From Candidatus Levyibacteriota bacterium (GTDB lineage Bacteria > Patescibacteriota > Microgenomatia > Levybacterales > UBA12049): a stretch of DNA of 64,000 nt. This document shows positions 1 to 64,000 of the stretch, one piece after another; positions within the stretch are counted from its first letter, which is position 1, and each line of letters starts with the position of its first letter. The translations under genes and the position numbers were made by a program. The notes beneath the pieces were generated by a model. The model saw nothing but the letters and a program-made list of their open reading frames with translations. It made no database searches and had not been told where the DNA came from. The stretch is taken from positions 2,820 through 66,819 of the forward strand of contig PJMG01000006.1 of the NCBI GenBank assembly GCA_003173895.1, given 5' to 3'.

Positions 1-103
1 GATATGTTCCTAATTCACTATTAACGAATAAAACTCTTTGCTCACTTGATTTTTGAGCTATACGCAGTGCCTCACGAATTACAGGAGTTAATTCTGATTG
101 CAT
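1..103 (-). CDS. partial hypothetical protein (N-terminal fragment; gene runs off the window start)
   Basis: Reverse-strand ATG at 101-103 opens a frame (MQSELTPVIREALRIAQKSSEQRVLFVN...) that continues past position 1; not in the ORF track because it is truncated. Confidence 0.3.
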   Translation of the reverse strand, partial: MQSELTPVIREALRIAQKSSEQRVLFVNSELGTY

Positions 104-153
104 AAATTTATGAAAATTAAACCGGAAGAATTATATCATGAATGAGGAAAAAA

Positions 154-774
154 TTAAAGATAATCGATTGCGTTTTTTAAAAATATTACTATTGGACGAC
201 CATCTATATTAGATATAGTTTCAAATGCCCCTTCAGGTATAGGTCCCTTTAAACTATCAGGTAAAACAAGTACTGCCATTACTATTTCTTTACCATTATA
301 CATTCCTGTAGATACGGAATCATCAACGTCTTCAATAGCATATTCTAAAACTTCTGAAATAGCGGTTTCAGAATCTATATCTGGATTTACTTCACCTGCA
401 CCTATTTTTACATTCCCTATCTGCTGTTCTCCAGCTTTATATTTAGATTTTGCTAGAGTATTCCAACCAGCAGTAATAACTATGTCTCTGCCCATTACCA
501 CGATACCATTTAAACCACCTTGAATTTCTTCACCAATTTTATCAGCAATTTGTACTAATCTTTTTCCTACTTGGTCATAAGAAACACCTTCTCCTTCTTT
601 AAAACCTAACCATTCTAAATCTGGAGTAGGTTTAATAACTTTTAATTCTGGAAGTACCAATCTTTTAGATATTTGAGGCTCAACTAAAGGAGCGATTGCA
701 GGAGTTTCAGGCGTTGCTGTTGCTACCGCTACTCTTGTTTGTCTTTGTCCTTGATGTTCAATTTCAAGTGCCAT
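154..774 (-). CDS. hypothetical protein
   Basis: 206-aa intact ORF with no motif I recognise; Gly/Val/Ile-rich, acidic C-terminal half. Confidence 0.4.
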   Translation of the reverse strand: MALEIEHQGQRQTRVAVATATPETPAIAPLVEPQISKRLVLPELKVIKPTPDLEWLGFKEGEGVSYDQVGKRLVQIADKIGEEIQGGLNGIVVMGRDIVITAGWNTLAKSKYKAGEQQIGNVKIGAGEVNPDIDSETAISEVLEYAIEDVDDSVSTGMYNGKEIVMAVLVLPDSLKGPIPEGAFETISNIDGRPIVIFLKNAIDYL

Positions 775-868
775 ATTTTTGTCTGAGTTATGTTACAAAA
801 ATGTAATATTTTTGTAATAAAAATAAAATATACACCTATGCTGCTTAGTTGTCAACACCCATTTTAGG

Positions 869-896
869 TTGCAATATTACATTCAAATGCTATAAT
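869..896 (+). promoter_or_regulatory. sigma-70-type promoter for the sigma-factor gene, leaderless-type
   Basis: TTGCAA (869-874), 16-bp spacer, TGc-TATAAT (891-896); the ATG at 907 is only 10 nt downstream, and no SD is present. Confidence 0.45.
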
Positions 897-906
897 ATAG
901 GCTCTT

Positions 907-3153
907 ATGAGCTTAGAGATGTTGATTCCTAGACAAAATATAGATGATCCCACTATAAGTGGCTTTTCGTCTCCCGAAAAACTTCCAGAGGGCGTTCAAC
1001 AAACTCTTAATATCCGTGCCCTAACCAGGCAAATAGCAAAAGAAAGAGAAATTAATCTAAGGGGAGGCATGTTACAACAAATTAATGAATTAGCACAAAA
1101 AGCACAAGAATATTTATCTAAAGATCAGTTAGGAAATAAATATTTCTGTGAAGGACTTGCTTCAGTTATAAAACAAACTCTTTATGTTCAAAGTAAAGTA
1201 GAAAACTCTCATTCCTTAAAAGAATTTTCAATAGCAGATAATTTAGAGAATTTAATTAATGCTTATACCATAGAATATAACCAAACATTACAAAATGCTC
1301 AAGCTACTAATATTTTTACTACTACACAATGCCTTATAGTGGCAGAATATGGAGCTTTATATCATGGACCAAAGTTTCTAGATGAATTATTAAAATCTGA
1401 AGGTGCTAAAGATCTTATTTATTCTGATGCTGTTTTCTTTTCTATTGCCCACTGGGTTTCTGATCCTACAACTGCTTTATTAAAATTAAATCAAAAAATG
1501 CATGAATTAAGAAATAGTTATCCTCAAGCTAGCTCTAGAGCTTTATTCGATGCTGCGCGACAACCAAATCGTGCAGAACAAATACTGAATAATTTAATTA
1601 TTGATGTATATGCAAAACAATTTAAATTGGATTTATATATAGTAAAAGATGCTTTTAAAGCTATGCCTACAGAGGCAGCTATAACGTTCTTAAAAGAATT
1701 TAATGAGAGTATTAAATCTTTAAAGACTCTTTATCCTGGTTATGATGAATATATATATAGAAAAATTTTGTCAAAATATAGAGAGAATGTTCAGAAAGTG
1801 TTACAAAACTTACCCACGCAGATCATAAAATTATTAGCTATTTCTAAATATAAGGGACTTTCTAAAGAACTCTTAATTGCTGCTATAGCATATAACTATA
1901 ATAATCCTCAACAATTTCTTGACAACTATCTAGAAAAACACCCTATACGTCAAGAAGAAATAAGTAAAATGCCTACTTTAATTAAATCTATTATCTTAAA
2001 AGAACTTCTTACAGTATCGGAAATAGAATCTTCAGAACTCATAGCTCAAATTTTAACGGAATTAAAAAGGCATAATATTTTTGACCCTGAACAATACAAT
2101 CATAAAATTAGTAACTATTTAAATAATCTTTATCAAAATGGTGTTATCGGTGTTAGACATATACGTCAAAATTTAAATATTTATTTTTTACCTAAAGAAA
2201 ATGAGCTAATTGCAAAAGAAGAATTAATTGAAACTTCAGAATTTCCTACAGAACTTATTACAGAGAATACAGAAAATTCAGAAGAAGTAGAAATGGTAAG
2301 TTCAGAAGAAGCTGAAGATATGTTTAAAAATGATCCTAGTCTGCAGGATGTTAGTGACTCTGAAACTATGTATATACGAGAAGCTACTAAATTGCCACTT
2401 TTAAATCATTCTCAAGAAATAGAATTAGCTAAAAGAATAGAAAAAGGAGATAAAGAAGCGAGAGAATTATTCATAAAAGCAAATATGCGCCTCGTTATCT
2501 CTATAGCTAAAAAATATAGAGGAAGACATTTATCGTTTCTAGATCTCATTCAAGAAGGTAATATAGGATTAATAGAAGCAGTTGAGACCTATGACTGGAG
2601 ACGAGGTTCTAGATTCTCTACGCACGCTACTTGGCTTATTAGACGAGATATTCTATCTGCTTTAAATGATAAATCGAGAATCATACGTATACCAACACAT
2701 ATGATTACTAAAATTAATCGTGTAAATAGAGAACGTAATAGATTAACTCAAGAATTGGGTCATGAACCATCAAATGAGGAATTATCTAAGGAATTAGGCA
2801 TAACATTAGATGCTTTAAACGAAATTGAAGAAGCACAGATTCAAATGTATTCTCTTGATGCTCCTTTAGATGACGAGCCAGATAATTCATTAGGTGATTT
2901 TGTAGAAGATGAAAGAGATGATTATGAAAATGTAGAGACAGATGATATTTCTATGACCATACAAGAAGCATTAGCTATTCTTACAGAGCGAGAGAAACAA
3001 GTTATTATATATAGATTTTATCATAGTAAAAGTTTAATAGAAACAGGAAGAGAATTAGGTGTTGGTCGAGAAAGAGTTAGACAAATAGAAACTACAGCTA
3101 TAAATAAACTTAGATCCCCTAAAGCAATACGTATTTTACAAGAAGCTCGCTAA
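907..3153 (+). CDS. RNA polymerase sigma-70 family sigma factor with a ~480-aa non-homologous N-terminal extension
   Basis: The C-terminal ~260 aa carry regions 1.2-4.2: [54 protein letters not shown] (region 2), region 3, and [36 protein letters not shown] (region 4 HTH). An acidic stretch precedes region 1.2. The N-terminal 480 aa match nothing I recognise. Confidence 0.8.
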
Positions 3154-3201
3154 CTTTTCCCTTGCTCCCCTACTTTTCATATGTTAGTCTAGATAAATAG
3201 T

Positions 3202-5613
3202 ATGCTTTCATTTTTAAATCGCGCTATTAGATATCTTTTTTACGCACTTTTCTTTTTAATACCACTAACATTTTGGGGCTCTACATCAGAACTTTTTGAG
3301 TTTAATAAAATGTGGCTGACTTTTATCATCACTATTCTTATAGCAGCCTGCTGGATTTCTAAAATGATCATTACTAAGAAATTTATCTTTAAAAGAACTC
3401 CACTAGATATTCCTATCGGTCTTTTTCTACTTTCCCAAATCATCTCTACTATCTTTACTCTAGACCATCATGTTTCACTTTGGGGTTATTATGGCCGTTG
3501 GAACGGCGGATTGTTATCAATTATCTCTTATATCTTTTTATATTATGCCCTGGTTAGTAATATATTGAATGACAAGCAAGGGGTGGTGAACCTGGAAGGG
3601 ATCCCGATGGCGCGCAACGATTTAATTACGAAGCAATTACCTAGTGAGCACCAGCGGGAGGGAAAGGTTCGACAGGACCCCGCATTAGCAGGACCCGCGT
3701 TCTTAAATCAACCTTTTGTCTTTAACATCCTAAAAATTTCTCTTCTTTCAGGCTTTATCGTCTGCCTTTGGGGTCTTCCAGGACATTTCGGTTACGATCC
3801 TACTTGTTTATTGTTCCGTGGCCATTTGGATGTTTCCTGTTGGACCGCTGATTTTCAACCTAAAATTAGAATTTTCTCTACTCTTGGCCAACCCGATTGG
3901 CTCGCTGCCTATTTAGCTATTCTTATTCCAATCTCTTTATTTTTCGCACTTTCAAATGCTTATTCATTTTTCACCCGCGATAAAAGATTAAAAATAAATT
4001 ATCAACCTCTACTCTATTCTCTTGGCTATTCGCTCTTAACCATGTGTTACTTCATAGCATCTATCTATACTCAATCTAAAAGCGGCTTTATAGGCATTAT
4101 TTTAGAACTAGTCATTTTCTGGTTAATAATTTTAATTAAGCAAAATAAAGATAAACTGTTCTTTAAATTATTTGTAATTTGTTTCTTTACCATTGGTATT
4201 ATTGTTTTCTTAGTTGGTTCTCCATTCGCTCAAATTAATAAATTTACTTTTCCTAGCTTACAGAATATTTTTAGTTCTAAGTCAACATCTACCACTCATC
4301 CATCAACTGGTGGAACACAACCAATTGCTGCTCCCGCTGGCGAGCTCGGCGGAACAGACAGTGGAAAGATCAGACTTTTCGTTTGGGAAGGAGCCGTAAA
4401 AGCTTGGCTAGCTCATCCTATTTTCGGTACAGGAGTGGAAACATTCGCCTTCGCATACTATTTATATAGACCAGCCGGACATAATCTAACTTCTGAATGG
4501 GATTACCTTTATAATAAAGCTCATAATGAATATCTCAACTATCTCGCCACCACTGGAGCCTTCGGCCTTTTAACTTACTTATCAATCCTGAGTATCTTTA
4601 TTTTTTTAATCTTAAAACAAATCTTTAGAAACAAGTCCATTATTGTCATTCCCGCGAAGGCGGGAATCTATGCAGAGGGATCCCCGATCAGGTCGGGGAT
4701 GACAAAAGAAACTCTACTTATAGCATTACTATCTTCCTATACCGGTATTCTCATCACTAACTTTTTTGGTTTTTCAGTAGTTATAGTTAATATTTATCTA
4801 TTTCTAATCCCCGCTTTGTTTTTTCTATTTATTAAGCAAGCGGATTTTAATACAGATTCCCAACAACTAGGCAAACCTTTAGCTCTTTCTTCAGGACAAA
4901 TTTTCGCTATGATTATAACTTTCTTAATTGGTCTTTATCTTATTATTGTGTTGATAAATTATTGGACTGCGGATCAGGACTATGCTTATGGTCAGGGCTT
5001 AGATCATCTCAGCCTTTTTGATAAAGCTTATCCTTACCTAAAAAGTGCTGCTGATAAGAGACCTAGTGAACCTGTATTTAAAGACGAACTTTCTGTAGCT
5101 GAAGGCAGTTTAGCCTTAGCCGAAGCCCAAAATAATAATCTAAATCTAGCGAATACTTTTGCTGAGAATGCTATTAACACCAGTGATGAACTAATCACTA
5201 ACTATCCTAATGACATCATTTTTTGGAAAAGCAGAATTAGAATTTTCTACGCATTATCTGAAGTGGATAAAAAATATTTAGCTTATGCCTTACAAGCTGC
5301 CCAAGAAGCTAATAAATTAGCTCCTACAGATGCTAAAGTCTCATATAATTTAGGCGTATTATATGCCCAAAACGGCGATTTAGATAAAGCTATTTCTACT
5401 CTTAAACAGACTATCGCACTAAAAAAAGACTATTCTGATGCATATTTTGCTTTAGGTTTAGTTTATAGAACCAAAGCATTGGATAAGAATGGAAAATTGA
5501 TAGATAAGGAAGCAGAAGCCAATGCTGTTTATTATATGAAGTATATTTTAAACAACTTTGATCCAAATAATGCTGACGTTATAAAAAACCTCCAAAGTTG
5601 GGGCGAGCTGTAA
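3202..5613 (+). CDS. O-antigen ligase (Wzy_C)-like polytopic membrane protein with C-terminal TPR repeats; contains two in-frame GC-rich repeat insertions
   Basis: Multiple TM helices. Wzy_C-like core WEGAVKAWLAHPIFGTGVETF...HNEYLNYLATTGAFGLL. C-terminal TPR-like repeats (AYFALGLVYRTKALDKNGKL...). A gene with this architecture has been reported in Patescibacteria-type genomes. Confidence 0.7.
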   Translation: MLSFLNRAIRYLFYALFFLIPLTFWGSTSELFEFNKMWLTFIITILIAACWISKMIITKKFIFKRTPLDIPIGLFLLSQIISTIFTLDHHVSLWGYYGRWNGGLLSIISYIFLYYALVSNILNDKQGVVNLEGIPMARNDLITKQLPSEHQREGKVRQDPALAGPAFLNQPFVFNILKISLLSGFIVCLWGLPGHFGYDPTCLLFRGHLDVSCWTADFQPKIRIFSTLGQPDWLAAYLAILIPISLFFALSNAYSFFTRDKRLKINYQPLLYSLGYSLLTMCYFIASIYTQSKSGFIGIILELVIFWLIILIKQNKDKLFFKLFVICFFTIGIIVFLVGSPFAQINKFTFPSLQNIFSSKSTSTTHPSTGGTQPIAAPAGELGGTDSGKIRLFVWEGAVKAWLAHPIFGTGVETFAFAYYLYRPAGHNLTSEWDYLYNKAHNEYLNYLATTGAFGLLTYLSILSIFIFLILKQIFRNKSIIVIPAKAGIYAEGSPIRSGMTKETLLIALLSSYTGILITNFFGFSVVIVNIYLFLIPALFFLFIKQADFNTDSQQLGKPLALSSGQIFAMIITFLIGLYLIIVLINYWTADQDYAYGQGLDHLSLFDKAYPYLKSAADKRPSEPVFKDELSVAEGSLALAEAQNNNLNLANTFAENAINTSDELITNYPNDIIFWKSRIRIFYALSEVDKKYLAYALQAAQEANKLAPTDAKVSYNLGVLYAQNGDLDKAISTLKQTIALKKDYSDAYFALGLVYRTKALDKNGKLIDKEAEANAVYYMKYILNNFDPNNADVIKNLQSWGEL
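3578..3702. repeat. GC-rich element family 2 (AAGGGGTGG...CGACAGGACCCCG), full-length copy inserted in-frame in the CDS 3202-5613
   Basis: A ~125-bp island of about 55% GC inside an AT-rich gene. It encodes a hydrophilic loop (QGVVNLEGIPMARNDLITKQLPSEHQREGKVRQDPALAGPAFL) between two hydrophobic segments. Related copies sit at 24008-24057 and 26405-26426. Confidence 0.6.
4644..4704. repeat. MITE-like palindromic element family 1 (TGTCATyC...CGAAGG...GATGACA), in-frame inside the CDS 3202-5613
   Basis: tgtcattcccgcgaaggcgggaatc...gatccccgatcaggtcggggatgaca: two GC hairpins bounded by a TGTCAT/ATGACA terminal inverted repeat. It is translated as IPAKAGIYAEGSPIRSGMTKE without breaking the frame. 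Confidence 0.6.
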
Positions 5614-5623
5614 TTTATCATAG

Positions 5624-5662
5624 TTTATAGTATATAGTTCACTGTAAACCATATACTATAAA
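5624..5662 (+). terminator. AT-rich hairpin downstream of the 3202-5613 gene (possible terminator)
   Basis: 12-bp stem tttatagtatat / atatactataaa around a 15-nt loop, 10 nt after the stop; no clear U-tract follows. Confidence 0.3.
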
Positions 5663-5695
5663 TAAGCAGAAGAATAAATTTGGGCTAATCTTACC

Positions 5696-5812
5696 TTGAC
5701 AAAAGATGATCTATTGTACATAATGTACTTACAAAGGCTCTGTTTTCGAATTGTCACCGTATGGTGCGCGTTCCAGGCTTACGTTTGGATAGAAAGCAGA
5801 GTCGTTTTTTAT
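5696..5812 (+). ncRNA. candidate small RNA or bidirectional terminator structure driven by a consensus promoter
   Basis: TTGACA (5696-5701), 17 bp, CATAAT (5719-5724). Then a long-range stem GGCTCTG (5736-5742) / CAGAGTC (5797-5803) encloses an inner hairpin CACCGTATGGTG and is followed by GTTTTTT. No + strand CDS lies downstream. The structure overlaps the stop of the DUF3800 gene and could simply be its terminator. Confidence 0.3.
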
Positions 5813-6426
5813 TTAAATTCCCAAATGTCTTCTATATGTTTCTTACCTAACATATCAAGATAACTTTTATCTTTCTTTGTATAATTAGCATAAATACTTC
5901 CAGCAACCATATCCGCAAGCTGAATAAGTGTATTTTCCTTAGAGTCAACAAATTTGAGATCTATAAATATTTTTTTGCTTCTGTTATTTAATTCACGGCT
6001 TAAGTACACTCGAAGTTGATCTCTTAATGATTTTTCTCCTCGTTTATCAAAACGTAACTTGGCACCTTTAATATGCTCACTGTTTAGTAATACCTGCATG
6101 ATTACGTAATTATAAAAATTTTCTTTATCATTTCTGAGTCTAGGACTGTAAATTATTTTCTTATCAACCACAATAGCTCTTACTTTAAAATCAAATGGTT
6201 GAACTGTAGTCATGAATGCAGTCTTAAATCTTTTGTCTGTCTTATTAAATTTGAATTCGTATAAGTCTGATACCTTAAGTCTTCTCCGTAGTTCCTTTAT
6301 TGCTAATGAAGTTTTTTCTGCTTCTAAATTATCAATAAAAATTACCATTGAAATAATAAATACAGTACTTGAACCTTTTTGAAGCCGGAAACCTGGATCT
6401 CCAGAATCATCTATAAAAATAAGCAT
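5809..6426 (-). CDS. DUF3800 family protein
   Basis: N-terminal MLIFIDDSGDPGF (the DUF3800 IYIDESG-type motif) and C-terminal LIQLADMVAGSI (QxADxxAG motif). Confidence 0.55.
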   Translation of the reverse strand: MLIFIDDSGDPGFRLQKGSSTVFIISMVIFIDNLEAEKTSLAIKELRRRLKVSDLYEFKFNKTDKRFKTAFMTTVQPFDFKVRAIVVDKKIIYSPRLRNDKENFYNYVIMQVLLNSEHIKGAKLRFDKRGEKSLRDQLRVYLSRELNNRSKKIFIDLKFVDSKENTLIQLADMVAGSIYANYTKKDKSYLDMLGKKHIEDIWEFK

Positions 6427-6643
6427 AATAGATATTAGTATACTACTTCGATCTTAATTAGTATTATTTAATTTTTAATTATAGGGTTTAGAAAAATTGT
6501 CTTTTATCAGACAAGAATTATTATCTGATACCCCATAGTTTTAACACAAACAACGGTTATCGAATAGACATTTGTTAAGCTCCAAACACTATATTTAACC
6601 CCATAATGTGTTTATAAAATAACAGCCCAATTTTATTATAGGC

Positions 6644-6672
6644 TTGACGGATGATATGTTTTGATCTATACT
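6644..6672 (+). promoter_or_regulatory. sigma-70-type promoter, leaderless-type, for the 6684 gene
   Basis: TTGACG (6644-6649), 17 bp, TATACT (6667-6672); the ATG at 6684 leaves a predicted 5'UTR of about 5 nt. Confidence 0.4.
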
Positions 6673-6683
6673 TTTCATGAAAA

Positions 6684-8234
6684 ATGGGAGTTGAATCAAA
6701 TATTAATCCATCCCCTACAGAAAACCATTCAAGTAAACCAAATAGAAGATTGCGTTTACCTACACCAATAGCTAGAACCTTAACTAAAGCAGCTTTATAT
6801 GGTACACTTCTTCCAAATCTAATTGCCCCGTTAAAAGGATTAACTCCTAATATTAATACACAAAATTTCTTTTCAGGTAATACTACTAGCTTATCACTTC
6901 AAGATGCAGAATCTCTAGGTATTATAGATTCCAAATCAGCTCTAGCTTCAAATCCTGAATTTATTAAAGAACTTAATGATACCATTACAATTACGGCTCC
7001 CGACACACATATTGAAGTAGATAATAATCAAGTATTTTTAGTTCAAAATGGACAAAAGGTGGGATTAATTGAAGAACATAAATTTTCACACCCAGATGAA
7101 CAATCAGCTGTCTTAGATATTTTTCAAGTACATACTGATCAAAACGGTGATGTAACTATTACTGGTGCAGCAGCTATGGTTCACGTCACAGAAGATGATT
7201 TCCCTGTTGCGCTTGCTGCACAAAATTTTGATTTGCAAAATGTAGGAGGTATTAGTGTTCGTGATATCACTATAAGTACAAATTTTGATTGGAATCAACC
7301 ATTTACTACAAATGGTCAAGAACATGTACTCCGAATTAATGATACAAACGCTTATCAAGACTTTCTTGGGAAAATTAAATATGATAATACTTCCCAAAAA
7401 CTACAATCAGTATTGGTTGGTTATGATAATAACGTAAATGAGGTTATTTTTGCATGCAACGATGGTACAGCAATAGATTTTAATAAACCAGTTACTATTT
7501 ATACTAATGATAAAACTTCGTATATAACGGTAATAAGTGGTGCAGAAGCACAAAAATTGCTGTCTGGTAAAAATGTCATTATCGGAGCAATCGTTGTTAA
7601 TAAGGATTCCAATACTTTTGATAGTCTTGCAGTTATTCAAGAGGGTCGTAATTCTAATGTAGGATATATCCTAGATGGAAAACCACAACATTTTGGGATA
7701 ATAGATCCAAACGTTCTTAATGCTTTAAAATTACCCTATCCAGTTTCTACTATTAAACTTGATTTAAATAACGCATATATAAAAGATGGTAAACGAATAA
7801 TACCAATAGCTGATAGTCCCTACTTTATAGCTGTACCACAAGAATATAAAGTAATATGGACTGATACTGGTGATTTAATTCTTATCGCTACTAATGGTGC
7901 TCAAAACATTTTTTTCAATATGACTTTGGATAATAAACAATTAGATCTAGAATATTCAAATCCAGATACAGACTTAGGTATAGATTTTTTACCTCTAGGT
8001 AGTACTGGTACAGGTGGAATTATAATAAAAAGTGACACATTGCCAAATACTTTTTTCATTAGAGATTTAGCTAGACCATCTCGAGTCACACCTTCAGGAA
8101 CAACAAATAGTCAAAGTGAAAATTTACCCATCATTATAGGAGGATTAGGTTTAGGAGGATTAGGTTTAGAAGAAGTAATTAGACGCTATGTACACCGAAG
8201 AAGTAGAAAAAGTATTTTAAGAAAGCATGGTTAA
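6684..8234 (+). CDS. hypothetical protein (Gly-Leu repeat and basic C-terminus)
   Basis: 516-aa ORF with no motif I recognise. The C-terminus is IIGGLGLGGLGLEE followed by an RRSRK tail. It is probably exported or surface-associated. Confidence 0.4.
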   Translation: MGVESNINPSPTENHSSKPNRRLRLPTPIARTLTKAALYGTLLPNLIAPLKGLTPNINTQNFFSGNTTSLSLQDAESLGIIDSKSALASNPEFIKELNDTITITAPDTHIEVDNNQVFLVQNGQKVGLIEEHKFSHPDEQSAVLDIFQVHTDQNGDVTITGAAAMVHVTEDDFPVALAAQNFDLQNVGGISVRDITISTNFDWNQPFTTNGQEHVLRINDTNAYQDFLGKIKYDNTSQKLQSVLVGYDNNVNEVIFACNDGTAIDFNKPVTIYTNDKTSYITVISGAEAQKLLSGKNVIIGAIVVNKDSNTFDSLAVIQEGRNSNVGYILDGKPQHFGIIDPNVLNALKLPYPVSTIKLDLNNAYIKDGKRIIPIADSPYFIAVPQEYKVIWTDTGDLILIATNGAQNIFFNMTLDNKQLDLEYSNPDTDLGIDFLPLGSTGTGGIIIKSDTLPNTFFIRDLARPSRVTPSGTTNSQSENLPIIIGGLGLGGLGLEEVIRRYVHRRSRKSILRKHG

Positions 8235-8314
8235 ATAGAAAAAATTCAATTTTTATACCTTATAAGTACTCCTTGACTTTCTCTGAAAAAAAATTATAAG
8301 CTAAATAATAGCTA

Positions 8315-9022
8315 ATGAAAAAGAGTAAAAAGCGGGTAAATAAAAAAAATCTTTTATACAAACATCGTCATCATTTTATATCCATATCTCTACTTGTTTT
8401 AGCTTTAGTTTTAATGATTTTTCCACGTTTAAATATTACGAATAGCGCTACAGCAAATAATCCAACTATTAGACAACCTTTAGTGTCTGGAAAATGTGAT
8501 GGTATCCATGCTACACAGTCTTTTGCTTGGAATCCTACATTATCTGGTAAATATATAGTAGTTTATGGCGTTGGAAGTAATTTTAGCTGGATTAGAACTA
8601 CAGCAACTTCCGCTACTGCTACTGTATCTACCGTTTGTTCTCCAGAAAGTAGTTGTTATGGTAAAACAGGATTCGTAAAAATTGCTAATGATGATGGAAA
8701 AGGTAACTATGGTACTGTTATACATTTTACTGTGGCTAAATGTGTGAATAGACAACCTATTACTTCCTCAAATGATTGTAAATTACATCCTGGAGGAATT
8801 TGTGTAGCTCTTAAAAATCCAAATGGTACATGGAAATATCATAGCTGTGCTCAAGCAGGACATCCGGGATATAATGTAGATCCAGGAGATCCATTCTGTG
8901 ATGGAGATTTTAATCATTATTGTTGCTTTCCATCAACTTCCTCTACCCCTAAACCTACAGCAACTCCTACACCATTTCATAAATATGTCCCAATAGGACC
9001 TGGCACTCTTAGAACACTCTAG
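8315..9022 (+). CDS. secreted or membrane-anchored Cys-rich protein with a Thr/Pro linker
   Basis: Basic N-terminus plus TM/signal segment (ISISLLVLALVLMIF), about 12 Cys, and a TPKPTATPTP linker. Confidence 0.4.
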   Translation: MKKSKKRVNKKNLLYKHRHHFISISLLVLALVLMIFPRLNITNSATANNPTIRQPLVSGKCDGIHATQSFAWNPTLSGKYIVVYGVGSNFSWIRTTATSATATVSTVCSPESSCYGKTGFVKIANDDGKGNYGTVIHFTVAKCVNRQPITSSNDCKLHPGGICVALKNPNGTWKYHSCAQAGHPGYNVDPGDPFCDGDFNHYCCFPSTSSTPKPTATPTPFHKYVPIGPGTLRTL

Positions 9023-9094
9023 AATATTTGTGTAGTTATCCTATATAACAGCTTTTTATTGACAATCAATCTAAAAATTAGCTAGCATGATAGT

Positions 9095-9781
9095 ATGGTA
9101 GAAAATGCTGCCCAATCAGTTTATATTCAACCAGAAAAAAACACTACTAGTAAAATTAAAATTATTTTACTCATATCCTTCATACTTTTAATGTGCCTAT
9201 CAATTATTGCTATTTTGTTCTTTATCCACCCTAAGCAGAATACACTCAATACAATAACTAACCAATCACCAAATTCATCAAAAGATCCTACCCAGCAAAT
9301 AAACCTATCTATGCATCAATACCTCACTCAGTGGGTAAATGCACCATATATACCATCTGATACACAATCAAATCTAGTCAAAAATAATAACACCTACTCA
9401 CTTATGTGGCGACGAATAAGTGATATTATCTTAGGAAGACTTATTTTTACTCTTTATTCAAATAATACATTTGACGCTCAACTAAGTATACATTCTAGTA
9501 AGAAAATTGATGTGCTCAATGCTCAACTTGCAAATAGTATAAGTAATATTTACTTTAATCTCAAATCTCCTGTATCATGGAATTGTGGAGAAAATACAAC
9601 AATGGAATTATGTACAAGTTTACTAAAAGAGAATAATGTTCCTTATGAACTTACAGTATATAAATTGCAAGCATTGCAAAATGATGAATTAATTGTGTTA
9701 TGTTCTCTTTCCGAACAAAATCCATTATATGGAACAAAATATTTTTGTTTAGAGAATGATGAAAAACAAATACTTAAATAA
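9095..9781 (+). CDS. membrane-anchored hypothetical protein
   Basis: N-terminal TM segment (IKIILLISFILLMCLSIIAILFFI); the 3' end overlaps the next gene by 26 bp. Confidence 0.4.
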   Translation: MVENAAQSVYIQPEKNTTSKIKIILLISFILLMCLSIIAILFFIHPKQNTLNTITNQSPNSSKDPTQQINLSMHQYLTQWVNAPYIPSDTQSNLVKNNNTYSLMWRRISDIILGRLIFTLYSNNTFDAQLSIHSSKKIDVLNAQLANSISNIYFNLKSPVSWNCGENTTMELCTSLLKENNVPYELTVYKLQALQNDELIVLCSLSEQNPLYGTKYFCLENDEKQILK

Positions 9782-12290
9782 TAAATTGGTTTTTATATTA
9801 GGTGTATGCTTTCTGCTTATATGCATGTTTGTGGCTATACCAAAAAAAGCGCAGGCACAACCTGCATGTAATTATGGGTTAGGTGGAAGCTGTGAGGTCA
9901 CATGTCCGAATGGTACAGGTTCGGCAGGGATTCAAGATTGTCCTCAGATTGGCGGAGGAATCAGCGAACAATGTTGTGTTGCTTTTCAATATGATTGTGA
10001 TAGTGGTACAGGACCAGGGTATTGTAATAGTCCTAATCAACAGTGTATCCTTACAAATGGATATTTCTATTCTTGTCAAACAACTTGTAACGGTACTTGC
10101 TTTTCTGGAAATGGATGTCCAGGAGGATATTCTCAATCAGGTTCTTGTGCTCTACGCACAAGTCAAAATTCACCTTTAATACAACGCACTTGTTGTGTAG
10201 CTAATGGTGGTGGACCAACTCCCCCTCCTACTTGTAATGGGCAAACGGTTTGTGGAGGGTGGGTAAATCCAGGAGCTAATACTACTTGTGCTGGAAATAA
10301 TTCTCATAGAAATTGTACTACCACTTTTACTAACTGTACTCAAAGTAGCTTTACTCAATATCGTACAGTTAATAGCTGTACAGCAGGACATACTTGTTAT
10401 ACCGATGGTACTTGTCATTTAACTAATTGCACTACTGGTGAAGTAAATTGTGGTGCTTGTGGAGGAGGTACTCAACCTGCCAATACATGTAATAATACTA
10501 ATTCTAATCCTGGAGGTAGAACCTGTCATCATAACGGTCCTGCAGGCTGTCTGAATCAAGTAACTTTTCGAGCTACTGACTGTTCATATTCATATAATAC
10601 CTGTAATAACACATATACATGTCCTGCTGGAAGTACAGGTCATACAAACTGTACTACTACTTTAACAGTACGTTTATTTATAGATTATAACCATAACGGA
10701 GTTAAAGATGGTGAAGATCCTTACTACACTGCTGCAAATGTATCAGTTAGATTGGCGTGGAATGGAGGTAGTAATACCTCAGCCTTTGATAATACAGGAA
10801 CTCATACTTTTACAGTCCAGTCCAATAATTACACACTTTCACTAGTAGGAGTCCCAGGAAATTATAGAATTATCAGTAGGAATCCATATCCTATTGGCAT
10901 GGGCCCTGCTGCGACTGTAAATCTGGCTATTACTCCACTATATTCTATTTCAGGAACTGTTTATGATGATACTAATAAAAATAAAATATTTGATCCTAAT
11001 TGTGGAAATCCTAACCCTTCTCTTTGTGATCATGGAGTAAATCAAGGAGGAGTTACTATGGTTTTTAAAGATGATGGATCTAAAACTACGGCTGCTATAA
11101 ATGGAGATGGTACATTTAATTCTGGTACTACACTCGAATCAGGAACTTATACTGTGAATTATACTTTGCCTAATGGTAATGAATGGGAAATGTCTTATCC
11201 TATACCTGCTACATTAATCATAGATGTAGGTAAACCAGGAACTTCTCGCCCCTGTAATGATGGAACCTATAATGATGTAGCTTGTGATGGAACTGGTAAC
11301 ATAACAGGTGCTGACTTTGGTATTACGAATGAATATCCTTCTCATGTAGGAATCTGTACTGATCAGAGAGATGATAATGGTTTTACCGATCCCTTACCTC
11401 AACCTCCTGGTTCTACGGCTGCCTGTGGAAACTATTCTCTAAATGGTACCTCTTATCCACTGGTAATGAGTTATGCAGATATTTGTCCCACTAATGCTGG
11501 TACAGGTATAATTTTTTCAGGCAATCAGGATCCATTTTTTGGTCAAGGAGCAGCCTCTAAAACAAATTGGAGTGTGGGAAATACTACTTATCCTGAAAAT
11601 TATACACCCGCTCAACCTGGAGTGATAACTACATCTTATGATTATTTAGTGGGATTAGCACAATCTTCAGGAATAGATTTTACTAACCCTAGTAATGAGC
11701 TTATAACTTATTGTGATTTAAATAACTGTACTTTACCCTCGAACTTACCAAATGGTGTTTATTTCGCTGATGGAGATGTTAATTTAAATGCATATACTTT
11801 TCCAAGTAATAAAGAATATGTAATTTTAGTGAATGGAAATTTAACTATAAATGGAAATATCTTACTTCCTACAGGATCAGATGCTATTTTTGCAGTTAGC
11901 GGAAATATTATTATTCCACCGACTGTGGGAGAAACTGATCCTACATCATCTGACGCTGATATCGAAGGACTCTACTCTGCTGGGGGATCAGTTCTGATAG
12001 AATCTGCTGCTACTCCCATTCAACCATGTAACAATGACGCTAGTGCTATCGATAAAAGATTAAATATTTATGGTAGTATGAATGCTAATACTAAACAAGT
12101 AGGCGGATCTGTCCAGAATCAGAGAGATCTTTGTGTCTCTGATGTCATTTGTCCTACTTATATGGTTAGTATCGGTGATGGAAATCCTGATGGAAATAGA
12201 GTCGGCGCAGGCACTGGTGTTTCATATATTCTTAATGCTCCCCAATTCATCATGCATAAGAATTATTTCTACCAGGAAGTAAACCCATAA
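9756..12290 (+). CDS. large secreted Cys-, Gly-, Thr- and Asn-rich surface protein
   Basis: Signal peptide ending AQAQ. The N-terminal ~300 aa are extremely Cys-rich (CxxC, CC pairs); the C-terminal half looks like a beta-rich domain. 844 aa. Confidence 0.5.
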   Translation: MMKNKYLNNKLVFILGVCFLLICMFVAIPKKAQAQPACNYGLGGSCEVTCPNGTGSAGIQDCPQIGGGISEQCCVAFQYDCDSGTGPGYCNSPNQQCILTNGYFYSCQTTCNGTCFSGNGCPGGYSQSGSCALRTSQNSPLIQRTCCVANGGGPTPPPTCNGQTVCGGWVNPGANTTCAGNNSHRNCTTTFTNCTQSSFTQYRTVNSCTAGHTCYTDGTCHLTNCTTGEVNCGACGGGTQPANTCNNTNSNPGGRTCHHNGPAGCLNQVTFRATDCSYSYNTCNNTYTCPAGSTGHTNCTTTLTVRLFIDYNHNGVKDGEDPYYTAANVSVRLAWNGGSNTSAFDNTGTHTFTVQSNNYTLSLVGVPGNYRIISRNPYPIGMGPAATVNLAITPLYSISGTVYDDTNKNKIFDPNCGNPNPSLCDHGVNQGGVTMVFKDDGSKTTAAINGDGTFNSGTTLESGTYTVNYTLPNGNEWEMSYPIPATLIIDVGKPGTSRPCNDGTYNDVACDGTGNITGADFGITNEYPSHVGICTDQRDDNGFTDPLPQPPGSTAACGNYSLNGTSYPLVMSYADICPTNAGTGIIFSGNQDPFFGQGAASKTNWSVGNTTYPENYTPAQPGVITTSYDYLVGLAQSSGIDFTNPSNELITYCDLNNCTLPSNLPNGVYFADGDVNLNAYTFPSNKEYVILVNGNLTINGNILLPTGSDAIFAVSGNIIIPPTVGETDPTSSDADIEGLYSAGGSVLIESAATPIQPCNNDASAIDKRLNIYGSMNANTKQVGGSVQNQRDLCVSDVICPTYMVSIGDGNPDGNRVGAGTGVSYILNAPQFIMHKNYFYQEVNP

Positions 12291-12303
12291 AAAAATTAAT
12301 CTC

Positions 12304-12414
12304 TGTCATCCTGAGTGACCCGCTTCGCCGAAGCGATAGCGAGGCGAGAACGAAAAATCTTTATCTTGGAAAGACTTAAGTATATAGATCCTTCGCTGAG
12401 GCTCAGGATGACAT
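12304..12414. repeat. MITE-like element family 1, full ~111-bp copy with TGTCATCCTGAG / CTCAGGATGACA terminal inverted repeats
   Basis: tgtcatcctgagtgacccgcttcgccgaagcgatagcgaggcgaga...gatccttcgctgaggctcaggatgaca. GC-rich, intergenic between convergent genes. Confidence 0.7.
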
Positions 12415-12419
12415 ATTAT

Positions 12420-12971
12420 TTATTTTTTCATTAAAGTGAAGTTGAGGTTAGAGGGGATTTCGTTTTTATTAGAATCTAACATTTTTAATTCTGTATTATT
12501 TACTTTTAAATAATATTCCGTCTGATTAGAGTTATTCGGATTTAGTTGATAAATCAAAGCATTAGGATTATTTTTCATTCCATTTGTATAAGTCCAATTC
12601 CCCACTTCATCAAAAGGTTTTACATTTCTACCTAAATAAACTAATTCCAAGCTATAAGTCGTGGGTTTTAAGGTATTAGGATTTTGATAAAGAGTTAACG
12701 TAGTTTGAATTCCTTCACAGTCAGCGCAAGGGAATTTACCAGTATAAATTCCTACTATATTCGAATTAGCATTTTTAGTAGGAGCAAAAATAGTTTTATG
12801 TGCTAAGAGGAAGATTAAAAATCCAAAAATAATAACTAGAACCACGATTAAAATCTTAAAATTCTTATTTAATTCTCTTTTTAGAAAATTATTATTATTT
12901 TGTTTAGAAATCACTTTCTTTTTAGCAGAAGAATTTTTAATATTTTTATTTTTTTTAATTTCCTTTTTCAT
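12420..12971 (-). CDS. NlpE N-terminal-domain-like (copper-resistance lipoprotein-like) membrane-anchored protein
   Basis: Lys-rich N-terminus, one TM segment, then FPCADCEGIQTTLTLYQN, which matches the CxxC core of the NlpE N-terminal domain. Confidence 0.45.
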   Translation of the reverse strand: MKKEIKKNKNIKNSSAKKKVISKQNNNNFLKRELNKNFKILIVVLVIIFGFLIFLLAHKTIFAPTKNANSNIVGIYTGKFPCADCEGIQTTLTLYQNPNTLKPTTYSLELVYLGRNVKPFDEVGNWTYTNGMKNNPNALIYQLNPNNSNQTEYYLKVNNTELKMLDSNKNEIPSNLNFTLMKK

Positions 12972-12987
12972 TTGAACTTTTGCCTGT

Positions 12988-13019
12988 CCGCCTTAGCTTT
13001 AGCGATGGCGGAATTTTTT
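12988..13019 (+). terminator. GC hairpin plus T-tract (terminator-like; possibly a degenerate family-1 fragment)
   Basis: CCGCC ttagctttagcgat GGCGG aattttttc; it resembles the internal agcgatagcgaggcg segment of the 12304 copy. Confidence 0.3.
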
Positions 13020-13083
13020 CATTTTAATCTCTATATTTATCAAAGTATATTTTTACATAATTTGCAATAGATAATTAGGAAAT

Positions 13084-13112
13084 GAGATTCTTCGTTTCAC
13101 TTAGAATGACAA
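13084..13112. repeat. family-1 repeat unit (GATTCTTCG...TTAGAATGACAA)
   Basis: gagattcttcgtttcacttagaatgacaa, similar to the units at 33590 and 42051. Confidence 0.45.
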
Positions 13113-13175
13113 AAGATAAAGCAAGTAGGAATGTACTTTTAAGTAGCAAAATACATGCTACGAGCTGAGTATAAA

Positions 13176-13202
13176 GATCCTTTCGCTGAAGCTCAGGATG
13201 AC
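13176..13202. repeat. family-1 repeat unit (GATCCTTTCGCTGAAGCTCAGGATGAC)
   Basis: A near copy of the right arm of the 12304 element. Confidence 0.55.
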
Positions 13203-13227
13203 GAAAATAGTTTATAATGACAAGAAT

Positions 13228-14724
13228 TTATTGGCAGGCGAATTGGACGGGTGGAGATAAGGGAGAAAAATTAGCAGAATTAGCTGAGGTAGAATAAGAA
13301 TATTGCGCATAATAAGTAGCACCAGTGGTAACGATATAGCCAGTAGTTAGAGATTGAGACTGAGTAGGATTAGCAGGATTAAGTGTAGTATTTAAAACCT
13401 GATTTCCTTGACTCGCGTATGTCATCACTAAATTATAGCTTTGAGCGTTTTGTAAATTAGACTGCGTATTATAATTTATAGTCACTTGCCAATTACCATT
13501 TTGCTGACCATTACAGGAAACATTAATAGTCGATCCACTAGGCGCTGATAACTGCTGCTGCGCATTAATAGTAAGTAAATTATTAGCAGATGGCGCTGTG
13601 AGAGTAAGAATATTTGATTGAGAGTAAGGCTGACCATTAGACCATAAATAAGCTTGAACATCATAAGACTGACCTGAATTAGCATTATTCCAAACCCAAC
13701 TTACCCCATCAGTGGCTGAAATATTTCCATTTATTTGATTAAAAGTACCTGTCCCTGTAGGACGAGTCGCTAACGTTATATAAGAATTAGGAGGAATGCT
13801 ACCATTTATATTTATAGTTCCTGAAATACCTGTAATAGCTGGTGCAGGTGGATTAGCTGTGGAACTAATAGCCAAATTAATATTGGATGAAGGCGCTGTT
13901 AAAGTTTGTAAACTACTACTGCTAATCAAAGATCCAGTACTACTTATTAAATTAGCTTGTATTTGATAAGTTTGACCTGAAATAGCACTACTCCACGACC
14001 AATTCACGCCATCTGTAGCAGACAGATTAGTCACTGCATTAATTAAGTTATTCGAATTATTTTGCTCAACCACTATATTAATATAGCTACCTGCAGGGAT
14101 ATAACCATCTAAATGAACATTTCCATTGATGGATGTGTTAGTAGTTTGAGGTGATTTTTGTTCTGAAACCAATGGTAAAACTATAGTATCAGCTGGTGCA
14201 GAGACAGAATTTATAGATGACTGTTCTATTACTTTTCCGCTTACCTTAATAGTGGCTTTAATATCATAGTTAGTACCACTATCAGCATCACTCCAATCCC
14301 AAGGAATATTACCACTTTGCGGCACTAATCCACTCACCACATCACTAAATTCAGCTTTACCACTAGGTCTAGCAGCTATAGCTAAGTACGAACCTGCTGG
14401 TGCATAACCTTCGAAATTTATTACACCAGAAATACTAGCAGGTGGCGCAGGTGTAGGTGTGATTATTTGTGTTTGATTTTTAGTAAAATATGTAAGACCA
14501 TTTTTACTATTAAAAAATATTAACCATACAATTGCGACTATTAAAATTATACTCACTACTCCTAAGAGTATAAGTAGTGGATTTAAAAACTTATTTTCCT
14601 TCTCTTCTTCTGTTTCAGTTGATGTGGAAGGTGGAGTTACTGGTGGAGGTGGTGTTTGTACAGGCTCCGTTGATATAATTGGAGCCGAATTATTTAAATT
14701 ATTATTTCCATCAGAGGGTTGCAT
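13228..14724 (-). CDS. membrane-anchored surface protein with three tandem ~90-aa repeats
   Basis: Pro/Thr-rich N-terminus, one TM segment, then three tandem repeats of the pattern I(S/N)G.I...GY.PAGSY......SG.....W.W..A.SG..Y.....L. Confidence 0.5.
   Translation of the reverse strand: MQPSDGNNNLNNSAPIISTEPVQTPPPPVTPPSTSTETEEEKENKFLNPLLILLGVVSIILIVAIVWLIFFNSKNGLTYFTKNQTQIITPTPAPPASISGVINFEGYAPAGSYLAIAARPSGKAEFSDVVSGLVPQSGNIPWDWSDADSGTNYDIKATIKVSGKVIEQSSINSVSAPADTIVLPLVSEQKSPQTTNTSINGNVHLDGYIPAGSYINIVVEQNNSNNLINAVTNLSATDGVNWSWSSAISGQTYQIQANLISSTGSLISSSSLQTLTAPSSNINLAISSTANPPAPAITGISGTININGSIPPNSYITLATRPTGTGTFNQINGNISATDGVSWVWNNANSGQSYDVQAYLWSNGQPYSQSNILTLTAPSANNLLTINAQQQLSAPSGSTINVSCNGQQNGNWQVTINYNTQSNLQNAQSYNLVMTYASQGNQVLNTTLNPANPTQSQSLTTGYIVTTGATYYAQYSYSTSANSANFSPLSPPVQFACQ
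13600..14445. repeat. three tandem ~270-bp coding repeats (diverged at the DNA level) inside the 13228-14724 gene
   Basis: The protein-level periodicity (ISGVINFEGYAPAGSY... / INGNVHLDGYIPAGSY... / ISGTININGSIPPNSY...) is visible by eye. I placed the DNA coordinates by mapping protein residues ~95-375 back onto the minus-strand gene (codon n starts at 14724 - 3(n-1)). Confidence 0.45.
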
Positions 14725-14776
14725 TATTTAATAATGGCTGATTAACAACTGAAGTGTCAAGAGTTAAGAAAATTAC

Positions 14777-14974
14777 TTAAAGTACGTTTATTCTTTTATT
14801 AATTTTATGAGAATGAGATACTGTAGGTTTTATTAATTCTCTTCTTTTACATTCTTCATCATGTTCTAAAAGTAAATCACTCTTTTTAAGAAGTGAACTT
14901 GCGAAGCGTTCAGGTTTACCTGAAAAAACTCTTAGTTGTTTTCCACATTTTTGACAAATAAGTAAAGCTTGCAT
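14777..14974 (-). CDS. small CxxC-containing hypothetical protein
   Basis: 65 aa with ICQKCGKQ and EECKRR; weak support. Confidence 0.25.
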   Translation of the reverse strand: MQALLICQKCGKQLRVFSGKPERFASSLLKKSDLLLEHDEECKRRELIKPTVSHSHKINKRINVL

Positions 14975-15140
14975 AAAAGTATAAATAAAATATATCTTAA
15001 TAAGTATTCTATGTCAATAGATTGTCGCCAAAAAAATGACATCATTCAATGTGTGTGTGTTTTTATCTAGACAATAATTCTTTTAACAGTGAGTTATAAC
15101 ATGTACAAACATTTTTAATATAGTTATAATACCCTTATTC

Positions 15141-15926
15141 ATGAGTAAAATTATTGATTATCTAGCCAAACTCGAACTCTCAGATATGGAAGCCCGCTCT
15201 TATTTGAAACTCCTGGAAACTGGTCCTATAACTGTCAGTGAGTTTGCTCGCTTAATGAATATTAGACGAACTACAGCTTATCTTTATACAGATCCATTAG
15301 TAAGTAAGGGTTTAGTCATAAAAATAGTTAAAGGTAGTAAAAAACTTATCGCTCCTACACCTCCTGAAAACATAGAAGGGTTAATTGAACAGAAATTAAA
15401 TACAGCTCAATCTCTAAAAGAGACATTTCCCAAAATATTAGAAGAAATTAAGAATGAATATCAAATATTCCAAGATAATACTAATGTAGAAATTAAATTT
15501 TATAAGGGGATATATCATGCTAGAAATATTTATTTAGAAGCATTAAAAGCAGATGAATTTCGATCATACATGAAAATTGATAAAAGAGAACCTTTATTCC
15601 CTAGTAATGCTAGTGTGTTTAGTGAGGCTTTTAAAGAGAATAATAAACTTAAAATATGGGAGATTATTTATGATCCTGAATCTTCAGCAGTACCGTCTAA
15701 AGAATCTAGATCTCATATAGGTAGATATTTTTATAAATATATGCCAAAAGGTAAAAAATTAAGTTCTGAAGATATTCTTATTTATGATGGAAAAGTCGCT
15801 GTTATTAATTTTAGAGGAGGTAAAACTAGTATAGTTCTACAAAGTAAGGATTTATATAATAATTTTAAAGAAATATTTGAACTTTTATGGGATGTGCTTC
15901 CAGAACCTCCTAATCCAGATCTATAA
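15141..15926 (+). CDS. TrmB-family transcriptional regulator
   Basis: N-terminal wHTH LSDMEARSYLKLLETGPITVSEFARLMNIRRTTAYLYTDPLVSKGLV, typical of TrmB; a C-terminal effector-domain-sized region follows. Confidence 0.6.
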   Translation: MSKIIDYLAKLELSDMEARSYLKLLETGPITVSEFARLMNIRRTTAYLYTDPLVSKGLVIKIVKGSKKLIAPTPPENIEGLIEQKLNTAQSLKETFPKILEEIKNEYQIFQDNTNVEIKFYKGIYHARNIYLEALKADEFRSYMKIDKREPLFPSNASVFSEAFKENNKLKIWEIIYDPESSAVPSKESRSHIGRYFYKYMPKGKKLSSEDILIYDGKVAVINFRGGKTSIVLQSKDLYNNFKEIFELLWDVLPEPPNPDL

Positions 15927-15940
15927 TATAATTTATTCAT

Positions 15941-16714
15941 CTACAAGAGAGGTTTTTGAGAATAGACTAAAGAATAAGTAGTAAAACCGTTACTCTTTCT
16001 TTTGGGATATATTTTAAGAAAGGATTTTACTAATGCGCTTTTTAATTCTTCTTTTTGTTCTTTATTTATATGTGCACTTCTACTAACGTTTAAGACATAA
16101 TTAGCAATAATATCTAAAGGCGCACTTGTCTTTATGGAAATTTCTTTTTTTTGTGGAGATTTTAAATTTGTTTTAGCACTTTTTAAATCTTCTAAGAATT
16201 GTGGGCAAGTCCATAATCCCCACTCTCCTCTATCTATACCATATTTATCAAAAGTTTCTTTAATGACATCTTTTAGAGGGATATCCCATTCATACATTCT
16301 CCAACCAATACATAATACCCCACCGGGTTTGAGAGCTTTAGCACAACGTTTAATAATTTCTTGGGGATTGGAGAATAAATGAAATGATTCAAATGCAATG
16401 ATAAGGTTATATTTATTAACTCCAAAATCAAAATCATCTACAGATTTATGATGCCAAATTACTTGTTTACTTTCATCTTTGGCTTTAGCCATTTCAATCA
16501 TTTTTTTCGATATATCAATTCCCTCAATAGAATGAGTAAATTTAGTTAAGGCTAGAGGTAAATCTCCGGAACCACACCCAAGATCAATAATGGTATCATT
16601 TGATTTAATATTAAAGGTTTTACCTATGAGATTTATATACTTTTCAGGCAATAAAGGAGTAAACGTGTAATATTCTTCAGCAATTGTATCAAACATTTGT
16701 ACTTTCTCTTGCAT
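15941..16714 (-). CDS. class I SAM-dependent methyltransferase
   Basis: Motif I IIDLGCGSGDLPLAL, post-I acidic IEGIDIS, motif LKPGGVLCI. Confidence 0.75.
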   Translation of the reverse strand: MQEKVQMFDTIAEEYYTFTPLLPEKYINLIGKTFNIKSNDTIIDLGCGSGDLPLALTKFTHSIEGIDISKKMIEMAKAKDESKQVIWHHKSVDDFDFGVNKYNLIIAFESFHLFSNPQEIIKRCAKALKPGGVLCIGWRMYEWDIPLKDVIKETFDKYGIDRGEWGLWTCPQFLEDLKSAKTNLKSPQKKEISIKTSAPLDIIANYVLNVSRSAHINKEQKEELKSALVKSFLKIYPKRKSNGFTTYSLVYSQKPLL

Positions 16715-16912
16715 ATATAAAATTATAACTATTTATTTAATAGGATAATATCTGTTACCTATATAAAAATTATTTAAGTTGTTTTTATAGAAACAATAAA
16801 TAGAAATAAATTTTACTATTTGTAAAATAAAAAGTCTACATTTAAGAATTTTATAATCCTCATTTGACAACTTTTAAGTTTTCTATCATAGTGATTTTAG
16901 GGGGTGATTTAA

Positions 16913-17125
16913 TTGATAAAATTATTTTTGAAACTGCGAAAAAAAGTAATTAGTTATTTAAAATTACATGCAGAATTTAATGCTTTCATTCATGCATTGG
17001 GTGGAATTGGAGTTGGAATTTTAATAGCCTCTCCCCTAGCTAATCCACATCCTGTTAGATGGGCATTGGTTTTCTTAGGAATTAGTTTAGCCGGACATTT
17101 ATACGCTTTAGGCGCTAAAAAGTAA
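16913..17125 (+). CDS. small membrane protein (TTG start with strong SD)
   Basis: AGGGGGTGA SD 7 nt before TTG. TM segment GGIGVGILIASPLA. The stop overlaps the next ATG (TAATG). Confidence 0.4.
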   Translation: MIKLFLKLRKKVISYLKLHAEFNAFIHALGGIGVGILIASPLANPHPVRWALVFLGISLAGHLYALGAKK

Positions 17126-17934
17126 TGAAAAAAATAATTTTAATAATTATTAGTATTTTACTACTAGTAGGAATTTATTTTGTAATATTTAATCAATTTA
17201 TTTTTAAAAATCAAACTGGGAATAATGTTTTATCACCTACCCAACTAACTTCTTTACAGAACATAAACTGGAGTAAAGCGCAAGAAACGTCTCAACAAAC
17301 ATTTTATGGATTAATTTCAGGTAGACTTTATACTTTTAGTATATCTTCAAATGAAGCACAAATACAAACATTCGAAAATAAAGCAGAATTATCTAAATTA
17401 GGTTTTATTTTAGATTCTAATTTAGCAGCCAGCGGACCAGGTTCTAATATATGGGGTTATAAAAAAGTAACAAATGGGAAAACGCAAATTATTCTTTTTT
17501 CCTATCGAACTAGACCTAGTTCTAATAAACCCGATGAGCCATTACAGTTTAACTGTCCATGCGCTGTAGATTTAAATATTTTTATTAGTGATTCTTTTTC
17601 TATGACTACTTCTTTAACTCCAACTTCTTCAACATTACCAAATCCTGCATCTGAAAATTGTATTCAAAAAGGTGGAACTTTAAGAATTTTAAAGCGTGGT
17701 GATGGTGGCGAATATGGCTTATGTGATTTTGGAGATAATATGGCATGTGAAGAATGGGCTTTGCTTCGTGGACAATGTCCAGTAGGAGGTTTAAAAACTA
17801 CTGGCTATGATAATATTCAACAAATGTACTGTGCGTGGTTAGGTGGAAAAACACTAGCAGTACCTAATGCTAAATGTACTCTACCTTCTGGAAAAACCTG
17901 TAGTGTGGATGATGTTTATAATGGCAAATGTTAG
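17125..17934 (+). CDS. membrane-anchored protein with a C-terminal DUF333 (putative hemolysin)-like Cys-rich domain
   Basis: N-terminal TM segment. The C-terminus PASENCIQKGGTLRIL...GLCDFGDNMACEEWALLRGQC resembles the DUF333 pattern. Confidence 0.35.
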   Translation: MKKIILIIISILLLVGIYFVIFNQFIFKNQTGNNVLSPTQLTSLQNINWSKAQETSQQTFYGLISGRLYTFSISSNEAQIQTFENKAELSKLGFILDSNLAASGPGSNIWGYKKVTNGKTQIILFSYRTRPSSNKPDEPLQFNCPCAVDLNIFISDSFSMTTSLTPTSSTLPNPASENCIQKGGTLRILKRGDGGEYGLCDFGDNMACEEWALLRGQCPVGGLKTTGYDNIQQMYCAWLGGKTLAVPNAKCTLPSGKTCSVDDVYNGKC

Positions 17935-18194
17935 AGGTAAATTTCATCTATATAACACCAAGTAAATTCTTCTCCAGGTGAAACTGATTTCATAATAGGA
18001 TGATTAGTCGCTTTAAAATGTTTGGTAGCGTGTTTATTTTTAGATTGATCACAGCAACCCACATGACCACAGGTTAAACATTGTCTTAAATTTACCCAAG
18101 TATCACCAGTTTTTATACACTCTTCACAAAGAGTAGTATCATGGGGTGGAAAATCTTTAATTTGATCTTTATGAGTACAAACTTTATCCGCCAT
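17931..18194 (-). CDS. UBP-type zinc finger (zf-UBP) domain protein
   Basis: C..H.....C..C......W..L..CL.CGHVGCC......H...H......H......W.CY matches the Znf-UBP ligand pattern. Confidence 0.7.
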   Translation of the reverse strand: MADKVCTHKDQIKDFPPHDTTLCEECIKTGDTWVNLRQCLTCGHVGCCDQSKNKHATKHFKATNHPIMKSVSPGEEFTWCYIDEIYL

Positions 18195-18249
18195 AAATTT
18201 AATGTAATCCTAAATTATAGAAATTGCAATTATTAAAGTATAAGATATT

Positions 18250-19032
18250 TTATCTATCTCGTCTCGAAGATAATTGTAGAAAAAGATTATTTTGATCTTC
18301 AGTTTTTCTTAAATCTTGATTTCCAAAGTTCTTAAATGTTATTTGTTTACTAAAATCTCTTCCGTACATTATTATAAATTCCTCTAATGCTATGTGCATT
18401 GGTTTAATATAACCTTCTAACGTATATGCTTCTAATTCAAAAGTTCTACTTGAATCTATCCCGGCTCTATTTTCAACTCTTTGTCTACATATTTCCGGTG
18501 GAACCTGAAGATAAACTAACGTAGTATTTAAAAAAGAATTTTCTGTAATTCTTTTAAAATTAAAATCAAACTTATTCCATTGATTTTCCGTTATTCTACC
18601 ATTATTAAAGTGAGATCTAAGATATGTCCAACTACCAACTAGTCCAAAATCTATAAGAGGTGTTTTATTTTCTAGTTTAGCTTTTTCTATTTGTTCTCGT
18701 AATAAATTTACTCTTTTACTAAATAAACTTATTTCAAAATCAAAAATTATTTGTTGATTTTTGGCTAAATCATCAGCATCAGTATATTTTTTAGTATTTA
18801 TTAAATCCAATGATTTTAAATAGTTTATTCTTTGAATTTCTGGTAAAGTTAAAAAGAGTTCATCTGAAGCAATATTATAAAAATCTGATATTTTACTTAA
18901 TGGCTCATCAATTGTACTCTTACCACTTCCTATATTACCTATTAATAATATAGATGCGTTCGGAGAAAGTGGAGATAACTCTTCTAATCGATTAATCTTT
19001 ATTTCAGAGTATTTCTGCGCATCTATAGCCAT
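18250..19032 (-). CDS. deoxynucleoside kinase family protein
   Basis: P-loop ILLIGNIGSGKST, typical of the dNK/dCK/dGK family; lid-like VPPEICRQRVENRAGIDSSRTFE. Confidence 0.55.
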   Translation of the reverse strand: MAIDAQKYSEIKINRLEELSPLSPNASILLIGNIGSGKSTIDEPLSKISDFYNIASDELFLTLPEIQRINYLKSLDLINTKKYTDADDLAKNQQIIFDFEISLFSKRVNLLREQIEKAKLENKTPLIDFGLVGSWTYLRSHFNNGRITENQWNKFDFNFKRITENSFLNTTLVYLQVPPEICRQRVENRAGIDSSRTFELEAYTLEGYIKPMHIALEEFIIMYGRDFSKQITFKNFGNQDLRKTEDQNNLFLQLSSRRDR

Positions 19033-19072
19033 AAGCGCAAATGTATCATATTATTCTAGGATAAGCAAGGAT

Positions 19073-20590
19073 TTACCTCTTTCTATTATTAATAGTAAAA
19101 AATGATATAACACTGCTTAAAAATGCTAGAGCTGCATTAATTCCCATAGCCCACTTATAACTATTTATAAATGATCTATCAATAATTTCCTTAGCTATCA
19201 TTTTATTTTCCATATTCAAGTTTTTAGGTATATTAATACCTCCTAATTTATTAGCTTGAGATAAAATTATCTGCTTTGTATTTATATTCAAACTTGAATT
19301 TAAGATTTGGGTTTTTAAACTGTTTTCAAAAAGTGATAATGCGATCGCTCCTAATAGTGCTACTGCGAAAAGTCCAGCTATTCTAGCCACAGCATTATTT
19401 ACTCCTGAGGCTGCTCCACTGTATTTTTCATCCACTGCTAGTGCTGATTTAGTTAAAGGCGCGATAACAATCGACATTCCTAAACCAAATAGAATAAGTC
19501 CAGGTAAAATTTGAGTGAAATAATTTACATTTAAACCGACTAGAGTTAATAAAAACATACCAATCGAAACTATAAAAGGCCCTACGATCATAGGAAATCT
19601 TGGGCCTATTTTATCTGCTAAGGTACCACCATATCCTGATAAAAAAGTAATCAATAAAATGCTAGGGAGTGTGGCAAATCCTGCCTCAAGTGGGGTGTAA
19701 CCTTGAATTTGTTGAAGATTTAAAACTAAGAAAAATACTACTCCAGAAAGTGCAAAATATAAAAATAATGTGGCTAAGTTAGCGCCTGTCACAAGTGGTG
19801 ATTTAAAAATACTAAGTGGAACTAATGGTTCTTTTTCTCGAGTTTGCCAGAATATAAAAGTTATAAATAAGATTAAGCCCAATGTTAAACTTACTAATAT
19901 AAATGGATTACTCCATCCTAGATCTGATCCAGAAATAAGCCCATAAGTTAAACCTAAAAGTGAAAGAAAAATTAAAATAGAACCTATTAAATCAATTTTA
20001 GTTGATTCCAGATTTCGACTCTCAGGAATATATTTATAAGCGAGAATCAAGGCAATAATTCCTAATGGAATATTAATATAAAAAATAGATGGCCAATTAA
20101 AATATTGAACTAAGTAGCCTCCTAAAAATGGTCCTAATGCTGCTACTCCACCCGCAAATCCTGACCAGATTCCAATGGCTCTTCCTCTAAAATCTTTTTT
20201 AAATGAAGAATCAATAATACTTAAACTCCCTGGAACCATCATAGCTCCACCAATTCCTTGTAGTGCTCGAAAAAAAGCTAATTCTGTAATGGAAGTGGAA
20301 ATGCTACAAAGAAATGAAGAAAAAATAAAAAGACCAATTCCATACATAAAAATTCTTTTTCTACCAAAACGATCGCCTAAACTACCTGCGATTAAAATAA
20401 GCGAACATAACATTAAAGCATATCCATTAATTACCCACTGGATTTCCGAAAGGCTGGCATTAAGTTTATTTTGCAGTGTAGGAATAGCTATATTAACTAC
20501 AGTCCCATCTAAGAATGCCATTCCAGAAGCTAAAATAGTAGCGATCAATAATAGCTTACCTTCAATATTTTTAGTAGTATATTGTTTCAT
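19073..20590 (-). CDS. MFS transporter, DHA2 (EmrB/QacA) family, 14 TMS
   Basis: GSLGDRFGRKR motif after TM2; about 14 hydrophobic segments; 505 aa. Confidence 0.8.
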   Translation of the reverse strand: MKQYTTKNIEGKLLLIATILASGMAFLDGTVVNIAIPTLQNKLNASLSEIQWVINGYALMLCSLILIAGSLGDRFGRKRIFMYGIGLFIFSSFLCSISTSITELAFFRALQGIGGAMMVPGSLSIIDSSFKKDFRGRAIGIWSGFAGGVAALGPFLGGYLVQYFNWPSIFYINIPLGIIALILAYKYIPESRNLESTKIDLIGSILIFLSLLGLTYGLISGSDLGWSNPFILVSLTLGLILFITFIFWQTREKEPLVPLSIFKSPLVTGANLATLFLYFALSGVVFFLVLNLQQIQGYTPLEAGFATLPSILLITFLSGYGGTLADKIGPRFPMIVGPFIVSIGMFLLTLVGLNVNYFTQILPGLILFGLGMSIVIAPLTKSALAVDEKYSGAASGVNNAVARIAGLFAVALLGAIALSLFENSLKTQILNSSLNINTKQIILSQANKLGGINIPKNLNMENKMIAKEIIDRSFINSYKWAMGINAALAFLSSVISFFTINNRKR

Positions 20591-20591
20591 T

Positions 20592-21866
20592 TTATTTACC
20601 CAAAGTTAAAAACATTCCAATCGCTGCTAAACCCATACCTATAAATGTTATTAATACAAACATATTTGATAACCAACCACTTTTATATTTCCCCATTATT
20701 TTAGAATTGTTACCAATTAGAAAGATTATAAAAATTAGAGGCACTGCCACTACTCCATTTATAACTGCTGTAAAAACTAAAGCTTGAAAGGGATTAATAC
20801 CTATAAAATTAATTAGAAGACCAATTAATGTAGCTATAGTTATAACTCCATAAAATCCATGCGCTCTTTTTAACTTTAGATTTAATCCTTCCCGCCATTT
20901 TACTGCTTCAGAGAATGCGTATGCTCCTGAACCTGCCAAAACTGGCACAGATAATAAACCTAACCCAACAATTCCCACTCCAAAAATCAGTTTAGCCACA
21001 AATCCTGAATTAGGAAAAGTTTTAACTAAGGGTTGAAGAGCTGCTGCCGCATCAGACGCTGTTTTAATATTAGTTACTCCATGACTATTTAAGACAGTTG
21101 CAGCCACTACTATAATAGCCCATGTCGCAATTTCTGAAACGACCATACCTAAAAAGGTATCTATTCTTAAATCTTTTATAAAATGCCAATTAATACGTGG
21201 TTTACCATCCTTTTTTAATAAATGATCTACTCTCTCCTCTTCAGTTTCCTCCGATGCTTGCCAAAAAAACATATAAGGAGAAATCGTAGTTCCCAAAACG
21301 CCAATAATTATAAAGAGAAATTGAAAATTAAACTCAATATGTGGAATAAAAGTAGCTTTTAAAATAGTCATCCATGGTTGTTTAACTATAAAAAGCGTTA
21401 AGGGATAGGCTAAAAGCGAAAGACATAAATACTTTAGAATTTTAGAGTAAACTTTGTAGGAAGTAAAAATCTCTAGAATCAACATGAGTGCAGTAAAAAG
21501 TAGAGTTAAAATTACAAAAGGAACAGGAATGATTAGATTAGTGGCAGCAGCCATAGCACCGATATCCGCACCTATATTAATAGTATTGGCTATAAGTACT
21601 AATAAAACGACTGCGTAAAGAACAGTCTTACTATAATGATCCCTTACTACTGCTGCTATCCCTCGTCCAGTTACTGCACCAATTCTGGCACTGACTTCCT
21701 GAACTGCTGTTTGGAGAGGAAGCATAAATATGGCTGTCCAAAGCTGGCCATAACCAAATTGCGCGCCTGTTTGAGAATATGTAGCAATACCTGATGGATC
21801 ATCATCAGCAGCACCAGTAATAATTCCTGGTCCTAAAATTTTTAATAAATCCTTTAGTTTTTTCAT
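20592..21866 (-). CDS. mntH: Nramp-family divalent metal cation transporter (MntH-like)
   Basis: GPGIITGAADDDPSGIATYSQTGAQFGYGQLW matches the Nramp signature (GPG...DPGNI..QAGAQFGY..LW); about 11 TMS. Confidence 0.75.
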   Translation of the reverse strand: MKKLKDLLKILGPGIITGAADDDPSGIATYSQTGAQFGYGQLWTAIFMLPLQTAVQEVSARIGAVTGRGIAAVVRDHYSKTVLYAVVLLVLIANTINIGADIGAMAAATNLIIPVPFVILTLLFTALMLILEIFTSYKVYSKILKYLCLSLLAYPLTLFIVKQPWMTILKATFIPHIEFNFQFLFIIIGVLGTTISPYMFFWQASEETEEERVDHLLKKDGKPRINWHFIKDLRIDTFLGMVVSEIATWAIIVVAATVLNSHGVTNIKTASDAAAALQPLVKTFPNSGFVAKLIFGVGIVGLGLLSVPVLAGSGAYAFSEAVKWREGLNLKLKRAHGFYGVITIATLIGLLINFIGINPFQALVFTAVINGVVAVPLIFIIFLIGNNSKIMGKYKSGWLSNMFVLITFIGMGLAAIGMFLTLGK

Positions 21867-21951
21867 GGGATTAGTTTAATTGTGGAATACTTAAGAATAA
21901 ATTGCAAGAAAAGGAAAGAGAAAAAAATTGTTTATTAAATTTCTAAAAGAC

Positions 21952-22009
21952 GAGATTCTTCTCTCTCGCCTCGATTCGATTCGGCGAAGCGGGTCGTTCA
22001 GAATGACAA
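21952..22009. repeat. MITE-like family 1 copy, left half, in inverted orientation
   Basis: The reverse complement reads tgtcattctgaacgacccgcttcgccgaatcgaatcgaggcgagagagaagaatctc, about 85% identical to the left half of the 12304 copy. Confidence 0.65.
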
Positions 22010-22014
22010 AGAGT

Positions 22015-22605
22015 TTAGGAGGACATGGTGGTTTCTTCTCTAGCTGTTTTTAACATTTTTGCAAACCATATTAATTGTTCTAACATATTTTTAGCCGTAT
22101 CCTCTGCACTTTCAAAAGCACCAGGTTTTAAATTTCCATTCTCATCTACCATAGTCCAAGAAAAAGGAAAATGAACTCCATTTCGGATAGGTACCATTTG
22201 TAATTCTATGACTACTTGTCTTAATTGCTGTACGGCGCGAGTTCCTGCTGCAATTCCTCCATAACTTATAAAAGCTACTGGTTTATTATGCCATTGGGCA
22301 AAAACATAATCGATAGCATTTTTTAAAACCGCACTGTAACCATGATTATATTCAGGAGTTACCATAATATATGCATCACCCTCACCTATTTTTTCCGCCC
22401 ATTTGGCTGCTAAATCTAAAGTGTATTTTCCTTTAGAAGCATTTGGAGACATAGGTTCATTAAAAAAAGGAAGCGGCCAATTTCTTAAATCAATTAACTC
22501 CGCTTCTACTCCCTCCATTTTAGATAATTTCTCAAAAATCCACTTTGCAGGTTTTTCTGAAAATCTATTTGGTCGAGTCGATCCAATGATTACTTGAATT
22601 TTCAT
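22015..22605 (-). CDS. NADPH-dependent FMN reductase (flavodoxin-like fold oxidoreductase)
   Basis: MKIQVIIGSTRPNRFS...YIMVTPEYNHGYSAVLKNAIDY, typical of the FMN_red family. Confidence 0.75.
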   Translation of the reverse strand: MKIQVIIGSTRPNRFSEKPAKWIFEKLSKMEGVEAELIDLRNWPLPFFNEPMSPNASKGKYTLDLAAKWAEKIGEGDAYIMVTPEYNHGYSAVLKNAIDYVFAQWHNKPVAFISYGGIAAGTRAVQQLRQVVIELQMVPIRNGVHFPFSWTMVDENGNLKPGAFESAEDTAKNMLEQLIWFAKMLKTAREETTMSS

Positions 22606-22716
22606 AAGAATATATTTAAAATATCACTAATACTTTATTTTGTAAAGTACTTACAAAAAATAAAGTATCAACATATAACTATATTAAAAATTAGTAGTAA
22701 ATTATAAACATAAAAT

Positions 22717-23028
22717 ATGATTGATAAAAATGTAAGAGATCAATGTGGTGTAGCTAAAACTTTAAAAATTATGGGTGGTAAATGGACATTTTTAATACTA
22801 CATAATTTATTTGAAGGTAAAAAAAGATTTGGAGAATTAGAAAGATCTATGTTAGGAATCAGTCCCAAAACTCTATCAGAAAGATTAACATTATTAGAAA
22901 AAGAAAAAATAATATCTAAGAAAGTTTTTGCTGAAATTCCTCTTCACGTTGAATATTCATTAACAGAAAAAGGAAAATCATTAAAAAATATATTTAAACA
23001 AATGGCTAAATGGGGAGAAAAAAATTAA
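22717..23028 (+). CDS. HxlR-family transcriptional regulator
   Basis: C....TLKIMGGKWTFLILHNLFEGKKRFGELERSMLGISPKTLSERLTLLEKEKII is the HxlR wHTH pattern. It is divergent from the reductase, which is the classic pairing. Confidence 0.75.
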   Translation: MIDKNVRDQCGVAKTLKIMGGKWTFLILHNLFEGKKRFGELERSMLGISPKTLSERLTLLEKEKIISKKVFAEIPLHVEYSLTEKGKSLKNIFKQMAKWGEKN

Positions 23029-23078
23029 ACAAACAGATGGAGTTTGTATACCATCCGTCTGTTTAGGGAAACACATTG

Positions 23079-23315
23079 TTACATGCCTCCACTATTGTTT
23101 TGATCTGTATCATTCATCATATCGGAACTCTCACTTTGATCAGTAGAAGTTTCTTCAGATGAATTTTGGCTTCTAGCTTGGCCACCTTTTTTACCTAATG
23201 CACTCATATCTTGTTTAGAAGAACTTGCCTTCCCTCCTTTACTAGCAATATCTCTTTGCTTTTGTGGATCCATAGAGCCAAATCCTTTTTTACTATTATC
23301 TGCCATTTTTTTCAC
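23079..23315 (-). CDS. KGG-repeat general stress protein
   Basis: Low complexity, with GKKGG / SKGGKA motifs of the stress-induced KGG family. Confidence 0.55.
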   Translation of the reverse strand: MKKMADNSKKGFGSMDPQKQRDIASKGGKASSSKQDMSALGKKGGQARSQNSSEETSTDQSESSDMMNDTDQNNSGGM

Positions 23316-23398
23316 CCCCTCTCATAACTATAATTTATTAAAAACCAATACGATAAAATATGAATAAAAGTGAGGTAAAGAGTAAGTAAGAAAAGTAG

Positions 23399-23953
23399 TT
23401 ATTTGTAAGGACCTTTTATGATATTTAACTCTCCTCGCCCTATTTCATCAGTATCCATTCCATAACCTTGAACCCAGACATCAGGAATACTAAAACCAAT
23501 ATAATCAGGTATAAATCTAACTTTTCGTCTTTCTGGTTTATCTAAAAGTACAAAAGTTTCAACAGACTTAGGATCTTTTTTAAGAAAAATGTTTTTTACA
23601 AATTCTAAACTTTTTCCAGTATCACAAATATCATCGATTAAAAGTAGATTTCTGTTTTTAATATTAATATCTATATCTAAAATCATTTCTGGCTCTTGAA
23701 TGGCAGTAGTACCGTGCATGTAACTTTTCACTCTTATAAAAGAAAGTTCTATATCTGTTAATCCCATCTTATGAAGTTTAATCAATAGATTAGTAGTTAC
23801 TATAGCAGCACCCTTTAAAATTCCAACGATAATTAATTTTTTATCTTTATATTTTTTAACTAAATCTTTAGCCAATTCATTAATTCTATCTTCAATTTCC
23901 TTCTCAGAAATTATAATTTCACTTATTTTATACTCATCAGGAGTTTTAAACAT
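23399..23953 (-). CDS. hpt: hypoxanthine phosphoribosyltransferase
   Basis: PRPP-binding motif LLLIDDICDTGKSL; size and hood region are typical of HPRT. Confidence 0.8.
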   Translation of the reverse strand: MFKTPDEYKISEIIISEKEIEDRINELAKDLVKKYKDKKLIIVGILKGAAIVTTNLLIKLHKMGLTDIELSFIRVKSYMHGTTAIQEPEMILDIDINIKNRNLLLIDDICDTGKSLEFVKNIFLKKDPKSVETFVLLDKPERRKVRFIPDYIGFSIPDVWVQGYGMDTDEIGRGELNIIKGPYK

Positions 23954-24007
23954 AGCTAGATTATACCAAACTAGCTAAAGAAGTATGAATCAAAATTCTG
24001 TTAAGAG

Positions 24008-24057
24008 AAGGGGTGGCGCGAGTGGAAGGGAACCCGCGACAGGACTCCAGCAGAAGT
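24008..24057. repeat. GC-rich element family 2, short copy (internal-deletion derivative)
   Basis: aaggggtggcgcgagtggaagggaacccgcgacaggactccagcagaag aligns with the two ends of the 3578-3702 copy; intergenic. Confidence 0.5.
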
Positions 24058-24102
24058 TAAGAAAATTACATTACAAAATAATCCAGGATCACAAAATGAA
24101 GT

Positions 24103-24372
24103 TTATGAAAGATCTTTGTCTAGCTCTTCTATATCATCTTCTAAATCCGGTTCTATTTCTTTAGCTTTCTCTTTCATCTTAGTTTTTAAATCAGTTATAT
24201 AACTTTTAGCTTGAGTTTTAGCAGTTTTTAAAGCAGACTTAAGTTTTTGCTGGTTCTTTTTATCCTTTAAAGCTAAAGTCGTAGCTACTGCTATTCCTGC
24301 CCCCACTACAGCTCCTGTCAAACCTACTCCTATTACCCTTCCTTTGTTATTTTTTTCATTTTTATCTATCAT
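24103..24372 (-). CDS. small membrane-anchored hypothetical protein
   Basis: TM segment GVGLTGAVVGAGIAVATTLAL followed by a charged coiled tail. Confidence 0.3.
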   Translation of the reverse strand: MIDKNEKNNKGRVIGVGLTGAVVGAGIAVATTLALKDKKNQQKLKSALKTAKTQAKSYITDLKTKMKEKAKEIEPDLEDDIEELDKDLS

Positions 24373-24388
24373 ACCTACTCACCCCCTA

Positions 24389-24631
24389 TTATCTATGTAT
24401 TAATCTTCCTAAGAAAATTAAAATTGCAGCACCTATTACTGCTACTATTAAACTATATAAATTAAATCCAGTCACACCAGGCGCACCAAAAGCATTAAAT
24501 ATAAATCCACCAATTAATGCTCCTATTATTCCTAAAATTATATCTTCTATAAGCCCATGACTACTTGCCATTATTATATCTGCTAGCCACCCTGCAGCAG
24601 CTCCAAAAATAATCCACAGTAAAATATTCAT
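24389..24631 (-). CDS. GlsB/YeaQ/YmgE family stress-response membrane protein
   Basis: 80 aa; MNILLWIIFGAAAGWLADIIM...GIIGALIGGFI is the hallmark of this family. Confidence 0.7.
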   Translation of the reverse strand: MNILLWIIFGAAAGWLADIIMASSHGLIEDIILGIIGALIGGFIFNAFGAPGVTGFNLYSLIVAVIGAAILIFLGRLIHR

Positions 24632-24706
24632 AAATATATGATATTTGCTTGCTATGAATATTTAATGTTTATTAGGTAATAACTTAGTAAGAGAGTATAT
24701 GAAGTA

Positions 24707-26143
24707 TTAGAATAAATTCCAGAGAGCTTGATTAGTTATCTCGTGATGATAGATGACTTCAGAATTTTTAACTCTAGTTCCTAATTCACGAGGTGAACGA
24801 TCTGCCGCTAGCTGTTTAAAATAGGCATATTTTTCTTTATTATCAGAACCTAAAATTTTTCCTACAAAATCACTTGCTTTGAATAATTTTAAAGCATCAC
24901 TAATAGTTCCAGGTAAAAATCTAAGTCTATCTCGTTTGCTTTCATCCTTTTTTAATTTTTCACCTTCTAAACCTGTTTTAAGTAAAGTATAAAACCATAA
25001 ATATGGATTAGTATCTGGAGCTACTGAGCGAATTTCTATTCTCGCAGTTTTCTGATTTCCTACTGGAATTCTAATCATCGAACCTCGATCAATAGGCGAA
25101 ACTTTTATTTGATTTGGCGCTTCGAAATGTGGATCAAGTCTTCGGTAAGCATTAACACTGGAATTTAAAACTAAACAAATCTCCGGTGCATGATTTAAAA
25201 GTTTTAAAATAAAATCCCAAGCGAGTGGAGATAAACTTTCTTCTCCAGACTTTTCATAAAAAGCATTCCTTCCATTTTTAGACAGGGAAAAATTCGTATG
25301 CATACCACTACCATTAATTCCCATTATGGGTTTGGGTAAAAAAGAAGCAGTCATACCCATTTTATTAGCCACTTGGCGACAAACTAATTTATAAAGTTGA
25401 ATTTGATCAGCAGCACGAACTATATCTGTATAAGAAAAATTCATTTCGAACTGAGATGGTGCTACTTCTGGATGATCTTTTTCATTTTTAAAACCCATGG
25501 CTCTTTGTGCCTCTGCACATGAATCGATAAACTGTCTAAGTTTATCCATAGGAAGTGAATGATAATATCCTCCAGTAGTAATCAGCTTAAACCCAATTTT
25601 TTCATCATACTCTGCCTCAGCATTCATTCCATCCAGTAAAAACCCTTCTATCTCAGCCGAAGCATTTGCAGTAAAACCCTTTTTAGTTTTTAAATCATTG
25701 GCATATTTTTGTAAAAGACCACGAAAATCAGATTCATATTGAGTTTTATCTCTACCTAACACGTTAGCAAACATAATAACTTTCCCAGGGCCAAATAAAT
25801 CAGATGGAAGCCACATAAAACTTCCCCAATCAATAGAAAGTCTCAAGTCAGATTCGCTTTGAGCAGTAAAACCTCGGATAGAAGATCCATCAAAAGTCAA
25901 ATTATCTGAAGAATCGAGTAAAAACTTCTTATCATAATCCAGCATGTGAAATCTACCTTCTATATCGGAAAAACAAAGAGTTATGGCTTTAATTCTTTTC
26001 TCTTTTTTTAAGTATTCTCTATATTCTTCTTCTAATTTTTCTGGAGCAAGAGTAAATCTCTTTTCTTTGGCGGCTAAATTTCTTTCTTCTAACTCATCAT
26101 AAGGAATTTCTAAAAAGTTTTTTAATTTATTTTCCTCAAACAT
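24707..26143 (-). CDS. glnA: glutamine synthetase
   Basis: Beta-grasp domain ITLCFSDIEGRFHMLDY; catalytic-region motifs KPIMGINGSGMHTNFSL and PSQFEMNFSY; 478 aa. Confidence 0.8.
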   Translation of the reverse strand: MFEENKLKNFLEIPYDELEERNLAAKEKRFTLAPEKLEEEYREYLKKEKRIKAITLCFSDIEGRFHMLDYDKKFLLDSSDNLTFDGSSIRGFTAQSESDLRLSIDWGSFMWLPSDLFGPGKVIMFANVLGRDKTQYESDFRGLLQKYANDLKTKKGFTANASAEIEGFLLDGMNAEAEYDEKIGFKLITTGGYYHSLPMDKLRQFIDSCAEAQRAMGFKNEKDHPEVAPSQFEMNFSYTDIVRAADQIQLYKLVCRQVANKMGMTASFLPKPIMGINGSGMHTNFSLSKNGRNAFYEKSGEESLSPLAWDFILKLLNHAPEICLVLNSSVNAYRRLDPHFEAPNQIKVSPIDRGSMIRIPVGNQKTARIEIRSVAPDTNPYLWFYTLLKTGLEGEKLKKDESKRDRLRFLPGTISDALKLFKASDFVGKILGSDNKEKYAYFKQLAADRSPRELGTRVKNSEVIYHHEITNQALWNLF

Positions 26144-26259
26144 AAAATTAATTTAACAATATTTATATTAGTTGTCAATAAGTTTATTATAAATAATTTA
26201 TAAATTAATATAAAAATATATAATCATGAGAAGCAAGCAGATGTATATTTTAAACAGCA

Positions 26260-26319
26260 TTGAAAGTTTGCTTTGTATTAATTTTATAATTTAGCTCAAG
26301 TTTGGTAGCAAACTTTCAA
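26260..26319. promoter_or_regulatory. perfect 13-bp inverted repeat (TTGAAAGTTTGCT ... AGCAAACTTTCAA) with a 34-nt spacer in the glnA upstream region
   Basis: Arms at 26260-26272 and 26307-26319, 117-183 bp upstream of the glnA start. Could be an operator or an RNA hairpin. Confidence 0.35.
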
Positions 26320-26404
26320 GAGCGAGAATGATAACTAAATATTAATTTCAAATAAATGTTTTCGAGTGTCTTTTAAAATATACTCTGCGAGTTTAAAAGC
26401 TAAA

Positions 26405-26426
26405 GGAAATACTCGACAGGACCCCG
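26405..26426. repeat. GC-rich element family 2 fragment (GGAAAtaCTCGACAGGACCCCG)
   Basis: 22/27 identical to 3661-3687. Confidence 0.4.
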
Positions 26427-26504
26427 TGATAATGTTGAACCACTTATCTAAAAAGAATATAATATATTTGGAAAGAGCTAAAAGATTATTAAATTTAGCT
26501 AATC

Positions 26505-27755
26505 ATGAATATTAATAGATCATTTGTGGGGAAAATTGCGCTGGTATTTCTTGGATTGTTTTTAATCCAGTTGGTAATTGGTATTTTTATACTCTACTCT
26601 ATTTCCATGCGCCAAACCCAAACATATCTGCAAAATACTACCAAGCGTATCGAAGATGATATTTCCTATACTAAAAACGGTTGGGATTTATCCAGATATA
26701 ATGCCGATCCTAATGTTCCAGATACATACCCCATTTATATTTTAGGTACTGACGGATATGTCATAGATCGTTGGAAACCTATCCATGGATTTCTGGATAC
26801 CTCAGATATAAAACACTTACTCATATATAATTCCCCACAAACTATAACTACTAGTAGTCAACAAACTTGGAGAATTTATTCCAAACAAATTTTAAATAAC
26901 GGACATTTTCTGGGAGTTATTACTGTAGCTATATATAACCCACAAAAAGATCAAATTAAAAGTCTAGATGAACGACTTTTTGATGCAGTAAATATAATTA
27001 ATTCCAAATTAATTATAAAAAATAATAGTATTGATGTAAGTCAAATTGATAGTCGCGATATTAGTTATGACATTTCTTTTCAAGTGACAGATCAATATAA
27101 TAAAATCGTAGCTAAAAATAACAATACTAATATTATTGATAGACTACCTAATTATATAGATCTAAGTTATATTGGTAGCATTTTAAATAGTCCTCAAACA
27201 CAACAAATCTCTGACTCTAAAACTCAACAAAGATTTCTATTTCTTACTTCTCCTCTAGTTTATAACAATAATATTATGGGTGTATTAGTGGTAGGCAAAT
27301 CAATTTCTGAGATTAATGATTTGGTTAATAGTTTTATACTAGCAGAAACTATTTTAGGACTGATTATTTATAGTTTAGGCACTTTTATATTAATAAAACT
27401 TTCTAGACCTTATTTTACCACTGAAGCAGAAGTAGAAGAGTTTCATGAAGTGAATAAGATAAGCTTTGATAAGAAAACTGGGACTCTTTTATTTGACGCT
27501 ATGGAAATTACTATTCCCTACGCTACCAATCAATATTATATGTGTGAAGCTCTATTTTCTAATCCTAAGAAACACTGGGAAACTGATGAATTATTAGAGA
27601 AATTCGGTGATTTAGATATGGAACATAGTCGAAAGGTATATGATGCTATGGTCATAATTAATAAAAAAGTTCAATCAATTATTGGTGATAAGTTAATTAT
27701 TCTTCACGATAAAGTTTATCAAATAAATCCATTTTTAGCCTCAAAAATCGCTTGA
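26505..27755 (+). CDS. two-TM membrane protein with a possible C-terminal OmpR/PhoB-type winged-helix domain
   Basis: TM segments near the N-terminus and around residue 280. The C-terminus WETDELLEKFGDLDMEHSRKVYDAMVIINKKV resembles a trans_reg_C wing; weak. Confidence 0.3.
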   Translation: MNINRSFVGKIALVFLGLFLIQLVIGIFILYSISMRQTQTYLQNTTKRIEDDISYTKNGWDLSRYNADPNVPDTYPIYILGTDGYVIDRWKPIHGFLDTSDIKHLLIYNSPQTITTSSQQTWRIYSKQILNNGHFLGVITVAIYNPQKDQIKSLDERLFDAVNIINSKLIIKNNSIDVSQIDSRDISYDISFQVTDQYNKIVAKNNNTNIIDRLPNYIDLSYIGSILNSPQTQQISDSKTQQRFLFLTSPLVYNNNIMGVLVVGKSISEINDLVNSFILAETILGLIIYSLGTFILIKLSRPYFTTEAEVEEFHEVNKISFDKKTGTLLFDAMEITIPYATNQYYMCEALFSNPKKHWETDELLEKFGDLDMEHSRKVYDAMVIINKKVQSIIGDKLIILHDKVYQINPFLASKIA

Positions 27756-27820
27756 GTCACAGTTGATTCACTTAGAATCTAACATGATTCACCAGACTTG
27801 TTTATATACTGACATCAATT

Positions 27821-28072
27821 ATGAACAAATTGCTGTCACAATCTTATGCCTTTAACGAAAAAGCTGTAATTTTCCTAGTCGTAATTGGAGCTATTTTTAT
27901 AGTACTAAGTAGTATTTTTATTCAAAAAGAAGATTCACAAAATAATATGCACTATTTATTAGGTAAATTTATTGCTCCTTATTCTGTAAATTTTTCTATT
28001 AAGAATTCTACTACTAGTAAAAGTGGCTGCAAACCAACTTTAGTAGGCAGAGTTATAGTAAATAATTGTTAA
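27821..28072 (+). CDS. small membrane protein
   Basis: 83 aa with one TM segment. Confidence 0.3.
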   Translation: MNKLLSQSYAFNEKAVIFLVVIGAIFIVLSSIFIQKEDSQNNMHYLLGKFIAPYSVNFSIKNSTTSKSGCKPTLVGRVIVNNC

Positions 28073-28076
28073 ATTT

Positions 28077-28538
28077 ATGTTAATTACAGATATTTATAAT
28101 CCAAACATATCACCTATTTTAGACACTATTAGTGTTAAAGAAGCTCTGGAAATTTTAATAGATAAACATTTTAACGGTGTAGTTGTTTTAGATAAAAATG
28201 ATAAATTAGTCGGAATTTTTTCTCTCCAAGATCTAGCTGCTGCTATAGTACCTGAAGATTTTACAGAAAATGCAGTTTTAGCTGAAGCACTTTATAAACC
28301 GAATTTTTTCCATGATTGTTGCCAGGAAATTAAAAATAAAAAGGTTTCTGACATTATGAGAAAAGATTTCATTATCGCTACACCTCAAACACCTGTCATG
28401 GAGATAGCTGCAGATTTCCTAAAAAATGATCTATATATAGTACCTGTTTGCGAAAACGGTAAAGTAATCGGTATAGTAACTCGTTCAGAAATTAAAAAAG
28501 CTCTCGCTTTAGGAATGGGAGTTTCCTCTAAAAAATAA
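28077..28538 (+). CDS. CBS domain pair protein
   Basis: Two CBS repeats (ALEILIDKHFNGVVVLDKNDKLVGIFSLQDL; PVCENGKVIGIVTRSEI). Confidence 0.7.
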   Translation: MLITDIYNPNISPILDTISVKEALEILIDKHFNGVVVLDKNDKLVGIFSLQDLAAAIVPEDFTENAVLAEALYKPNFFHDCCQEIKNKKVSDIMRKDFIIATPQTPVMEIAADFLKNDLYIVPVCENGKVIGIVTRSEIKKALALGMGVSSKK

Positions 28539-28544
28539 ACTACT

Positions 28545-29873
28545 ATGATTCAAACACACTTAACTATACTTTCTTTTATTTCAATTGCCATCATCTTAAC
28601 AGTTTATGCATTTTTAATTACGGAGAAACTAAATAAAGTTATTGTTTCTATCTTAGGCGCTACACTTTTAATCATTCTACAAGTTTTTAAAACAGCTTCT
28701 GATACTTCCCAAAATGGAGGTTTTGCATTCATAGGTAAAAATTTAGATGTTTTATTTTTCGTCATTGGCATGATGATTTTAGTAGGAATAGTTAAAGAAT
28801 CAGGTTTTTTCGAAAGTATAGCTATTTGGCTGGCTAAAAAAGTTAAAGGTAATCCTACTCTTCTTTTAGTGGCTATTTCTTATTTAACTTTCTTCATGAC
28901 TGTATTTTTATCTAATATCCCAACTATTTTAATCATGTTACCAGTACTTTTAATCCTAATTAAAGAGTTAAAACTGCCTGCACTCCCCTATTTAATCTCA
29001 GTTATTACTATGGGTAATATCGCTGGCGCAGCTACACCATTTTCAGATCCTACTACATATTATCAATCTAAAACCGTAGGCTTATCTTTCATAGAAGTTA
29101 TTAGTAATTCTGGTTTTATAGCTTTAGTTCTCTCTGTAGCTTCTGTAAGCTATATAAGTTTTGTTTTTAGAAAACAATTAGCAGCGGTTAAAGTGAATCC
29201 AAAAGATGTAGCTTTATTTGATCCTAAAGCAGCTATAAAAGATAAAAAAATCTTAAAATTTGGTCTTCCTTTATTAGCTATTTCTATACTTCTTATGATT
29301 ATGAAAGATACTATAGCTTCTTTAACCGGAATAACTTTAGATAATGCTACAGTTGTTTTAACTGCGGCTTTCGTAGCAATGCTTATTTTCAACAAATCAC
29401 CTAAAGATATTTTTACCAATATAGTTGATTTTGAGATTATTTTCTTCTTTATGGGACTTTTTATCGTCGTTGGTTCATTACAACAAACAGGAGTTGTTCA
29501 AGCTTTGGCTGCAGGATTAGTCGCTCTTTCCCATCGTAACGATGTGATCCTGCAGCTATTAATAACTTCTGGATCTGGCGTTTTATCTATGTTTATAGAT
29601 AACGTACCTTATAACATTACTATGGTTAGCGCTATCCAAGCTATGGGAAAAATTGGAATTACCATTTATCCTCTCTGGTGGGCACTTAATCTCGGAACAT
29701 CTTTAGGTGGAGCTGGATCTCCTATAGGTGCAGCATGTAATGTAGTAGCTTTAGGTCTAGCTGATAAAGAAAAAATTCATATCAAATTTGGAAAATACTT
29801 ATTAGTTGGCTTCCCCTTAGTTCTTATCAATAGTTTAATTACATTTTTAATTATCTGGCTTCGCTATCACTAA
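28545..29873 (+). CDS. ArsB/NhaD-superfamily (CitMHS-like) anion or cation permease
   Basis: About 10-12 TMS with the internal duplication typical of the ArsB/NhaD permease fold; the ATG is 7 nt after the CBS gene. Confidence 0.5.
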   Translation: MIQTHLTILSFISIAIILTVYAFLITEKLNKVIVSILGATLLIILQVFKTASDTSQNGGFAFIGKNLDVLFFVIGMMILVGIVKESGFFESIAIWLAKKVKGNPTLLLVAISYLTFFMTVFLSNIPTILIMLPVLLILIKELKLPALPYLISVITMGNIAGAATPFSDPTTYYQSKTVGLSFIEVISNSGFIALVLSVASVSYISFVFRKQLAAVKVNPKDVALFDPKAAIKDKKILKFGLPLLAISILLMIMKDTIASLTGITLDNATVVLTAAFVAMLIFNKSPKDIFTNIVDFEIIFFFMGLFIVVGSLQQTGVVQALAAGLVALSHRNDVILQLLITSGSGVLSMFIDNVPYNITMVSAIQAMGKIGITIYPLWWALNLGTSLGGAGSPIGAACNVVALGLADKEKIHIKFGKYLLVGFPLVLINSLITFLIIWLRYH

Positions 29874-29874
29874 T

Positions 29875-31476
29875 ATGGCAAATAAAATTTTTAAAAACTT
29901 TTTTGATATTTTATCTCATTTTTCAGCAACTCAATTGTCAGTTATTTCATTTTTACTTATGTCTTTAATTGGTGGACTTTTAATTTGGTCTACTGAAAGA
30001 AATCGCATAGTTACAGAAGAAGTACCTGCTGCTCAAAAAGTTATCGTTTATCAAAAAGTAAATAATAATTTAGTTACTAATCCACAGGAACAAATTTATA
30101 CTTTTACTAAACCTCAAAAACAAAAAGGGGAAAATTTCATTGATACACTTTTTACAGCTGTTTCTGCTCTTTGCGTTACTGGGCTTAATTCAACTGATTT
30201 TTCTAGATTTACCATCTATGGACAGATTATAACTATGATTTTAATTCAAATGGGAGGTCTGGGAATCATTCTTTTTACCTCTATTTTCGCTATGAGCGTG
30301 GCTAGGGGTTTATCAGAACATGCTAATTTTAGGAAACTCATGTCAGGAATCTTAGATACCAATGAAAATTCTGTTCGAGATATGATTAAGCATGTAGTCA
30401 TTTATACATTTTTATTTGAAGGGCTGGCTACTCTGATAATGGGGTTACATTTACAATTTTCTAACGCTGGCAAACTATTAAATGGTATAAATCCCTGGTG
30501 GTGGTCACTATTTCACTCAGTCTCTGCTTTTAATAACGCCGGATTTGGTTTATTAAATAATAATTTATCTAGCTTTGTAACAGATCCTGTTATTAACTTA
30601 ACTATAGCTGGTCTTATCATTTTAGGAGGACTTGGTTATCCTGTTTTAATAGGTATTCATGTTTTTATGCGCGGCAAACTTATTCGTAAAAAAGATCGCG
30701 AACAAAAGAAATTAATCGCTGATATGCAGTCCGTTTCTGCTTCATCTGTTCAAATTCGGGTAGCACTTGTGGGAACGGTTTTGTTATTAGCTCTAGGTAC
30801 TATATTCCCACTTTTGGAAGAATCACATAAAGCATTACTTAGTCACTATACTCTCTCTCAACAGATCTTAATTACTTTTTTCCAAAGCGTTTCTACTCGT
30901 ACAGCTGGATTTAATACTATTGATATAGGATTATTAGGTATTGCTACTCTCTTTTTATACATACTTTTAATGTACATTGGTACTAATCCTGCCGGTACAG
31001 GTGGAGGTATAAAAATACCAACTGTAGCTGTGCTGTATGGATATTTAAAAGATTGGTTCTCTAAACCTGGTCAACCTATAAAATTACTCGGGAAAAATGT
31101 TAGTAAATTCGCAGTTTCTCACGCGATTAGATTATTCTTCTTAAGTATCATAACTATTTCTATAATTACGTTTACAATTTGTTTTATCGAAGGCAAATGG
31201 CTTATTACACCAGATCCACTTTTCAGTTTTATGAAAATATTATTTGAAGTAGTTTCTGCTTTTGGTACAGTAGGTCTTTCTATGGGCTTCCCTGGAGGAG
31301 TAGCCAGTTTTTCAGCGATTTTAAGCCCTGTTTCTAAACTTTTAATTATTATTACTATGCTTATAGGTCGACTAGGACCACTTACTATTTTAGCTTCACT
31401 TCCTTGGAAAAAAGAGCCAAGTGAAAAAGAATTAAGTCCAGATTTCCCCGACGCTCAGAGGATACAGATTGGATAA
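29875..31476 (+). CDS. trkH: TrkH/KtrB-family potassium transporter
   Basis: Four P-loop-like selectivity motifs: CVTGLNST, NAGFGL, GTNPAGTGGGIK, GTVGLSMGF. Confidence 0.8.
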   Translation: MANKIFKNFFDILSHFSATQLSVISFLLMSLIGGLLIWSTERNRIVTEEVPAAQKVIVYQKVNNNLVTNPQEQIYTFTKPQKQKGENFIDTLFTAVSALCVTGLNSTDFSRFTIYGQIITMILIQMGGLGIILFTSIFAMSVARGLSEHANFRKLMSGILDTNENSVRDMIKHVVIYTFLFEGLATLIMGLHLQFSNAGKLLNGINPWWWSLFHSVSAFNNAGFGLLNNNLSSFVTDPVINLTIAGLIILGGLGYPVLIGIHVFMRGKLIRKKDREQKKLIADMQSVSASSVQIRVALVGTVLLLALGTIFPLLEESHKALLSHYTLSQQILITFFQSVSTRTAGFNTIDIGLLGIATLFLYILLMYIGTNPAGTGGGIKIPTVAVLYGYLKDWFSKPGQPIKLLGKNVSKFAVSHAIRLFFLSIITISIITFTICFIEGKWLITPDPLFSFMKILFEVVSAFGTVGLSMGFPGGVASFSAILSPVSKLLIIITMLIGRLGPLTILASLPWKKEPSEKELSPDFPDAQRIQIG

Positions 31477-31480
31477 ATAA

Positions 31481-31999
31481 TTATTCTGTAAGTGCAAAAA
31501 ATTCTATATTATAGGGAAAACCCTCAAAATCTGCTTGTTGTTCAAGATCTTTATTATATGTAATTATAAGTTTTTGCGTTTGTATTTTCCCACTTTTAAG
31601 AAATTTTACAATAGGGATTTCTTCTAGATTATTCTCTCTTTCTATAATCACTTGACCTTTTTTCTTAGCAATACTAAAATATCTTTTTTTTAAAAACCTA
31701 ACTGTATCATCATGATCAATTTCTCCCACTACAGGCTGATTACTTCCTACTTTTTCTACAAATGCTTCTAATAAACTTTTCCCAAGATTTTTTCTTCTTA
31801 AGTTTGAATCTACTATTACATGATCTAAACGCCAATGATCTTCTTCCCACAAATAGTTAAGTTCACCTAGAGATTTCTCTCCTTTAAGAACTCTCAATGT
31901 ATCATAATCTCTTATTTCACTTCCAAGCATTTCTTGTGTACCTGGAATATAATCAATTTTTATATCTGGTGACATATTCACACATTGTATCAAAAACAC
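31481..31999 (-). CDS. GNAT-family acetyltransferase-like protein
   Basis: Motif A-like RRKNLGKSLLEAFVEKV; weak. Confidence 0.4.
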   Translation of the reverse strand: MFLIQCVNMSPDIKIDYIPGTQEMLGSEIRDYDTLRVLKGEKSLGELNYLWEEDHWRLDHVIVDSNLRRKNLGKSLLEAFVEKVGSNQPVVGEIDHDDTVRFLKKRYFSIAKKKGQVIIERENNLEEIPIVKFLKSGKIQTQKLIITYNKDLEQQADFEGFPYNIEFFALTE

Positions 32000-32047
32000 A
32001 CAATCTTTTTCTCGACTGTGTGTTTTTAAAAGATTTCTAACTATTAA

Positions 32048-32308
32048 TTACATCGCTGGTTGTTCCATAACTTCCTGAACATTTGCCTCCAGCATTTGAC
32101 TCATTTCTTCTTCAGATGGAACTGGTTGACCAGGATGCTTTTCTGTAAAATGTTTAGTTCCCATATCACCTTTCATCATATCCTTAAATTTCATGATGGC
32201 TTCTTCACGAGTGGCTGCGTCCATAGTCATTTTATCTCCACAAGTACATGTAAATTCAAATTTCTTCATTTTTAGTCCGTTAGATAATTTCATATCTAAT
32301 GGATTCAA
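32048..32308 (-). CDS. small metal-binding-like protein (DUF1059-like)
   Basis: FEFTCTCGDKMTMDAATREEA; 86 aa; weak. Confidence 0.3.
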   Translation of the reverse strand: MNPLDMKLSNGLKMKKFEFTCTCGDKMTMDAATREEAIMKFKDMMKGDMGTKHFTEKHPGQPVPSEEEMSQMLEANVQEVMEQPAM

Positions 32309-32489
32309 TCACCTCCTCTCTTCTTACATTAAGCATTAAAAAATGTACTAAGTCAAGTAATAAATAGGTAATTATTCGTCGTCGCGAGCGACTATAAGGA
32401 GCGTGGCCATCTTAATAGGATTATATGAGATTGCTTTGTAATTTTATGATCTCGCAATGAAGAAGATAAAATTTCGTATTTTACACTAT

Positions 32490-33347
32490 TTATTTTGGTA
32501 AAGATGGGTAGTTAATTTTGATATCATTTGCGGTAAAAAATAAACATTGCCTAGCTAGTGCATTAGCGAAAACTCCTGCTTTTTTAAACGATTTAGTTTT
32601 ATAAAAAGAGTAAGCAAAACCTGCTGAAAAAATATCTCCAGAACCCACAGAATCGATTATATCTTTTTCTAACACAATCTCTGTAGGAATATTTAATATT
32701 TTTTTATTATCCAAGATTGTTACTCCTTTTTCTCCTTTAGTAATCGCAGTAATTATGTTATATTTCTTCGACCAATCTTTAGATAAATTTTCAATATTTG
32801 GGTAATCTGCTTCGGATAAAATCATTAAATCAAATAAAGGTAATATTTCATTTGCTTCTTTAAACATTCTTTTTTCGACCATGTTTTTTTTATTAATAGT
32901 TCTAAAATATCCTTGTGGTAATAGAACTTTTAGAGCATTTTTAGGAATTTTTTTTATTAAACTTTCAATATAGTTCGTTGAGAAGTTAGGTAAGATTGGA
33001 GAGATAAAAAGTATCTCAGTTTCTCCTAAAATTTCTTCAATTTGTGAATTTATCTCAACTGGATAGGCATAAATTTCATTGAACACTTTTTGTGTTCGCA
33101 TATTATTTTTCGTAATGTTTTCATAAACTAAAGTCTTAGACATTTTTTGACTTAAATTATATAAGGACTCAGTTTTATAAACTCTTAAAAAATCTTCGCC
33201 ATAAGAGGCTATTATTTTTACTTTACAATCCAGCAATTGTTTAAAGATTTTATCCATGAAGATCGCAGGACTGCCAGCTGCGATATACGAAGAATTTTCA
33301 GATTCATTTTTATCTATATCCACATGTCCTACTATAGTTATGTTCAT
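32490..33347 (-). CDS. PfkB-family carbohydrate kinase
   Basis: C-terminal DIIDSVGSGDIFSAGFAYSF is the PfkB signature 2 (DTxGAGD). Confidence 0.65.
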   Translation of the reverse strand: MNITIVGHVDIDKNESENSSYIAAGSPAIFMDKIFKQLLDCKVKIIASYGEDFLRVYKTESLYNLSQKMSKTLVYENITKNNMRTQKVFNEIYAYPVEINSQIEEILGETEILFISPILPNFSTNYIESLIKKIPKNALKVLLPQGYFRTINKKNMVEKRMFKEANEILPLFDLMILSEADYPNIENLSKDWSKKYNIITAITKGEKGVTILDNKKILNIPTEIVLEKDIIDSVGSGDIFSAGFAYSFYKTKSFKKAGVFANALARQCLFFTANDIKINYPSLPK

Positions 33348-33589
33348 TTAAATAATATTATAGAATTATGAATTACGAATCAAGAAGTATAACTTTTGTT
33401 AAGGAGCAATTTGTCTTTTCAATTTTTGGTGAATTGGAATTTTCTCTTTAAATAAATTTAGAAGTTAAATTAAGTCTAGTGAGAAAATTCCACTAGTGAA
33501 GTCCGAAGATTTATTTAAAAATCTAAATCAACTTTCCCTGAACGCCACCAAAAATTGCGAAAGCAAACTGCTATAACTTAATAAATAAA

Positions 33590-33611
33590 GATCCTTCGTT
33601 CCACTCAGGCC
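33590..33611. repeat. family-1 repeat unit (AGATCCTTCGTTCCACTCAGGC)
   Basis: A fragment matching the unit consensus; intergenic. Confidence 0.45.
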
Positions 33612-33631
33612 ATAGCTCTTGAGCCCCAGAC

Positions 33632-35086
33632 TCATAGAGATGATGAAACTGGGAGAGAAAAATAGAATGTAGAACCCTTACCTTCTGAACTTTCCACCCA
33701 CAGCTTACCTTTATGCAGTTTAATTATTTGACTAGAAATATATAAACCCAAACCTAATCCTGGATAAGTCTCATGACCTCGTACTTGATAAAATCGATCA
33801 AATATTTTCTTGTGAGCAATCTTAGGTATACCTATTCCAAAATCTTTCACATAAATTTCGATAGTATTTTTTTTAGGACGAGAACCGATAATAATATCTT
33901 TATCTGCTTTAGAATATTTAATAGCATTCGTAACTAAATTCGTAAGTACTTGTCTTATTCTTTCTTTATCAGCATACACATATAGTTTAGTATGCCAGTC
34001 TAATTTAAGCTTATGGAATGTGGTAGGTTGTAAGTCTTCTACTATTTCTTTCGCTAATTCTTTAACTAAGAACTTTTCCTTTTCTACTTTTAAACCACCT
34101 TTATAAAGTCTAGTAACGTCTAATAATTCTTTAACTAGATCTGTTAATTTATTTAGTTGAAGGTCAATTTTTTTAATTACTTTCTCTGATTCGGAATCCT
34201 GAGATTTTTGAAATCTCTTTTTCAAAATTTGCGCGAAAACAGTAGCAGATGTTAGAGGTGTTTTTAATTCATGAGAAGCCATATTAATAAAATCATCTTT
34301 TTTCTCCTCTAATTCTCTTTGAATAGTAATATCATTTATAATTTCTGCAGCAGCAATTATTTTTCCTTTCTTGTTAAGAATAGGAGCAGCACTAACTTGT
34401 AAAAATGTTTTTTTTCCATCTTTTTTTTGAATAGTTATGTTTTCGTTTTTTAATTTTTTCCCTTTTAATGCTGTTAATATAGGAGCTTGAGAAGCATTTA
34501 ATGGTTTATTATTAATTTCCGCATTTAAAAGTAATTCTTCACCATATATAAATTCTGTAGGAATTTTCATATCAATTATATTTTCCAGTTGTTTATTTTG
34601 GTGAATAACTTTACCAGTAGCATCGGAAATAATTATTCCTACTGGTAGTTGTTCTACAATAGTTTCCAACTGCTTTCTGCCATCTGCTTCTTTTTCGATT
34701 AAACTATCTACTGTTTGTTTTAATCCTCCAATTATCGCAGAAAGGCCAAAATATATTAACCCCAAATAAATGGTTGTTTCAACCCCAGCTATAAATTTTC
34801 CATTAGTATAACTTCTAGTTTCAATAATATATAAATAATATAAAATGGTTAAAGTACTAGTCGTAAAACCTCCTATTACTCCATTTCTAAGTGAGAAATA
34901 AATAATTAAGATTACATTAACAAAAATGATATAAGTTCCAACTATGTTAGGATCTTTTAAGATTTTATAAGATAAAAATTCCGATAAAATAAAAACAATA
35001 ATATTAAAGATAAGTGGAAAAAGAAAAGAATAATTTTTTTTACCCAGTTGCTTAATTGGATTTAAATAATCCAATATTTTTATCAT
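33632..35086 (-). CDS. sensor histidine kinase (TM, PAS, HisKA, HATPase_c); orphan, no response regulator adjacent
   Basis: H-box FINMASHELKTPLTS, N-box LVTNAIKYS, G-boxes DFGIGIP and GLGLGLYIS; N-terminal TM segments; PAS-like middle. Confidence 0.8.
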   Translation of the reverse strand: MIKILDYLNPIKQLGKKNYSFLFPLIFNIIVFILSEFLSYKILKDPNIVGTYIIFVNVILIIYFSLRNGVIGGFTTSTLTILYYLYIIETRSYTNGKFIAGVETTIYLGLIYFGLSAIIGGLKQTVDSLIEKEADGRKQLETIVEQLPVGIIISDATGKVIHQNKQLENIIDMKIPTEFIYGEELLLNAEINNKPLNASQAPILTALKGKKLKNENITIQKKDGKKTFLQVSAAPILNKKGKIIAAAEIINDITIQRELEEKKDDFINMASHELKTPLTSATVFAQILKKRFQKSQDSESEKVIKKIDLQLNKLTDLVKELLDVTRLYKGGLKVEKEKFLVKELAKEIVEDLQPTTFHKLKLDWHTKLYVYADKERIRQVLTNLVTNAIKYSKADKDIIIGSRPKKNTIEIYVKDFGIGIPKIAHKKIFDRFYQVRGHETYPGLGLGLYISSQIIKLHKGKLWVESSEGKGSTFYFSLPVSSSL

Positions 35087-35136
35087 AAAATGTATTTTAC
35101 ACTTATATATATAAAAAATGTGTAAGATTAGTATTT

Positions 35137-36150
35137 CTAATTAACTACTTGACCTAAACTCCAATCGCTATCAAAGTCAGAATTTAAACTTTGTAAAATA
35201 TCTGCTTGTGAAATAATAATTCCCATTTCCCTATTTTGATCCATACTTTGAGTAGTTAAATTTACTGAGCCAATATAAGCTTTAGTGTTATCAATATCTA
35301 TCAATTTCGCATGAATGTAAGGTGATGAAACAGTTTCTACTTCAATTCCGGCATTTTTTAACTGATCCGCTGCATATTTATTAGTGCTAACTTTAGAAAA
35401 ACCAGCTAGAATTACTTTTATCTGAGTACTTTTAGCTTTTTGAGTTAATAAATTTATTATTTGTTTATCATCAATAACTTCTGTTTCTATATCTATAGTT
35501 TTAGCCGCAGAATTTAAAAGTGTAACTAACTTATCTCTAGAATTATCAGGGCTAACTACTAAATTAGAATCTGCGATATTTAAACTTTGACGTTGTGCAT
35601 CTGCATTAAAAATCTGATCAATGGTTTGTGCGTCTGTAGGATTATCATCCATAATGTCATACTCACGATTGGATTTAAAAGATGCTGCAGTTAAATTCTG
35701 ATTCATTATCCAAACTTCATTATTATCAATAACAATTGCCTTTTCATGAGTTAAAGCAAAACTGGGGTTTGTCCAATTTACTGGTATACCATCAGCAGTT
35801 AATTCTGACTTAGCTTTTTCATTTATATTTCCAGCACCAAAAGGATGCTGTTCTAATAAAACATGAACGATTATTCCCCGATCATGAGCAGCCTCAAGCG
35901 CAGAAATTATTTCTTTATCAGATAATAAATACATTTCTAAATCTATTTCTTTTTGCGCATTATTTATGGAATCAATAATAGGAGATCGTCCATCCATGGG
36001 TTGCTCAAAAAGTGTGAGATTATTTTCTGTACCTAAAACTTGAACTGAATGATTATTAAGATTTTGGTGATTAAAAACAAAATAGAGAGAATAAATAAAA
36101 AAACAGAGAACTAAAATTCCTAAATTCTTTTTAAGAAAAGAGCGCATCAA
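35137..36150 (-). CDS. phospholipase D-family protein (two HKD motifs), secreted
   Basis: Signal/TM N-terminus. HEKAIVIDNNEVWIMNQN, and a perfect second motif HAKLIDIDNTKAYIGSVNLT (HxKx4Dx6GSxN). Confidence 0.75.
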   Translation of the reverse strand: MMRSFLKKNLGILVLCFFIYSLYFVFNHQNLNNHSVQVLGTENNLTLFEQPMDGRSPIIDSINNAQKEIDLEMYLLSDKEIISALEAAHDRGIIVHVLLEQHPFGAGNINEKAKSELTADGIPVNWTNPSFALTHEKAIVIDNNEVWIMNQNLTAASFKSNREYDIMDDNPTDAQTIDQIFNADAQRQSLNIADSNLVVSPDNSRDKLVTLLNSAAKTIDIETEVIDDKQIINLLTQKAKSTQIKVILAGFSKVSTNKYAADQLKNAGIEVETVSSPYIHAKLIDIDNTKAYIGSVNLTTQSMDQNREMGIIISQADILQSLNSDFDSDWSLGQVVN

Positions 36151-36192
36151 ATCAGTTTACTATGTTACCGACTTTAGTAACAAGTATTAAGA

Positions 36193-36200
36193 ATTAACTC
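36193..36200. repeat. 8-bp target-site duplication ATTAACTC (left)
   Basis: Identical to 38010-38017, immediately outside the IS terminal inverted repeats. Confidence 0.75.
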
Positions 36201-36263
36201 GGCACTTATCCCATAACCTCATGTAATGTGATATAATTAGGTTGTCCTGCCTGACTAAATCGC

Positions 36264-37136
36264 ATGAATGAATTTAATTTCGGGCAGTTTTTAAAAAAAT
36301 ACGGTAGTGAGAAAAAATGTTTGGATTACCTCATAAAACTTAAGTGTCCTGATGGTATTTACTGCAAACAATGTGAGAGGGTAAAAAAGTTTACAAAGAT
36401 TAGAACAAGAACTGTCTATCAATGCTCTTGTGGATATCAAGTAAGTCCACTAGTTGGAACAATCTTTGAAAAAAGTAGTACACCTTTAACTTACTGGTTT
36501 TACGCAATCTTCTTGATGTCTAATACCAGATCAGGCATATCAGCAAAACAGTTACAAAGAGAGCTTGGAGTAACTTACAAAACAGCCTGGAGGATGTTTA
36601 AACAAATAAGAATCTTGATGCAATACACGACAGATAAACTTAAAGGAACGATTGAAGTAGATGAAACTTATGTAGGAGGTAAAGGGTGGAATAGAAGATA
36701 TATTCCTAATTTTAATGAGAAACCGAAAGAAGTAGTTTTCGGGATGGTAGAAAGAAATGGGAATGCGAAGCTACTTCATTTACCAGGTAATGGTAGAAGA
36801 CAATTAGTCGAAGAAATTCAAAAAAACATAGATAAAGGCTCCTATATTATCAGTGATCAATATGCAGCATACAATTACGTAACAAAGATTGGTTATACCC
36901 ATGATTTTGTAACTCATCGAAAAGAGTATGTTAGTAAAAAAGATCCGAATGTTTACACACAAAATATCGAGAGCATCTGGTCTCACTTAAAGAGAGGAAT
37001 CTTTGGAGTTTATCGAAAGACTTCCAAGAAATACTTACAGAGTTACGTTAACGAATTTGCTTTTAGATATAACTATAGAAATCAAAATATGTTTGATATA
37101 TTGATTAAACAGTCAATTAATTCTAAAATTAAATAA
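36264..37136 (+). CDS. IS1595-family (ISXO2-like) DDE transposase
   Basis: N-terminal zinc ribbon CPDGIYCKQCERV...QCSCGY, then TIEVDETYVGGKG, the hallmark of the IS1595 DDE domain. Confidence 0.8.
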   Translation: MNEFNFGQFLKKYGSEKKCLDYLIKLKCPDGIYCKQCERVKKFTKIRTRTVYQCSCGYQVSPLVGTIFEKSSTPLTYWFYAIFLMSNTRSGISAKQLQRELGVTYKTAWRMFKQIRILMQYTTDKLKGTIEVDETYVGGKGWNRRYIPNFNEKPKEVVFGMVERNGNAKLLHLPGNGRRQLVEEIQKNIDKGSYIISDQYAAYNYVTKIGYTHDFVTHRKEYVSKKDPNVYTQNIESIWSHLKRGIFGVYRKTSKKYLQSYVNEFAFRYNYRNQNMFDILIKQSINSKIK

Positions 37137-37190
37137 ATATTCTTACTAATATATTATTTGATTATAAAAAATCAATTATAATATAAGTAT

Positions 37191-37442
37191 ATGATAACCA
37201 AAAAAGAAGATTCTGCAACAAATATTGATTTATCCATAACTAATGGTGATTTAGCTGCATTAAAAGAAGTTAAAAATAAATGGAAATTTAAAAATATTGA
37301 AGATATTTTACGTTTTGCTCTAGCAGTAATGAAAAAGTCTGAAAAGAATAAAATTTATGTAGATGAAAATGGAACTCAGGTAGGATACGTTCCTGCTGAC
37401 AGCATGATAGAAAAAGAAGAAAAACCTTCTCAATCTACTTAA
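37191..37442 (+). CDS. IS cargo ORF 1, hypothetical 83 aa
   Basis: Lies inside the IS between the transposase and IRR. Acidic and hydrophilic, with no motif I recognise. Confidence 0.35.
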   Translation: MITKKEDSATNIDLSITNGDLAALKEVKNKWKFKNIEDILRFALAVMKKSEKNKIYVDENGTQVGYVPADSMIEKEEKPSQST

Positions 37443-37454
37443 TATTATTCTAAT

Positions 37455-37823
37455 ATGACAAAAAACAAAAATGACGAGACATTTCCAACGGATGATTATC
37501 TTAAAAAGGATCAATATACTAAAGAATTTGAAGATTTAAATAAAAGAACAAAGTCACTAGAAGAAAGATTAGGAACTAATGAAAATCTTGCAAAAAGTTT
37601 TTGTGAAGCTGTTGATAGTCAATCTAAAATGAAAGACAGTATAACTGATCACATAGTAGAATTACTCGAAGAAAACCCAAAAGTCCAAGAAGCTCTCCAA
37701 AAACAAGTTAATAAAATAGATAGAAATGCTGTTATGAGTTTAATTAAAAAAATAGGCTTTGCTGGTTGGACTTTAATTATTGCTCTTCTAAGTGGTGGAT
37801 TAGTTTTTATAATTAAAAAATAA
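37455..37823 (+). CDS. IS cargo ORF 2, hypothetical C-tail-anchored membrane protein
   Basis: A coiled hydrophilic N-terminus with a C-terminal TM segment GFAGWTLIIALLSGGLVFII; inside the IS. Confidence 0.35.
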   Translation: MTKNKNDETFPTDDYLKKDQYTKEFEDLNKRTKSLEERLGTNENLAKSFCEAVDSQSKMKDSITDHIVELLEENPKVQEALQKQVNKIDRNAVMSLIKKIGFAGWTLIIALLSGGLVFIIKK

Positions 37824-38009
37824 ATTACTTTTTTTTATCAAATGGAGAATGTTTAATAGCCTCTTTAAGTATTAATTCAAATAAATTTTTATCAGCTTTT
37901 CTAGTAGTTTTCTTAAGCTTTTTCTTTTTTTTATTAGGCATACTAAAACTGTAGCACACCTTAACTTTTAGAACAATCTGTGGTTACATGAAGCTTGGGG
38001 ATAAGTGCC

Positions 38010-38017
38010 ATTAACTC
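38010..38017. repeat. 8-bp target-site duplication ATTAACTC (right)
   Basis: See 36193-36200. Confidence 0.75.
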
Positions 38018-38056
38018 CGCTTGACAAAAGATAAATTTTAGGTCCATACTAATTTT

Positions 38057-38605
38057 ATGCCAGAGGAAACCATTTCTACTTCAGAACAAAAAACTTATGG
38101 TTATGGAAAAAGACCTCTTTGGCAATGGATTCTTCTTTATGTGGTTATAGGAGCTATTATTTATGGAATTATTTATTATTTTGTTTTCTATAAAAAAGGT
38201 GGTTATAACTATACTTCTGGAAATTCTTATCAATACCCTACTACAGCAGCTCAGCAAGTTACTACGACTCAAACACCAACTGTTTCCATCAGTCCAAGTA
38301 CATCCACTGCTCCCAGTGGAACTATGATAGCCGAAAAAATTACAGTAACAGGAACTGAATTTGCATTTAATCCTTCTACTATAAATGCTAAAGTAAATGA
38401 ACCTATCACAGTTACATTTAAAAATGATGGAACTTATCCACATAATTTCACTATTAGTGAATTAAATGTAAAGACTAAAACTATTCAACCAGGCGAAGAA
38501 GATACCATCACTTTTACACCTACTAAAACTGGTTCATTCATTTATCTCTGCACAGTTCCCGGACATGCTGATCGTGGCATGAAAGGAACATTAATCGTTC
38601 AATAA
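38057..38605 (+). CDS. membrane-anchored cupredoxin (blue copper protein, plastocyanin/azurin-like)
   Basis: N-terminal TM segment and a Thr-rich linker. Type-1 Cu ligands: H in YPHNFTI, then C-TVPG-H-ADRG-M (CxxxHxxxxM). Confidence 0.7.
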   Translation: MPEETISTSEQKTYGYGKRPLWQWILLYVVIGAIIYGIIYYFVFYKKGGYNYTSGNSYQYPTTAAQQVTTTQTPTVSISPSTSTAPSGTMIAEKITVTGTEFAFNPSTINAKVNEPITVTFKNDGTYPHNFTISELNVKTKTIQPGEEDTITFTPTKTGSFIYLCTVPGHADRGMKGTLIVQ

Positions 38606-38612
38606 GTCTTCT

Positions 38613-38966
38613 ATGCAAAATGCTAGAATAGTTAATATTTTTCTTCGCTTAAGTATTAGTAGTGTATTTTTTTATGCAGCTATCGCAGCGACTCTTCAAC
38701 CATATAATTGGGTTGGATATATTCCTACTCCATTAAGTACAATTGCGCCGACAAATATTTTACTTTTAGGATTTTCTTTATATCAATTAATTCTAGCTAT
38801 TTGGATTTTAAGTGGATGGAAAACTTTTTATTCTGCTCTATTTTCCAGTCTAACTTTAATAGCAATTATCGTAGCTAATTTTTCAGACATAGATATTTTA
38901 TTTCGTGACTTTGCTATCTTCTTTTCCTCAGTAGCTTTAGCTATCGGGTCATATAAGAAAAAATAA
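38613..38966 (+). CDS. small polytopic membrane protein
   Basis: 117 aa with 3-4 TM segments. Confidence 0.4.
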   Translation: MQNARIVNIFLRLSISSVFFYAAIAATLQPYNWVGYIPTPLSTIAPTNILLLGFSLYQLILAIWILSGWKTFYSALFSSLTLIAIIVANFSDIDILFRDFAIFFSSVALAIGSYKKK

Positions 38967-38974
38967 AGTAACTT

Positions 38975-40000
38975 TTAATTATTCCTTTTAGGTTTACGTC
39001 TACCACCCCATTCATCATTTAAATCTTTACTAAAAGTATTTCTTTTTGGTAATAATTTCTTAGACAGAATATTTTCTCTATCTGGAATATAATCACTATT
39101 AATACTTAAACTTTTTAAAAAATTCCAATAGTCATTAGTTAATTCCTCAGGTTGAAGTTTTAAAGTAGAGTTGAAATATTCTTCGCTATTAGGGTCTGAT
39201 TTTTTTTTAAGTCTTATTAGAAAAGCTGGATATTCTTTTTCTTCTAGAACATATTCCACTTCTAAATTTTGTTTAACTCGATCATTTATCGTAATTAATT
39301 CTCTTAAGAAATCTAGTCTTTTTTTAATTTGCCTAAAAGATACCTCTGAATCATTATCTTTAAGCTTCATTGTTAAAAGCACCAATTCATCTATAAAACA
39401 AGCACTCCAAATTAAAGGATTTTCTGTCATTGCTTCATAATTTTCTATTAATTTTAGAATATAATTTAGATTTTGGGTGTCTAAAAATAAATCTGATATA
39501 TGAGTTCCTATGTGAAGAGTACCCCATATGCCTTCTTGAACTTTAAGTTCTATTATTATCCTATTGTGAGAATAATTATCTATAAAACCCTTATAAGGCT
39601 CTCTAAATGACGTCCTTATTCCTGGCAGAGAAGGTGGATTATTCTCCTGCCTTTCATTAAGTATCTCCAAAGCTAACAATCTCTTCCATAGATTTCTTTG
39701 ACGATCTCCTTTTAATCCAACGTTAGATAAAAGATCTATGGCCCTCGCTTGCACTATCCATCCTAATCTTCTGGTTCTTTCTAATTCTGTTTCTTCATCT
39801 ATTTTTATTGTTAAATCATCTACTTGTTCACTAAAATTTAGTAGTTTTTTTAATAGCTCTTTTTGGATATCTGGGTTTAATTCATTAGTGATTTCTTTTG
39901 TTTGTTCATATGTATGATACGTTATATATTGTAGATATGCTGGTCTGTTATCGCGAGAAACATTAATGTTGTTTAATTTTGGAAATGTATCTTCTATCAT
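38975..40000 (-). CDS. hypothetical protein
   Basis: 341 aa, hydrophilic, no motif I recognise. Confidence 0.4.
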   Translation of the reverse strand: MIEDTFPKLNNINVSRDNRPAYLQYITYHTYEQTKEITNELNPDIQKELLKKLLNFSEQVDDLTIKIDEETELERTRRLGWIVQARAIDLLSNVGLKGDRQRNLWKRLLALEILNERQENNPPSLPGIRTSFREPYKGFIDNYSHNRIIIELKVQEGIWGTLHIGTHISDLFLDTQNLNYILKLIENYEAMTENPLIWSACFIDELVLLTMKLKDNDSEVSFRQIKKRLDFLRELITINDRVKQNLEVEYVLEEKEYPAFLIRLKKKSDPNSEEYFNSTLKLQPEELTNDYWNFLKSLSINSDYIPDRENILSKKLLPKRNTFSKDLNDEWGGRRKPKRNN

Positions 40001-40115
40001 AGTTCCGTATTTTACTAAAACTTAAGTTCAATTACAATTTAACTTTTATATTAATTCTCTGTTAAAAAAAAGCCGAGTTTCCTCGACTTTTTTATTTTGA
40101 ATTTTGAAGAAATAT

Positions 40116-40670
40116 TTATTTTCCTTCAACCACTTTAGCCATTTTATCTAGAGATGTAGCCCAACCTTCTCTCATTCCACTCTTTATCATTCCTTCATAC
40201 ATCTGATCATTTTCTGCTGTGTAAATGATAGAAAGTTTAGTCTTTACTTGCCCTTTCGAAGCCATAGGCGAAGTAGGGCCATCTTCCTCAAAATCCTCAA
40301 ACTTTACTAGAACAGTCATTTCTTTTGGCATATCAGGACCTTGTCCTTCTTCTGTAGGATCTATCATGTTACCTTCAGAATCTGAGAAATAATCAGTCAC
40401 GACTAATTTTTCATTTGGAACTATTTCCTTATATATACCAGCACTATACATGTCTTTATCCCACTCTGATCCAGCAGGTCCATGCATAGCGTAAATGTAT
40501 TTACCACCGACTCTAAAATCAACTTTTACAGATGGTGCGTAAAATCCTTCTGGTCCCCACCACTCTTTTACCATTTCAGGATCTGTCCATGCTTTCCAAA
40601 CCATTTCTCTTGGTGCGTTAAAAATGCGTTCAATTATTATTTGTTTTTTCTCATCCATTTTATCTCTCAC
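40116..40670 (-). CDS. SRPBCC-superfamily protein, Aha1 (AHSA1)-domain-like
   Basis: IIIERIFNAPREMVWKAWTDPEMVKEWWGP is the AHSA1 / activator-of-Hsp90-ATPase homologue pattern. It is cotranscribed with an ArsR regulator, the usual arrangement. Confidence 0.75.
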   Translation of the reverse strand: MRDKMDEKKQIIIERIFNAPREMVWKAWTDPEMVKEWWGPEGFYAPSVKVDFRVGGKYIYAMHGPAGSEWDKDMYSAGIYKEIVPNEKLVVTDYFSDSEGNMIDPTEEGQGPDMPKEMTVLVKFEDFEEDGPTSPMASKGQVKTKLSIIYTAENDQMYEGMIKSGMREGWATSLDKMAKVVEGK

Positions 40671-40682
40671 CCCCTCTCAAAC

Positions 40683-40727
40683 GTCATCCTGAGTTTCAAC
40701 GAAGGATCTATATTTTCAGAATGACAA
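40683..40727. repeat. family-1 repeat (GTCATCCTGAGTTTCAACGAAGGATC ... CAGAATGACAA)
   Basis: Sits exactly between the ArsR stop and the AHSA1 start. Confidence 0.55.
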
Positions 40728-41087
40728 TTATTTATCTCGTTTGGTTTTTTCTAACATTTTTTCTAATCTCTCTAATCTATCTTCCCAAAGGTTTCTATAT
40801 TTCTCAAGCCAAGCATCCAAATCTTTAAAAACTTTAGGTGAAAGATTATAAATTCTTTTATTTTTTATAGGTTTTACTTCTACTATTCCTGCATCTGCGA
40901 GAATTTTTAGATGTTTAGAAGTCTGTGGTTGGTTAAGTTTTAATTTTTCTGCTATTTGATTTACTGTGTATGGATTTTTACTAAGAAGTTCAACTATGTT
41001 TAATCTATTCGGCTCCCCAAGTGTATTAAATATAGCAGGATTAATGGTCATAATTAATATATACCATATTAGGAATATTCCTGTCAA
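40728..41087 (-). CDS. ArsR/SmtB-family transcriptional regulator
   Basis: HTH NRLNIVELLSKNPYTVNQIAEKLKLNQPQTSKHLKILADAGIV. Confidence 0.75.
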   Translation of the reverse strand: MTGIFLIWYILIMTINPAIFNTLGEPNRLNIVELLSKNPYTVNQIAEKLKLNQPQTSKHLKILADAGIVEVKPIKNKRIYNLSPKVFKDLDAWLEKYRNLWEDRLERLEKMLEKTKRDK

Positions 41088-41093
41088 GGAATA

Positions 41094-41957
41094 TTATCGT
41101 TTGTTTTGAGATTTTTGTAGTATTAAACGAAGAATTAATCCTGAAATATATAAAAAAGCTTCTGTGTCTTCAATGCTTGGAATAAAATTATCGTTATTAC
41201 CAGCATGCCTTCCAAATTCTTTACTAAGTTCTTTATATGAGTTAAATATTTTTTTCCACTCTTTATCTAAACCTAAAGTATCTACTAATTGATTAAAATT
41301 ATTGTCAAAAGATCCCTTAAAAGAATTTAAGTATTCCTGAGTAAGCTTCTCTACTGATTGAAAAGCATTACTAATAGTATCCTTTCTTTTAATTGCGTTT
41401 TGTAGAGACTGAGAATAGTTATCTAAAGCATTCTTATATAGAATTTGAATTTTTTTATTATTCTCTAACCATTTTAAAACATCTTCAATTAATTTTTCAT
41501 CAAATTCTTCTACTCCCTCTGGATAGAATTTCCCATTTCTCCATGTCACACCTAATGATAGTGGTTGATTTAAAGCTAATTGAATAACAGATTCAATATT
41601 TTGAAGCCAACTACCTTTTTCATATTCATTTGAATTATAGAAATAATCGTAAATAACTTCAATTAAAAGTAATGTGTTTTCAAAATTACCTTCTGTAAAA
41701 ATAGCATATGAAGGCATATAAATCTCAAAATTATAAGAACCCCTATTTTTATTTCTAATAATTTCAGTTGGATTATAGTTAAATTCTATAGCAATAAAAT
41801 CAAACATGTTTTTACTATACTCTGTATAATATGGACCATCTTTTTTATCTAAAGGTTCTATTAAGTAATGTTGTACAATATTTATAAAATTAATTTTAAG
41901 TTCTTTTATATTAATTTCTTGACCAAATCTTTTTTTAAAATCAAAAATTTTTCTCAT
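41094..41957 (-). CDS. hypothetical protein
   Basis: 287 aa, no motif I recognise. Confidence 0.4.
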   Translation of the reverse strand: MRKIFDFKKRFGQEINIKELKINFINIVQHYLIEPLDKKDGPYYTEYSKNMFDFIAIEFNYNPTEIIRNKNRGSYNFEIYMPSYAIFTEGNFENTLLLIEVIYDYFYNSNEYEKGSWLQNIESVIQLALNQPLSLGVTWRNGKFYPEGVEEFDEKLIEDVLKWLENNKKIQILYKNALDNYSQSLQNAIKRKDTISNAFQSVEKLTQEYLNSFKGSFDNNFNQLVDTLGLDKEWKKIFNSYKELSKEFGRHAGNNDNFIPSIEDTEAFLYISGLILRLILQKSQNKR

Positions 41958-42001
41958 AGCAAAAGTATTATAATCTTAAATTAAGATATTATCATTATTA
42001 A

Positions 42002-42028
42002 AAAACTGCCAGCAAAGCCAGCAGTTTT
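42002..42028. terminator. bidirectional intrinsic terminator-like hairpin
   Basis: aaaactgc cagcaaagcca gcagtttt: an 8-bp stem flanked by an A-run and a T-run, between two minus-strand genes. Confidence 0.4.
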
Positions 42029-42050
42029 AATATTAAGAACGAGATCCTTC

Positions 42051-42118
42051 GACTCCTTAGGTTTCACTCAGGATAAGTTCGCTCGGGATGACAATTTTGA
42101 ACAAGACAGAATGACAAT
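42051..42118. repeat. family-1 repeat cluster (three units)
   Basis: gatccttcgactccttaggtttcactcaggataag; ttcgctcgggatgacaa; cagaatgacaa. Confidence 0.55.
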
Positions 42119-42463
42119 TTATTGTTTAATCATTCCATTCATATCCCACATTTCATGAACATCGATTTCTCCACCTGGTCTATCTAAATGTGGATTATCT
42201 TTTAAGAGATTAACTGCAGTATCAATATCTTCTGCTTGGACGATATCATAGGCCACTAGTGATGCATCTCCTGGCATAACATCACTTTTAGTTAATTTCA
42301 TCGCGTGTGTCACAGGACTTCCTTTATCCACTACAGCATCCCCTACCTTAGCGAACCAATCCATCCATGGCTTCATACCAGCTTGCATTTGTTCTGGTGT
42401 AGCACTTTGCATTTTTTCTCGCTCTTCAGCTGTGGCAAAAAATAAAACTAAAAATTTTTTCAT
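42119..42463 (-). CDS. YciI-like / Dabb-fold small protein (tentative)
   Basis: 114 aa with conserved-looking H and D residues; weak. Confidence 0.3.
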   Translation of the reverse strand: MKKFLVLFFATAEEREKMQSATPEQMQAGMKPWMDWFAKVGDAVVDKGSPVTHAMKLTKSDVMPGDASLVAYDIVQAEDIDTAVNLLKDNPHLDRPGGEIDVHEMWDMNGMIKQ

Positions 42464-42545
42464 ATATAATCACCTCGAATTCCTAGATTAAAATCTATAA
42501 ATAATGAGATGCCGAATATTTTTTAGAATATTAGGCGCCTTCACT

Positions 42546-42956
42546 TTACCCTTGAGGTTTATCTGCTTGGAAACCCCAATTAAATCCATATTTATCAGTT
42601 ACCCCACCATAGAAACCAAAAAAAGTTTCTTGAAAAGGTTGAGTTATCTTTCCACCTTCGGATAATTTATTAAAGAATCCTTCTATCTCTTCTTTGGTTC
42701 CGCCACTTAAAGTAAGGGTTACATTAGTTCCCATTTGAACACTATCACCCATCATGATATCTGATGCCATAAGAACTAATCCGTTAGCTTTAAGCTCTGA
42801 GTGCATAACCCAATTTTCTTTGCCTGGCATTTGAGCCGCCATAGGAGAATCACCGACTAAAGAAATATTTAATTCTCCACCTAAGGCGGATTTATAAAAT
42901 TCCATCGCTTCTTTACAATTTCCATTAAATGAAAGATATGGAGTAAGTATCGTCAT
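42546..42956 (-). CDS. VOC-family protein (PhnB-like glyoxalase fold)
   Basis: MTILTPYLSFNGNCKEAMEFYKSALGGEL is the N-terminal pattern of PhnB / 3-demethylubiquinone-9 methyltransferase-like VOC proteins. Confidence 0.7.
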   Translation of the reverse strand: MTILTPYLSFNGNCKEAMEFYKSALGGELNISLVGDSPMAAQMPGKENWVMHSELKANGLVLMASDIMMGDSVQMGTNVTLTLSGGTKEEIEGFFNKLSEGGKITQPFQETFFGFYGGVTDKYGFNWGFQADKPQG

Positions 42957-43003
42957 AATTATTCACCTCCCTTCAAAAAAAGATTAAAAATAAATTCTAA
43001 TAA

Positions 43004-43366
43004 TTATTTCTCGCCTTCCCATGGAGTCATAAGTTGGAAATAGTTTCCGTCTGGATCTGCAAAAGTAGCTATCCACATTTTTTCTAGTTCATAAGGCTCT
43101 TTAATGACTGTAGCACCAATATTTTTTATTCTTTCAAATTCCTCCTTAACTTCTTTAGTTTCAAAATTAAATATTAAACGCTGAGGTTCTTTAGCTTTAT
43201 CTTTCACTTCTGAATGAGCACCAACGCTAAAAAAAACACTTCCTACTGACCAACCATGCCAGTCACCTTCTGCCATGTCTGCTGGCTTACCAAAAACTTT
43301 TTCATAAAAATCAGCTAAGACTTGTGGTTGAGAAGATCCAACCATGATGGAATTTAAATTTAACAT
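43004..43366 (-). CDS. VOC-family (glyoxalase/bleomycin-resistance fold) protein
   Basis: 120-aa VOC pattern, with ATFADPDGNYFQL near the C-terminus. Confidence 0.6.
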   Translation of the reverse strand: MLNLNSIMVGSSQPQVLADFYEKVFGKPADMAEGDWHGWSVGSVFFSVGAHSEVKDKAKEPQRLIFNFETKEVKEEFERIKNIGATVIKEPYELEKMWIATFADPDGNYFQLMTPWEGEK

Positions 43367-43379
43367 AACTAAAACTACT

Positions 43380-43802
43380 TTATAATAAACTAAAAACTAT
43401 CCCCATTACAAGAAGTAAAATTAGGTAATATCCAGCATTTATTAACCAGAGTCTAAAAGATTTATTACCGGCTAAAACTTCATTTAATGTAACTGGTGCT
43501 ATAAATCCTAACCAATTTACAAATCCCACCATAAGTCCCGCTGAGATACCATAAATTTTTAAATATACTGAAGCAAAAATAAGAGCATGATCTAAAATAA
43601 ATGCCATCAAGAGTGCTCCTATAAACATAAGAGTATACATTCTAGCCATCACAGATCCTGAAGCTTTAGAATTATCTGATTTTAGACTAGATAATTTAAT
43701 CCATTTTTTTCCAAAAAGAGGTCCATACCAGAGGAAACCTAAAACCATACTTAAAATAGCATTTATAAGAACTCCTAAATAATCTACAGGGACCATTACC
43801 AT
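43380..43802 (-). CDS. DUF1761-like membrane protein
   Basis: Four TM segments; N-terminal LGFLWYGPLFGKKW; tentative. Confidence 0.4.
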   Translation of the reverse strand: MVMVPVDYLGVLINAILSMVLGFLWYGPLFGKKWIKLSSLKSDNSKASGSVMARMYTLMFIGALLMAFILDHALIFASVYLKIYGISAGLMVGFVNWLGFIAPVTLNEVLAGNKSFRLWLINAGYYLILLLVMGIVFSLL

Positions 43803-43823
43803 AATTTAAATGTATAAATATTT

Positions 43824-44411
43824 TTAGACCTTGTCAATATTTGATTTGTAGTATAAAAGTATATTTCCATTTTTAAACTCGCGAGTTTTAGTAAGTTTTA
43901 AATTTAATTTTTCCTCTAATCCTTCAAATAATTTCGCTCCTTTATTAATAACTACCGGATTTATCATAATTCTAAATTCATCGATTAAGCCTAGTTTAGT
44001 TAAGGAAACTAATAATTTATTACTCCCTAAAATTGCTATGGATTTACCTTCTGTATTTTTTAGTTTTTTAATTTCTTCTTTTACATTTTCAGAAATTAGT
44101 TTCACATTTTTCCAATTTTCTGTTTCCGTTACATGACCTAGTGTACTTGAAACTACTACTTTAGGAAAAGTATTCATTAAGTGTGCAACTATGGCATCAT
44201 TAGGATCTGCAGACTCATTAGGTTGATAAGTAGGCCAAAAAGATTCCATCAGCTGATACGTGATCTTACCAAATAAAATAGTGTCTGCTTCCTTCATTTG
44301 GTCCGCAGCAAATTCGTTAAATTCAGCGTCCACATTATGCCAAGATAAATCATGATCCACTCCTTCAAAAAATCCATCTAAAGAGATCATCATGAATAAA
44401 AATATTTTCCT
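43824..44411 (-). CDS. dihydrofolate reductase-family protein (RibD C-terminal domain); the start is probably an internal Met
   Basis: MRKIFLFMMISLDGFFEG...AILGSNKLLVSLTKLGLIDEFRIMINPVVINKGAKLF is the RibD_C pattern. The tracked ORF extends to 44492 but likely starts at 44411. Confidence 0.65.
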   Translation of the reverse strand, partial: RKIFLFMMISLDGFFEGVDHDLSWHNVDAEFNEFAADQMKEADTILFGKITYQLMESFWPTYQPNESADPNDAIVAHLMNTFPKVVVSSTLGHVTETENWKNVKLISENVKEEIKKLKNTEGKSIAILGSNKLLVSLTKLGLIDEFRIMINPVVINKGAKLFEGLEEKLNLKLTKTREFKNGNILLYYKSNIDKV

Positions 44412-44577
44412 CATAAAACTAATATAGCAAAATATAAATGTCTTTGCGAACAAGTTTCTAAACTGGTGAAGCAATCTTATCGAGATCGCCACGTCGTAAA
44501 CTCCTCGCGAAGACGTAATAAATCTTTCAATTTTTAACTATTGCTACTTGAATACTTTAGGCCTATAATCGCTTATT

Positions 44578-44796
44578 ATGGATCCAGAAACCTTTGCTCA
44601 AATTCTGACAACAATTACAGAAGTTGATGAACCTCCATTCGCAGAGACTAATGTACGAAGAGCGTTACGAATATTACAAATTAGAACTGCTTGGTTAGAA
44701 TTTATGGCTAATATTTTTAATAGATTTGATAGTTTTAATCAAATTCAAACTCCTAATCTTTTTATGCAACTCCCTCCTCCCGAAGAACCAAAGTAA
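44578..44796 (+). CDS. hypothetical small protein
   Basis: 72 aa, no motif I recognise. Confidence 0.3.
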   Translation: MDPETFAQILTTITEVDEPPFAETNVRRALRILQIRTAWLEFMANIFNRFDSFNQIQTPNLFMQLPPPEEPK

Positions 44797-44837
44797 ATTA
44801 ACTTGACTCTAATTTTATCGATTGTTATATTTAAACT

Positions 44838-45263
44838 ATGGCAGAAGAAGAATATTTAAGCTCCCCTCATCCCCTAGCGGATTTTATGGCTTCAAATATC
44901 ATGAATAAAATGAGACAAAGAGTCTCTACTCCAGAGGGGCAATCTTACACTCTAAATTATGCAGTTTACGATGCTTTAGATCATGCCGTTTGGGCAACTG
45001 ATTCTAAACGTTTTGCTGGAGATCTTATAGAAGAATTAAAGTTAACACCAGATCAAATAACTCAGGGTGGACTTACTTTAAGACTAGAGGATTTTAAGAG
45101 TTGGAAAGATTATTATAGAGAAATGAGTTTTATTATTTTATCTCATCATATAATAACAAATGCTAATCCAGCTGATAAAGCTCTTATTGAAGAAAGATTT
45201 AAGAAAGAATGGGAAATAATGCGCGGTAATTTTCCACTAGACCCTAGAAGAACTTCTAAATAA
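44838..45263 (+). CDS. hypothetical protein
   Basis: 141 aa, hydrophilic. Confidence 0.35.
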   Translation: MAEEEYLSSPHPLADFMASNIMNKMRQRVSTPEGQSYTLNYAVYDALDHAVWATDSKRFAGDLIEELKLTPDQITQGGLTLRLEDFKSWKDYYREMSFIILSHHIITNANPADKALIEERFKKEWEIMRGNFPLDPRRTSK

Positions 45264-45282
45264 ATATTTATTAATTTGGATC

Positions 45283-45873
45283 TTATTTTAGTATTAATAA
45301 AACAAGGGCTAATACTGCCATACCAAAATCTTCCATTAAAGTAACATAAGTTAGTGGAACTTTTAAAAATGTACCTAAACATGCACATGTAAATTTTTCA
45401 TGTTTTAGAAGTTTTATTAAAACCCCTACTCCGCTAAATATCATGATAATTATTTCCAAAAATAATATTAATTTAATTTGAAAGTTTAATATCATAGTTA
45501 GTGCGAAAAATAATTCGATAAAAGGATATATATAACCATAAGAGTAGATTTTTTGAGCTAAGAGATCATAGGTAGAATAACCTTCAGCAAAACCTGCTAG
45601 ATCTATAAGTTTAAACCCTGAGAAAACTAAGAAAAACCCTATCATAAATGTAGAAATAAAATATTTTAAAGAAAATCCCGCAGCATAAGAAATAGTTAAA
45701 GAAGTCAAAGTAATTAAAGAAATAATTATAATTAAAGGCTTATAATTTTTATTTTTATTTTGTTTTTTACTAGATAAGGACTCTTTCAAAACTAACTTCA
45801 TACCACATTTAGGACACTTACCCGGATTTTTGCTTTCAATTTCCGGATGCATAGGGCATGTATAAATAGGCAT
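45283..45873 (-). CDS. heavy-metal-binding domain (HMBD) fused to a MauE/DoxX-like membrane domain
   Basis: N-terminal YTCPMHPEIESKNPGKCPKCGMKL (the YxCPMHPxV...CPxCGM pattern), then four TM segments. Confidence 0.6.
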   Translation of the reverse strand: MPIYTCPMHPEIESKNPGKCPKCGMKLVLKESLSSKKQNKNKNYKPLIIIISLITLTSLTISYAAGFSLKYFISTFMIGFFLVFSGFKLIDLAGFAEGYSTYDLLAQKIYSYGYIYPFIELFFALTMILNFQIKLILFLEIIIMIFSGVGVLIKLLKHEKFTCACLGTFLKVPLTYVTLMEDFGMAVLALVLLILK

Positions 45874-45942
45874 AATATTATCATAACATATGAGTCAAAC
45901 TAGATATTTACAATCTATAAAATTTTCTGCGATACTAATTCT

Positions 45943-46536
45943 ATGCACAGAAGAAAATTAAATACTTCTTCAAACACTTTTCTAAAACCTTTTTGGATTA
46001 CTTTAGGCGTTATTATTCTTTTAATTATTTTTTTTATCTTAGGATATCATTTTAGTCGGAAACCATCTTCTACTTCATCTCAAATGTTTGCTGCGCCAAC
46101 TAACACTTATTTATTTGATATAGGAAATAAAAAAATTACGCTAAATAACCATTTATTAGCTTTTAAAAATAGTTCATATAAAGCCAGTCATGGATCTGAA
46201 GTAGCTACTATAACTAACTTAACTATTAATCCCTCAGGAACTAGAGCTACAGCTATATTAATAGATAGCCCTGGAGGAACAGGAACATTTTATTATCTAA
46301 TAGGTGGAGTGTTAAAAAATGGTCAGGAAATATATTCTAAGCCTGTGCTTTTAGGAGATAGAATTAAAATAAAATCACTAAGTGTATATGAACCACAGGC
46401 TCATGATAATGGAATAATTACTGTTCAATATTTAGACAGACCAGCGAGTGCACCTATGCTAACTATGCCTACAATACAAATATTAAAACAATTTGCCTTT
46501 GAGGACAATGGAAATTTAATAGAAGTACTTCATTAA
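45943..46536 (+). CDS. membrane-anchored hypothetical protein
   Basis: N-terminal TM segment with a periplasmic-type domain. Confidence 0.35.
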   Translation: MHRRKLNTSSNTFLKPFWITLGVIILLIIFFILGYHFSRKPSSTSSQMFAAPTNTYLFDIGNKKITLNNHLLAFKNSSYKASHGSEVATITNLTINPSGTRATAILIDSPGGTGTFYYLIGGVLKNGQEIYSKPVLLGDRIKIKSLSVYEPQAHDNGIITVQYLDRPASAPMLTMPTIQILKQFAFEDNGNLIEVLH

Positions 46537-46541
46537 ATACT

Positions 46542-47711
46542 ATGATGGGTGAAATTATAGAAAGAATCAAAAAGTATAAAATAATTATAATCGTTCTTAT
46601 CATTTTAGTATTAGTAATTATCTTTAATTTACTTCTAAATTCGTCTTCTACCAATACTATTTACACAGTTAAGCGAGAAAATTTAGTAAATACAGTACTC
46701 ATAAATGGCACTTACACTATAGCTTCTCAAACTTCTGTAAACTCTCCCACTAATGGCGTTATTACTAAATTATATGTTAAAAATGGAACTGAAGTTAAAA
46801 AAGGCGATCCACTTTTTTATGTAAATAGCAGCGCCACTGCGGATCAAATAAAAACAGCCTATGCTAACTATTTAGCAGCAAATAGTCAACTACAAGCAGA
46901 TAATGCTATGTTATATTCTTTACAATCTACTATGTATTCTGCATGGCAGGCCTACATTAATCAAGCTACTAATGCTACTTATCAGAACAATGATGGTAGT
47001 CCTAATAGTACTAACAGGATACAGACTACTTTTACTGTTCCACAGTCTGCATGGTTAGCTGCTGAGGCGAACTACAAAAACCAACAGGTTGTGATTAATA
47101 AAGATCAAGCTGCTCTTTCAAGTGCTTTACAAGCATATAACGAAACTCAAAGTGTAACTGTTACTGCTCCTGCTGCAGGCCAAATAGTTAATTTATCAGC
47201 TGCTCTTAATGATCAAGTATCTGCAGTTTCTTCACAAACTTCTCCTTCAAACAATACTACAATTTCCCCAGTTTTAATAATTGCTGATTTTAGTAATCCA
47301 GTTATAATTTCCTCTGTCGATCAAGTTAATATTCCGCGTCTTAAAATAGGTCAAAAAGCTAGCATAGTTTTTGATGCTTTACCTAATCAAACTTTTACAG
47401 GATCAGTTTCAAGTATTGATACTGCTGGTACTAAAGTACAAGGAACTGTAGATTTTAATGTAAATATTACAGTTAATAATGTCACTTCAATGATTCGACC
47501 TAATATGACTACCTCGGTGACTATAGAGACCGGTCGAGCTGATAATGTTTTAACTATTCCTAATGATGCTATTATTTCTAAAAATGGGAAAACTTATGTG
47601 GAGCTAGAAAATAAAAATCTTTCAGAAGTTACACTCGGGCTTAAAGGACTTACTAAAACAGAAGTTATTAATGGATTATCATCAGGAGATAGAATCATTG
47701 AACAACAATAA
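46542..47711 (+). CDS. HlyD-family efflux periplasmic adaptor subunit (MacA-like)
   Basis: N-terminal TM segment, biotinyl-lipoyl-like VITKLYVKNGTEVKKGDPLF, a coiled-coil hairpin, and a C-terminal beta-barrel. Confidence 0.7.
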   Translation: MMGEIIERIKKYKIIIIVLIILVLVIIFNLLLNSSSTNTIYTVKRENLVNTVLINGTYTIASQTSVNSPTNGVITKLYVKNGTEVKKGDPLFYVNSSATADQIKTAYANYLAANSQLQADNAMLYSLQSTMYSAWQAYINQATNATYQNNDGSPNSTNRIQTTFTVPQSAWLAAEANYKNQQVVINKDQAALSSALQAYNETQSVTVTAPAAGQIVNLSAALNDQVSAVSSQTSPSNNTTISPVLIIADFSNPVIISSVDQVNIPRLKIGQKASIVFDALPNQTFTGSVSSIDTAGTKVQGTVDFNVNITVNNVTSMIRPNMTTSVTIETGRADNVLTIPNDAIISKNGKTYVELENKNLSEVTLGLKGLTKTEVINGLSSGDRIIEQQ

Positions 47712-47792
47712 GATTAGTTAACAGTGATTTCTGAAATGAATAAAAAAACACATTCTGCGAACTTAAAAAGAGAAATATAAAATTAATAATTT

Positions 47793-49010
47793 ATGCATGA
47801 TCTAAGAACAGCTGCTTTTATCGCTTATAAATCGATTCTAAAAGGAAATAAATCTACATTTATACTTTTAATTTTTATCCTTTCACTATCTTTCTTAAAT
47901 ATGATGTTTATCTCAGGAATTCTAAATGGTTTAGAAAATTTATTTTATCGAACCATTATTAATACTTACGCTTCAGACGTTGCTGTAAATCCGCAGGAAA
48001 AACCTGAATTAAAACAATTTATTTTAAATCAAAATGAAGTTCAAGCCGAAATCCAAAGTATTCCTGGAGTTATAGCTACTACTCGTCGTTATTCTCTAGC
48101 TGGATCCATTTCATTTGATAAAGATAAAAATGGACAGTTTAAAAATGTTTCTGGTGCGATTATAGGTATAGATCCTACTCAAGAGCAGAAAGTTTTAACC
48201 TTAAATAATTTAATAATTTCTGGACATTATTTATCTGATACTGATTCTGATCAAATTTTACTTAGCTCAGCATTAGCAGGAGGATATGGAATTCCAGCTC
48301 CGAGTGATTTAGGTGGAGCTAGAGTCGGAGATAAAGTGCAGATTACCTATTCTAATGGTGTAATGAAAACATATACTATTAAAGGAATTTATAATGATGC
48401 TATAGGTATATTTGAGACATTTATTACCGCTCGAGAAGCAGAATCAGTTCTAAATGTTTATAACAGTGCCTCACAAATTTTGGTAAAAACAGATATAGAT
48501 CATACCCCTATTACTACATATCAAAAGAGAATCCAGCAGCTTCAATCTAATTTAAAAATTCAAACTTATTTAGATTTACTTGGTTCATTTAAATCATTTT
48601 TAGATGCACTTAATTTAATTTCAGTCATCGTTAGTGCTATTAGTGTGTTAGTCGCTGCGATTACTATTTTCGTCATTATTTACGTAAATGCGATTAATAA
48701 ACGTAAACAAATCGGAATTTTAAAAGCTATTGGCATCAGACAAACTATCATCATTTGGTCATATATTTTCCAATCACTTTTTTATGCGCTTTTTGGTGTG
48801 ATTATAGGTTCCTTTATCGTTTTTCTTATAATAACTCCACTTCTGAATAAATATCCTATTAATGTAGAATTTGGCTATCTTTATTTAGTTCATAATCCAA
48901 TAACCATTATAGGTGGTATTATTAGTATGTTTTTAGCCGGATTACTAGCAGGATATTTACCAGCTAGAATTGTCGCTCGCCAAAATATAATTAAAGCTAT
49001 TTGGGGCTAA
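47793..49010 (+). CDS. ABC transporter permease, FtsX/MacB-like
   Basis: TM1, a large periplasmic domain, then three C-terminal TM segments. Confidence 0.75.
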   Translation: MHDLRTAAFIAYKSILKGNKSTFILLIFILSLSFLNMMFISGILNGLENLFYRTIINTYASDVAVNPQEKPELKQFILNQNEVQAEIQSIPGVIATTRRYSLAGSISFDKDKNGQFKNVSGAIIGIDPTQEQKVLTLNNLIISGHYLSDTDSDQILLSSALAGGYGIPAPSDLGGARVGDKVQITYSNGVMKTYTIKGIYNDAIGIFETFITAREAESVLNVYNSASQILVKTDIDHTPITTYQKRIQQLQSNLKIQTYLDLLGSFKSFLDALNLISVIVSAISVLVAAITIFVIIYVNAINKRKQIGILKAIGIRQTIIIWSYIFQSLFYALFGVIIGSFIVFLIITPLLNKYPINVEFGYLYLVHNPITIIGGIISMFLAGLLAGYLPARIVARQNIIKAIWG

Positions 49011-49035
49011 AGTCCTGAGCGCAGTCGAAGGAATC
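49011..49035. repeat. family-1 repeat unit (AGTCCTGAGCGCAGTCGAAGGAATC) in the permease-ATPase spacer
   Basis: Matches the unit consensus GTCATCCTGAGCGaAGcGAAGGATC. Confidence 0.55.
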
Positions 49036-49037
49036 TT

Positions 49038-49709
49038 ATGATTACTGTTAAAAATCTAAAAAAAACATATCCTGGGAAAGTTCCTACTCCTGCTTTAAAA
49101 GGACTTAGTTTTATCGTCCAGAGTGGAGAGTTTATTGCTTTAACCGGACGAAGTGGATCAGGCAAATCTACTCTACTTCATCAATTAGGCTTACTAGATA
49201 ATCCTACAGAAGGCAACATAATGATTGATCAAACTGACGTATTAGCACTTTCTGATACTAAAAAAACTTTTTATAGACTTACATCTTTAGGTTATGTTTT
49301 CCAGGAATATGCGTTAGTTGCTGAATTTACGGCGTTAGAAAATGTTTTACTGCCTGCTATGGCTTTAGGAAATCATAATGACCAAAAAGAAAGAGCTAAA
49401 GAACTTTTATCTCTAGTGGGCTTGGAAGAAAGATTAAATTATTATCCTAATGAACTTTCAGGTGGTCAACAGCAGCGTGTGGCTATAGCACGAGCGTTAA
49501 TCAATCATCCTAAAATTCTTTTTGCTGATGAACCAACTGCTAATTTAGATACAGCCTCTTCTAAAACAGTTCTGGACATTTTCTTAAAATTAAATAAAGA
49601 AGAAAAACTCACTATTATTATGGTCACTCATGAACCAGACTATGCTAAATTAGCTCAACGAAATATAGAGCTTCTAGATGGACTGATTATTAAGGATAAA
49701 AAGCAATAA
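49038..49709 (+). CDS. ABC transporter ATP-binding protein (MacB/LolD-type)
   Basis: Walker A GRSGSGKST, signature LSGGQQQRVAIARAL, Walker B ILFADEPT. Confidence 0.85.
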   Translation: MITVKNLKKTYPGKVPTPALKGLSFIVQSGEFIALTGRSGSGKSTLLHQLGLLDNPTEGNIMIDQTDVLALSDTKKTFYRLTSLGYVFQEYALVAEFTALENVLLPAMALGNHNDQKERAKELLSLVGLEERLNYYPNELSGGQQQRVAIARALINHPKILFADEPTANLDTASSKTVLDIFLKLNKEEKLTIIMVTHEPDYAKLAQRNIELLDGLIIKDKKQ

Positions 49710-49764
49710 ATTACCTCCTTTAAAATCTTGTAAACACCACTGTTGTCTGATATTATTCAACTTA

Positions 49765-50490
49765 ATGAATAAAACAGAAGCCTTAAGTTATCAATTGTAT
49801 CTGGAACTACCCTATGATCCTACCGGAGAAAGCTATAGATTAGATCAACCTCAAACTGATGGGAGCGAAAATTTAGAGGTAAGAGATCAAGCAGTAGAAT
49901 TCGCCATGATGGAAAAACTTTTAGAACAAACTGCTGATGAAAATGTGAATTGGAAAAATATACTAGCTTCTTTAGATAATGAAAATAGGACTAATCAGCC
50001 TAGTTTATTTAGTCCGGATATACTTACTGCTACACTTAATTTATCTACTTTTAACAAAGTTCAATTTTCTGAAAGTTTCGGCTATCAAGGAAAAAAGCAT
50101 AATTATTCTCGATATGGAAATATGAATACTATCCCAGCTGGAAAGCAAATTCTTAACATGTCACTTCAGCCTTTTTCTGAAGATGTAATTTTACTTCACA
50201 CTATAGTAGGTTTACCAGAAACTAAAGAAAAGAATACTACTTTTAGAAATATCGAATTTACTTATATTCGCTCGAAAAGTACTAACCAACCACTCTATGT
50301 TTCATTGAAAGAACGAAGATCACAAAAACCAGCAGCTTCGATAGAAGATGAACCAACTTTTAATTTCACATTTATATTTCATCCTGAAGAGAATCCTAAA
50401 AATACTTTTCTGGAAATGTCTATAAGTGGAACTCAGAGACCCACACCTTTTCATGGATCATTTTACAACACGAGAAAAAGACTTTCATAA
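49765..50490 (+). CDS. hypothetical protein (ORFan island)
   Basis: 241 aa, no motif I recognise. Confidence 0.35.
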   Translation: MNKTEALSYQLYLELPYDPTGESYRLDQPQTDGSENLEVRDQAVEFAMMEKLLEQTADENVNWKNILASLDNENRTNQPSLFSPDILTATLNLSTFNKVQFSESFGYQGKKHNYSRYGNMNTIPAGKQILNMSLQPFSEDVILLHTIVGLPETKEKNTTFRNIEFTYIRSKSTNQPLYVSLKERRSQKPAASIEDEPTFNFTFIFHPEENPKNTFLEMSISGTQRPTPFHGSFYNTRKRLS

Positions 50491-50531
50491 TTGACAATTT
50501 TAAAATAGATGATTATCATGTTAATGATAAT

Positions 50532-51203
50532 ATGCCACGCAGCGAACTTATATGGCAAGAAGTTAAAGATCGTTTAAATCCTCGTATTATTCATACTAAA
50601 AATCCTGAACAATTTGCTCAAAAAATTGCTAAACATAGTTCTCGTAGAGAATTCATTCCCGAGCTAATAATTATAGAATCTAGTGTAAATCCTTTAACTG
50701 AAGGATTTCAAATGGAAACATATAGAGGCAATAAAACTATTCGCTACAGAGAAAATCCTCCACGTAGAAAAAAAGCTGAAGTAATTCCTCATAATTTATG
50801 TGAACCAACTAGACAAGCTAGTCAAGCTGCGAGAAGAGCTAGAGAAGAGAATTTATTACCGTCTATTTATCAAATAGCCACTTCTGCTAATGCTATAGCC
50901 AGTTTTTTAGATGAGACGGCGGGAGTAAGTAGTAATCTTGGATCTTGGGTAAGTGAAAATAGAATTGCTATTTTAAAAGCATTAAATACAGCTGTTAAAA
51001 GAGAAGATTCTGTTAGAGCAGCTATTAAAAATGAGTTTATTAAAAAAGGTGATCCTGAACCAGGAATTATGGTTCATTATTCACCAGGTTTTGGAGATTT
51101 AATAACACGCCGTATACATGGAGACAGAGAACAAGTATTACAAGTGCTTAATAAAAGCAACAATCCAGCAGCTATAGCTCCCTGGCCATCTAGTGGTAAA
51201 TAG
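50532..51203 (+). CDS. hypothetical protein (ORFan island)
   Basis: 223 aa, Arg-rich centre. Confidence 0.35.
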   Translation: MPRSELIWQEVKDRLNPRIIHTKNPEQFAQKIAKHSSRREFIPELIIIESSVNPLTEGFQMETYRGNKTIRYRENPPRRKKAEVIPHNLCEPTRQASQAARRAREENLLPSIYQIATSANAIASFLDETAGVSSNLGSWVSENRIAILKALNTAVKREDSVRAAIKNEFIKKGDPEPGIMVHYSPGFGDLITRRIHGDREQVLQVLNKSNNPAAIAPWPSSGK

Positions 51204-51211
51204 TAAGAAAA

Positions 51212-51964
51212 TTAAATAGGATCTTTACTCAATGCTTGTACTGCTAACGGATATAATTGTTTATAGATTTTGGCTCCCGCTTTTGCACCTTTTGCTATAA
51301 AAGGCCCTATGTGATATGACATAATCGTAGGAAGTATATCACCTTCAGCCAACCCATCTAGAGAAGCTAAAATAGTTTCTAAAGAGATTTGGAGTAATTG
51401 GTCTCCGGTAGGATCTTGAAGAAGTGAACTTCTGGCTAATTTTCTCTCGTTAAGTAATGTAGTTTTATTTGCCGCATCTTCTAGTAATCCTAATCGTGTT
51501 CGCCTGCGAAAACTTTCGGGAGATTTGGCTGTTTTTAGTTTTGCTTGTTCACTACCTAATAAAATACCATGAAGGACATTTTCTAAACCATATGAAAAGT
51601 CATACCAAAAAATAAAACCTATCTGAGAATTATCTTTATTAAATTGATTGGATATAGATTCCATGGGTAAGGAGATATTTTCTAGTATTGCCTCAGCAGT
51701 CAATTGAGGGGCTGTAGGTAGTATAGTCTTATACAATAAGCTTTTTTCTTTAAAATAACGTATTATTTTATTCTTATTTCTATAAATAGAATGAGTTATC
51801 TCTTGTATTAATGGCTCTCCCATTTCCTGTGTAAAATCCTGTATAGTAGATAAATTAGGATCTATTAATTGCCCTAAAGATGAACGTTCAGCAACTATGT
51901 CGCTTCTTTCACTCGTTGTAAGAGGAGACCAGAGATCTCCTAGACCGAATAGTTTTTCTGCCAT
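51212..51964 (-). CDS. hypothetical protein (ORFan island)
   Basis: 250 aa. Confidence 0.35.
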   Translation of the reverse strand: MAEKLFGLGDLWSPLTTSERSDIVAERSSLGQLIDPNLSTIQDFTQEMGEPLIQEITHSIYRNKNKIIRYFKEKSLLYKTILPTAPQLTAEAILENISLPMESISNQFNKDNSQIGFIFWYDFSYGLENVLHGILLGSEQAKLKTAKSPESFRRRTRLGLLEDAANKTTLLNERKLARSSLLQDPTGDQLLQISLETILASLDGLAEGDILPTIMSYHIGPFIAKGAKAGAKIYKQLYPLAVQALSKDPI

Positions 51965-52032
51965 AACCTGAGATCACTTTAGCATATATTCTAGAATTGT
52001 CAATCTTAATTGGAGCTTACAGCCAGGCAAAT

Positions 52033-53664
52033 CTAATCTTTTGGAGGATCTAATCTTCTAGTAATATCATTAATTAGTCTTTCTACTACATATTCAGGAA
52101 CTCTGTCTTCTTCTGCTAAAGTTTGACAGTGACCCCATACTGTTAAATCAACTCCATCTATAAGTCCAGATAAATGTTCATTCTCATGGAAAGCTGTTGG
52201 TTGATTTACATTGTAATCATATTCTTCTCTTAATCTTTTAGCTAATTCTTGAACTTGCTTACTACTTAGATTAACTCCAATACTTGCTGCTCTTAATAAA
52301 GATACAAATTGTTGTACTTCTTTAGAATATCTTTGATCAGTTAAAAAAACTTTTAATCTTTGTGTATTTTGTGCTGAATAAGCAGTATTTTCACCTTTAT
52401 TATTAAGACCATCTAATCTAGCTGGTTGAATATTTAAATTCATACCATCAATATAGTTTAAAGCTACTAAATATACTTTTTCTCGTATTCCGTGCCACCC
52501 TACTCTAAATCTCTCAGTTGAAGCTACAAAAACTCCTTTTTCAGGATCAATAGAATAATTTCCTGTTATTCCTCTAGATACCATTTCTCTAGCTGTACTC
52601 TGCAATTTTGTTTTAGTGTCTATATCCAATTGATCAAAAAGAGTCATATTACCATCGATTATCACAGGAATTCCTCTTTTTAAATGAGCAGCTGTAGTGG
52701 CTTTTCCGATATTTGCTATTTGAGAATCATCAAATGTACAAGTAGCATAGTCATCGATTCTTAAACGACCCTCAGTAATCATAGTATAAATATCAGCTGC
52801 AAGCATTGTATCTGTAACCGCTGGTGCCATAGGTGTATTAAGATTAACTACTCTATACACATCTGTTAAATTTTCAGGTACAGAAGGTGGAATTTTAGTC
52901 AGCTCTAGATATTGTTTACTTGTTCCAACTGATACAATTCGAGCTTTAAAAGGTAAACCTAAAGCATTAACCATTTTTACATAATCATTGTACATTCTAA
53001 TAAAATATTTTAGTCTATCTGAAGTACTTACTCCTCGTCCAGGATCTTCAAAAATAAGAATTTGTCCCCCTTCAGGCAAAACATTAGACATAGCATGGAA
53101 AGCTCTACTATATAAATCTAAAAATGTGGTTCCTGAGGAAACTAAAATAGGATCTGAACTATCCCTTTTATCCATATGTCTTAATATATTACGCAAAAGA
53201 AGTATATCAGGAGTTCCAGCACCTCTTTGTTCAGCTTCATGTCTTATGATATCACTATCTAGCATTTCTACTACACCTACTGTAGCTCGTGAAGAATGAT
53301 TATTAGGTTCTAGATAAGGATTGATTCCAAAAAATGTATCTCTATTAAAGAATGGCATACTTGCCAGCTTATCTAAATGAGCTCCTGTTCTACCACAACC
53401 TATATCCCAAACTGTTAAGTGTATATCAGTAGCACCTAATACATGTTTAAGATCAAAATCTTCAATATAATTCTCTGCAGTAGGAACAAATAATCTTTCT
53501 ATTGGACCACCAATTACACTAATTTCTATATCAGTAAGCCTGGTTAATAAACTTTGATAAGCCTCACTATCACTAAATGCAGCTAGTATCCTTTGTTGAG
53601 GAGTAGGTGTATTTTCGCCTGGATTAACAGGCATTTGGTTTGGATTATTTAGTAATTCTCCCAT
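52033..53664 (-). CDS. hypothetical protein with an N-terminal class-I SAM-methyltransferase-like fold (ORFan island)
   Basis: VWDIGCGRTGAHL (motif I-like), VGVVE (post-I acidic), DILLLRNIL, EGGQILIFE; tentative. Confidence 0.4.
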   Translation of the reverse strand: MGELLNNPNQMPVNPGENTPTPQQRILAAFSDSEAYQSLLTRLTDIEISVIGGPIERLFVPTAENYIEDFDLKHVLGATDIHLTVWDIGCGRTGAHLDKLASMPFFNRDTFFGINPYLEPNNHSSRATVGVVEMLDSDIIRHEAEQRGAGTPDILLLRNILRHMDKRDSSDPILVSSGTTFLDLYSRAFHAMSNVLPEGGQILIFEDPGRGVSTSDRLKYFIRMYNDYVKMVNALGLPFKARIVSVGTSKQYLELTKIPPSVPENLTDVYRVVNLNTPMAPAVTDTMLAADIYTMITEGRLRIDDYATCTFDDSQIANIGKATTAAHLKRGIPVIIDGNMTLFDQLDIDTKTKLQSTAREMVSRGITGNYSIDPEKGVFVASTERFRVGWHGIREKVYLVALNYIDGMNLNIQPARLDGLNNKGENTAYSAQNTQRLKVFLTDQRYSKEVQQFVSLLRAASIGVNLSSKQVQELAKRLREEYDYNVNQPTAFHENEHLSGLIDGVDLTVWGHCQTLAEEDRVPEYVVERLINDITRRLDPPKD

Positions 53665-53914
53665 AATATTTTGCCTTAAAGCCGTATGCGAATATTATCC
53701 TATATTACGACTAAATTAACCCATATTATATAATAATGTCTAAAAAATGTCAACACTATGCGACAGCTCTCTTATTCTAGAAAAGAGTGAATTTTCTAAT
53801 TTTTACAGTACAATATAGCACTGGTGGAAAGAAGTTTTTTACTTTAAAATTTGAGATTTTTATTTTTTTTAAACGGGTTGCGAAGTGGAAACTAATCTTA
53901 AAATATGTCCTATA

Positions 53915-54301
53915 TTATTGACCGGGCTCCTTTTCTAACGCCTCTACTATGAGTTGTCTTAACTCTTCTTTATCCAAAGTTCTTGAATAGTCCCCTATTT
54001 CAACTTTCCATGTAGTTTCATCTACTCTAGTTACACCTGTAGGTTCTGTAGGTAAATAACTCCATCCAGGATTTTCAGTAAATTCAGTAAATAATTTAGC
54101 TATTTCTGGATTAATGGCTAAACTTATAACTGTACTACCCACTTTAGCATCAAGTGCTTGCATTAAAAGACTTAAACTAATATTTTTACCCTCTCCAACT
54201 GGAATTAAAACAGGTCTTTGTGAATCTATTGAAATATCATTTAGCCAATCTGGTAACTTACCTGCCCTAATTAATGGGTGTTCATTTTCATTAGCTGACA
54301 T
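53915..54301 (-). CDS. hypothetical protein (ORFan island)
   Basis: 128 aa. Confidence 0.35.
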   Translation of the reverse strand: MSANENEHPLIRAGKLPDWLNDISIDSQRPVLIPVGEGKNISLSLLMQALDAKVGSTVISLAINPEIAKLFTEFTENPGWSYLPTEPTGVTRVDETTWKVEIGDYSRTLDKEELRQLIVEALEKEPGQ

Positions 54302-54373
54302 ATGGATATTTTAGCAAAATTAAATTTTGTTTTCTATTAAAGTATATATTCTCAGTTAATTTTATTACTCGCG

Positions 54374-54898
54374 CTAAGATTCTAATTCAATAAGTCCTTT
54401 GTCGCTATCAATTTTAACCATATTTAAGAGAGTTGTTGCGTCTTCAAGTCTTTGTCTTGCTTTTTCTAATTCTGTTTCTGCTGATGTAACTCCTGTTTTA
54501 GCAGAATCCATTTCGTATTCAGCTTCTTTTACGACTGCTACAATATTTTCTCTTGCAAGACGCTTAAACAATTTATCGGCGTAGGGAAATTTTAATTCTA
54601 ATAATCTAGTGAGGAATAAAGTTTCTTCAACTGTTGCACGTCTATTTATTAATGGAGATAAATCAAACGAATTTCCTCCTTGAGCTTCTGATTGAATCAG
54701 AAAAACTCCTTTAATTTCGCCGTCTCCATATCTAGGAGACGCAAAAAGATTTAGATTCACTGGTTGTGATAAGTATGAAATACCTGGAATTTGATACGTA
54801 ACGTTAAATTGTTCAGCTCCAGGAGTTCCTAAAATGCGCAATTTTTCCGCTTCTGTTTGGAAATCTTGATTTGGTAGTGAATATTTTTCTATTGACAT
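54374..54898 (-). CDS. hypothetical protein with a C-terminal coiled coil (ORFan island)
   Basis: 174 aa. Confidence 0.35.
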   Translation of the reverse strand: MSIEKYSLPNQDFQTEAEKLRILGTPGAEQFNVTYQIPGISYLSQPVNLNLFASPRYGDGEIKGVFLIQSEAQGGNSFDLSPLINRRATVEETLFLTRLLELKFPYADKLFKRLARENIVAVVKEAEYEMDSAKTGVTSAETELEKARQRLEDATTLLNMVKIDSDKGLIELES

Positions 54899-54995
54899 AA
54901 CTTATTGACTATACTATATCTTGTAATTGTATTCAAGTTCCTAGACATATTAATTAGTGTAACCATTAATAACTTCATTTCAATGATTTACTGAA

Positions 54996-55583
54996 TTACG
55001 AACCTTTGCTTAAAGCTAGGAGTACCAATGGCCCTGATGGCTCTTTGGTATTATCACTAGTTTCCCCTTTTGCGAACGTGCTATATACTTGACCTACCAT
55101 AGGTTGAGTATCTCCAGATGCTTGAATTAAACTTGGATCTTTAGAAATCATTTGTCCTACTACATTCATACCCCACCAACTATCATTTAAAGCCTCTTGT
55201 CCAGGCATTAATACTTGTTTTTGCACATCATATATTAAAGCATTAGAATTCCCATTTAGTGAATAAACGTTTACTATTAAATCTCTCTCATCTCTACCTG
55301 ACTGACGAGAGGTAATAGGATAATTTCTAGCTACTCTAATTTTTATACCCTGATTAACTAATTTCAGATTATGTAAATCAACCTCTTCTATTCTACCTAC
55401 TTCACCAGCCAGATTTTCTGGTGTGGGAATAAAATGACTATGATTTGCTTCTGAACAAGCTGTAAGCAGCATATCTGCTAACATGGGTAGTCCTAGAGTT
55501 ACTGCAGTACCCCATTTTAAAAATCCTCTTCTATCCATGGTTCTTTTAGGTGTAATTTGCTTTTCTGCTTCTGAATTTAACAT
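54996..55583 (-). CDS. Tat-signal lipoprotein-like hypothetical protein (ORFan island)
   Basis: Twin-arginine motif DRRGFLKWG, a hydrophobic h-region and an LLTAC lipobox-like site; GAGGAG SD 9 nt upstream. Confidence 0.45.
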   Translation of the reverse strand: MLNSEAEKQITPKRTMDRRGFLKWGTAVTLGLPMLADMLLTACSEANHSHFIPTPENLAGEVGRIEEVDLHNLKLVNQGIKIRVARNYPITSRQSGRDERDLIVNVYSLNGNSNALIYDVQKQVLMPGQEALNDSWWGMNVVGQMISKDPSLIQASGDTQPMVGQVYSTFAKGETSDNTKEPSGPLVLLALSKGS

Positions 55584-55586
55584 GCT

Positions 55587-56531
55587 TTATATTTCTCCTC
55601 TCTCTGCTCTTAATTGAGCCTGATCTCTATTAGCTATAACGTGATGTGTTATTATTTCTGGTTGATCAACATATCCTAATATTCCTCTATCTGCTACCAA
55701 ATCATATTTCTCTTTCACAGTGGAAAGTTTTGATAAGGCTACAGCTGCTGTTCTGGCAGAATCAATAATTATTTTTGCTACTGTTTCACCAGTACACCAT
55801 ACTTCATATTGTCTTTCTTTTCCTATTTTCTCTGGATGACTTGCTCCAAATCTAGTATGACGAATAAGATCATTATTGTTATAAGTGTGAACATTTTCTG
55901 TATTAAGATCCCCGTAGATGGCGTTAATAAGGAATTTAACAGAACTATTTATAGCTAATCCTATACCATCTTCTCCTGCAATAGTGAAGATTGCTACCAT
56001 TGCTGGTGTCCAAGTTGGATAATATTCTCCAAAGTCGTTAAAAAGATCATCAACTGCAGCTAATATTGCCTCACCATAATGTACTTCTCCTCCTTGAGAT
56101 AATAATTCTAAAAAGTGTTTTTCAATTCGTTGGTTTAGTGCAGTTACAGGTTTTTTTATAGTACCAAGCTCACTTTGATAGCTAACTTCCCCTTTAGCTA
56201 AATCAGCTAAATATCCCATAGCTACTTCTGCATATTCAGCCTGCTCTGGATTTCAGGTCATTTCTACATGATAGTGAGGTGAATATTTTATAGGTAAATT
56301 TAGTTGATCAGTTTGAGCGGTAAGTTGAGGATGCATATCTCGGTAATACCCTCCTCTATATTCTGTACCATCTATTTTATTAAATATACTTACATCTTTA
56401 AAAATATCATTTACTTGAGAAAAGGTAGGATTACCTAATTTACCACGGAGAATTTCTTTTCGTCCACGAGGTCCCTGATTTGGTTCTACTGACATGCGCA
56501 ATATAATAACACCTATTATTTCAAAATGCAA
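55587..56531 (-). pseudogene. gene interrupted by a single in-frame TGA (92-aa and 210-aa ORFs in the same frame); pseudogene, sequencing error or stop-codon readthrough
   Basis: The ORFs 56253-56531 and 55587-56219 share one frame. They are separated only by the TGA at 56253-56255 followed by 11 sense codons (NPEQAEYAEVA) before the downstream Met. Confidence 0.45.
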
Positions 56532-56642
56532 ATTATAGGATTAGGTTTATTTCACAGGATAAGTTTTAGCAAAGTTATACACCATTTTTTGTGAATGTTT
56601 ATCCCAATCTCCAGAAAAGGATGAGTGATTATGTTTAATTCG

Positions 56643-57515
56643 CTATTTTCTGATTGATCTAACCAGAGGATATCTTTCAGCGACTTGTGGAAGACTATAG
56701 GTTTTTGCTCGTAATGCTCTTATAAATTCTGGACCCCAAGGTGTTAATTCTCCAAGCCTAGTATCTTCATTATTTAAAACATTCTCTGAAAGAAATTTAG
56801 TTAAAAAAATAGTTACAATATATATAACTAAAGGATTACTAACTACATCAGGTAGAGAAACATCTAAGGGGCTTATGGGATGAAAGTCGAAAGGTAAACC
56901 TGTGACACGAGATACTGCGAGAGCTGTAAAAAGTAAAACTCCAGCTAAATCTCCTTTATTAATAGTTGTTAGATGTTTTATTCCAAGATCAGTTATTCCC
57001 TCAATTAAAGCCTGATTTATAACAGAAGCTCTGACAGCAGTATTTCTAAGAGTCTCATCTTTTTTATGAGTTTCATCATTTATTCTCTGTTGAACCAAAG
57101 TTATTACACCATTACCCCAACGAGCTCCATGAGGAATTCTTCTCTCATTCATTGCTTCTAACTCTGCTCTACTTATAGGTTTCTCACCTGTAGCAACTGC
57201 TTCACCTGTACCAGCATTTCCTGCTAATCCACTAATTTGTATGCCAAAATTATTTCTCTGTACATTTGTATCAACACCTATTGTAATTTTCCCTAAACCA
57301 AAAGATCGACAAGCAGTTGCCATACGATCAAAATCAATTACTATTTCCTCTGACATTTCTTTTGGAGCAATATTCGTTAACCCTTCAATTTCAAATGTAA
57401 TGGTTTTTTTACCTGGATCTGAAATTGTAATATTTCCTGCTTCAGTTAGTTCTCTTAATGTAAGGGTTCTTTGTTCTCTTAATGGGCCATTTTGTTCAGG
57501 TGAGGAATTAGACAT
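56643..57515 (-). CDS. hypothetical protein (ORFan island)
   Basis: 290 aa. Confidence 0.35.
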   Translation of the reverse strand: MSNSSPEQNGPLREQRTLTLRELTEAGNITISDPGKKTITFEIEGLTNIAPKEMSEEIVIDFDRMATACRSFGLGKITIGVDTNVQRNNFGIQISGLAGNAGTGEAVATGEKPISRAELEAMNERRIPHGARWGNGVITLVQQRINDETHKKDETLRNTAVRASVINQALIEGITDLGIKHLTTINKGDLAGVLLFTALAVSRVTGLPFDFHPISPLDVSLPDVVSNPLVIYIVTIFLTKFLSENVLNNEDTRLGELTPWGPEFIRALRAKTYSLPQVAERYPLVRSIRK

Positions 57516-57706
57516 AGAGGAACTTTACCAAAAAATTTTGGACATGTCAATTATAGGACAGTTTCTCTAAAACATATAAGTGTTTTTTTAAATAAAACTC
57601 AGATAATTGCTCCAGGCCAAACGAGTCAGAAATATAACCTAAGTTACATAGTATTTATAATGCTGTAAAACAAGGTGATTTTAGTACTGCTTTAAAAGAA
57701 ATAATT

Positions 57707-59404
57707 TTATTCTTCCAAAGATGAGTGTACAGGATCTGCGAATAATTTTTGCAATAGTTTTAGTAAATCTGCGTCAATACCATTTGGTAGACGATTTGCA
57801 CGTTCTGCCATCGCAACTAAATTTGTTACTACATCAAATTCTTTATTAAAATGGATAGGATCCTTATATAGATCTCCATACCGTTCTGGGAAAACTATAC
57901 CCCCCATAATCATACCAAGTGTATGTATCCTTATTTGTATATGTCGATTGTATCCGTATTCATTATGATCATAAATTTTAAATATAGGAGACAGATTAGG
58001 TTGCTCTTTTTCTATTTCACTTGCTAATGATAAATAGTTATAGATAAATAGCGATTTTAACTGATTTAATGTGTCTGCATCTTTAGATCTCCTTCCTGCA
58101 AAGGTGGGCGCTTTTCTTTTATTCTCTATTTCATCTAATCCAATAAGATGAGGCATCTTATGTCTTCCTTTGATCACAGAATCTAAACTTTTTAACCCAT
58201 ATGCTATATTATTCAACTCTTCTGCTGGAGTAGCGTTAGTATTTATTGATGCATTAGCTTTTATATACTCATTTACTCTTTTTACACTTTCATCATCTGG
58301 TAAACTTTCTAATGTGTCATTTCCAGGAGTAAAAGCACGCGCTATATCTCTTACTGTCATTAATAAGTAATGAGGAGTTCCACCCATAGGAAATGTAATA
58401 TATACAGAATTAATAGAGGGCATGTTTATGTCTCTTGGTAACATTTGCATCATTTTTTCTAGCCTGGGAGATGTACGTACCATAATATTTATACCCATAC
58501 GTTCTCTATCACGAAGAGAAAGAACCAGAACATCGTGAGCAATAGCAATAACTTCTTCTTCACTAGTGTATCCATATGGACGCTTTATTTCATTTTCTTG
58601 TAAGCTTTTTAATACATTTTCTGCTGATTTTGTCTTTTGCCATAATTTTTCTCGCGATGCTTTAGCTTTCCTTATACTTTGATCTATAGCAGCTTTAGCA
58701 TATGCGGTATCCGGAGTGTATGAAACTCTATCGTCTTCTCTTTGCCCATGAAAAGTTGCCAGACTTTGTGCATAAGTAAACCATTCTGAAAGAGCTTCAT
58801 TATTCATAGAGGATATATGGGTTTTGGCATAACGATAAATTGCTCTTTGTATATAAGGGTTAATTTTTCTTTCATCCATTTCATCTATATTCACATTATA
58901 GATATCCACAGTTTCCTGATTTATATCTTTGAGTATACTTGTTAAAACAATAGGTTTTGGTTCTTCCTGTCCTACCGGTCCTTTTTCAGAAAACGAAATG
59001 GCTACACAATTACCATAAGTAGGAATTTCTGTTATTACAATATTAAGACCCAAATGAGGAAGCATTTTCTCCAATGCCTCTTGAGTAGTTATATTACTAT
59101 TCTTTGCATAAGCATCAGCATATGAGTTAACTGTGTTAAAAACATTTTGTACAAACTTATTTTTTTCCTCTTCTATATTATCCCCTTCTGAAGGAGATAA
59201 GGTAGGTAAACCATCTAAGATACGTGCAATATGTATAAATTGGTATCCAATACGACGTAAAGAAGTAATAGTTTCTCCTTGTATTAAATTCTTTTCTCTA
59301 CTTAGATTATTTAGATAAGTAATTACACCACTTGTACCATCAATTCCTTCTAATCTTCTATCAATATTTGTTAATACTTGTTTTACTTGTCTGTTTTCAG
59401 TCAT
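57707..59404 (-). CDS. hypothetical protein, 565 aa (ORFan island)
   Basis: No motif I recognise; first gene of a nine-gene same-strand array. Confidence 0.35.
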   Translation of the reverse strand: MTENRQVKQVLTNIDRRLEGIDGTSGVITYLNNLSREKNLIQGETITSLRRIGYQFIHIARILDGLPTLSPSEGDNIEEEKNKFVQNVFNTVNSYADAYAKNSNITTQEALEKMLPHLGLNIVITEIPTYGNCVAISFSEKGPVGQEEPKPIVLTSILKDINQETVDIYNVNIDEMDERKINPYIQRAIYRYAKTHISSMNNEALSEWFTYAQSLATFHGQREDDRVSYTPDTAYAKAAIDQSIRKAKASREKLWQKTKSAENVLKSLQENEIKRPYGYTSEEEVIAIAHDVLVLSLRDRERMGINIMVRTSPRLEKMMQMLPRDINMPSINSVYITFPMGGTPHYLLMTVRDIARAFTPGNDTLESLPDDESVKRVNEYIKANASINTNATPAEELNNIAYGLKSLDSVIKGRHKMPHLIGLDEIENKRKAPTFAGRRSKDADTLNQLKSLFIYNYLSLASEIEKEQPNLSPIFKIYDHNEYGYNRHIQIRIHTLGMIMGGIVFPERYGDLYKDPIHFNKEFDVVTNLVAMAERANRLPNGIDADLLKLLQKLFADPVHSSLEE

Positions 59405-59538
59405 AACTATTTTTTGAGAGTATACTGTAGTTAATAATAATTATCAACTATTAATAATATAGGTGGTTTAAATTTGGTGAATCTATTTAGATTTATAGTT
59501 TGCGTCAATTAATGTAGCGGGAAATTTAAATTATAAAT

Positions 59539-59886
59539 TTATACTTTAACTCTTATAAAATAGAACTCACTGGCTTCATTTCCATTAGCTTCTATCTTAT
59601 GCATAGAATTGGCATGTACGATAATAACATCATCCTTTTTATATTCTATTTGCTCTTCTTCGCAGAAATAATTACCTGTGCCTTTTATAACTATACATAC
59701 TTCATCCATATTTTCATGTTTATGCCAATCCCAAACTTGTCCAGGTTTTAAAAAACCTTTAGTAATGGCTTCCAGATTCTCTGTAGTCAGATGATGAGGG
59801 TAGACTAATGTTTTTCTGGAATTTGGCACATCATGAATGGCCTCAAAAGGTATATCATCTATATTAAGTTTTAAGAATTTCTTCAT
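59539..59886 (-). CDS. cupin-domain protein
   Basis: WHKHENMDEVCIVIKGTG...VIIVHANSMHKIEA is a two-motif cupin pattern. Confidence 0.6.
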   Translation of the reverse strand: MKKFLKLNIDDIPFEAIHDVPNSRKTLVYPHHLTTENLEAITKGFLKPGQVWDWHKHENMDEVCIVIKGTGNYFCEEEQIEYKKDDVIIVHANSMHKIEANGNEASEFYFIRVKV

Positions 59887-59934
59887 TAAATAAAGTATAG
59901 CAAAATTTATGAGGATTTATTTTTACTTAAGATA

Positions 59935-60327
59935 TTAATTACGTCGTTCTCCTTCAACTGATTGAAGTATACTTATTTTACCTCCTCTACGTATTCTTAC
60001 CCAATACCAATCAGGATTTCTTCGTACTCCTTCTCCTCCACCTTCGGGATAGTCAAAATACTCCACGCTATACTTAGTGCGTTCAGAGCCTAAGAAGTTC
60101 AGAAAGGGTTTACCTGTTCCACGTCTTCTAACTTCCATACGACTCTTATGATATCCATATCTTTCACCACCACTAAAAAAATCCATTATAGCCTTACCAC
60201 TATTAACATCAACCTTAATGTGATTATATGGGTGTCTATCAGGATCACGTACATCTCCTGTTTCAAATGTTATATCCCATGGTTGTCCCATTTCAAGAAG
60301 AACCATTAATAACTCTGGATTTGGCAT
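59935..60327 (-). CDS. hypothetical protein (Arg/Gly-rich)
   Basis: 130 aa. Confidence 0.35.
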   Translation of the reverse strand: MPNPELLMVLLEMGQPWDITFETGDVRDPDRHPYNHIKVDVNSGKAIMDFFSGGERYGYHKSRMEVRRRGTGKPFLNFLGSERTKYSVEYFDYPEGGGEGVRRNPDWYWVRIRRGGKISILQSVEGERRN

Positions 60328-60667
60328 AAAGAGAATTTTACTAAATAGTTATTTAAAAAACAAGAAGAATTAAAAAAATTCCTATCACATTAAAGAGGAA
60401 ATATGATACAGTAGAAATGCTAAAAGTTATAAGTAAAGTAAAATGAATGGTGTTGAAGTAACTGCTATTATTACAATTATTGCTTTCTCGATTAGAGGAA
60501 TGATTTCATTAGTAGTTATTATTTGGGGAGGGAAAAAAGTGAAAAAATATTTTGATAAGAAAAATAGTATAGTAGAAAACCATAATCAAGATAAATTATA
60601 AAAAGAATGCCCCACAGGCTGTTGGTTATATCCTCAATCTTATCTACTGTACAATAATTATTAGCGT

Positions 60668-60967
60668 ATGCTAAGATTTTTATGGATGGCAAATGTACCA
60701 GAAACCGATAAATGTCCCGGTTTAGATTATTCTCCAATACAACCAGTTATTATTGATATTGCATTTGGCGATGGACGAATAAATAGAATTTTTTGGGGGA
60801 AAGTAGGACAACTGCTAGGAATTAATAAAAGAAGATTTCCAAAAGGACAATGTGGAGCTGGTCGATTGGGCAATGAAATGATAACTTCAAACAATCCAAA
60901 TGGTTCAATTCTACGAGCAGATTGTGCTAGTTGCAGTAGAAGAACTGAAGTAAGAAGAATTCAATAA
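60668..60967 (+). CDS. hypothetical small Cys-containing protein
   Basis: 99 aa; weak. Confidence 0.25.
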   Translation: MLRFLWMANVPETDKCPGLDYSPIQPVIIDIAFGDGRINRIFWGKVGQLLGINKRRFPKGQCGAGRLGNEMITSNNPNGSILRADCASCSRRTEVRRIQ

Positions 60968-60994
60968 TTTTTAAAAAGTAAATTTTGAGAATTA

Positions 60995-61696
60995 TTAATG
61001 GGAGATTTTTTTACTATAGTCTTCAGCAATTCTACTAATCTCTTCTATGTGTCTATTTATTAAGTTTTGCATAGTTCTTCTATCTATTACTGTTAATAAA
61101 TTTTGCGCATCACCTGCTATAGCACCTACAAACCTTTCCGCTACTTCTTTTAATAATGGCAGTTGTCTTAAAAGTCTTTCTCTCTCTTCTGAATCAATAC
61201 CTTTATCATTTTTTATGATCTCCGGTAATGCTTCCTCAAATCGCCTGGAAGCGGAACGAATAAAATGACTACCAAGCCCTTCGATTAAACCTACAGCTAT
61301 ATCCGAAGTGGTTCTAACTCGTCTATCACCTGAAACAGGAGGAACAGGAACTACTGCAGTGGACTGATTTTCTGAAGTCTCTGATGACGGTAGCGGTATC
61401 TGATTAGTAATATGATGTAATAAGGGTTCATTAACTTGACGGCCTAATTCAGCAGCTGTAAGTGATTGAAGTAATTGAACTTCACGTCCAGTAGTTAATC
61501 CCAATAAAGTAGGCATATGATATGCATCCAGAAGAACACCTGCAGGTTGGTATGCTAACTGTGCAGCCATCTCAATCCCTCTAAGTTCTGCGTCTGATAT
61601 AGTTCCTTTTATAGTAGTAATAGTATCTTCAACCCTTCTAACTGTTCCTTGTACTCTTTCTGTTAAATTTTTACCTAATTTTCTAAGATCTTCCAT
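60995..61696 (-). CDS. hypothetical protein (ORFan island)
   Basis: 233 aa. Confidence 0.35.
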   Translation of the reverse strand: MEDLRKLGKNLTERVQGTVRRVEDTITTIKGTISDAELRGIEMAAQLAYQPAGVLLDAYHMPTLLGLTTGREVQLLQSLTAAELGRQVNEPLLHHITNQIPLPSSETSENQSTAVVPVPPVSGDRRVRTTSDIAVGLIEGLGSHFIRSASRRFEEALPEIIKNDKGIDSEERERLLRQLPLLKEVAERFVGAIAGDAQNLLTVIDRRTMQNLINRHIEEISRIAEDYSKKISH

Positions 61697-61754
61697 ATAT
61701 TCTAGAACGAAATGTACACCTCCAAAGTACTCTTGTCAATAGCTTGGTTAAAAT

Positions 61755-61783
61755 TTGACAACTACGATTTTATGTCCTATAAT
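61755..61783 (+). promoter_or_regulatory. consensus sigma-70 promoter, leaderless-type, for the 61792 gene
   Basis: TTGACA (61755-61760), 17 bp, TATAAT (61778-61783); the ATG at 61792 is 8 nt downstream. The -10 sits in a GTCCTATAAT context shared with the motifs at 57541 and 63853. Confidence 0.45.
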
Positions 61784-61791
61784 TCTGCCCT

Positions 61792-62418
61792 ATGAGTGAA
61801 TCTTTTAACCCCCATGCAGCTTATGAAAAATGGCGTCAATCTCTACCCGATTATTCTGTAGGCTTAAGAGGTCAAAGTTCCCAATTCAACGAGACTATTC
61901 TAGAACATGGTTTTGATAAACGCAGATGGTATTTTGCTATTAATCTTTCTGAACTAGATTGGGATGGGATGAGAGAAATTAGAGGAGAACTTCATGACTG
62001 GTTTGACTATTTAGTACGCTTTGGAAAAGAAGCTAGTACTAATAAATCAAGAGAAATTACTTTGGATACTCCAGAACAATGTTTAACTTATTTCAGTCAA
62101 CATCCTCAAGAGTATATATCACTTTTGTTATTAAAATTTCCTGGAATTAGAGGATGGTATCATTCACATAATATAATTAGAGTGAGCTTAGGCGGTGAAG
62201 AACAACAAACATTTCAACATAAACTCTCTCGTAACTTTATAGTTAAAGATCTTTATTTAAACCAATCAGACTTTGAAAGAGTGCGAGAGGAATTAGTTAA
62301 AAGAGGGTTAGATCTTAATGATCCGAAATATAAAGATATTATGACCAATAAACTTTCTCGTTTAATGTTAAGAAAAGTGTTAAGTGAAATAACACATCTT
62401 GAGAGTTCTGAGAGATAA
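61792..62418 (+). CDS. hypothetical protein (ORFan island)
   Basis: 208 aa. Confidence 0.35.
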   Translation: MSESFNPHAAYEKWRQSLPDYSVGLRGQSSQFNETILEHGFDKRRWYFAINLSELDWDGMREIRGELHDWFDYLVRFGKEASTNKSREITLDTPEQCLTYFSQHPQEYISLLLLKFPGIRGWYHSHNIIRVSLGGEEQQTFQHKLSRNFIVKDLYLNQSDFERVREELVKRGLDLNDPKYKDIMTNKLSRLMLRKVLSEITHLESSER

Positions 62419-62426
62419 AACAAAGC

Positions 62427-63044
62427 TTAATTAACTCCGTTTTTACCTTCTTTTATCATTATTATTGCGTAAGGTTGATCTTTAATTAAGTTTAATAATT
62501 CTGGATTTTCATAAAAATGAGCGCTACCCGCCTGTAAAATAAGTTTTCTTCTTAAATATCTATATCTGAATTTTCGTAAAGTATCTTTTATAGTAGCATT
62601 GAGTGAATCATTTCGTTGTAGTGCTTTTAAATTCGATTCTTTTTGTTTTTCCAAAGCTATATTTGTTAGATGTAACCTTTCTTGCATTGAAATTCCGAGC
62701 TCTTCTGATGCTGTAGTTGCTGCATTGGATTCTTCTTGTAAAGCGTCAGATTCATCGTATTTTTTTATATCATCCCACCCTATCGTTTTAGTCCCAAATT
62801 TTACTCCAAATTCTCTTCTACTTAATCTCCATGGATATCTTCTTCCTTTTTCGCGCCCTTCAATAGCTAGTAAATGTCCTAAACCAGTATGTTCTTTTAT
62901 TATTCTATTTTCATTTTGAACTGAGTCTGCGTCTTCATGATTAAGTCCAATACAAATAACTCGGGCTTTTTTAAGCGGAACGTTAGCTGAATAAATAGTA
63001 TATGCTTCTTGATTCATAGAGAAAATTTTATCATAGGATTGCAA
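62427..63044 (-). CDS. hypothetical protein (ORFan island)
   Basis: 205 aa; overlaps the upstream gene by 14 bp. Confidence 0.35.
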   Translation of the reverse strand: MQSYDKIFSMNQEAYTIYSANVPLKKARVICIGLNHEDADSVQNENRIIKEHTGLGHLLAIEGREKGRRYPWRLSRREFGVKFGTKTIGWDDIKKYDESDALQEESNAATTASEELGISMQERLHLTNIALEKQKESNLKALQRNDSLNATIKDTLRKFRYRYLRRKLILQAGSAHFYENPELLNLIKDQPYAIIMIKEGKNGVN

Positions 63045-63825
63045 TTGGATTACCTTCTAGATCCACAGGTAGTAAACCTTTTTTAATAAGCAGTTGAGCG
63101 GCAAATCTAAAGCGAGGTTGTAACAATTCGTATAAATATAAAGGAACTACGATAACTTCACAAGATTTTCCATTTGTAAATGTTAATGTATATTTGACAC
63201 TATTGGCTATACTATATTCTCCACGCCTTACCTGTGGTTTAGAAGTATAATTGAGTTTTTGATTTTCCACAGCCATTACTGGAAAGATATAGTAAGGATC
63301 TTCTGGAAAATGGCGTTCTTTGTCAGCTAAATCATATATAAAAGTAGTTAATCTGTTAAAAGGTCCTTTAGATTCACAGGTATACAATTCTGCTCGTTGC
63401 ACATTTTGTATACCTACATGCTTAGACACATGCTTAAAATATGCTTTATGCCAACCTCTTCTTTCTACTAAAAATGCTGTATTAGCCAGATCATGTCTTT
63501 GCCTAGAAGTAAAAGTACCGTTGAGATATGTTTGAACAGTTTCTTCATGAATTTGTTTTTCTTCGTCAGTAAGCTGAGTTAAAATCGCAGCTTCATGAAA
63601 TCCTGGAGCTTTAACATTACATATGGTTCTTATTCCTATATGATTCCCACTTAAATAATATAAGTCTTGTGTATCAGTTTGTATAGGATTATACTCTCTC
63701 TTTCTTCTCATCCCTAGTCGTAGCAGAGTTTCCCCCATAACATTAACTTCTCCTGATTTTGTTTTGAAAGGAGGACGCACATTACCTGATTCCTGATTTC
63801 TAATGAGAAATTCTACTAGTGGCAT
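63031..63825 (-). CDS. hypothetical protein (ORFan island)
   Basis: 264 aa. Confidence 0.35.
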   Translation of the reverse strand: MPLVEFLIRNQESGNVRPPFKTKSGEVNVMGETLLRLGMRRKREYNPIQTDTQDLYYLSGNHIGIRTICNVKAPGFHEAAILTQLTDEEKQIHEETVQTYLNGTFTSRQRHDLANTAFLVERRGWHKAYFKHVSKHVGIQNVQRAELYTCESKGPFNRLTTFIYDLADKERHFPEDPYYIFPVMAVENQKLNYTSKPQVRRGEYSIANSVKYTLTFTNGKSCEVIVVPLYLYELLQPRFRFAAQLLIKKGLLPVDLEGNPIAIL

Positions 63826-63898
63826 GCAATGATTTTAGGCTATCAATTCAAGATTGTCAATTATAGGACTATTTTTGAATTAAGTAATGTTTGTACTT

Positions 63899-64000
63899 AT
63901 AAATCTTGTCTCCGCTTGGTAAAAGAGTCATATTCTGCCATAAGTTCTCTTACTCTCCTAGCACTATCTTGTATTTTATAATTTTCTCCCTCTATACTAT
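63899..64000 (-). CDS. partial hypothetical protein (C-terminal fragment; gene starts beyond the window end)
   Basis: A reverse-strand frame (...SIEGENYKIQDSARRVRELMAEYDSFTKRRQDL*) ends at 63899. Confidence 0.25.

Follow-up and report, generated by a model that had tools for sequence, protein, structure and literature searches.

In-frame residence of two GC-rich, hairpin-forming repeats in inter-helix loops of a Wzy_C-type membrane-protein gene from a Levyibacteriota bacterium

The window analysed here is a 64-kb stretch of DNA from Candidatus Levyibacteriota bacterium (assembly GCA_003173895.1, contig PJMG01000006.1, positions 2,820-66,819 of the forward strand). An intact ORF at 3202-5613 encodes a protein that matches Pfam Wzy_C (2.7e-18) and carries C-terminal TPRs. 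It scores 66.6 bits against PF04932 (gathering cutoff 31.7) and has the polytopic layout with a large loop ahead of the last helices, so by sequence it is a Wzy_C (O-antigen-ligase-like) protein. Hydropathy and an AF2 model predict ∼12-13 hydrophobic helices, with residues 339-452 forming a loop of 114 residues. The protein has >5000 homologues, the best named of which are from Microgenomates/Levybacteria, and it keeps every invariant column of a 25-sequence alignment. Two GC-rich segments had been noticed within this gene by an initial annotation, and both stand out in windowed GC: 56.8% at 3578-3702 and 59.0% at 4644-4704, as compared to 34.0% in the remaining gene and 31.7% in the whole window. 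A third GC peak (4306-4379) was rejected as an insert, as it encodes a conserved GELGGTDSGKIR motif. The sole gathering-level Rfam match in the window was DUF3800-IX at 5737-5806. The features discussed below, by window position, are as follows:

3202-5613, plus strand: host gene, intact, encoding an 803-aa polytopic membrane protein of the Wzy_C (O-antigen-ligase-like) type that has a TPR domain at its C terminus (ORF; Pfam)
3580-3681, plus strand (sense to the gene): E1, a full copy of a structured repeat family, 56.9% GC (covariance-model match, alignment)
3687-3699, plus strand: extra fragment AGCAGGACCCGCG, like a second E1 3' end, 5 nt past the full E1 (read from the sequence)
4644-4704, plus strand: E2, a 61-bp inverted doublet of hairpin units (sequence and fold)
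12304-12413, no strand assigned: intergenic hairpin element of 110 bp with a TGTCATCCTGAG...CTCAGGATGACA terminal inverted repeat (fold z = −4.40)
∼13176-13202, 21957-22009, 40683-40727 and 42041-42117, strand not given: similar intergenic pieces (termini and architecture)
23999-24060, plus strand: second E1-family copy, intergenic and internally deleted, with P1, P2 and a GGAAGGG loop only

The segments were also said to stay in frame as extra loops, and this was borne out. The ORF is uninterrupted, and set against 24 orthologues the protein has additional sequence in variable loops at residues ∼125-170 and ∼480-503. In the AF2 model, residues 126-169 (E1) and 478-499 (E2) are coil with pLDDT <50. 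The E1 loop sits between predicted transmembrane helices 104-126 and 170-189 and the E2 loop between helices 443-476 and 498-521, with hydropathy in agreement; both loops are likely to lie on the cytoplasmic side. E1 would translate as roughly residues 127-160 and E2 as IVIPAKAGIYAEGSPIRSGMT, residues 481-501. From the continuity of the ORF and the phase statistics given below, we infer that both inserts are translated as part of the host protein.

The first segment, taken initially for a single element of ∼125 bp, comprises a 102-bp E1 element and the extra 3'-end-like fragment. E1 is not a simple palindrome but a structured sequence with conserved asymmetric internal loops, reading GGGGTGG, P2 arm, GGAAGGGATCCCGATGGCGCGCA, apical hairpin, GAGCACCAGCGGGAGGGAAA, P2 arm, ACAGGACCCC. 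The fragment at 3687-3699 resembles GGCAGGACC, a variant 3' end that occurs in two related loci (L002 and L006); it may be what is left of a previous or an additional insertion. The family's covariance model matched just two sites in the window, 3569-3693 (88.5 bits, E = 2.8e-19) and 23999-24060 (33.1 bits, E = 6.8e-6). The latter lies between a phosphoribosyltransferase gene (23399-23953, minus strand) and a small gene (24103-24372, minus strand), so the expectation that this family would also occur between genes in the window holds. A cmscan of 3400-4900 against Rfam 15 gave no match to E1 at E up to 10. Identity with a riboswitch or ribozyme (cobalamin, SAM, hammerhead, twister, SRP RNA and RNase P) was rejected, since neither the motifs nor the order in which they come agree and the cmscan was negative. 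The fold of the single E1 sequence says little about strand (z = −0.53 for the plus strand and −3.29 for the minus strand).

E1 belongs to a dispersed family of rod-like hairpins of ∼90-170 nt with a near-invariant asymmetric core and covarying helices. Loci were gathered with an exact 3'-core pattern in GTDB genomes, a retrieval that inflates the apparent conservation of the 3' core and misses diverged copies, and 75 were fetched. The covariance model produced 74 matches across these loci, with several copies per genome and up to 5-6 per MAG in the fetched pieces; it produced none in four loci that had matched the pattern by chance (L027, L032, L040 and L073, from Treponematales, an unnamed bacterium, Clostridia and Novosphingobium). 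The internal loops and the P3 stem are nearly invariant, and P2, the outer stem and the apical hairpin vary while continuing to pair. RNAalifold independently predicted P1, P2 and P3. Paired cells made up 86.6% of the family alignment vs 75.7% after shuffling, and the covariation score was 0.327 vs 0.137 for shuffled alignments (0 of 500 reached 0.327) and 0.06-0.09 for slid controls. P2 was 95% paired, with double changes at 6 of 6 pairs. G:T pairs outnumbered A:C mismatches by 20 to 3 (p = 5e-4), and it is from these counts that we conclude that one specific strand folds. The P1 stem (GGGGT/ACCCC) supplies the terminal inverted repeats, and in one subclass the outer stems are longer and vary. 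The elements thus form a dispersed and probably mobile structured family of Microgenomates-type CPR bacteria.

E1-family copies are found between genes and, in larger number, within them. When stop-to-stop frames and a 50-aa margin were used, 37 of 58 delimited copies lay at least 50 aa inside ORFs, 11 in sense and 26 in antisense orientation. Pfam confirmed the six host genes that were checked (LeuRS, topoisomerase I [TopA], CPSase, transketolase, a P-type ATPase and DUF2298), all of them housekeeping enzymes, transporters or, for DUF2298, a conserved membrane protein; a peptide deformylase gene contains a further copy. Among the antisense copies, nearly all share a single frame, GPVxxFPPASA...RAVGSPSxxATP. 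The spacing between the core halves equals 1 mod 3 in 26 of 33 in-ORF copies (binomial 1e-7) vs 8 of 18 others (Fisher 0.028). At the Wzy_C site, the element's DNA is conserved among orthologues yet its frame differs (SEHQREGKVRQDP vs ALAGGKLLTGP; GVVNLEGIP vs GRAPDSAQ), and the conserved unit is thus the nucleotide element rather than the peptide.

Comparison of orthologues of the host gene shows that occupancy of this loop turns over. One orthologue (L001) differs from its close relatives L203 and L204 by a clean insertion of 90 bp, or 30 codons; in this one indel there is no obvious direct repeat, and the flanks of many copies are inverted rather than direct. Two sister genomes (L002 and L003) have near-identical flanks, with long stretches free of differences to either side of the insert, and proteins that are 84% identical, yet they hold different E1 variants, which align by eye at about half of their positions. 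The closest relative, L007, holds an AT-decayed relic, the score of which was reached by 1 of 2000 shuffles, and a degenerate family copy exists besides. Occupied orthologues are scattered over an NJ tree (a rough one, without support values), and the genomes that carry them also hold several E1-family copies. A LeuRS loop (FLKRVW...MHKTIKK) is, like the Wzy_C loop, a reused site.

These observations could instead derive from one ancient insertion in the Wzy_C family, followed by vertical descent and many precise losses, and we regard such a history as unlikely. The element lies within ∼3 codons of the same position in every occupied orthologue, palindromes are prone to clean deletion, and, as the relic in the closest relative demonstrates, an old copy can stay in place and degenerate. 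However, an old neutral copy would be expected to diverge as do synonymous sites, whereas the E1 core is 93% identical among orthologues and adjacent synonymous sites are saturated at 44%. Between the two sister genomes the element is much more different than the flanks are, P2 and the apical hairpin share nothing among orthologues, and the window copy is trailed by an extra 3'-end fragment. Gene conversion from other E1 copies could mimic re-insertion, and a single insertion is therefore only partly excluded.

The high conservation of the core at orthologous sites could also reflect selection on each copy. E1 would then be a functional cis-acting module of structured RNA or ssDNA, kept at each locus by selection instead of being selfish and mobile, and it might signal for regulation, protein binding or processing, either within the mRNA or within an antisense transcript. 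The near-invariant asymmetric loops, the covarying helices and the strand-specific wobble asymmetry all fit such a module, as does the contrast between the core and the saturated synonymous sites, and since Rfam holds no match, E1 could be an undescribed RNA. We nevertheless consider this improbable. Copies occur in both orientations, in many unrelated genes and between genes, and their hosts have no common gene neighbourhood or function. Presence is patchy among close orthologues, with clean indels, a decayed relic and a degenerate copy exist, and sister genomes hold different variants at one site.

The second insert, E2, has the structure that had been ascribed to it: a TGTCAT/ATGACA terminal inverted repeat enclosing two hairpins, TGTCAT-TCCCGCGAAGGCGGGA-ATC...GAT-CCCCGATCAGGTCGGGG-ATGACA. 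Each of its units reads GTCAT-TCCCGCGAAGGCGGGA-ATC, mirrored as GAT-CCCCGATCAGGTCGGGG-ATGAC, and in the fold of the whole (−30.9 kcal/mol, z = −4.55, 0 of 200 shuffles) the terminal inverted repeat closes a pair of hairpins. E2 is missing from the closest orthologues (P0002 and P0003), and other orthologues fill the same loop with elements of E2 architecture (e.g., VILNLFQDL...MLKLVQHD). The claim that its family recurs between genes in the window survives only loosely. The element at ∼12304-12413 and the four similar pieces, which are of a GTCATCCTGAG...CGAAGGATC type, share with E2 just the GTCAT.../...ATGAC termini and the hairpin architecture, and blastn found no significant likeness to E2 in elements of this type beyond 9-11 nt at the termini. 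What had been called a family is thus, within the window, a loose architectural class. Neither the window nor 714 kb of related loci contained a second copy of either hairpin unit when up to 4 substitutions were allowed; repeat finding and exact and near-exact searches with the E2 halves likewise gave no second copy in the window. A strict GTCAT-hairpin scan of the window returned E2's two units and one AT-rich chance match, not above simulated sequence. The 64 kb thus hold only two E1 copies and one of E2.

Under alignment, then, the family similarity is very strong for E1, and that of E2 survives only against sequences outside the window. There, one 24-nt E2 unit has >120 exact matches on unrelated metagenome contigs, commonly as inverted doublets, and Rfam FtrB (Francisella sRNA B, RF02748) aligns to E2 through both hairpins (GUCAUUCCCGCG.AGGCGGGAAUC and GAUCCCCG...CGGGGAU). 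At 36.4 bits this match falls well short of the gathering score (66), and FtrB's flanking helices are missing in E2, so the overlap probably reflects the same ubiquitous repeat unit rather than a homologous sRNA gene. A literature search with the E2 unit sequence found nothing relevant. E2 is best explained as an inverted doublet, REPIN-like in architecture, of a very widespread hairpin unit, and as having landed, like E1, in a tolerant loop.

That the two segments are ordinary lineage-specific protein loops evolving at the protein level, with GC-richness and hairpins incidental, is very improbable. Both sites are indeed length-variable loops in all homologues, but orthologues do not all read this E1 DNA in one frame, it lies in both orientations in other genes, the covariance model recovers E1 with the E value given above, and the 24-nt E2 unit recurs on those unrelated contigs. 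An assembly or binning artefact (chimeric joins of repeat-containing reads) is hardly credible even though the window belongs to a metagenome-assembled genome and assembly tends to go wrong at repeats, because independent ENA, NCBI, JGI and Logan assemblies repeat the element at the site with the frame kept and the flanks collinear.

We thus consider it highly probable that two small non-coding repeats have inserted into inter-helix loops of this Wzy_C-type gene, E1 as a member of a probably mobile family and E2 as a doublet of a widespread hairpin unit. The gene would still work because both inserts are free of stops, keep the frame and encode flexible loop peptides. In the likeliest course of events, E1 would spread through a folded single strand, either ssDNA or RNA, recognised by an enzyme acting in trans; it would land anywhere in these gene-dense genomes, its copies would last where the encoded peptide is harmless, and they would be lost again through clean deletion. 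Tolerant loops such as this one would thereby become occupied repeatedly. Both the mobility of E1 and its single-strand intermediate are inferences. Within the fetched loci and the window, neither an evident target-site duplication nor a linked transposase was identified for the E1 family, nor was a parent IS with matching ends or a cognate transposase for E1 or E2. A tblastn search with Y1 transposase found no match in the window. Y1 transposase genes were present in 3 of ∼75 loci (L004, L060 and L079), each bracketed by its own, different hairpins. A RAYT/IS200-type transposase was accordingly set aside as the mobiliser and is kept as a lead only, the hairpins of the Y1 genes being unrelated and no such gene lying in the window.

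The likeness to Rickettsia palindromic elements (RPEs) drawn at the outset is supported as a way of working. RPEs are short (∼100-150 bp) hairpin repeats that lie in frame in unrelated housekeeping genes, adding tolerated peptides, as well as between genes, in a small, AT-rich, reduced host genome (Ogata et al. 2000, summarised in PMC10969869). E1 is likewise dispersed and hairpin-forming, with several copies per genome, in-frame residence in unrelated genes and further copies between genes, its host genomes too are small, AT-rich and reduced, and the present gene holds both E1 and E2 in frame. The hosts of E1 and E2, however, are Patescibacteria/Microgenomates, a phylum other than that of Rickettsia; we therefore file E1 as working like an RPE and not as a member of that group. 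Unlike RPEs, E1 has an asymmetric core that hardly varies, helices that covary freely and wobble pairs specific to one strand, uses both orientations with a fixed preferred frame in each, and occupies the same loop of one gene with different variants in sister genomes.

For REP/REPIN sequences (RAYT/Y1), folded single strands are the presumed substrate. E2 resembles REPINs (BIMEs) in being an inverted doublet of short hairpins with a conserved 5' motif, GTCAT, as are the metagenome doublets. REPs are by definition extragenic, whereas E2 lies within coding sequence; no RAYT is present in the window, and the RAYT-like genes of related loci carry other hairpins. As for E1, its two arms do not repeat a single REP. 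Intragenic bacterial MITEs (ERIC, Correia, BOX, Anabaena MITEs and QMITE1) are small non-autonomous repeats that sometimes form in-frame fusions (PMC10969869). Both E1 (P1 stem) and E2 share terminal inverted repeats with them, but no parent IS was found for E1 in the window or the fetched loci, its indel in L001 shows no obvious target-site duplication, and about two-thirds of its copies are intragenic.

The E1 family is absent from Rfam and from the searchable papers, in which we found no description of it for CPR, Microgenomates or a MITE context. Several of its features point past an ordinary decaying MITE: its core is near-invariant across several candidate-phylum-level lineages, its helices vary freely yet always pair, its reading phase is fixed for each orientation, and the same protein loops are taken repeatedly by different variants. 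We tentatively raise the possibility, which we think rather unlikely, that E1 is an undescribed class of structured, strand-specific mobile element adapted to life in CPR coding sequence. Either of two forms would fit this reading: a system dedicated to the transposition or homing of a single strand (ssDNA or RNA) by a putative enzyme, or an element that benefits its host.

In-frame "selfish DNA" within genes has been seen largely as a curiosity of Rickettsia, and the same behaviour is now found in CPR/Patescibacteria, where E1 represents a well-defined, highly structured family within essential genes such as those for LeuRS, topoisomerase I, CPSase and peptide deformylase. Because E1 explains GC-rich "insertions" that had been unexplained, it has consequences for how CPR genes are called and for how their proteins are aligned in families and modelled in structure. 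Its conserved core and the covariance model provide a handle for finding the mobilising enzyme, and the family opens to study how reduced, gene-dense genomes tolerate mobile DNA and gain new loop peptides.

The host gene, whose product matches Pfam Wzy_C (PF04932; 2.7e-18) and, at its C-terminus, several TPR models, was described in the initial annotation as carrying two GC-rich segments, the first belonging to a repeat family (here E1) and the second a palindromic element of another family (here E2).

Features of the host gene and of E1 and E2 in the window
3202–5613 (+), host gene, an uninterrupted ORF of 803 aa
3569–3693, E1-family match (covariance model, 88.5 bits)
3687–3699, extra 3′-end-like fragment after the E1 copy
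4644–4704, E2: GTCAT-hairpin-ATC, then the mirror GAT-hairpin-ATGAC
23999–24060, truncated E1-family match (covariance model, 33.1 bits) between two real genes

Both segments were borne out by composition, with GC contents of 56.8% (3578–3702) and 59.0% (4644–4704) as compared to 34.0% in the remainder of the gene; that of the window is 31.7%. Windowed GC and an island scan placed peaks over both (3571–3711 and 4645–4713) and a third at 4306–4379, which was ruled out as an insert and codes for the family-wide GELGGTDSGKIR motif. The host protein has more than 5000 homologues, the best being full-length, 45–59% identical and, where named, from Levybacteria, Microgenomates or the "Patescibacteria group", which identifies the organism as a CPR bacterium. 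Aligning 25 sequences confirmed that residues ∼125–170 and ∼480–503 lie at length-variable positions, and the VSN-to-LWG spacing is 68 residues in the window protein versus 21–24 in most orthologues. The alignment served as the basis of an AlphaFold2 model (mean pLDDT 75, pTM 0.77), which has coil of pLDDT <50 at residues 126–169, between helices 104–126 and 170–189, and at residues 478–499, between helices 443–476 and 498–521; Kyte-Doolittle hydropathy agrees in placing both segments between hydrophobic helices, so the inserts do occupy non-TM loops. Taking the large Wzy_C loop (339–452) and the Cys-containing 191–232 loop to face outward, and given the K/R-rich short loops, we infer that both insert loops are cytoplasmic.

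Among the neighboring features, a 748-aa ORF at 907–3153 (+) resembles sigma-70-type factors over its C-terminal ∼300 residues, and the N-terminal extension of ∼450 aa lacks any obvious match (both by eye, from the translation only). A DUF3800-IX RNA (Rfam RF02968; 61.1 bits against a gathering score of 36.8) at 5737–5806 (+) directly adjoins a 205-aa ORF at 5809–6426 (−), which the name of the motif suggests is a DUF3800 gene.

When site DNA was cut out from seven fetched orthologues, five sequences (the window and related loci L001, L003, L004, and L005) had a common E1 layout, 5′ to 3′: GGGTGG, a 6–7-nt arm, GGAAGGGYTCCCGACAGCGCGCA, a variable hairpin, GAGCACTGGCGGGAGGGAAA, the complementary arm, and GACAGGACCC. 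Degenerate variants were present in L002 and L006. In the window frame the 5′ half reads VNLEGIP and the 3′ half REGKVRQDP, and L003, L004, and L005 translate the same DNA to peptides of the GRAPDSAQ and AGGKxxTGP types. E1 is thus an element at the level of DNA, not of peptide.

An exact search for the 3′-core pattern, run on a single genome for each GTDB species, gave 75 loci, of which ∼70 had the full architecture; they came from MAGs of Levy-, Curtiss-, and Roizmanbacteria and of further Patescibacteria, where several copies share a MAG (e.g., JBEKQZ01, JACPKK01, CAYMIE01, and CAZRWL01). A covariance model built from 28 short-class copies (alignment A2) gave 74 matches across these loci and revealed extra copies, one within a peptide deformylase gene of L004; it matched nothing in the four chance-match loci L027, L032, L040, and L073, whose titles include a Treponematales MAG, a Clostridia MAG, and Novosphingobium. 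E1 matched no Rfam family. Within the window the model found only 3569–3693 and 23999–24060, so the claim that both families recur there stands for E1, through the truncated intergenic copy, and holds only loosely for E2, neither unit of which has a second occurrence in the window or across the 714 kb of related loci. GC-rich hairpins are nested in some E1 copies (L041, L044, L045, L072, and L038 of Curtissbacteria; L033, L037, L062, L011, and L060), either GGGCCGCCGAAGGCGAGCCTCGC in the 3′ half or CCCCGCTTCGC...GCGGGG after TCCCGAC. Among the records of L010, L011, L013, L015, and others, many element-carrying third-party-annotated (TPA) MAGs with Microgenomates-type genes are titled "uncultured Gammaproteobacteria", one Nanoarchaeia, and one Chlamydiae; such records are probably mislabelled or misbinned.

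The P1, P2, and P3/P3b helices drawn by hand were also predicted by RNAalifold. Standard pairs filled 86.6% of paired cells in A2 (75.7% shuffled, 38–46% in slid controls), and the covariation score of 0.327 (0.137 shuffled, 0.06–0.09 slid) was attained by 0 of 500 shuffles. P2 is 95% paired with double changes at 6 of 6 pairs, and P3 hardly varies. Two conserved purine-rich loops, GGAAGGG and GGGAAA, lie opposite each other, and the arms of E1 are therefore not copies of one another. In P2, P3, and P3b there are 20 G:T pairs against 3 A:C mismatches (p = 5e-4), which argues that one particular strand folds single-stranded, as RNA or ssDNA.

Counting only copies with delimitable ends and requiring at least 50 aa on each side, we found 37 of 58 E1 copies in ORFs (11 sense, 26 antisense). 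Six hosts were checked with Pfam: leucyl-tRNA synthetase (LeuRS), topoisomerase I, carbamoyl-phosphate synthase large chain, transketolase, a P-type ATPase, and a DUF2298 membrane protein. The hosts in L065, L075, and L045 resemble by eye the Pfam-confirmed LeuRS of L015, and E1 occupies the same LeuRS position in L015 and L065 (FLKRxW...MHKTIKKV). Almost all antisense copies translate to GPVxxFPPASA...RAVG[SN]PSxxAT[PR], and sense copies mostly to GGxxGRAPDSAQ...ALAGGKxxTGP. Among in-ORF copies, 26 of 33 have core halves spaced at 1 mod 3, as do only 8 of the 18 others (binomial 1e-7 against one third; Fisher 0.028). Of the indirect evidence obtained here, this phase filter makes the best case for translation of the inserts and for tolerance of only some of the peptides.

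A rough NJ tree, built for 120 orthologues after masking the insert, shows E1-occupied genes to be scattered, often beside empty ones. A clean insertion of 90 bp (30 codons) separates L001 from its close relatives L203 and L204. The sister genomes L002 and L003, whose proteins are 84% identical, have nearly identical flanks with long invariant runs on either side of the insert and different element variants (∼half of positions alignable by eye). In L007, the closest relative of the window (59% protein identity), an AT-rich relic remains, and 1 of 2000 shuffles matched its similarity to the E1 core. Core identity is 93% among occupied orthologues versus 44% at synonymous third positions, the latter taken from the adjacent, most conserved coding stretch. 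Together with the extra fragment at 3687–3699, these sequence comparisons lead us to favor turnover, by re-insertion, by replacement or conversion, and by clean loss, at a loop that tolerates inserts, over a single ancient inert insertion; selection on each copy may play a part.

E2 folds strongly on both strands (z about −4.5), and the closest orthologues, P0002 and P0003, have no E2 and a loop 17–20 residues shorter. Exact matches to its first unit, GTCATTCCCGCGAAGGCGGGAATC, number >120 in metagenome contigs (30–70% GC), many being inverted doublets and most lying outside long ORFs. Both hairpins align to Rfam FtrB at 36.4 bits, below the gathering score of 66. Other GTCAT.../...ATGAC elements of the window are of a different subtype. 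Elements of E2 architecture lie in the same loop of other orthologues (e.g., VILNLFQDL...MLKLVQHD in P0007, P0018, P0060, and P0071), and the LeuRS gene of L015 has three in frame (VILNSFQDPGSLGNEMPKRAKYPKGIRHD, VILNSFQNLGSLGYEIPKQVRDD, and VILNSFQDLGSSKNEMLKPVQHD). That gene also carries one E1 copy (CAZRWL010000007.1, LeuRS ORF spanning 2912–3025). A third, AT-rich kind of insert is seen in E2's loop in P0005, P0090, P0047, P0102, P0056, P0041, and P0096, its peptide, SKSEFLISNQ[IA]PNSK[SP]QLGQLEIRSIRN, being conserved in several orthologues.

The architecture of E2 resembles that of a REPIN (an inverted doublet of REP units), but E2 is intragenic with no RAYT nearby. IS200/RAYT-like Y1 transposase genes occur in L004 (9704–10384, −; directly downstream of the Wzy_C orthologue), L060 (∼4695–5345), and L079 (∼5676–6263), each bracketed by its own short hairpins (CAGGGTGACA/TGTCACCCTG, TCAGGGTTCAACCCTGA, and CACACCGCGTCGGTGTG). 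Behavior matching that of E1 and E2 has been reported for Rickettsia palindromic elements (PMC10969869), and the likeness drawn in the initial annotation agrees with that description as one of behavior, not of sequence or family membership, the host phylum here being different. Full-text searches of a partial literature collection turned up no account of elements like these in CPR, an absence that falls short of proof. The conserved structured core of E1 may mark a distinct mobility system.

Follow-up and report, generated by a model that had tools for sequence, protein, structure and literature searches.

Tagged hairpins in the window

The window, by which we mean the whole 64-kb stretch of Patescibacterium DNA analysed here, has a GC content of 31.7%, and a set of short repeats stands out from it as local GC peaks of about 55%. 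An earlier, sequence-only reading of this DNA had described a dispersed family with ten or more loci. The family is real, and related sequence lies at every coordinate then given; we count nine loci, intergenic or intragenic, with about 14 units, and a doubtful tenth locus at 12986–13010. Units are oriented and share one general build: a (C/T)GTC tag, AT, a stem, a loop, the returning stem, AT and a C. The tag reads TGTC or CGTC at 4644, 4704, 12304, 12413, 13111, 13203, 22008 and 40682 and is damaged at 33611 and 49011. The first base of the tail is an invariant C, followed by TA, CC, TC or TT. Truncation or drift towards AT affects several units, which may be dead. No Rfam family covers the units at its gathering threshold (a sub-threshold FtrB match on the intragenic pair reaches 36 bits against a cut-off of 66), and a tRNA search found none present.

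Units of the canonical type are confined to one intragenic pair, in which two GC-rich hairpins, each a perfect 8-bp stem, have loops of 4 and 5 nt and tags that face outward. The left half (4644–4671, + strand; 8-bp stem, 4-nt loop) reads TGTC-ATTCCCGC-GAAG-GCGGGAAT-CTAT and the right half (4676–4704, − strand) reads TGTC-ATCCCCGA-CCTGA-TCGGGGAT-CCCT. Both match the published search motif for Ssn-related motifs (SRM), HGTCWYN(0-2)YYVSBRHN(0-5)WNVSBRGN(0-2)RNCYNB (PMC11893778), and are its only two matches in the window, against 0.04 expected; the left half is identical to the NTS consensus CGTCATTCCCGCGMAVGCGGGAATCYRG save for the first and last base. As DNA, the pair (4644–4704) folds at −18 kcal/mol (z −5.1). 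It lies in frame within a Wzy_C/TPR gene (3202–5613, 803 aa), where it encodes an insert of 21 residues, IVIPAKAGIYAEGSPIRSGMT, that contains VIPAKAGI. In an alignment with 40 homologues, the insert falls within a hypervariable loop that separates conserved hydrophobic segments, and the two closest homologues (P0002 and P0003, 59% identity) are without it. The named relatives of the protein all come from Patescibacteria (Levybacteria, Microgenomates and Saccharimonadales), which places the source genome in the candidate phyla radiation. The intragenic copy proposed earlier at 4644–4704 is thus within the gene and in frame, and belongs to a different subfamily from the other copies.

The remaining units are of a second type, here called GA-type, with the pattern GTCATCCTGAG-loop-CGAAGGATC, written out as GTCAT(C/T)CTGAG-loop-CGAAG(G/A)ATC. 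Five base pairs, beginning with A-T and T-A, are followed by conserved tandem G·A/A·G mismatches at positions 6 and 7, two further base pairs and a loop of 3–6 nt. The apices in the window are mostly GC-CTCA-GC, GT-TTCA-AC, GT-GAA-AC and GT-GGA-AC.

The GA-type copy of 111 bp, the pair at 12304–12414, consists of two inverted units with tags outward, and the perfect 12-nt terminal inverted repeats at its ends bear out the full copy of about 111 bp first described there. Its left arm (12304–12359, + strand) is a long unit with an inner hairpin, TGTCATCCTGAG-[35-nt inner hairpin region]-CGAAAAATC; its right arm (12387–12413, − strand) is a short unit, TGTCATCCTGAGCCTCAGCGAAGGATC, the best GA-type copy in the window. 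The pair lies between convergent genes that end at 12290 (+) and 12420 (−). A second long unit, at 21954–22008 (− strand), reads TGTCATTCTGAA-[inner region]-GAGAAGAATC. It had been reported as an inverted half-copy at 21952–22009 lying after the Nramp gene: the half-copy stands, as the unit ends at 22008 and a 37-nt arm is 86% identical to the left half of 12304–12414, and its setting is to be corrected, because it begins 6 nt past the stop codon of an FMN reductase gene, upstream of the minus-strand Nramp gene.

Shorter units include an AT-drifted one at 13086–13111 (−, TGTCATTCTAAGTGAAACGAAGAATC), one at 13176–13203 (−, CGTCATCCTGAGCTTCAGCGAAAGGATC) and one with a damaged tag at 33588–33611 (−, ..GGCCTGAGTGGAACGAAGGATCTT), 21 nt past a histidine kinase stop codon. 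The doubtful, diverged unit at 12986–13010 (+, TGTC-CGCCTTAG-CTTTAG-CGATGGCG-G) was found by a generic tag-plus-stem scan only, with 6 of 8 positions paired, and is missed by the profile described below. At 40682–40727, a full unit (40682–40708, +) and an inverted 5′ half (40715–40727, −) fill the junction between the ArsR and AHSA1 genes. The locus at 42040–42116 (−) is an array of 5′ halves, in which extra halves at 42107–42116 and 42078–42094 lie upstream of a unit with an enlarged loop (42040–42074); the copy previously placed at 42051–42118 is therefore real, reaches 42040 and comprises a single unit with two additional 5′ halves in front of it. A degenerate unit at 49011–49035 (+, AGTCCTGAGCGCAGTCGAAGGAATC) fills the 27-nt gap from the FtsX permease gene to the ABC ATPase gene.

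Placement was read from the ORF listing and Pfam scans of the window. All eight extragenic loci begin 0–21 nt past a stop codon, which agrees with the placement at gene ends and operon junctions stated earlier, and for six single units the strand that runs from tag to tail is the sense strand. Three units share a 256-bp gap 3′ of a 498-aa gene and before an NlpE-like gene, and one extragenic locus lies directly 3′ of a 114-aa gene. The only transposase gene in the window, of the IS1595 type (36264–37136), has ends unrelated to the units.

The family is enriched in the window over chance. The sequence TGTCATCCTGAG occurs ten times with up to two mismatches, against 2.9 expected, and none of 100 shuffles reached ten; the 3′ 9-mer CGAAGGATC alone shows no enrichment in the window (6 versus 6.1 expected), and the whole combined unit occurs 4 times versus 0 in 200 shuffles. 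An nhmmer profile built from units of other genomes only, then run on the window, recovered seven copies: 12413− (E 1e-9, the best), 40682+ (2e-6), 13203− (7e-6), 33609− (1e-3), 12303+ (5′ half, 6e-3), 49013+ (0.014) and 42074− (0.04). The long units at 12304–12359 and 21954–22008 are paralogues, sharing inner sequence across the 37-nt arm, and the units at 12413− and 40682+ are alike over 31 nt at 90%, tail CTATAT included, so copying inside the source genome has happened.

Structure and distribution of the GA-type unit

As DNA, the 111-bp pair folds at −22.7 kcal/mol (z −4.1), and as RNA its two strands fold at −43 and −47 kcal/mol (z −5); T-rich runs lie close by, a few bases past it. Single units fold weakly in either form (z between −1.1 and +0.8 over both, and between −1.1 and +0.5 for the GA-type copies as DNA), because nearest-neighbour folding meets a stem of just 5 bp and then G·A/A·G. 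Folding as RNA, proposed earlier as a check, is therefore strong for the 12304–12414 pair and weak for single units, and the description of the family as GC-rich palindromes has to be dropped for the short units, which are 5-bp stems with non-canonical G·A pairs and not strong palindromes.

Covariation among units from other genomes supports the hairpin. With the pattern relaxed at the three inner stem positions, 280 of 301 units among the matches listed are perfectly complementary, with at least 8 triplet types. We repeated the test on 26 distinct by-catch units that lie outside the retrieval pattern, the one set from which retrieval bias is removed. Compensatory change occurs at all 5 variable pairs in this set, and 98.4% of cells are paired versus 83.7% in shuffles (0 of 500 equal it) and 19–54% when the partner columns are slid. 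The G·A/A·G mismatches, the GTC and the 3′ C are invariant columns in the same 26 units. The covariation together with these columns shows that the GA-type unit is a structurally constrained hairpin whose non-canonical core is conserved. Its commonest apices in other genomes, among the matches listed, are GCGCAGC, GCGAAGC and GCGTAGC.

In a species-representative genome collection, the exact pattern GTCATCCTGAG N4-8 CGAAGGATC occurs in at least 120 stretches from about 15 phyla. Among the matches listed, the hosts include Chloroflexota, Acidobacteriota, Bacillota, Bacteroidota, Planctomycetota, Verrucomicrobiota and Omnitrophota, as well as Gemmatimonadota, Nitrospirota, Cyanobacteria, several proteobacterial classes and several Patescibacteria. 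A lineage-specific MITE is ruled out by this recurrence of the same 20 specified bases in at least 120 genomes of many phyla. Viral contigs contribute a further 115 stretches that hold a GA-type unit; none of these has an Ssn-like ORF, and there is thus no sign in them of phages carrying a unit–nuclease cassette. No unit was found in L001, the closest related contig (31% GC, 17 kb); given its shortness and distance, it cannot serve to define empty sites.

The following counts are drawn from 120 loci picked for holding a GA-type unit, and are biased accordingly; they are also undercounts, because the unit regular expression matches lazily (the upstream unit in L122, for example, was missed though visible in the flank). 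Among the matches listed, pairs are mostly inverted with tags outward (78, versus 18 tandem and 15 inward; median spacer 28 nt), the arrangement of the three tags-outward pairs in the window at 4644–4704, 12304–12414 and 40682–40727. Single units past stop codons show a mild bias, 30 sense versus 15 antisense, among the same matches.

Extra 5′ halves precede 20 of 152 units in the listed matches and follow none, and no 3′ half is duplicated among these 152 units. There are one to three such copies, 18–24 nt upstream and in the same orientation, each consisting of the tag and the 5′ arm ending in GAGC; the window locus at 42040–42116 is built likewise. What is duplicated starts a few bases 5′ of the tag, close to where cutting has been reported, and stops at the hairpin apex. 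These one-sided arrays look like the footprint of a copying or repair process, and they provide a sequence-level handle on how such hairpins get copied.

Small GIY-YIG nucleases and a proposed origin of the copies

When the ORFs of the 120 listed loci were clustered, small GIY-YIG proteins emerged as the sole family of which no member lies more than 300 bp from a unit: they occur near units in 5 loci from 5 lineages and are absent from 4238 distant ORFs, among the matches listed. (A strict GIY-YIG regular expression gave 2 neighbours; BLAST clustering with an HMM gave 5.) In L117, L087 and L008 units with outward tags stand on both sides of the gene; the L117 protein has 96 aa (gene 3374–3664). 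Five further homologues, picked by protein similarity alone, each have GA-type units to either side. Units therefore lie beside the GIY-YIG gene in 10 of 10 loci, and on both sides within about 150 nt in 8 of 10, the exceptions being L072 and also L070, whose gene is cut by the end of the locus.

The neighbouring proteins are single-domain, 92–105 aa long and carry PF01541 only, and a profile built from them collects about 8000 clusters of proteins of the same size and domain content. NCBIfam and PDB sequence searches placed them no finer than GIY-YIG; the best PDB sequence match, 1zg2, a UPF0213 GIY-YIG protein, is weak (E 0.002). The window itself contains no GIY-YIG gene. As the units flank these genes, GA-type units appear to relate to the small nucleases as NTS relates to SsnA. 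Neither the GA-type units of the window nor any of 152 elsewhere, among the matches listed, fits the SRM motif, so the suggested recognition of GA-type hairpins by Ssn-type enzymes draws on gene neighbourhood.

The window repeats belong to a known family, already described as CGTC-tagged REPs and as NTS/SRM; what is new is the GA-type variant and the host lineage. We consider it probable that they represent this pan-bacterial family of tagged hairpins in the capacity of single-strand DNA recognition hairpins of Ssn-like nucleases. The signal would be the hairpin unit with its unpaired (C/T)GTC tag, a stem that begins with A-T and T-A, a short loop and a C after the stem. Where DNA becomes transiently single-stranded, during replication, transformation or repair, the hairpin would be bound by a cognate Ssn-type GIY-YIG nuclease of about 95 aa, which would cut the DNA a few bases 5′ of the tag. 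Unit–nuclease gene–unit cassettes, with tags outward, may act like insertion sequences, and we infer that a nuclease of this kind acts on, and spreads, the copies in the source organism.

The inverted pairs of the window look like gene-less derivatives of such a unit–nuclease–unit cassette. In the proposed scheme 12304–12414, 4644–4704 and 40682–40727 would be non-autonomous derivatives, and single units would be solo or decayed copies. Copies would persist where they are least harmful, either just 3′ of stop codons or within a membrane protein at a loop that varies. Transcribed pairs would form stable RNA hairpins and may secondarily affect 3′ ends; such an effect on transcript ends is possible at 12304–12414, because the pair folds into long RNA hairpins and T-rich runs are near.

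We also entertain, as a tentative and rather doubtful extension, that the GA-type hairpin is the end-signal of a distinct, pan-bacterial group of selfish single-strand DNA elements copied by the nuclease of about 95 aa, with the 5′-half arrays as copying footprints. If true, a selfish class driven by GIY-YIG enzymes would extend to the tiny genomes of Patescibacteria, and the question raised in 2013 of what moves CGTC repeats would have an answer.

Other explanations have to be weighed against the nuclease-recognition reading. Units might chiefly be host RNA elements that are selected at gene ends for terminating transcription or stabilising mRNA 3′ ends, as the eight extragenic loci 0–21 nt past stop codons, the sense orientation of six single units and of 30 units versus 15 in other genomes (among the matches listed), and the RNA folds of 12304–12414 with their nearby T-rich runs would lead one to expect. 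We regard this as unlikely: single units fold weakly, no terminator-like site coincides with any unit (0 of 15 such sites in a consensus scan of 4000–23000 and 33000–50000), and a host-specific signal would hardly keep 20 identical bases over about 15 phyla or flank nuclease genes. In addition, SsnA has no RNA interaction (PMC11893778). The role as terminators suggested from the first reading is not supported, as none of the copies matches a terminator consensus. An RNA-element role can also be a secondary effect of nuclease-recognition hairpins instead of a rival to them.

Short tagged hairpins in inverted pairs, extragenic after genes and without target duplication, are also the look of REP/REPIN elements moved by a RAYT (a Y1 HUH transposase of the IS200/IS605 kind), and a Bacteroidetes RAYT subclass, 2.6, has been reported with atypical REPs. 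Such an origin is very improbable here: the tag is (C/T)GTC and not GTAG, Pfam scans of ORFs of at least 80 aa found no Y1 transposase in the window, neighbour clustering in the loci among the matches listed gave GIY-YIG and no Y1 family, and Di Nocera et al. found no RAYT adjoining CGTC repeats (PMC3733652).

The units had initially been called MITE-like, and the inverted pairs at 12304–12414, 4644–4704 and 40682–40727 do have terminal inverted repeats and no ORF. We give scant credence to a classical MITE, meaning a DDE-type insertion sequence reduced by deletion and cut and pasted in trans, even with the IS1595-type transposase gene at 36264–37136 in the same window. That copy has no unit-like inverted repeats at its ends, most units are single and not bounded by terminal inverted repeats, and the unit, conserved from phylum to phylum, has GIY-YIG genes and not DDE transposases between its copies. 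Target-site duplications, for which a 2-bp TA had been suggested, are missing from the three window pairs (flanks tc/ta, at/aa and aa/at) and from 78 pairs among the matches listed, in which direct repeats are at chance level for k = 2–5 at offsets of 0–9. The MITE comparison therefore holds for the terminal repeats and lack of coding capacity of the inverted pairs, and breaks down over target duplications, a related transposase and the predominance of single units.

Chance GC-rich hairpins of no common origin have a negligible claim, and for the core copies are refuted, even though CGAAGGATC alone is not enriched and some copies are short and weak (E 0.01–0.04), by the combined motif (4 versus 0 in 200 shuffles), the foreign profile (down to E 1e-9) and the paralogous long units (86% over 37 nt).

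What appeared to be a private MITE thus becomes a recognisable family with a candidate protein partner, and the assignment accounts both for the GC-rich islands at gene ends and for an odd 21-residue insert in a membrane protein. Its occurrence in a Patescibacterium widens the known host range to streamlined, episymbiotic genomes. Because the GA-type is widespread, flanks Ssn-like genes and escapes the SRM motif, surveys based on that motif undercount these systems. As Ssn enzymes are under development as site-specific single-strand DNA cutters, a new class of hairpin suggests new specificities.

Comparison with known hairpin repeats

At the level of the apex, the commonest GA-type units elsewhere carry the mini-hairpin DNA motif GCGNAGC, known as d(GCGNAGC) (PMC13037366), whereas the apices in the window are mostly other short loops. 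REP/REPIN–RAYT systems resemble the GA-type loci in having a tagged single-strand DNA hairpin, inverted doublets, a flanked single-copy enzyme gene and no target duplication; they differ in the GTAG tag and the HUH Y1 enzyme, in place of which we find GIY-YIG.

The intragenic pair recalls the RPE elements of Rickettsia conorii, in which RPE-4 and RPE-6 have been equated with CGTC-4 and CGTC-1. It too is an in-frame hairpin insertion in a gene, and its VIPAKAGI is identical to that of R. conorii RC0483 and RC0657; the same peptide is listed for intragenic CGTC-1 units of that species, equated with RPE-6 (PMC3733652). Here, however, the host is a free-living or episymbiotic Patescibacterium, with one intragenic copy in 64 kb.

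The CGTC-tagged REPs, families CGTC-1 to CGTC-4 (Di Nocera, De Gregorio and Rocco 2013, BMC Genomics 14:522; PMC3733652), have a CGTC or TGTC tag, stems of 8–9 bp starting with A-T and T-A, loops of 4–5 nt and a 3-nt tail with the consensus CCA. Inverted dimers predominate, intragenic copies occur, and the families are known from five phyla, including Bacteroidetes, with no associated transposase and no adjoining RAYT (PMC3733652). The window units share the tag, the A-T/T-A stem start, short loops, a short unpaired tail, inverted pairs and in-frame intragenic copies, and no transposase adjoins any of them; the halves of the intragenic pair match CGTC-1 (8 bp, 4-nt loop) and CGTC-2 (8 bp, 5-nt loop). 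The GA-type, by contrast, breaks the rule of a perfect 8–9-bp stem and has a tail of C followed by T, C or A, not CCA, and the host phylum is outside the five listed in PMC3733652.

The NTS and SRM systems (Chenal et al. 2025, Nat Commun 16:2388; PMC11893778) offer the comparison with an enzyme. In Neisseria, the single-domain GIY-YIG nuclease SsnA (94 aa) binds NTS, which is a subset of dRS3, in the form of single-stranded DNA; it cuts just one strand, upstream of the hairpin, is inactive on duplex DNA or RNA, and limits transformation (PMC11893778). The GTC upstream and the C after the palindrome are critical positions in NTS, and SRM lie near 71% of ssnA homologues, often on both sides; mobility through an Ssn nuclease is a hypothesis in that paper as well (PMC11893778). 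The GA-type differs in its 5-bp stem, tandem G·A and mini-hairpin, in place of the perfect 8-bp GC-rich stem of NTS/SRM, and its sequence was found in none of the papers searched. Patescibacteria are absent from the main text of PMC11893778, and the window has no ssn gene. The two nevertheless agree in an oriented hairpin with GTC just upstream and C just after the palindrome, in dispersed copies that number in the hundreds and are mostly extragenic and, in other genomes, in units placed on both sides of a single-domain GIY-YIG gene of about 95 aa.

Upstream arrays of 5′ halves

The 5′ half of the hairpin unit (the tag plus the 5′ arm, ending in GAGC) is in places tandemly repeated with a period of about 19–21 nt, always on one side, upstream of a full unit. 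One such array lies at 42040–42116 on the minus strand of the window, and others occur at loci of other genomes, including L042, L086, L060, L012 and L121. Among 152 units in the set of loci retrieved from other genomes, an extra 5′ half was found upstream of 20 and downstream of none. These arrays may be the footprint of the mode by which the hairpins are copied; no mention of them was found in the papers describing the CGTC-tagged repeats (PMC3733652) and the Ssn nuclease (PMC11893778).

Genes in the window and at related loci

Two IS1595-family DDE transposase genes, one in the window (36264–37136, plus strand) and a second on the related contig L001 (3921–4802), are both unrelated to the hairpin repeats. 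In another genome (L126, 1–3279), a gene for an Ssn-like GIY-YIG protein and its flanking units lie inside a type I restriction-modification locus, with HsdM on one side and HsdS on the other.

Near the start of the window, a 748-amino-acid sigma-70 family protein (907–3153, plus strand) carries all of its conserved regions in the last 260 residues, and its N-terminal ~480 residues have no Pfam match. A DUF3800-IX RNA motif (Rfam RF02968; 5737–5806, plus strand; 61 bits, E = 7e-11) directly adjoins a gene for a DUF3800 protein on the opposite strand (5809–6426, minus strand). Towards the other end, about 15 successive ORFs span 51212–63825. The minus strand carries 13 of these, and only a single ORF, encoding a cupin (59539–59886), matches a Pfam family; the region may represent an island that is either mobile or specific to the lineage.

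The intragenic pair and the loop of its host protein

The intragenic hairpin pair lies within the gene for a Wzy_C/TPR protein (3202–5613). Peptides in the same variable loop of homologues from other Patescibacteria (P0032, P0039 and P0040) include ESGMTRKD, DSGLTRMT and LGITENTGITEN, which, judged from the peptides, look like the translated tag end of similar units. The presence of such peptides in these homologues suggests that units may have inserted repeatedly into this loop.

The region over the intragenic pair (4633–4722, plus strand) also gave a sub-threshold match to the Francisella small RNA FtrB (36 bits against a cut-off of 66; E = 0.03). Francisella tularensis is among the strains tabulated in the paper on CGTC-tagged repeats (PMC3733652), so a repeat pair of this kind may also be present within FtrB.

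Follow-up and report, generated by a model that had tools for sequence, protein, structure and literature searches.

A passenger-carrying IS1595-family element from Candidatus Levyibacteriota, with a passenger gene pair and a small reverse-strand gene

Transposases of the IS1595 family carry an N-terminal zinc ribbon, which is absent only in the IS1016 group, and a catalytic pattern of D, D and E (or N/H), with a K or R located seven residues past the third position. The inverted repeats of these insertion sequences start with GG, and their insertion produces an 8-bp target-site duplication. In the ISNwi1/ISNwi1+ subgroup the ISfinder values are a repeat tip of ggnnatTAT, the DDEK variant of the catalytic site, and a length of 1.75-4.75 kb for passenger-bearing members. 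The related insertion sequence IS1 has a gene for a small regulator, InsA, located upstream of its transposase frame. A different class of small protein, the XhlA-type phage ‘hemolysin’, is a tail-anchored membrane protein associated with lysis. IS1595 elements have been described as containing a single transposase gene that is the sole transposition gene (PMC8101967), and passenger-carrying insertion sequences (‘tIS’) were defined on this same family (PMC3129680, PMC7986276). The ‘ISNwi1+’ transporter IS is credited to Siguier, Gagnevin & Chandler 2009, as cited in PMC3129680, PMC7986276 and PMC8101967. Toxin-antitoxin pairs embedded in the transposition modules of the Tn3 family (PMC7157771) provide a further precedent for small genes carried beside a transposase.

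We analyzed a candidate IS1595-family element located in a 64-kb stretch of DNA (hereafter ‘the window’). A first-pass annotation had assigned the element to this family and had described 26-bp imperfect terminal inverted repeats, a perfect 8-bp direct repeat on both sides, and an insertion point between divergent PLD and cupredoxin genes, all of which were borne out (Table 1). The transposase, encoded by one ORF that contains no frameshift, matched the Pfam model PF12762 (DDE_Tnp_IS1595, ISXO2-like) at 122.9 bits versus a cut-off of 27 and the NCBIfam model NF033547 at 183.4 bits versus a cut-off of 75, while its zinc ribbon scored slightly below the cut-off of PF12760 (23.0 versus 25.4 bits). 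The zinc-ribbon cysteines C19, C34, C37 and C54 were invariant when 28 relatives were aligned, as were the catalytic residues D133, D198, E236 and K243. Exact alignment of the two repeats showed 85% complementarity, and both copies of the direct repeat ATTAACTC directly abut them. The orientation of the flanking genes was also confirmed, and the spacer between them would be 89 bp in the absence of the insertion. The same annotation called the insertion recent, a possible reading to which only the perfect duplication and the intact gene point.

Table 1. Positions of the element, its component parts and the neighboring genes within the window
Feature	Coordinates	Strand	Details
PLD-like gene, flanking, outside element	35137-36150	-	Pfam PLDc_2 3.6e-45
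Left target-site duplication ATTAACTC	36193-36200		8 bp; directly abuts IRL
Whole IS1595-family element	36201-38009	+	1,809 bp; delimited by inverted repeats and duplication
IRL, left terminal inverted repeat, GGCACTTATCCCATAACCTCATGTAA	36201-36226	+	26 nt; 22/26 with IRR
Extended -10-like TGaTATAAT upstream of transposase gene	36229-36237	+	Read by eye
Transposase, 290 aa	36264-37136	+	Zinc ribbon, HTH and DDE domain; Pfam PF12762 1.5e-35
ORF83, first gene of passenger pair, small soluble protein	37191-37442	+	240 family representatives
ORF122, second gene of pair, helical, C-terminal membrane anchor	37455-37823	+	Hydropathy, family alignment
Small basic protein gene, 38 aa from ATG	37825-37941	-	HMM match E=3e-5
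IRR, right terminal inverted repeat	37984-38009	-	26 nt; 22/26 with IRL
Right target-site duplication ATTAACTC	38010-38017		8 bp; directly abuts IRR
Promoter-like site TTGACA-18-CATACT for cupredoxin gene	38021-38050	+	Consensus scan, best site
Cupredoxin gene, flanking, outside element	38057-38605		Cupredoxin_1 6.6e-16

The 12-nt tip of the repeats, GGCACTTATCCC, is common to relatives of the element; the 64-kb window contains it at two positions only (0.17 occurrences expected), the element's two ends, in inverted orientation. The presence of only one transposase and one pair of repeats ruled out a composite transposon or two abutting insertion sequences, and the window contains no second copy of the element, further copies of which would be recognized by the stretch GGCACTTATCCCATAACCTCATG. 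An empty site was not found, and none of the four proteins searched for by exact match (transposase, ORF122, cupredoxin and PLD protein) was indexed; the junction predicted for an uninserted allele is ...AGTATTAAGAATTAACTCCGCTTGACAAAAG.... The first-pass annotation had suggested that the insertion may alter the expression of its neighbors; the promoter-like site of the cupredoxin gene starts four bases past the right duplication, lies outside the element and is intact. An Rfam search of the element identified no RNA family, and the idea of a guide or regulatory RNA encoded in its right end was dropped on that result. Our overall reading is that these boundaries very probably enclose a single, structurally intact passenger-carrying IS1595-family element (a ‘transporter IS’).

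Set against the ISNwi1+ values, the element displays the repeat tip GGCACTTAT, E236 and K243 in its transposase, a length of 1,809 bp, and cargo. As in ISNwi1+, a zinc ribbon is joined to a DDE_Tnp_IS1595 domain with D, D and E followed by a K seven residues on, the repeats start with GGnnnTTAT and are flanked by an 8-bp duplication, and genes lie inside the repeats of a unit 1.8 kb in length. The element is a further example of the known passenger-carrying IS1595 class that was described in 2009. It departs from ISNwi1+ in its hosts, which are CPR/Microgenomates bacteria, and in its transposase, for which the closest relatives found (unnamed copies in MAGs, from Microgenomates-type (CPR) and Chloroflexi genomes) are at most 56% identical, such that a new IS name would be needed. 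Unlike the family as described, with its single gene (PMC8101967), the clade to which the element belongs also contains a conserved small gene in reverse orientation.

It is possible, if somewhat doubtful, that the copy in the window can no longer move and is a relic, not a recent and active insertion. Positions 13-18 of its left repeat read ATAACC and thus lack the TTGACA box found in nearly all relatives, its right end is shortened and its small ORF truncated relative to those relatives, and it is present as a single copy in 64 kb. The agreement of its repeats at only 22 of 26 positions might be read in the same way; however, complete relatives ordinarily show repeat identities of 16-24/24, the target-site duplication is perfect, and the transposase ORF is uninterrupted and retains all of its invariant residues. 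The extended -10-like sequence TGaTATAAT upstream of that gene, which a consensus promoter scan did not return, would presumably act as its promoter, and also speaks against a relic.

A set of 80 related loci yielded 53 complete elements whose repeat tips are the same and whose 8-bp duplications are perfect. These range from 1,422 to 5,204 bp (1.4-5.2 kb), and extra DNA is therefore the rule in this clade. Cargo in the clade is very diverse, including a DGR-like pair, genes of restriction-modification type and a Panacea antitoxin gene; even the elements with the closest transposases (56% identical) carry cargo wholly different from that in the window. Two 5,204-bp copies (L055 and L059) are 99.92% identical; both are in the same genome, their flanks are unrelated and their duplications differ, and because such near-identical copies occupy different sites we conclude that this relative moves as a whole unit. 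By the same mechanism, the transposase of the window element would bind the repeats and move everything between them, including the cargo. The parts of the window element are the repeats with their duplication, the transposase, a two-gene passenger pair (ORF83/ORF122), and a small basic gene on the opposite strand next to the right repeat, with the pair occupying a slot between the transposase gene and the small reverse gene.

That small gene had been listed in the first-pass annotation as cargo, in the form of a possible 37-aa basic ORF at about 37820-37940 on the opposite strand. Its existence and strand stand; its length is instead 38 aa, or 44 aa from an alternative upstream GTG start, and its classification as cargo did not survive comparison with relatives. 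A minus-strand frame matching an HMM of the small protein is present in about 60 of the 80 loci and is kept in 37 of the 53 complete elements, where it is usually convergent with the transposase gene and overlaps its 3' end (26 abut or overlap that end, and 6 of the 11 displaced copies lie 26-154 bp from the right repeat). Cargo is found on either side of it among the relatives. The dN/dS values among the displaced copies are 0.08-0.3, with synonymous sites saturated. The small reverse gene is a conserved component of this IS1595 clade in CPR bacteria and Chloroflexi, and not cargo. A chance ORF in AT-rich DNA was ruled out by its conservation in GC-richer hosts together with the low dN/dS.

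Proteins of this family are 40-60 aa in length, and a family alignment shows that both their lengths and their start codons are conserved. Sixty-six standalone members (30-69 aa), belonging to no Pfam family and bearing no name, were present in a set of 5.8 billion proteins, although the ORF may already be noted in ISfinder. An AF2 model of the small protein is a helix-loop-helix (pLDDT 82) for which a fold search of the PDB and BFVD returned nothing significant, and there was no match of meaning among PDB sequences, NCBIfam or PADLOC. We predict that the protein serves as an accessory or regulator of transposition. A reading in which the ORF is not functional, and is retained through constraint on DNA or RNA at the transposase 3' end (an antisense RNA or a terminator) or as the remnant C-terminus of an ancestral passenger gene, strikes us as improbable. 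Overlap constraints are possible in the 26 of 37 elements in which the two genes overlap or abut, yet the eleven displaced copies are intact and show the low dN/dS given above. In two loci the motif is also seen as the C-terminal end of a large cargo protein (P63C in L037 and a methylase fusion in L051), as would be expected of a remnant; against this, the ORF keeps its start codons and lengths among relatives, the AF2 prediction is a confident one, and gene callers independently predicted the protein in the 66 database entries. The truncated copy in the window would also fit a non-functional ORF: it is short, appears truncated at its 5' end, lacks the GGREGAK loop, lies in a right end that is shortened in a DNA alignment, and has a dN/dS of 0.5-0.7 relative to its relatives. 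As judged from these sequence features, this particular copy may be decaying.

The arrangement is reminiscent of IS1, in which the transposase is from a related superfamily and a small basic protein is likewise encoded beside it. InsA, however, is co-directional with the transposase, shares its N-terminus, and contains zinc-finger and HTH motifs, whereas the small protein of this clade is encoded convergently, is about 40-60 aa long, consists of a simple hairpin of helices, and does not resemble InsA in sequence.

The presence of further ORFs beside the transposase, as originally annotated, was confirmed, and the 122-aa product does appear to be C-tail-anchored, with a single hydrophobic segment at residues 102-120. 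Two other statements required revision. The 83-aa protein, described as acidic, is near neutral (pI 6.3, with 14 D+E and 14 K+R), and the cargo, for which no family had been recognized, belongs to one: ORF83 has 240 cluster representatives, and in every case a tail-anchored protein resembling ORF122 comes after it, in an order that is conserved in all contexts. The first-pass annotation had proposed that the cargo could be an accessory, toxin-antitoxin or anti-defense module; neither protein matched Pfam, NCBIfam, PADLOC or PDB sequences, and scans of JGI metagenomes and IMG/VR with cargo patterns from narrow alignments gave no matches. The AF2 model of ORF83 (pLDDT 90.8) displays a beta-beta-alpha-alpha-beta-beta fold; Foldseek searches of the PDB and BFVD returned nothing significant, with partial matches to ribbon-helix-helix proteins at a probability of about 0.55.

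Homologs of the two genes are adjacent and co-directional in many loci (L081, where the partner is 39% identical to ORF122, L083-87, L090-95, L097, L098, L100 and L102). They are separated by 12 bp in the window and overlap in L087. Of the 13 contexts that are informative and independent, seven place the pair next to a transposase or element end of the IS1595 or IS1 family, and the remaining six, which are phage-like and chromosomal settings, have no transposase. An IS1595 transposase immediately precedes it in L091 and L092, and in L086 the remnant of one is found about 780 bp upstream of it. In L082 its neighbor is a right repeat of IS1595 type, and in L090 and L095/96 the pair comes after a transposase of the IS1 family. 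No clear inverted repeats were found around the IS1-linked copies or the distant IS1595-linked copies. From this distribution we infer that ORF83/ORF122 is a self-contained module with a recurrent linkage to transposases of the IS1595 and IS1 families.

Two other explanations of the pair were weighed against these contexts. In the first, which we consider quite unlikely, the pair would not be a passenger at all, and would instead be an accessory of IS1/IS1595-type transposition (for example in membrane tethering or control of the transposase) that co-evolves with the transposases. Its adjacency to a transposase or repeat end in more than half of the contexts, involving two related IS families, agrees with such a role, as do its placement (whenever linked to a transposase it is downstream and in the same direction) and its divergence (39-46% identity, versus 32-44% for the associated transposases). 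However, the pair is missing from most IS1595 elements, including those with the nearest transposases, and it also occurs in settings that have no transposase.

A second explanation, somewhat less improbable than the first, is that the pair derives from phage machinery for lysis or exclusion (a tail-anchored membrane protein of XhlA-like type and its small partner), and that its capture was accidental and brings the element no benefit. The pair is just upstream of terminase and portal genes in L087-89; in L102-104 its neighbors are an M23 peptidase and a polyvalent protein (LPD38), and an M23 peptidase is also nearby in L083. ORF122 resembles XhlA in its size (about 90-120 aa), N-terminal helical or coiled region and single C-terminal anchor, and four of nine members of its family, including ORF122 itself, matched PHROG ‘hemolysin’ entries. 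Those matches are weak and not significant (E 0.008-0.09), however, and a Pfam scan at E<=1 listed no XhlA family for ORF122. In addition, the element contains no holin or endolysin, ORF122-like proteins are always paired with ORF83 whereas XhlA is not, the IMG/VR scans found no relative of the pair, and chance capture poorly explains a repeated linkage to two IS families.

The self-contained module that we favor is comparable to the toxin-antitoxin pairs of Tn3-family transposons, in that it forms a small two-gene operon next to a transposase gene and recurs across related transposons. The layout also matches that of a type II system, in that two small genes read in the same direction and either overlap or are separated by a short spacer. 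Unlike the Tn3 pairs, which belong to recognized type II families, ORF83 and ORF122 match no toxin or antitoxin family. Our guess, offered tentatively, is that the pair might consist of an effector acting on the membrane and a small partner in the cytosol, together forming an addiction- or exclusion-type module that favors retention of the element. On a broader reading, which we hold with similar reserve, IS1595 elements of the ISNwi-like kind in CPR bacteria and Chloroflexi may possess a two-gene core, in which the transposase is accompanied by a convergently encoded helix-hairpin protein of 40-60 aa with a regulating or assisting role in transposition, along with two cargo slots; ORF83/ORF122 would then be a dedicated companion membrane module of IS1595 and IS1 elements rather than random cargo.

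In the CPR bacteria and Chloroflexi that host these elements, genomes are small and few ways of exchanging genes are known. The element described here offers a way into a large clade of cargo-carrying insertion sequences in these organisms, one that is poorly catalogued and that moves highly diverse genes as single units. If the small protein acts in transposition, then the textbook one-gene description of IS1595 needs amending. Should ORF83/ORF122 prove to be tied to IS1595 and IS1 transposases, the pair would be a second case, after the Tn3 toxin-antitoxin pairs, of a small module embedded in a transposition unit, and if its reading as a companion module is correct it would represent a new kind of transposon-linked membrane module.

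Exact alignment upheld the element ends proposed in the first-pass annotation: the left and right terminal inverted repeats (IRL and IRR) are 85% complementary (22/26), the perfect 8-bp target duplication ATTAACTC directly abuts both of them, and the 64-kb window contains just two occurrences of the 12-nt repeat tip GGCACTTATCCC (0.17 expected), one at each element end in inverted orientation. The boundaries therefore hold. The transposase matched Pfam DDE_Tnp_IS1595 (1.5e-35, 122.9 bits), NCBIfam NF033547 'IS1595 family transposase' (183.4 bits; cut-off 75) and, slightly below cut-off, the Pfam IS1595 zinc ribbon (23 bits), and it shares four cysteines, D133, D198, E236 and, seven residues further on, K243 with every one of 27 aligned relatives. 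Given these family matches and the exact end alignment, the assignment to IS1595 stands, and the core interpretation was right: this is an intact IS1595-type unit with cargo, with ORFs beyond the transposase lying inside the repeats. The tip (ggnnatTAT), the DDEK motif, the duplication length and the size range fit what we take to be the ISNwi1+ subgroup of ISfinder; DDE-type transposition would have generated the duplication.

The element indeed lies between divergent genes for a PLD-like protein and a cupredoxin, splitting a spacer of 89 bp. The best promoter-like site of the cupredoxin gene starts 4 bases beyond the right duplication and is untouched by the insertion. ATTAACTC occurs 11 times in the whole window against 4.8 expected (a count of 11 was reached in 3 of 100 shuffles), which may reflect a target preference, or codon or composition bias. 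A DUF3800-IX RNA (61.1 bits) is the sole Rfam match above gathering score in the whole window.

Features of the window, and contexts of the ORF83/ORF122 pair at other loci (L numbers)
Feature	Position	Strand	Remarks
DUF3800-IX RNA	5737-5806	+	Rfam match
PLD-like gene	35137-36150	-	flanks element
Target duplication	36193-36200 and 38010-38017		abuts both ends
IS1595-family element	36201-38009		1,809 bp; defined by inverted repeats and flanking duplication
IRL	36201-36226		26 nt
Extended -10-like TGaTATAAT	36229-36237		upstream of transposase gene, just inside IRL; read by eye
Transposase	36264-37136		290 aa
AT-rich inverted repeat	37147-37170 / 37804-37827		24 nt, 21/24
ORF83	37191-37442	+	cargo pair
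ORF122	37455-37823	+	cargo pair
Small reverse ORF	37825-37941	-	38 aa, shortest of its family
IRR	37984-38009		26 nt
Promoter-like site, cupredoxin gene	38021-38050		TTGACA-18-CATACT
Cupredoxin gene	38057-38605	+	flanks element
Pair, L091 and L092			directly downstream of IS1595 transposase gene
Pair, L086			about 780 bp downstream of IS1595 transposase remnant
Pair, L082			adjoins IS1595-type right repeat; ORF122 homologue reduced to membrane tail
Pair, L090 and L095 (L095/96)	L090:2399-3912; L095:4286-5608 (transposase and pair)		directly downstream of IS1-family transposase (DDE_Tnp_IS1)
Pair, L087-89			upstream of terminase and portal genes; no transposase
Pair, L102-104			beside polyvalent protein and M23 peptidase; no transposase
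Pair, L083-85, L094, L098, L100/101			apparently chromosomal; no transposase

A transposase scan of one genome per species yielded 80 loci; even the nearest relative has no more than 56% identity. Microgenomates-type CPR bacteria (Levy-, Gottesman-, Davies-, Curtiss- and Blackburnbacteria) account for most of the top 45, and Chloroflexi/Dehalococcoidia for most of the rest. Inverted repeats flanked by a perfect 8-bp duplication, sought at each locus, delimited 53 complete elements of 1,422 to 5,204 bp. None of the 53 has the minimal size of ~1.1 kb, so elements of this clade as a rule contain more than the transposase gene. At the left repeat they follow the consensus GGCACTTATCCC-TTGACA-nCAnGT, whose TTGACA is replaced by ATAACC in the window IRL. 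A single Dehalococcoidia genome has two copies of 5,204 bp (L055 and L059, each at 4954-10157) that are 99.92% identical, with unrelated flanks and different duplications, and this near-identity at different sites shows that cargo-laden members transpose as whole units. The same genome holds variants (L054, L056) that carry an additional ~1.2 kb inserted at position 1520 of the element, and a 1.7-kb internal segment is repeated elsewhere in this group of loci (L054-L056/L059). Many contigs with CPR-type elements (L001, L006, L008, L013 and others) are titled 'uncultured Gammaproteobacteria', labels that look unreliable because L001 shares its element and duplication with the Levyibacteriota contig L002.

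All-against-all comparison showed the non-transposase ORFs to be almost all unrelated from one element to another, and small minus-strand ORFs to recur. With an HMM built from 16 recurrent ORFs, minus-strand frames were matched at about 60 of the 80 loci. The small ORF is present in 37 of the 53 complete elements, abutting or overlapping the transposase 3' end convergently in 26 and displaced by 0.3-1.8 kb in 11, six of which (the window copy included) lie 26-154 bp from the right repeat. Read most simply, elements of the clade share a core (IRL, transposase, small ORF, IRR) in which cargo can occupy either of two slots; the window cargo fills the slot that separates the transposase gene from the small ORF.

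The encoded proteins are 40-60 aa long, very basic, and share the motif ...DK.L..F(L/I)K.GGREGAK.DF..LLK.A..P(FD)KK.... In displaced copies, where overlap imposes no constraint, dN/dS was 0.08-0.3 with synonymous sites saturated. The small reverse gene is conserved and coding, and on its prevalence and dN/dS it is a component of the clade rather than cargo, as the 37-aa basic ORF had first been taken to be. A profile search of 5.8 billion proteins collected 66 members, all 30-69 aa, none with a Pfam domain or any name other than 'hypothetical protein'. AlphaFold2 models a typical member as a helix-loop-helix hairpin (pLDDT 82), for which neither sequence nor fold found a match in the PDB. In two relatives a large cargo protein ends in the same motif (P63C in L037, a methylase fusion in L051), so fusions to the small protein occur. 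IS1595-family members are said to 'have a single transposase gene' (PMC8101967), and we came across no description of a second, small gene. The small protein may act in, or regulate, transposition; its gene usually converges on the transposase gene and overlaps the latter's 3' end, an arrangement that would also permit antisense interference.

In the window copy the GGREGAK loop and N-terminal third are missing, the distance to the right repeat is only 42 bp (relatives have a palindrome-containing spacer of about 130-150 bp) and dN/dS against relatives is 0.5-0.7; this copy may be decaying. The 130-150-bp subterminal spacer between IRR and small ORF contains perfect short palindromes in L001, L005, L011 and L026 (such as ACCACTACGCGTAGTGGT, present in both L005 and L011, and GTGTGTACGCGTACACAC, present in L001), with a second hairpin beyond in the first three; among the right ends compared, L004 also included, those of the window and L015 have neither.

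Word-indexed searching returned only itself for ORF122 and one protein (46% identical) for ORF83, encoded on a 901-bp contig ahead of a 118-aa protein that has 39% identity to ORF122. An exhaustive profile search extended the ORF83 family to 240 cluster representatives (E<=1e-3), nearly all 76-110 aa, and all contexts examined show, within a few bases downstream of the ORF83-like gene and in the same orientation, a gene for a protein of 97-127 aa that has a hydrophobic anchor at its C-terminus. The earlier view that the cargo had no recognised family thus stood in that neither protein matched Pfam, NCBIfam, PADLOC or PDB sequences, but the two form a conserved pair. ORF122 is C-tail-anchored as predicted (one hydrophobic segment, residues 102-120); ORF83, described as acidic, is not (pI 6.3). 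Weak matches to PHROG 'hemolysin' families (E 0.008-0.09), the XhlA type of tail-anchored lysis protein, were obtained for the window ORF122 and three others of nine members scanned. The ORF83 model (pLDDT 90.8, beta-beta-alpha-alpha-beta-beta) has no significant match among PDB and BFVD folds; the best partial matches (~40 residues, probability about 0.55) are ribbon-helix-helix proteins (NikR, a MazE), a predicted likeness that is only a hint. The AT-rich inverted repeat that brackets the pair almost exactly was equalled in 1 of 100 Markov shuffles of the element, and could be a scar of pair acquisition or a chance product of local AT-richness.

All pair loci were retrieved by ORF83-family similarity, so the sample of contexts is not biased towards transposases. 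The pair adjoins an IS1595- or IS1-type transposase or end in 7 of 13 informative independent contexts, the window counted, which by informal judgement suggests adjacency far above that expected from chance capture. The IS1-family transposases of L090 and L095 are 65% identical. ORF83 and ORF122 are a conserved gene pair recurrently linked to two related transposase families, a link that is striking and unexplained. The L095 pair is adjoined by a P63C gene, P63C also being cargo of the IS1595 relative L037. IS1595 copies are nested in L092 (1-4700), where a complete opposite-strand copy (3367-4272) interrupts a transposase gene (C-terminal part 4370-4687); a 352-aa gene follows the inner copy, and a third, partial copy lies at 5-727.

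The pair would form a self-contained module of a membrane-anchored effector and a small, possibly DNA-binding or neutralising partner. This effector/partner reading, perhaps with an addiction- or exclusion-type function, is tentative, and we consider it possible rather than probable; toxin-antitoxin pairs embedded in Tn3-family transposition modules offer an analogue (PMC7157771).

Pfam annotation of 30 cargo ORFs of relatives identified replication-relaxation proteins, a CAAX-type protease, a SocA/Panacea antitoxin, a Na+/H+ exchanger with a TrkA domain, a P63C protein, an HNH endonuclease, an N6-methylase fusion and a bAvd and reverse-transcriptase pair resembling a diversity-generating retroelement; for about two thirds of the 30 no Pfam family was found. 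Genes for a bAvd-like protein and for a reverse transcriptase (L022:3192-4668, and L028, which is nearly identical) lie inside a 4.65-kb IS1595 relative, in what looks like a diversity-generating-retroelement cassette within an insertion sequence, plus a replication-relaxation gene. It was on the IS1595 family that 'transporter IS', a known class of insertion sequences that carry passenger genes, were first defined (PMC3129680, PMC7986276, PMC4611040), and the window element is itself ordinary, a further example of the family's cargo-carrying members. Its interest, which is modest, lies at the level of the family, in a conserved small ORF and in a conserved gene pair linked to IS1595 and IS1 transposases.

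What the first reader, a model, noticed from the sequence alone, without database searches (positions are those of the whole stretch)
49765..63900. 14-kb island of ORFans including a nine-gene same-strand array: candidate undescribed system
From 49.7 kb to the window end, none of the roughly 18 ORFs matches a family I can recognise except one cupin. By contrast, nearly every ORF in the preceding 34 kb does. Genes 57707-59404 down to 51212-51964 form a tight minus-strand array with gaps of 3-190 bp. The array includes a Tat-signal lipoprotein-like protein, a 543-aa protein with an N-terminal methyltransferase-like fold, a 565-aa protein, and one member split by an in-frame TGA. The proteins look compositionally different from the rest of the window: more Arg, Glu and Gly, and less Lys, Asn and Ile. 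That suggests horizontal origin. Candidate functions are an effector or secretion-associated cluster, a defence system, or a biosynthetic or modification module. I cannot assign a function from sequence alone.
Basis: partly seen in the sequence, partly recalled or inferred. Interest (0 to 1): 0.7.

Follow-up and report, generated by a model that had tools for sequence, protein, structure and literature searches.

The report
Orphan-gene block in a CPR bacterium
A 14-kb stretch of real but almost family-less genes in a poorly sampled, low-GC candidate-phyla-radiation bacterium looks like a patchwork of separately transcribed accessory genes, not one machine; only one protein (a methyltransferase fused to a rare helical domain also found in a phage virion protein) gives any functional lead.

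Summary
The core observation holds. From 49.7 kb to the window end, 18-19 ORFs have a clear coding signature. Only a cupin matches any family in Pfam, PHROGs or PADLOC, against 21 of 25 ORFs in the preceding 34 kb (p = 2e-7). The "system" reading is not supported.

- **Expression:** the genes use the genome's own codon usage, GC3 and leaderless promoters. Most have a private promoter, giving about 12-13 transcription units, not a nine-gene operon.
- **Homologues:** an exhaustive HMMER search with the two largest proteins found 13 remote relatives among 1.84 billion representatives. None of their loci carries a second island gene.
- **Relatives' contexts:** the helical domain recurs in a multidomain phage protein between portal and head-morphogenesis genes, and in Glyoxalase-X-MazG cassettes. 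A methyltransferase-domain relative lies near a VirD4-like ATPase.
- **Composition:** the shift is only Lys to Arg, with His and GC2 raised. That fits old acquisition from higher-GC donors.

Most likely this is a heterogeneous accessory block drawn from the mobile or conflict gene pool. No close relative genome exists, so presence/absence could not be tested. Interest is modest.

The parts
49765..50490 (+). ORFan, 241 aa, soluble
   Evidence: ORF. No Pfam, PHROG, PADLOC or NCBIfam hit. Singleton in the 15-billion-protein collection.
50532..51203 (+). ORFan, 223 aa, basic and Arg-rich. Its own 11/12 promoter lies at 50491-50519.
51212..51964 (-). ORFan, 250 aa. Own promoter TTGACA-16-TAAAGT (TG-extended), ending 11 nt before the ATG.
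52036..52902 (-). C-terminal all-helical domain (residues ~255-543) of the 543-aa protein. It belongs to a rare family with the motifs N..PMAPAVTD and ITRRxDQP.
52915..53470 (-). N-terminal class I SAM-methyltransferase-like domain (residues ~66-250) of the 543-aa protein (whole gene 52033-53664). Motif I is VWDIGCGRTG; the later motif is LPEGGQILIFED.
53725..53753 (-). Perfect-consensus promoter (TTGACA-17-TATAAT) about 60 nt upstream of the 543-aa start. This is the one island gene with a clear 5' leader.
53915..54301 (-). ORFan, 128 aa, acidic. Own TG-extended -10 element ending 6 nt before the ATG.
54374..54898 (-). ORFan, 174 aa, with a helical (coiled-coil-like) C-terminus. The identical sequence appears in an independent Logan assembly of SRR490139.
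54996..55583 (-). Putative Tat-exported lipoprotein, 195 aa (DRRGFLK...LLTAC). It is 3 nt downstream of the preceding gene and has the island's clearest Shine-Dalgarno-like GGAG.
   Evidence: Pfam TAT_signal E 0.0037, 17.6 bits, below the gathering score of 22.7. Gap and SD-like element. Lipobox by inspection.
55587..56219 (-). ORFan, 210 aa, with no promoter of its own. It is in frame with the upstream 80-aa ORF across a single TGA and an 11-codon spacer.
56253..56495 (-). Small ORF. Its likely start is the ATG at 56495 (80 aa, MSVEPNQ...), preceded by the promoter at 56503-56532. It ends in TGA. Together with the next two genes it probably forms one three-gene transcription unit, or a 302-aa gene interrupted by TGA followed by the lipoprotein gene.
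56643..57515 (-). ORFan, 290 aa, with two C-terminal hydrophobic segments. It is the only membrane-anchored candidate in the island. Own promoter ends 6 nt before the ATG.
57707..59404 (-). ORFan, 565 aa. It has only two remote relatives: P0010 (551 aa, 25% identity, E 1e-8) and P0013 (E 5e-5).
59539..59886 (-). Cupin_2 protein, 115 aa. This is the only island ORF that passes a Pfam threshold.
   Evidence: E 1.7e-11, 44.1 bits, above the gathering score of 27.2
59935..60327 (-). ORFan, 130 aa, very Arg-rich
60668..60967 (+). ORFan, 99 aa, lying in the 667-bp 'gap'. It has a coding signature (GC1 0.45, GC3 0.14) and is in the collection from the NCBI contig.
60995..61696 (-). ORFan, 233 aa. Own 10/12 promoter.
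61792..62418 (+). ORFan, 208 aa. A perfect 12/12 promoter at 61755-61783 ends 8 nt before the ATG (leaderless).
62427..63044 (-). ORFan, about 196-205 aa. The start is uncertain, because the TTG-start version is not in the collection. It overlaps or abuts the upstream gene, so the two are probably co-transcribed.
63031..63825 (-). ORFan, 264 aa. An 11/12 promoter at 63832-63860 ends 6 nt before the ATG.

Best explanation
The region is a heterogeneous block of accessory genes restricted to this lineage, in a low-GC bacterium of the Patescibacteria/CPR type. It is not one multi-gene machine.

The genes are real and are expressed with the host's own signals. There are about 12-13 separate, mostly leaderless transcription units. 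Each is driven by a sigma70-type promoter placed right against the start codon. The exceptions are a three-gene unit (80 aa, 210 aa, Tat lipoprotein) and a two-gene unit at the right end.

The proteins most likely entered the lineage long ago from higher-GC donors in the mobile-element or conflict gene pool. This is inferred, not shown. Synonymous sites have since equilibrated, but the Arg-for-Lys preference and the raised GC2 remain.

Only one component can be analysed, the 543-aa protein. It is predicted to bind SAM and methylate a substrate, probably a small molecule or RNA and probably not DNA. Its C-terminal helical domain, which has no close structural match, would act as a specificity or second-function module. 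Judging from where its relatives sit, this protein probably works in protection or counter-defence and not in housekeeping.
For: - **Real, native genes.** GC1 > GC2 >> GC3. GC3 (0.179 vs 0.187, p = 0.6) and synonymous codon usage match the rest of the window.
- **Independent assembly.** A separate Logan assembly reproduces two of the genes exactly.
- **Separate promoters.** Promoters scoring at least 10/12, with the -10 ending 5-15 nt before the start codon, occur at 31% of genes against 0.7% of control ATGs. The island (37%) matches the rest of the window (28%). Strong individual promoters precede 50532, 51964, 53664, 57515, 59404, 61696, 61792 and 63825.
- **Orphan status.** No hit in Pfam, PHROGs or PADLOC except the cupin; NCBIfam, run on ten ORFs, gave only one noise-level hit (hycI, E 0.042). 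The exhaustive HMMER search gave only 13 non-self hits for the 543-aa and 565-aa proteins.
- **Old foreign imprint.** Arg 6.4 vs 3.4%, Lys 5.5 vs 9.0%, GC2 0.365 vs 0.322.
- **Contexts of its relatives.**
  - P0004 lies between the portal and head-morphogenesis genes of a phage contig.
  - P0006 and P0009 sit in Glyoxalase-X-MazG cassettes. P0006 is near APH(6), Mrr, AAA_15 and a serine recombinase.
  - The methyltransferase-domain relative P0015 lies in an ORFan-rich stretch, one gene away from a VirD4/TraG-like ATPase.
- **No co-occurrence.** None of these loci contains a second island gene.
Against: - Sensitive searches were possible for only 2 of the roughly 18 proteins. The concatenated word-index search of 13 others failed even to recover the query proteins themselves, so it says nothing.
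- No close relative genome exists. Sigma70, FtsX and the ABC ATPase are also singletons at 90% identity. Loci that share the ABC operon have 40-48% GC and no flank synteny. Accessory status therefore could not be tested by presence/absence.
- There are no mobile-element hallmarks: no integrase, no tRNA and no flanking repeats.
- Same-strand clustering, and co-regulation through the very similar promoters, could still reflect a functional unit.
- The Lys to Arg shift could be functional, not historical.
- The island's right boundary lies beyond the window.
Confidence: 0.45

Rival explanations
1. These are native, vertically inherited genes specific to the lineage (for example for an episymbiotic lifestyle). 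They look orphan only because the lineage is essentially unsampled and evolves fast. No horizontal transfer is involved.
For: Codon usage, GC3 and promoter architecture are fully native. There is no integrase, tRNA or flanking repeat. Even housekeeping proteins of this genome have no relative at 90% identity. Some upstream ORFs also lack Pfam hits.
Against: Upstream genes, although equally unsampled at 90% identity, still fall into universal families (21 of 25), while the island genes do not (p = 2e-7). The Lys to Arg and GC2 shift sets the block apart from other soluble proteins of the same genome. The few relatives found lie in phage, resistance-island and VirD4-adjacent contexts in unrelated, higher-GC contigs.
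Confidence: 0.2
2. This is a decayed or highly divergent integrated mobile element, either a prophage of a CPR-specific virus or an integrative element. Its structural and integration genes are too divergent for current profiles.
For: The C-terminal domain of the 543-aa protein recurs inside a multidomain phage protein encoded between the portal and head-morphogenesis genes. Most genes run on one strand, including several small ones. The amino-acid composition differs from the rest of the window.
Against: No PHROG hit for any island ORF except the cupin; no terminase, portal, capsid or integrase was detected. tblastn of most island proteins (15 of ~18-19 ORFs, in two concatenated queries) against 50,697 phage genomes found nothing, nor did tblastn of six of them against 72,556 plasmids. 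IMG/VR scans found nothing. The 565-aa protein is unrelated to the L021 portal by hhalign. Per-gene host-type promoters and native codon usage are atypical of a recent prophage.
Confidence: 0.15
3. One reading: the minus-strand array (59404 to 51212) is one coherent, undescribed system for defence, effector delivery or modification. The methyltransferase-fusion protein would be its enzyme, and the Tat lipoprotein and the 2-TM protein its envelope components.
For: The genes cluster tightly on one strand. The set mixes an enzyme, a membrane protein and an exported lipoprotein. Promoters are similar and could allow co-regulation. Relatives of the 543-aa domains lie in conflict-type neighbourhoods.
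Against: Nearly every gene has its own promoter, and gaps reach 250 bp. There is no PADLOC hit. Seven of the eight loci recovered for homologues of the 543-aa or 565-aa proteins are short, and none carries another island gene. The promoter motif is genome-wide, not specific to the island.
Confidence: 0.12

Closest known systems
Class I (Rossmann-fold) SAM-dependent methyltransferases of the Methyltransf_11/12/25 type, which act on small molecules or rRNA
   Different: The window protein reaches no Pfam or NCBIfam methyltransferase model, even at E 0.1. The usual acidic residue after strand 2 is replaced by a conserved G-[IV]-[NS]-P (alignment A4). The domain is fused to a 290-residue helical domain of unknown function. 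Substrate and activity are untested.
Polyvalent proteins of phages and conjugative elements (Iyer et al. 2017, PMC5512222, found; the description of this class is from my own knowledge of that paper)
   Same: The C-terminal domain of the 543-aa protein is homologous (E 2e-20) to the middle domain of P0004. P0004 is an 815-aa multidomain protein encoded between the portal and head-morphogenesis genes of a phage contig. Its domains are joined by His/Gly-rich linkers and it ends in a DUF7178 region. Like polyvalent proteins, the window protein combines an enzymatic domain with a second module.
   Different: The window gene has only two domains. It lies in a chromosomal context with no detectable phage or conjugation genes and carries a host-type promoter. 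This domain is not found in any deposited phage genome or in IMG/VR.
Glyoxalase-X-MazG cassettes in variable regions of cellular genomes (seen here in L018 and L024/L025; as far as I know this is not a named system)
   Same: X in these cassettes is a stand-alone homologue of the 543-aa C-terminal domain (P0009, P0006).
   Different: In the window the domain is fused to a methyltransferase and is not next to a glyoxalase or MazG gene. Glyoxalase-like genes lie about 9 kb upstream, at 42546-43366.
Genomic islands, or flexible-genome regions of hypothetical genes, in bacterial genomes and especially in CPR genomes (general knowledge)
   Same: A contiguous block of genes without assignable families. 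Its amino-acid composition deviates from the rest of the window, and it sits next to conserved transport genes.
   Different: It has no GC, GC3 or codon-usage anomaly and no integrase, tRNA or direct repeats. Presence/absence polymorphism is untested.

Membership tests
Class I SAM-dependent methyltransferase (543-aa protein, N-terminal domain) | Rossmann-like alpha/beta fold with the class I strand order | tested here: met
Class I SAM-dependent methyltransferase (543-aa protein, N-terminal domain) | Glycine-rich motif I (E/DxGxGxG) after strand 1 | tested here: met
   The sequence is VWDIGCGRTGAH. The motif is partly conserved in relatives (P0005: WDIGAGPKG; P0014 and P0015 keep G-T-x-x-G), alignment A4.
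Class I SAM-dependent methyltransferase (543-aa protein, N-terminal domain) | Scores above the curated threshold of a methyltransferase sequence family | tested here: not met
   No Pfam or NCBIfam hit at E <= 0.1. Only the relative P0015 reaches Methyltransf_12, at 26.2 bits, below the gathering score of 30.
Class I SAM-dependent methyltransferase (543-aa protein, N-terminal domain) | SAM binding and methyl transfer | not testable with these tools
   This needs biochemistry.
Phage/conjugative-element polyvalent protein | Multidomain polypeptide (2-15 domains) combining conflict-related domains | tested here: inconclusive
   Two domains are present, a methyltransferase and a helical domain shared with the phage protein P0004. 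Whether either is a conflict effector is unknown.
Phage/conjugative-element polyvalent protein | Encoded in a phage or conjugative element, typically near head or portal genes or transfer genes | tested here: not met
   No phage or conjugation family appears anywhere in the island. The relative P0004 does meet this feature.
Prophage / integrated mobile element | Integrase or recombinase, attachment repeats, or a tRNA target | tested here: not met
   No tRNA in the window. No recombinase Pfam hit in the island. No significant flanking repeats. The right end lies outside the window.
Prophage / integrated mobile element | Terminase, portal, capsid and tail genes | tested here: not met
   PHROGs scans were negative. 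tblastn against phage genomes was negative. Very divergent structural genes cannot be excluded without structure models.
Known anti-phage defence systems (PADLOC-DB 2.0) | At least one signature protein matching a system model | tested here: not met
   No hit, apart from a 14-bit noise match to DpdH.
Horizontally acquired genomic island | Nucleotide composition or codon usage deviating from the host | tested here: not met
   GC 0.34 vs 0.31, explained by GC1 and GC2. GC3 and synonymous codon use are the same as elsewhere in the window.
Horizontally acquired genomic island | Protein-level compositional deviation | tested here: met
   Arg higher, Lys lower, His higher and GC2 higher than in soluble upstream proteins.
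Horizontally acquired genomic island | Absent from close relatives that keep the flanks | tested here: inconclusive
   Eleven CPR loci share the HlyD-FtsX-ABC operon, but none has island homologues. Their flanks are not syntenic on either side, and their GC is 40-48%.
Operon / single co-transcribed system | One promoter, short gaps, and no internal promoters | tested here: not met
   At least 8 strong promoters sit directly before individual starts, and gaps reach 250 bp. Only 56495 to 54996 and 63825 to 62427 look polycistronic. There is no RNA-seq data.
Tat-dependent lipoprotein (54996-55583) | Twin-arginine motif S/T-R-R-x-F-L-K, a hydrophobic region, and a lipobox ending in Cys | tested here: inconclusive
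   DRRGFLK, then WGTAVTLGLPMLADMLL, then the lipobox L-T-A-C, by inspection. Pfam TAT_signal scores 17.6 bits, below the gathering score of 22.7. Whether the genome encodes TatA/C and Lgt/Lsp could not be checked.
Cupin_2 (59539-59886) | Score above the Pfam gathering threshold | tested here: met
   44.1 bits against 27.2.

The most novel reading that the evidence does not exclude
The minus-strand genes 59404 to 51212 would together form a previously undescribed CPR-specific conflict or host-interaction module. In this reading the methyltransferase-helical-domain protein modifies a nucleic acid or metabolite. Its helical domain would define a new family shared with phage virion-associated polyvalent proteins. 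The 2-TM protein and the Tat lipoprotein would be its envelope partners.
Probability: 0.1. Interest if true: 0.7.

Novelty: new member of a known kind. Interest (0 to 1): 0.3.

Why it matters
If the main reading is right, this is one more example of the large pool of function-less accessory genes in CPR genomes. It is useful mainly as a caution: same-strand ORFan clusters in genomes that use leaderless transcripts are not operons.

The more interesting by-product is a rare helical domain family, about ten representatives among 1.84 billion cluster representatives. It links three settings: a CPR chromosomal methyltransferase fusion, a phage head-region polyvalent protein, and Glyoxalase-X-MazG cassettes. 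A confident model exists but no structural relative does, so it is a defined target for structural and biochemical work on phage-host conflict proteins.

Tried and rejected
**Exact and word-index look-ups**
- An exact-sequence contig look-up of the 565-aa protein found nothing. The NCBI contig is not indexed, so the remaining 12.7 kb of the contig could not be fetched.
- Word-index homology searches returned only the query itself for the 565-aa protein. For profile A1 they returned the query plus P0009.
- A 2751-aa concatenate of 13 island proteins returned nothing, not even the queries, although the ten that were looked up are in the collection. I treat that search as uninformative, not as a negative.

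**Collection scans that came back empty**
- IMG/VR scans with A2, A3 and three single proteins were empty. A1 was too divergent to build patterns from.
- Both JGI metagenome scans were empty.
- tblastn against INPHARED phages and PLSDB plasmids was empty.

**Structure-related searches**
- PDB sequence searches with the 543-aa protein, A1, A2 and the concatenate found nothing significant.
- The afdb50 Foldseek library was unavailable. BFVD gave no match.
- hhalign of the 565-aa family against the L021 portal and against P0004 showed no relation.

**Ideas considered and rejected**
- Paralogy within the window: none found.
- Alternative genetic code (TGA reassigned): rejected, because the other TGA stops are followed within 0-17 codons by TAA or TAG, and ORFs are long and dense under table 11.
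- An island-specific regulatory motif (CCTATAATTGACA): rejected, because the extended ATTGACAA -35 element and the CCTATAAT -10 element occur window-wide.
- Non-coding RNAs in the island: none in Rfam at E <= 1.

Full report
**Source organism.** The window is 31% GC and encodes ordinary bacterial genes upstream: a sigma-70, Wzy, MFS, Nramp, GlnA, TrkH, a histidine kinase, PLD, an IS1595 transposase and a HlyD-FtsX-ABC exporter. The nearest relatives of the FtsX permease in 185,579 species genomes are almost all Patescibacteria/CPR MAGs, at 56-82% identity. They include Microgenomates, Gottesmanbacteria, Saccharibacteria and Paceibacterota, plus some obviously mislabelled MAGs. Only the three-gene ABC operon is shared with those loci. 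Their flanks are not syntenic, and their GC is 40-48%. Sigma-70, FtsX and the ABC ATPase of this genome are all singletons at 90% identity among 15 billion proteins. The lineage is therefore essentially unsampled, and that limits every comparative test below.

**Check of the observation.** The ORFs exist as listed and cover 89% of 49765-63825.
- They are real genes. Median GC1, GC2 and GC3 are 0.48, 0.37 and 0.18.
- The 13 looked up are exact entries from the same 76.7-kb NCBI contig.
- Two are reproduced exactly in an independent Logan assembly of SRR490139.
- Pfam finds only the cupin (59539-59886) and a sub-threshold TAT signal.
- PHROGs and PADLOC find nothing for any other island ORF. NCBIfam, run on ten of them, gives only one noise-level hit (hycI, E 0.042).
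- In the preceding 34 kb, 21 of 25 ORFs have Pfam hits against 1 of 18 in the island (Fisher p = 2.3e-7). The contrast is genuine.

- One gap in the array is 250 bp.
- A 99-aa plus-strand gene (60668-60967) sits in the 667-bp 'gap'.
- The small ORF at 56253-56531 most likely starts at the ATG at 56495, giving 80 aa.

**Composition.**
- Against soluble upstream proteins, Arg is doubled (6.4 vs 3.4%, p = 0.004), Lys is reduced (5.5 vs 9.0%, p = 3e-5) and His is raised.
- Glu, Gly, Asn and Ile do not differ once membrane proteins are excluded.
- GC2 is higher (0.365 vs 0.322, p = 0.006).
- GC3 is identical (0.179 vs 0.187, p = 0.6), and synonymous codon choice matches codon for codon.
- There is no GC step, no tRNA, no recombinase and no meaningful flanking repeat.

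If the genes are foreign, the transfer was old enough for silent sites to equilibrate completely.

**Transcription architecture.** Across the whole window, a sigma70-like promoter sits with its -10 hexamer ending only 6-14 nt before the ATG, and Shine-Dalgarno sequences are almost absent.
- Promoters scoring at least 10/12 in that position occur at 31% of genes against 0.7% of other ATGs.
- Island genes follow the same rule (37%).
- Individual strong promoters lie in front of 50532, 51964, 54301, 57515, 59404, 60327, 61696, 61792 (12/12) and 63825 (11/12).
- A 12/12 promoter lies about 60 nt upstream of the 543-aa gene.
- Only 56495 to 54996 (80 aa, 210 aa, Tat lipoprotein, with a 3-nt gap and a GGAG before the last gene) and 63825 to 62427 look polycistronic.

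The 'nine-gene array' is therefore mostly a row of monocistronic, leaderless genes. The shared promoter motif is genome-wide, not island-specific.

**The TGA-separated pair.** The 80-aa ORF ends in TGA and continues in the same frame through 11 codons into the 210-aa ORF. That ORF has neither a promoter nor a Shine-Dalgarno sequence of its own. Other TGA stops in the window are followed within 0-17 codons by TAA or TAG, so the code is standard. The arrangement could be a chance frame match (one in three), a recently split 302-aa gene, or read-through. It remains unresolved.

**Homologues.** One exhaustive HMMER search against 1.84 billion representatives was run with the 543-aa and 565-aa proteins concatenated. 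It gave only 13 non-self hits.
- The 565-aa protein has two relatives: P0010 (25% identity, E 1e-8) and P0013. Both lie on contigs under 3 kb, one of them next to an HD-domain gene.
- The 543-aa protein splits into two domains.
- Residues ~41-258 match three short proteins. One of them, P0015, hits Pfam Methyltransf_12 at 1.3e-5, below threshold.
- Residues ~255-543 match eight proteins of 145-815 aa that share the N..PMAPAVTD and ITRRxDQP motifs.

**Structure of the 543-aa protein.** With a 12-sequence alignment, AF2 gives mean pLDDT 75.
- Modelled alone, the C-terminal domain is confident (pLDDT 87.9, pTM 0.86) and all-helical.

**Context of the relatives.**
- **Phage contig.** P0004 (815 aa) lies in a 57% GC contig downstream of terminase (phrog_38) and portal (phrog_10963) genes and upstream of a head-morphogenesis gene (phrog_1657). 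It is multidomain, with His/Gly-rich linkers and a DUF7178 region. This is the arrangement described for polyvalent proteins (PMC5512222; my knowledge of that paper).
- **Glyoxalase-X-MazG cassettes.** P0006 and P0009 are stand-alone copies flanked by a glyoxalase and a MazG gene. P0006 sits in a 210-kb cellular contig, in a variable stretch with APH(6), Mrr, an AAA_15 ATPase, an HTH protein and, in a second copy, a serine recombinase.
- **VirD4 neighbourhood.** The methyltransferase-domain relative P0015 lies in an ORFan-rich stretch, one gene away from a VirD4/TraG-like ATPase, in a 760-kb contig.

None of these loci contains a homologue of any other island gene. The family is absent from deposited phage genomes, plasmids, IMG/VR and the JGI metagenome scan.

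**Interpretation.** The evidence fits best a patchwork of accessory genes that are now fully domesticated in their expression signals.
- At least one gene traces to the phage, mobile-element or conflict gene pool.
- The block carries a residual higher-GC protein imprint.
- Nothing indicates that the genes cooperate.
- The one mechanistic statement I can make concerns the 543-aa protein: it should bind SAM and methylate something. That rests on fold and motif I only.
- It lacks the D/N-PP-Y/F motif of amino-methyltransferases that act on DNA, and it resembles small-molecule and rRNA enzymes. A non-DNA substrate is therefore more likely. This is inference.

I put 0.45 on this reading, 0.2 on purely native fast-evolving genes, 0.15 on a decayed or very divergent mobile element, and 0.12 on a coherent novel system.

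**Limits.** Sensitive sequence searches and structure prediction were possible for two proteins only. The concatenated word-index search failed to return even the query proteins, so it is no evidence of absence. The right end of the island lies outside the window.

**Verdict.** This is a real ORFan block that is correctly located, but it is an ordinary kind of feature for a CPR genome. The case for a 'system' is not made. The rare helical domain family and the window-wide leaderless architecture are the most reusable observations.

Noticed in passing
whole window (e.g. starts at 9095, 14724(-), 23953(-), 26143(-), 38057, 43802(-), 44838, 45943, 61792, 63825(-)): Gene expression looks predominantly leaderless. 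A TTGACA-17-TATAAT-type promoter ends 6-14 nt before the ATG at 31% of genes (score at least 10/12) against 0.7% of control ATGs. Shine-Dalgarno motifs are almost absent: GGAGG occurs only before 42546-42956. Two literature searches found no paper describing this for CPR bacteria.
   Followed up: partly
window 5737-5806 (+): Rfam DUF3800-IX RNA motif (61.1 bits against a gathering score of 36.8). It lies immediately next to the 205-aa ORF at 5809-6426(-), which was not scanned.
   Followed up: no
window 55587-56495 (-): An 80-aa ORF and a 210-aa ORF are in the same frame, separated by one TGA and 11 sense codons. The downstream ORF has no promoter or Shine-Dalgarno sequence of its own. This could be a recently split 302-aa gene or read-through. 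All other TGA stops in the window are backed by a nearby TAA or TAG.
   Followed up: partly
L018 1401-3705; L024 9577-11249 (also L025): A recurrent Glyoxalase-(0-2 small ORFs)-helical-domain protein-MazG cassette occurs in unrelated 46-55% GC contigs. In L024/L025 it sits among APH(6), Mrr, AAA_15, HTH and serine-recombinase genes. I know of no named system with this arrangement.
   Followed up: partly
L021 5209-7656: An 815-aa multidomain phage protein (P0004) lies between the portal and head-morphogenesis genes. His/Gly-rich linkers (GKHxQxxHGGRG...) separate an N-terminal domain shared with Gordonia phage hypothetical proteins, the helical domain studied here, and a DUF7178 region. A PI3_PI4_kinase-like gene follows two genes downstream.
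   Followed up: partly
window 46542-49709 vs L001-L011: The HlyD-FtsX-ABC ATPase operon is 45-82% identical (per protein) to operons in CPR MAGs of 40-48% GC whose flanks share nothing with this window. That suggests the operon moves between CPR lineages as a unit.
   Followed up: partly
window 907-3153 (+): The sigma-70 factor is 748 aa long. All recognisable regions (1.2 to 4) lie in residues 487-736, which leaves an N-terminal extension of about 480 aa with no family match.
   Followed up: no
window 6684-14724: A second, smaller group of large ORFs has no Pfam hit: 6684-8234 (516 aa), 9756-12290 (844 aa) and 13228-14724 (498 aa). The latter two have one N-terminal hydrophobic segment each and high GC2, so they may be secreted or surface proteins.
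   Followed up: no
window 36264-37136 (+): An IS1595-family (ISXO2-like DDE) transposase lies 13 kb upstream of the island. It is the only mobile-element gene detected in the window.
   Followed up: no
window 53725-53753 (-): The 543-aa gene is the one island gene whose promoter (perfect 12/12) is followed by a 5' leader of about 54 nt instead of a leaderless start. No Rfam family matches the leader.
   Followed up: partly
tool behaviour: the search for homologous proteins with a 2751-aa concatenated query returned no hits at all, although 10 of its 13 constituent proteins were confirmed by exact look-up to be in the collection (the other three were looked up later: two present, one absent). 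Long concatenated queries seem to defeat the word-index step, so that negative result should be ignored.
   Followed up: yes
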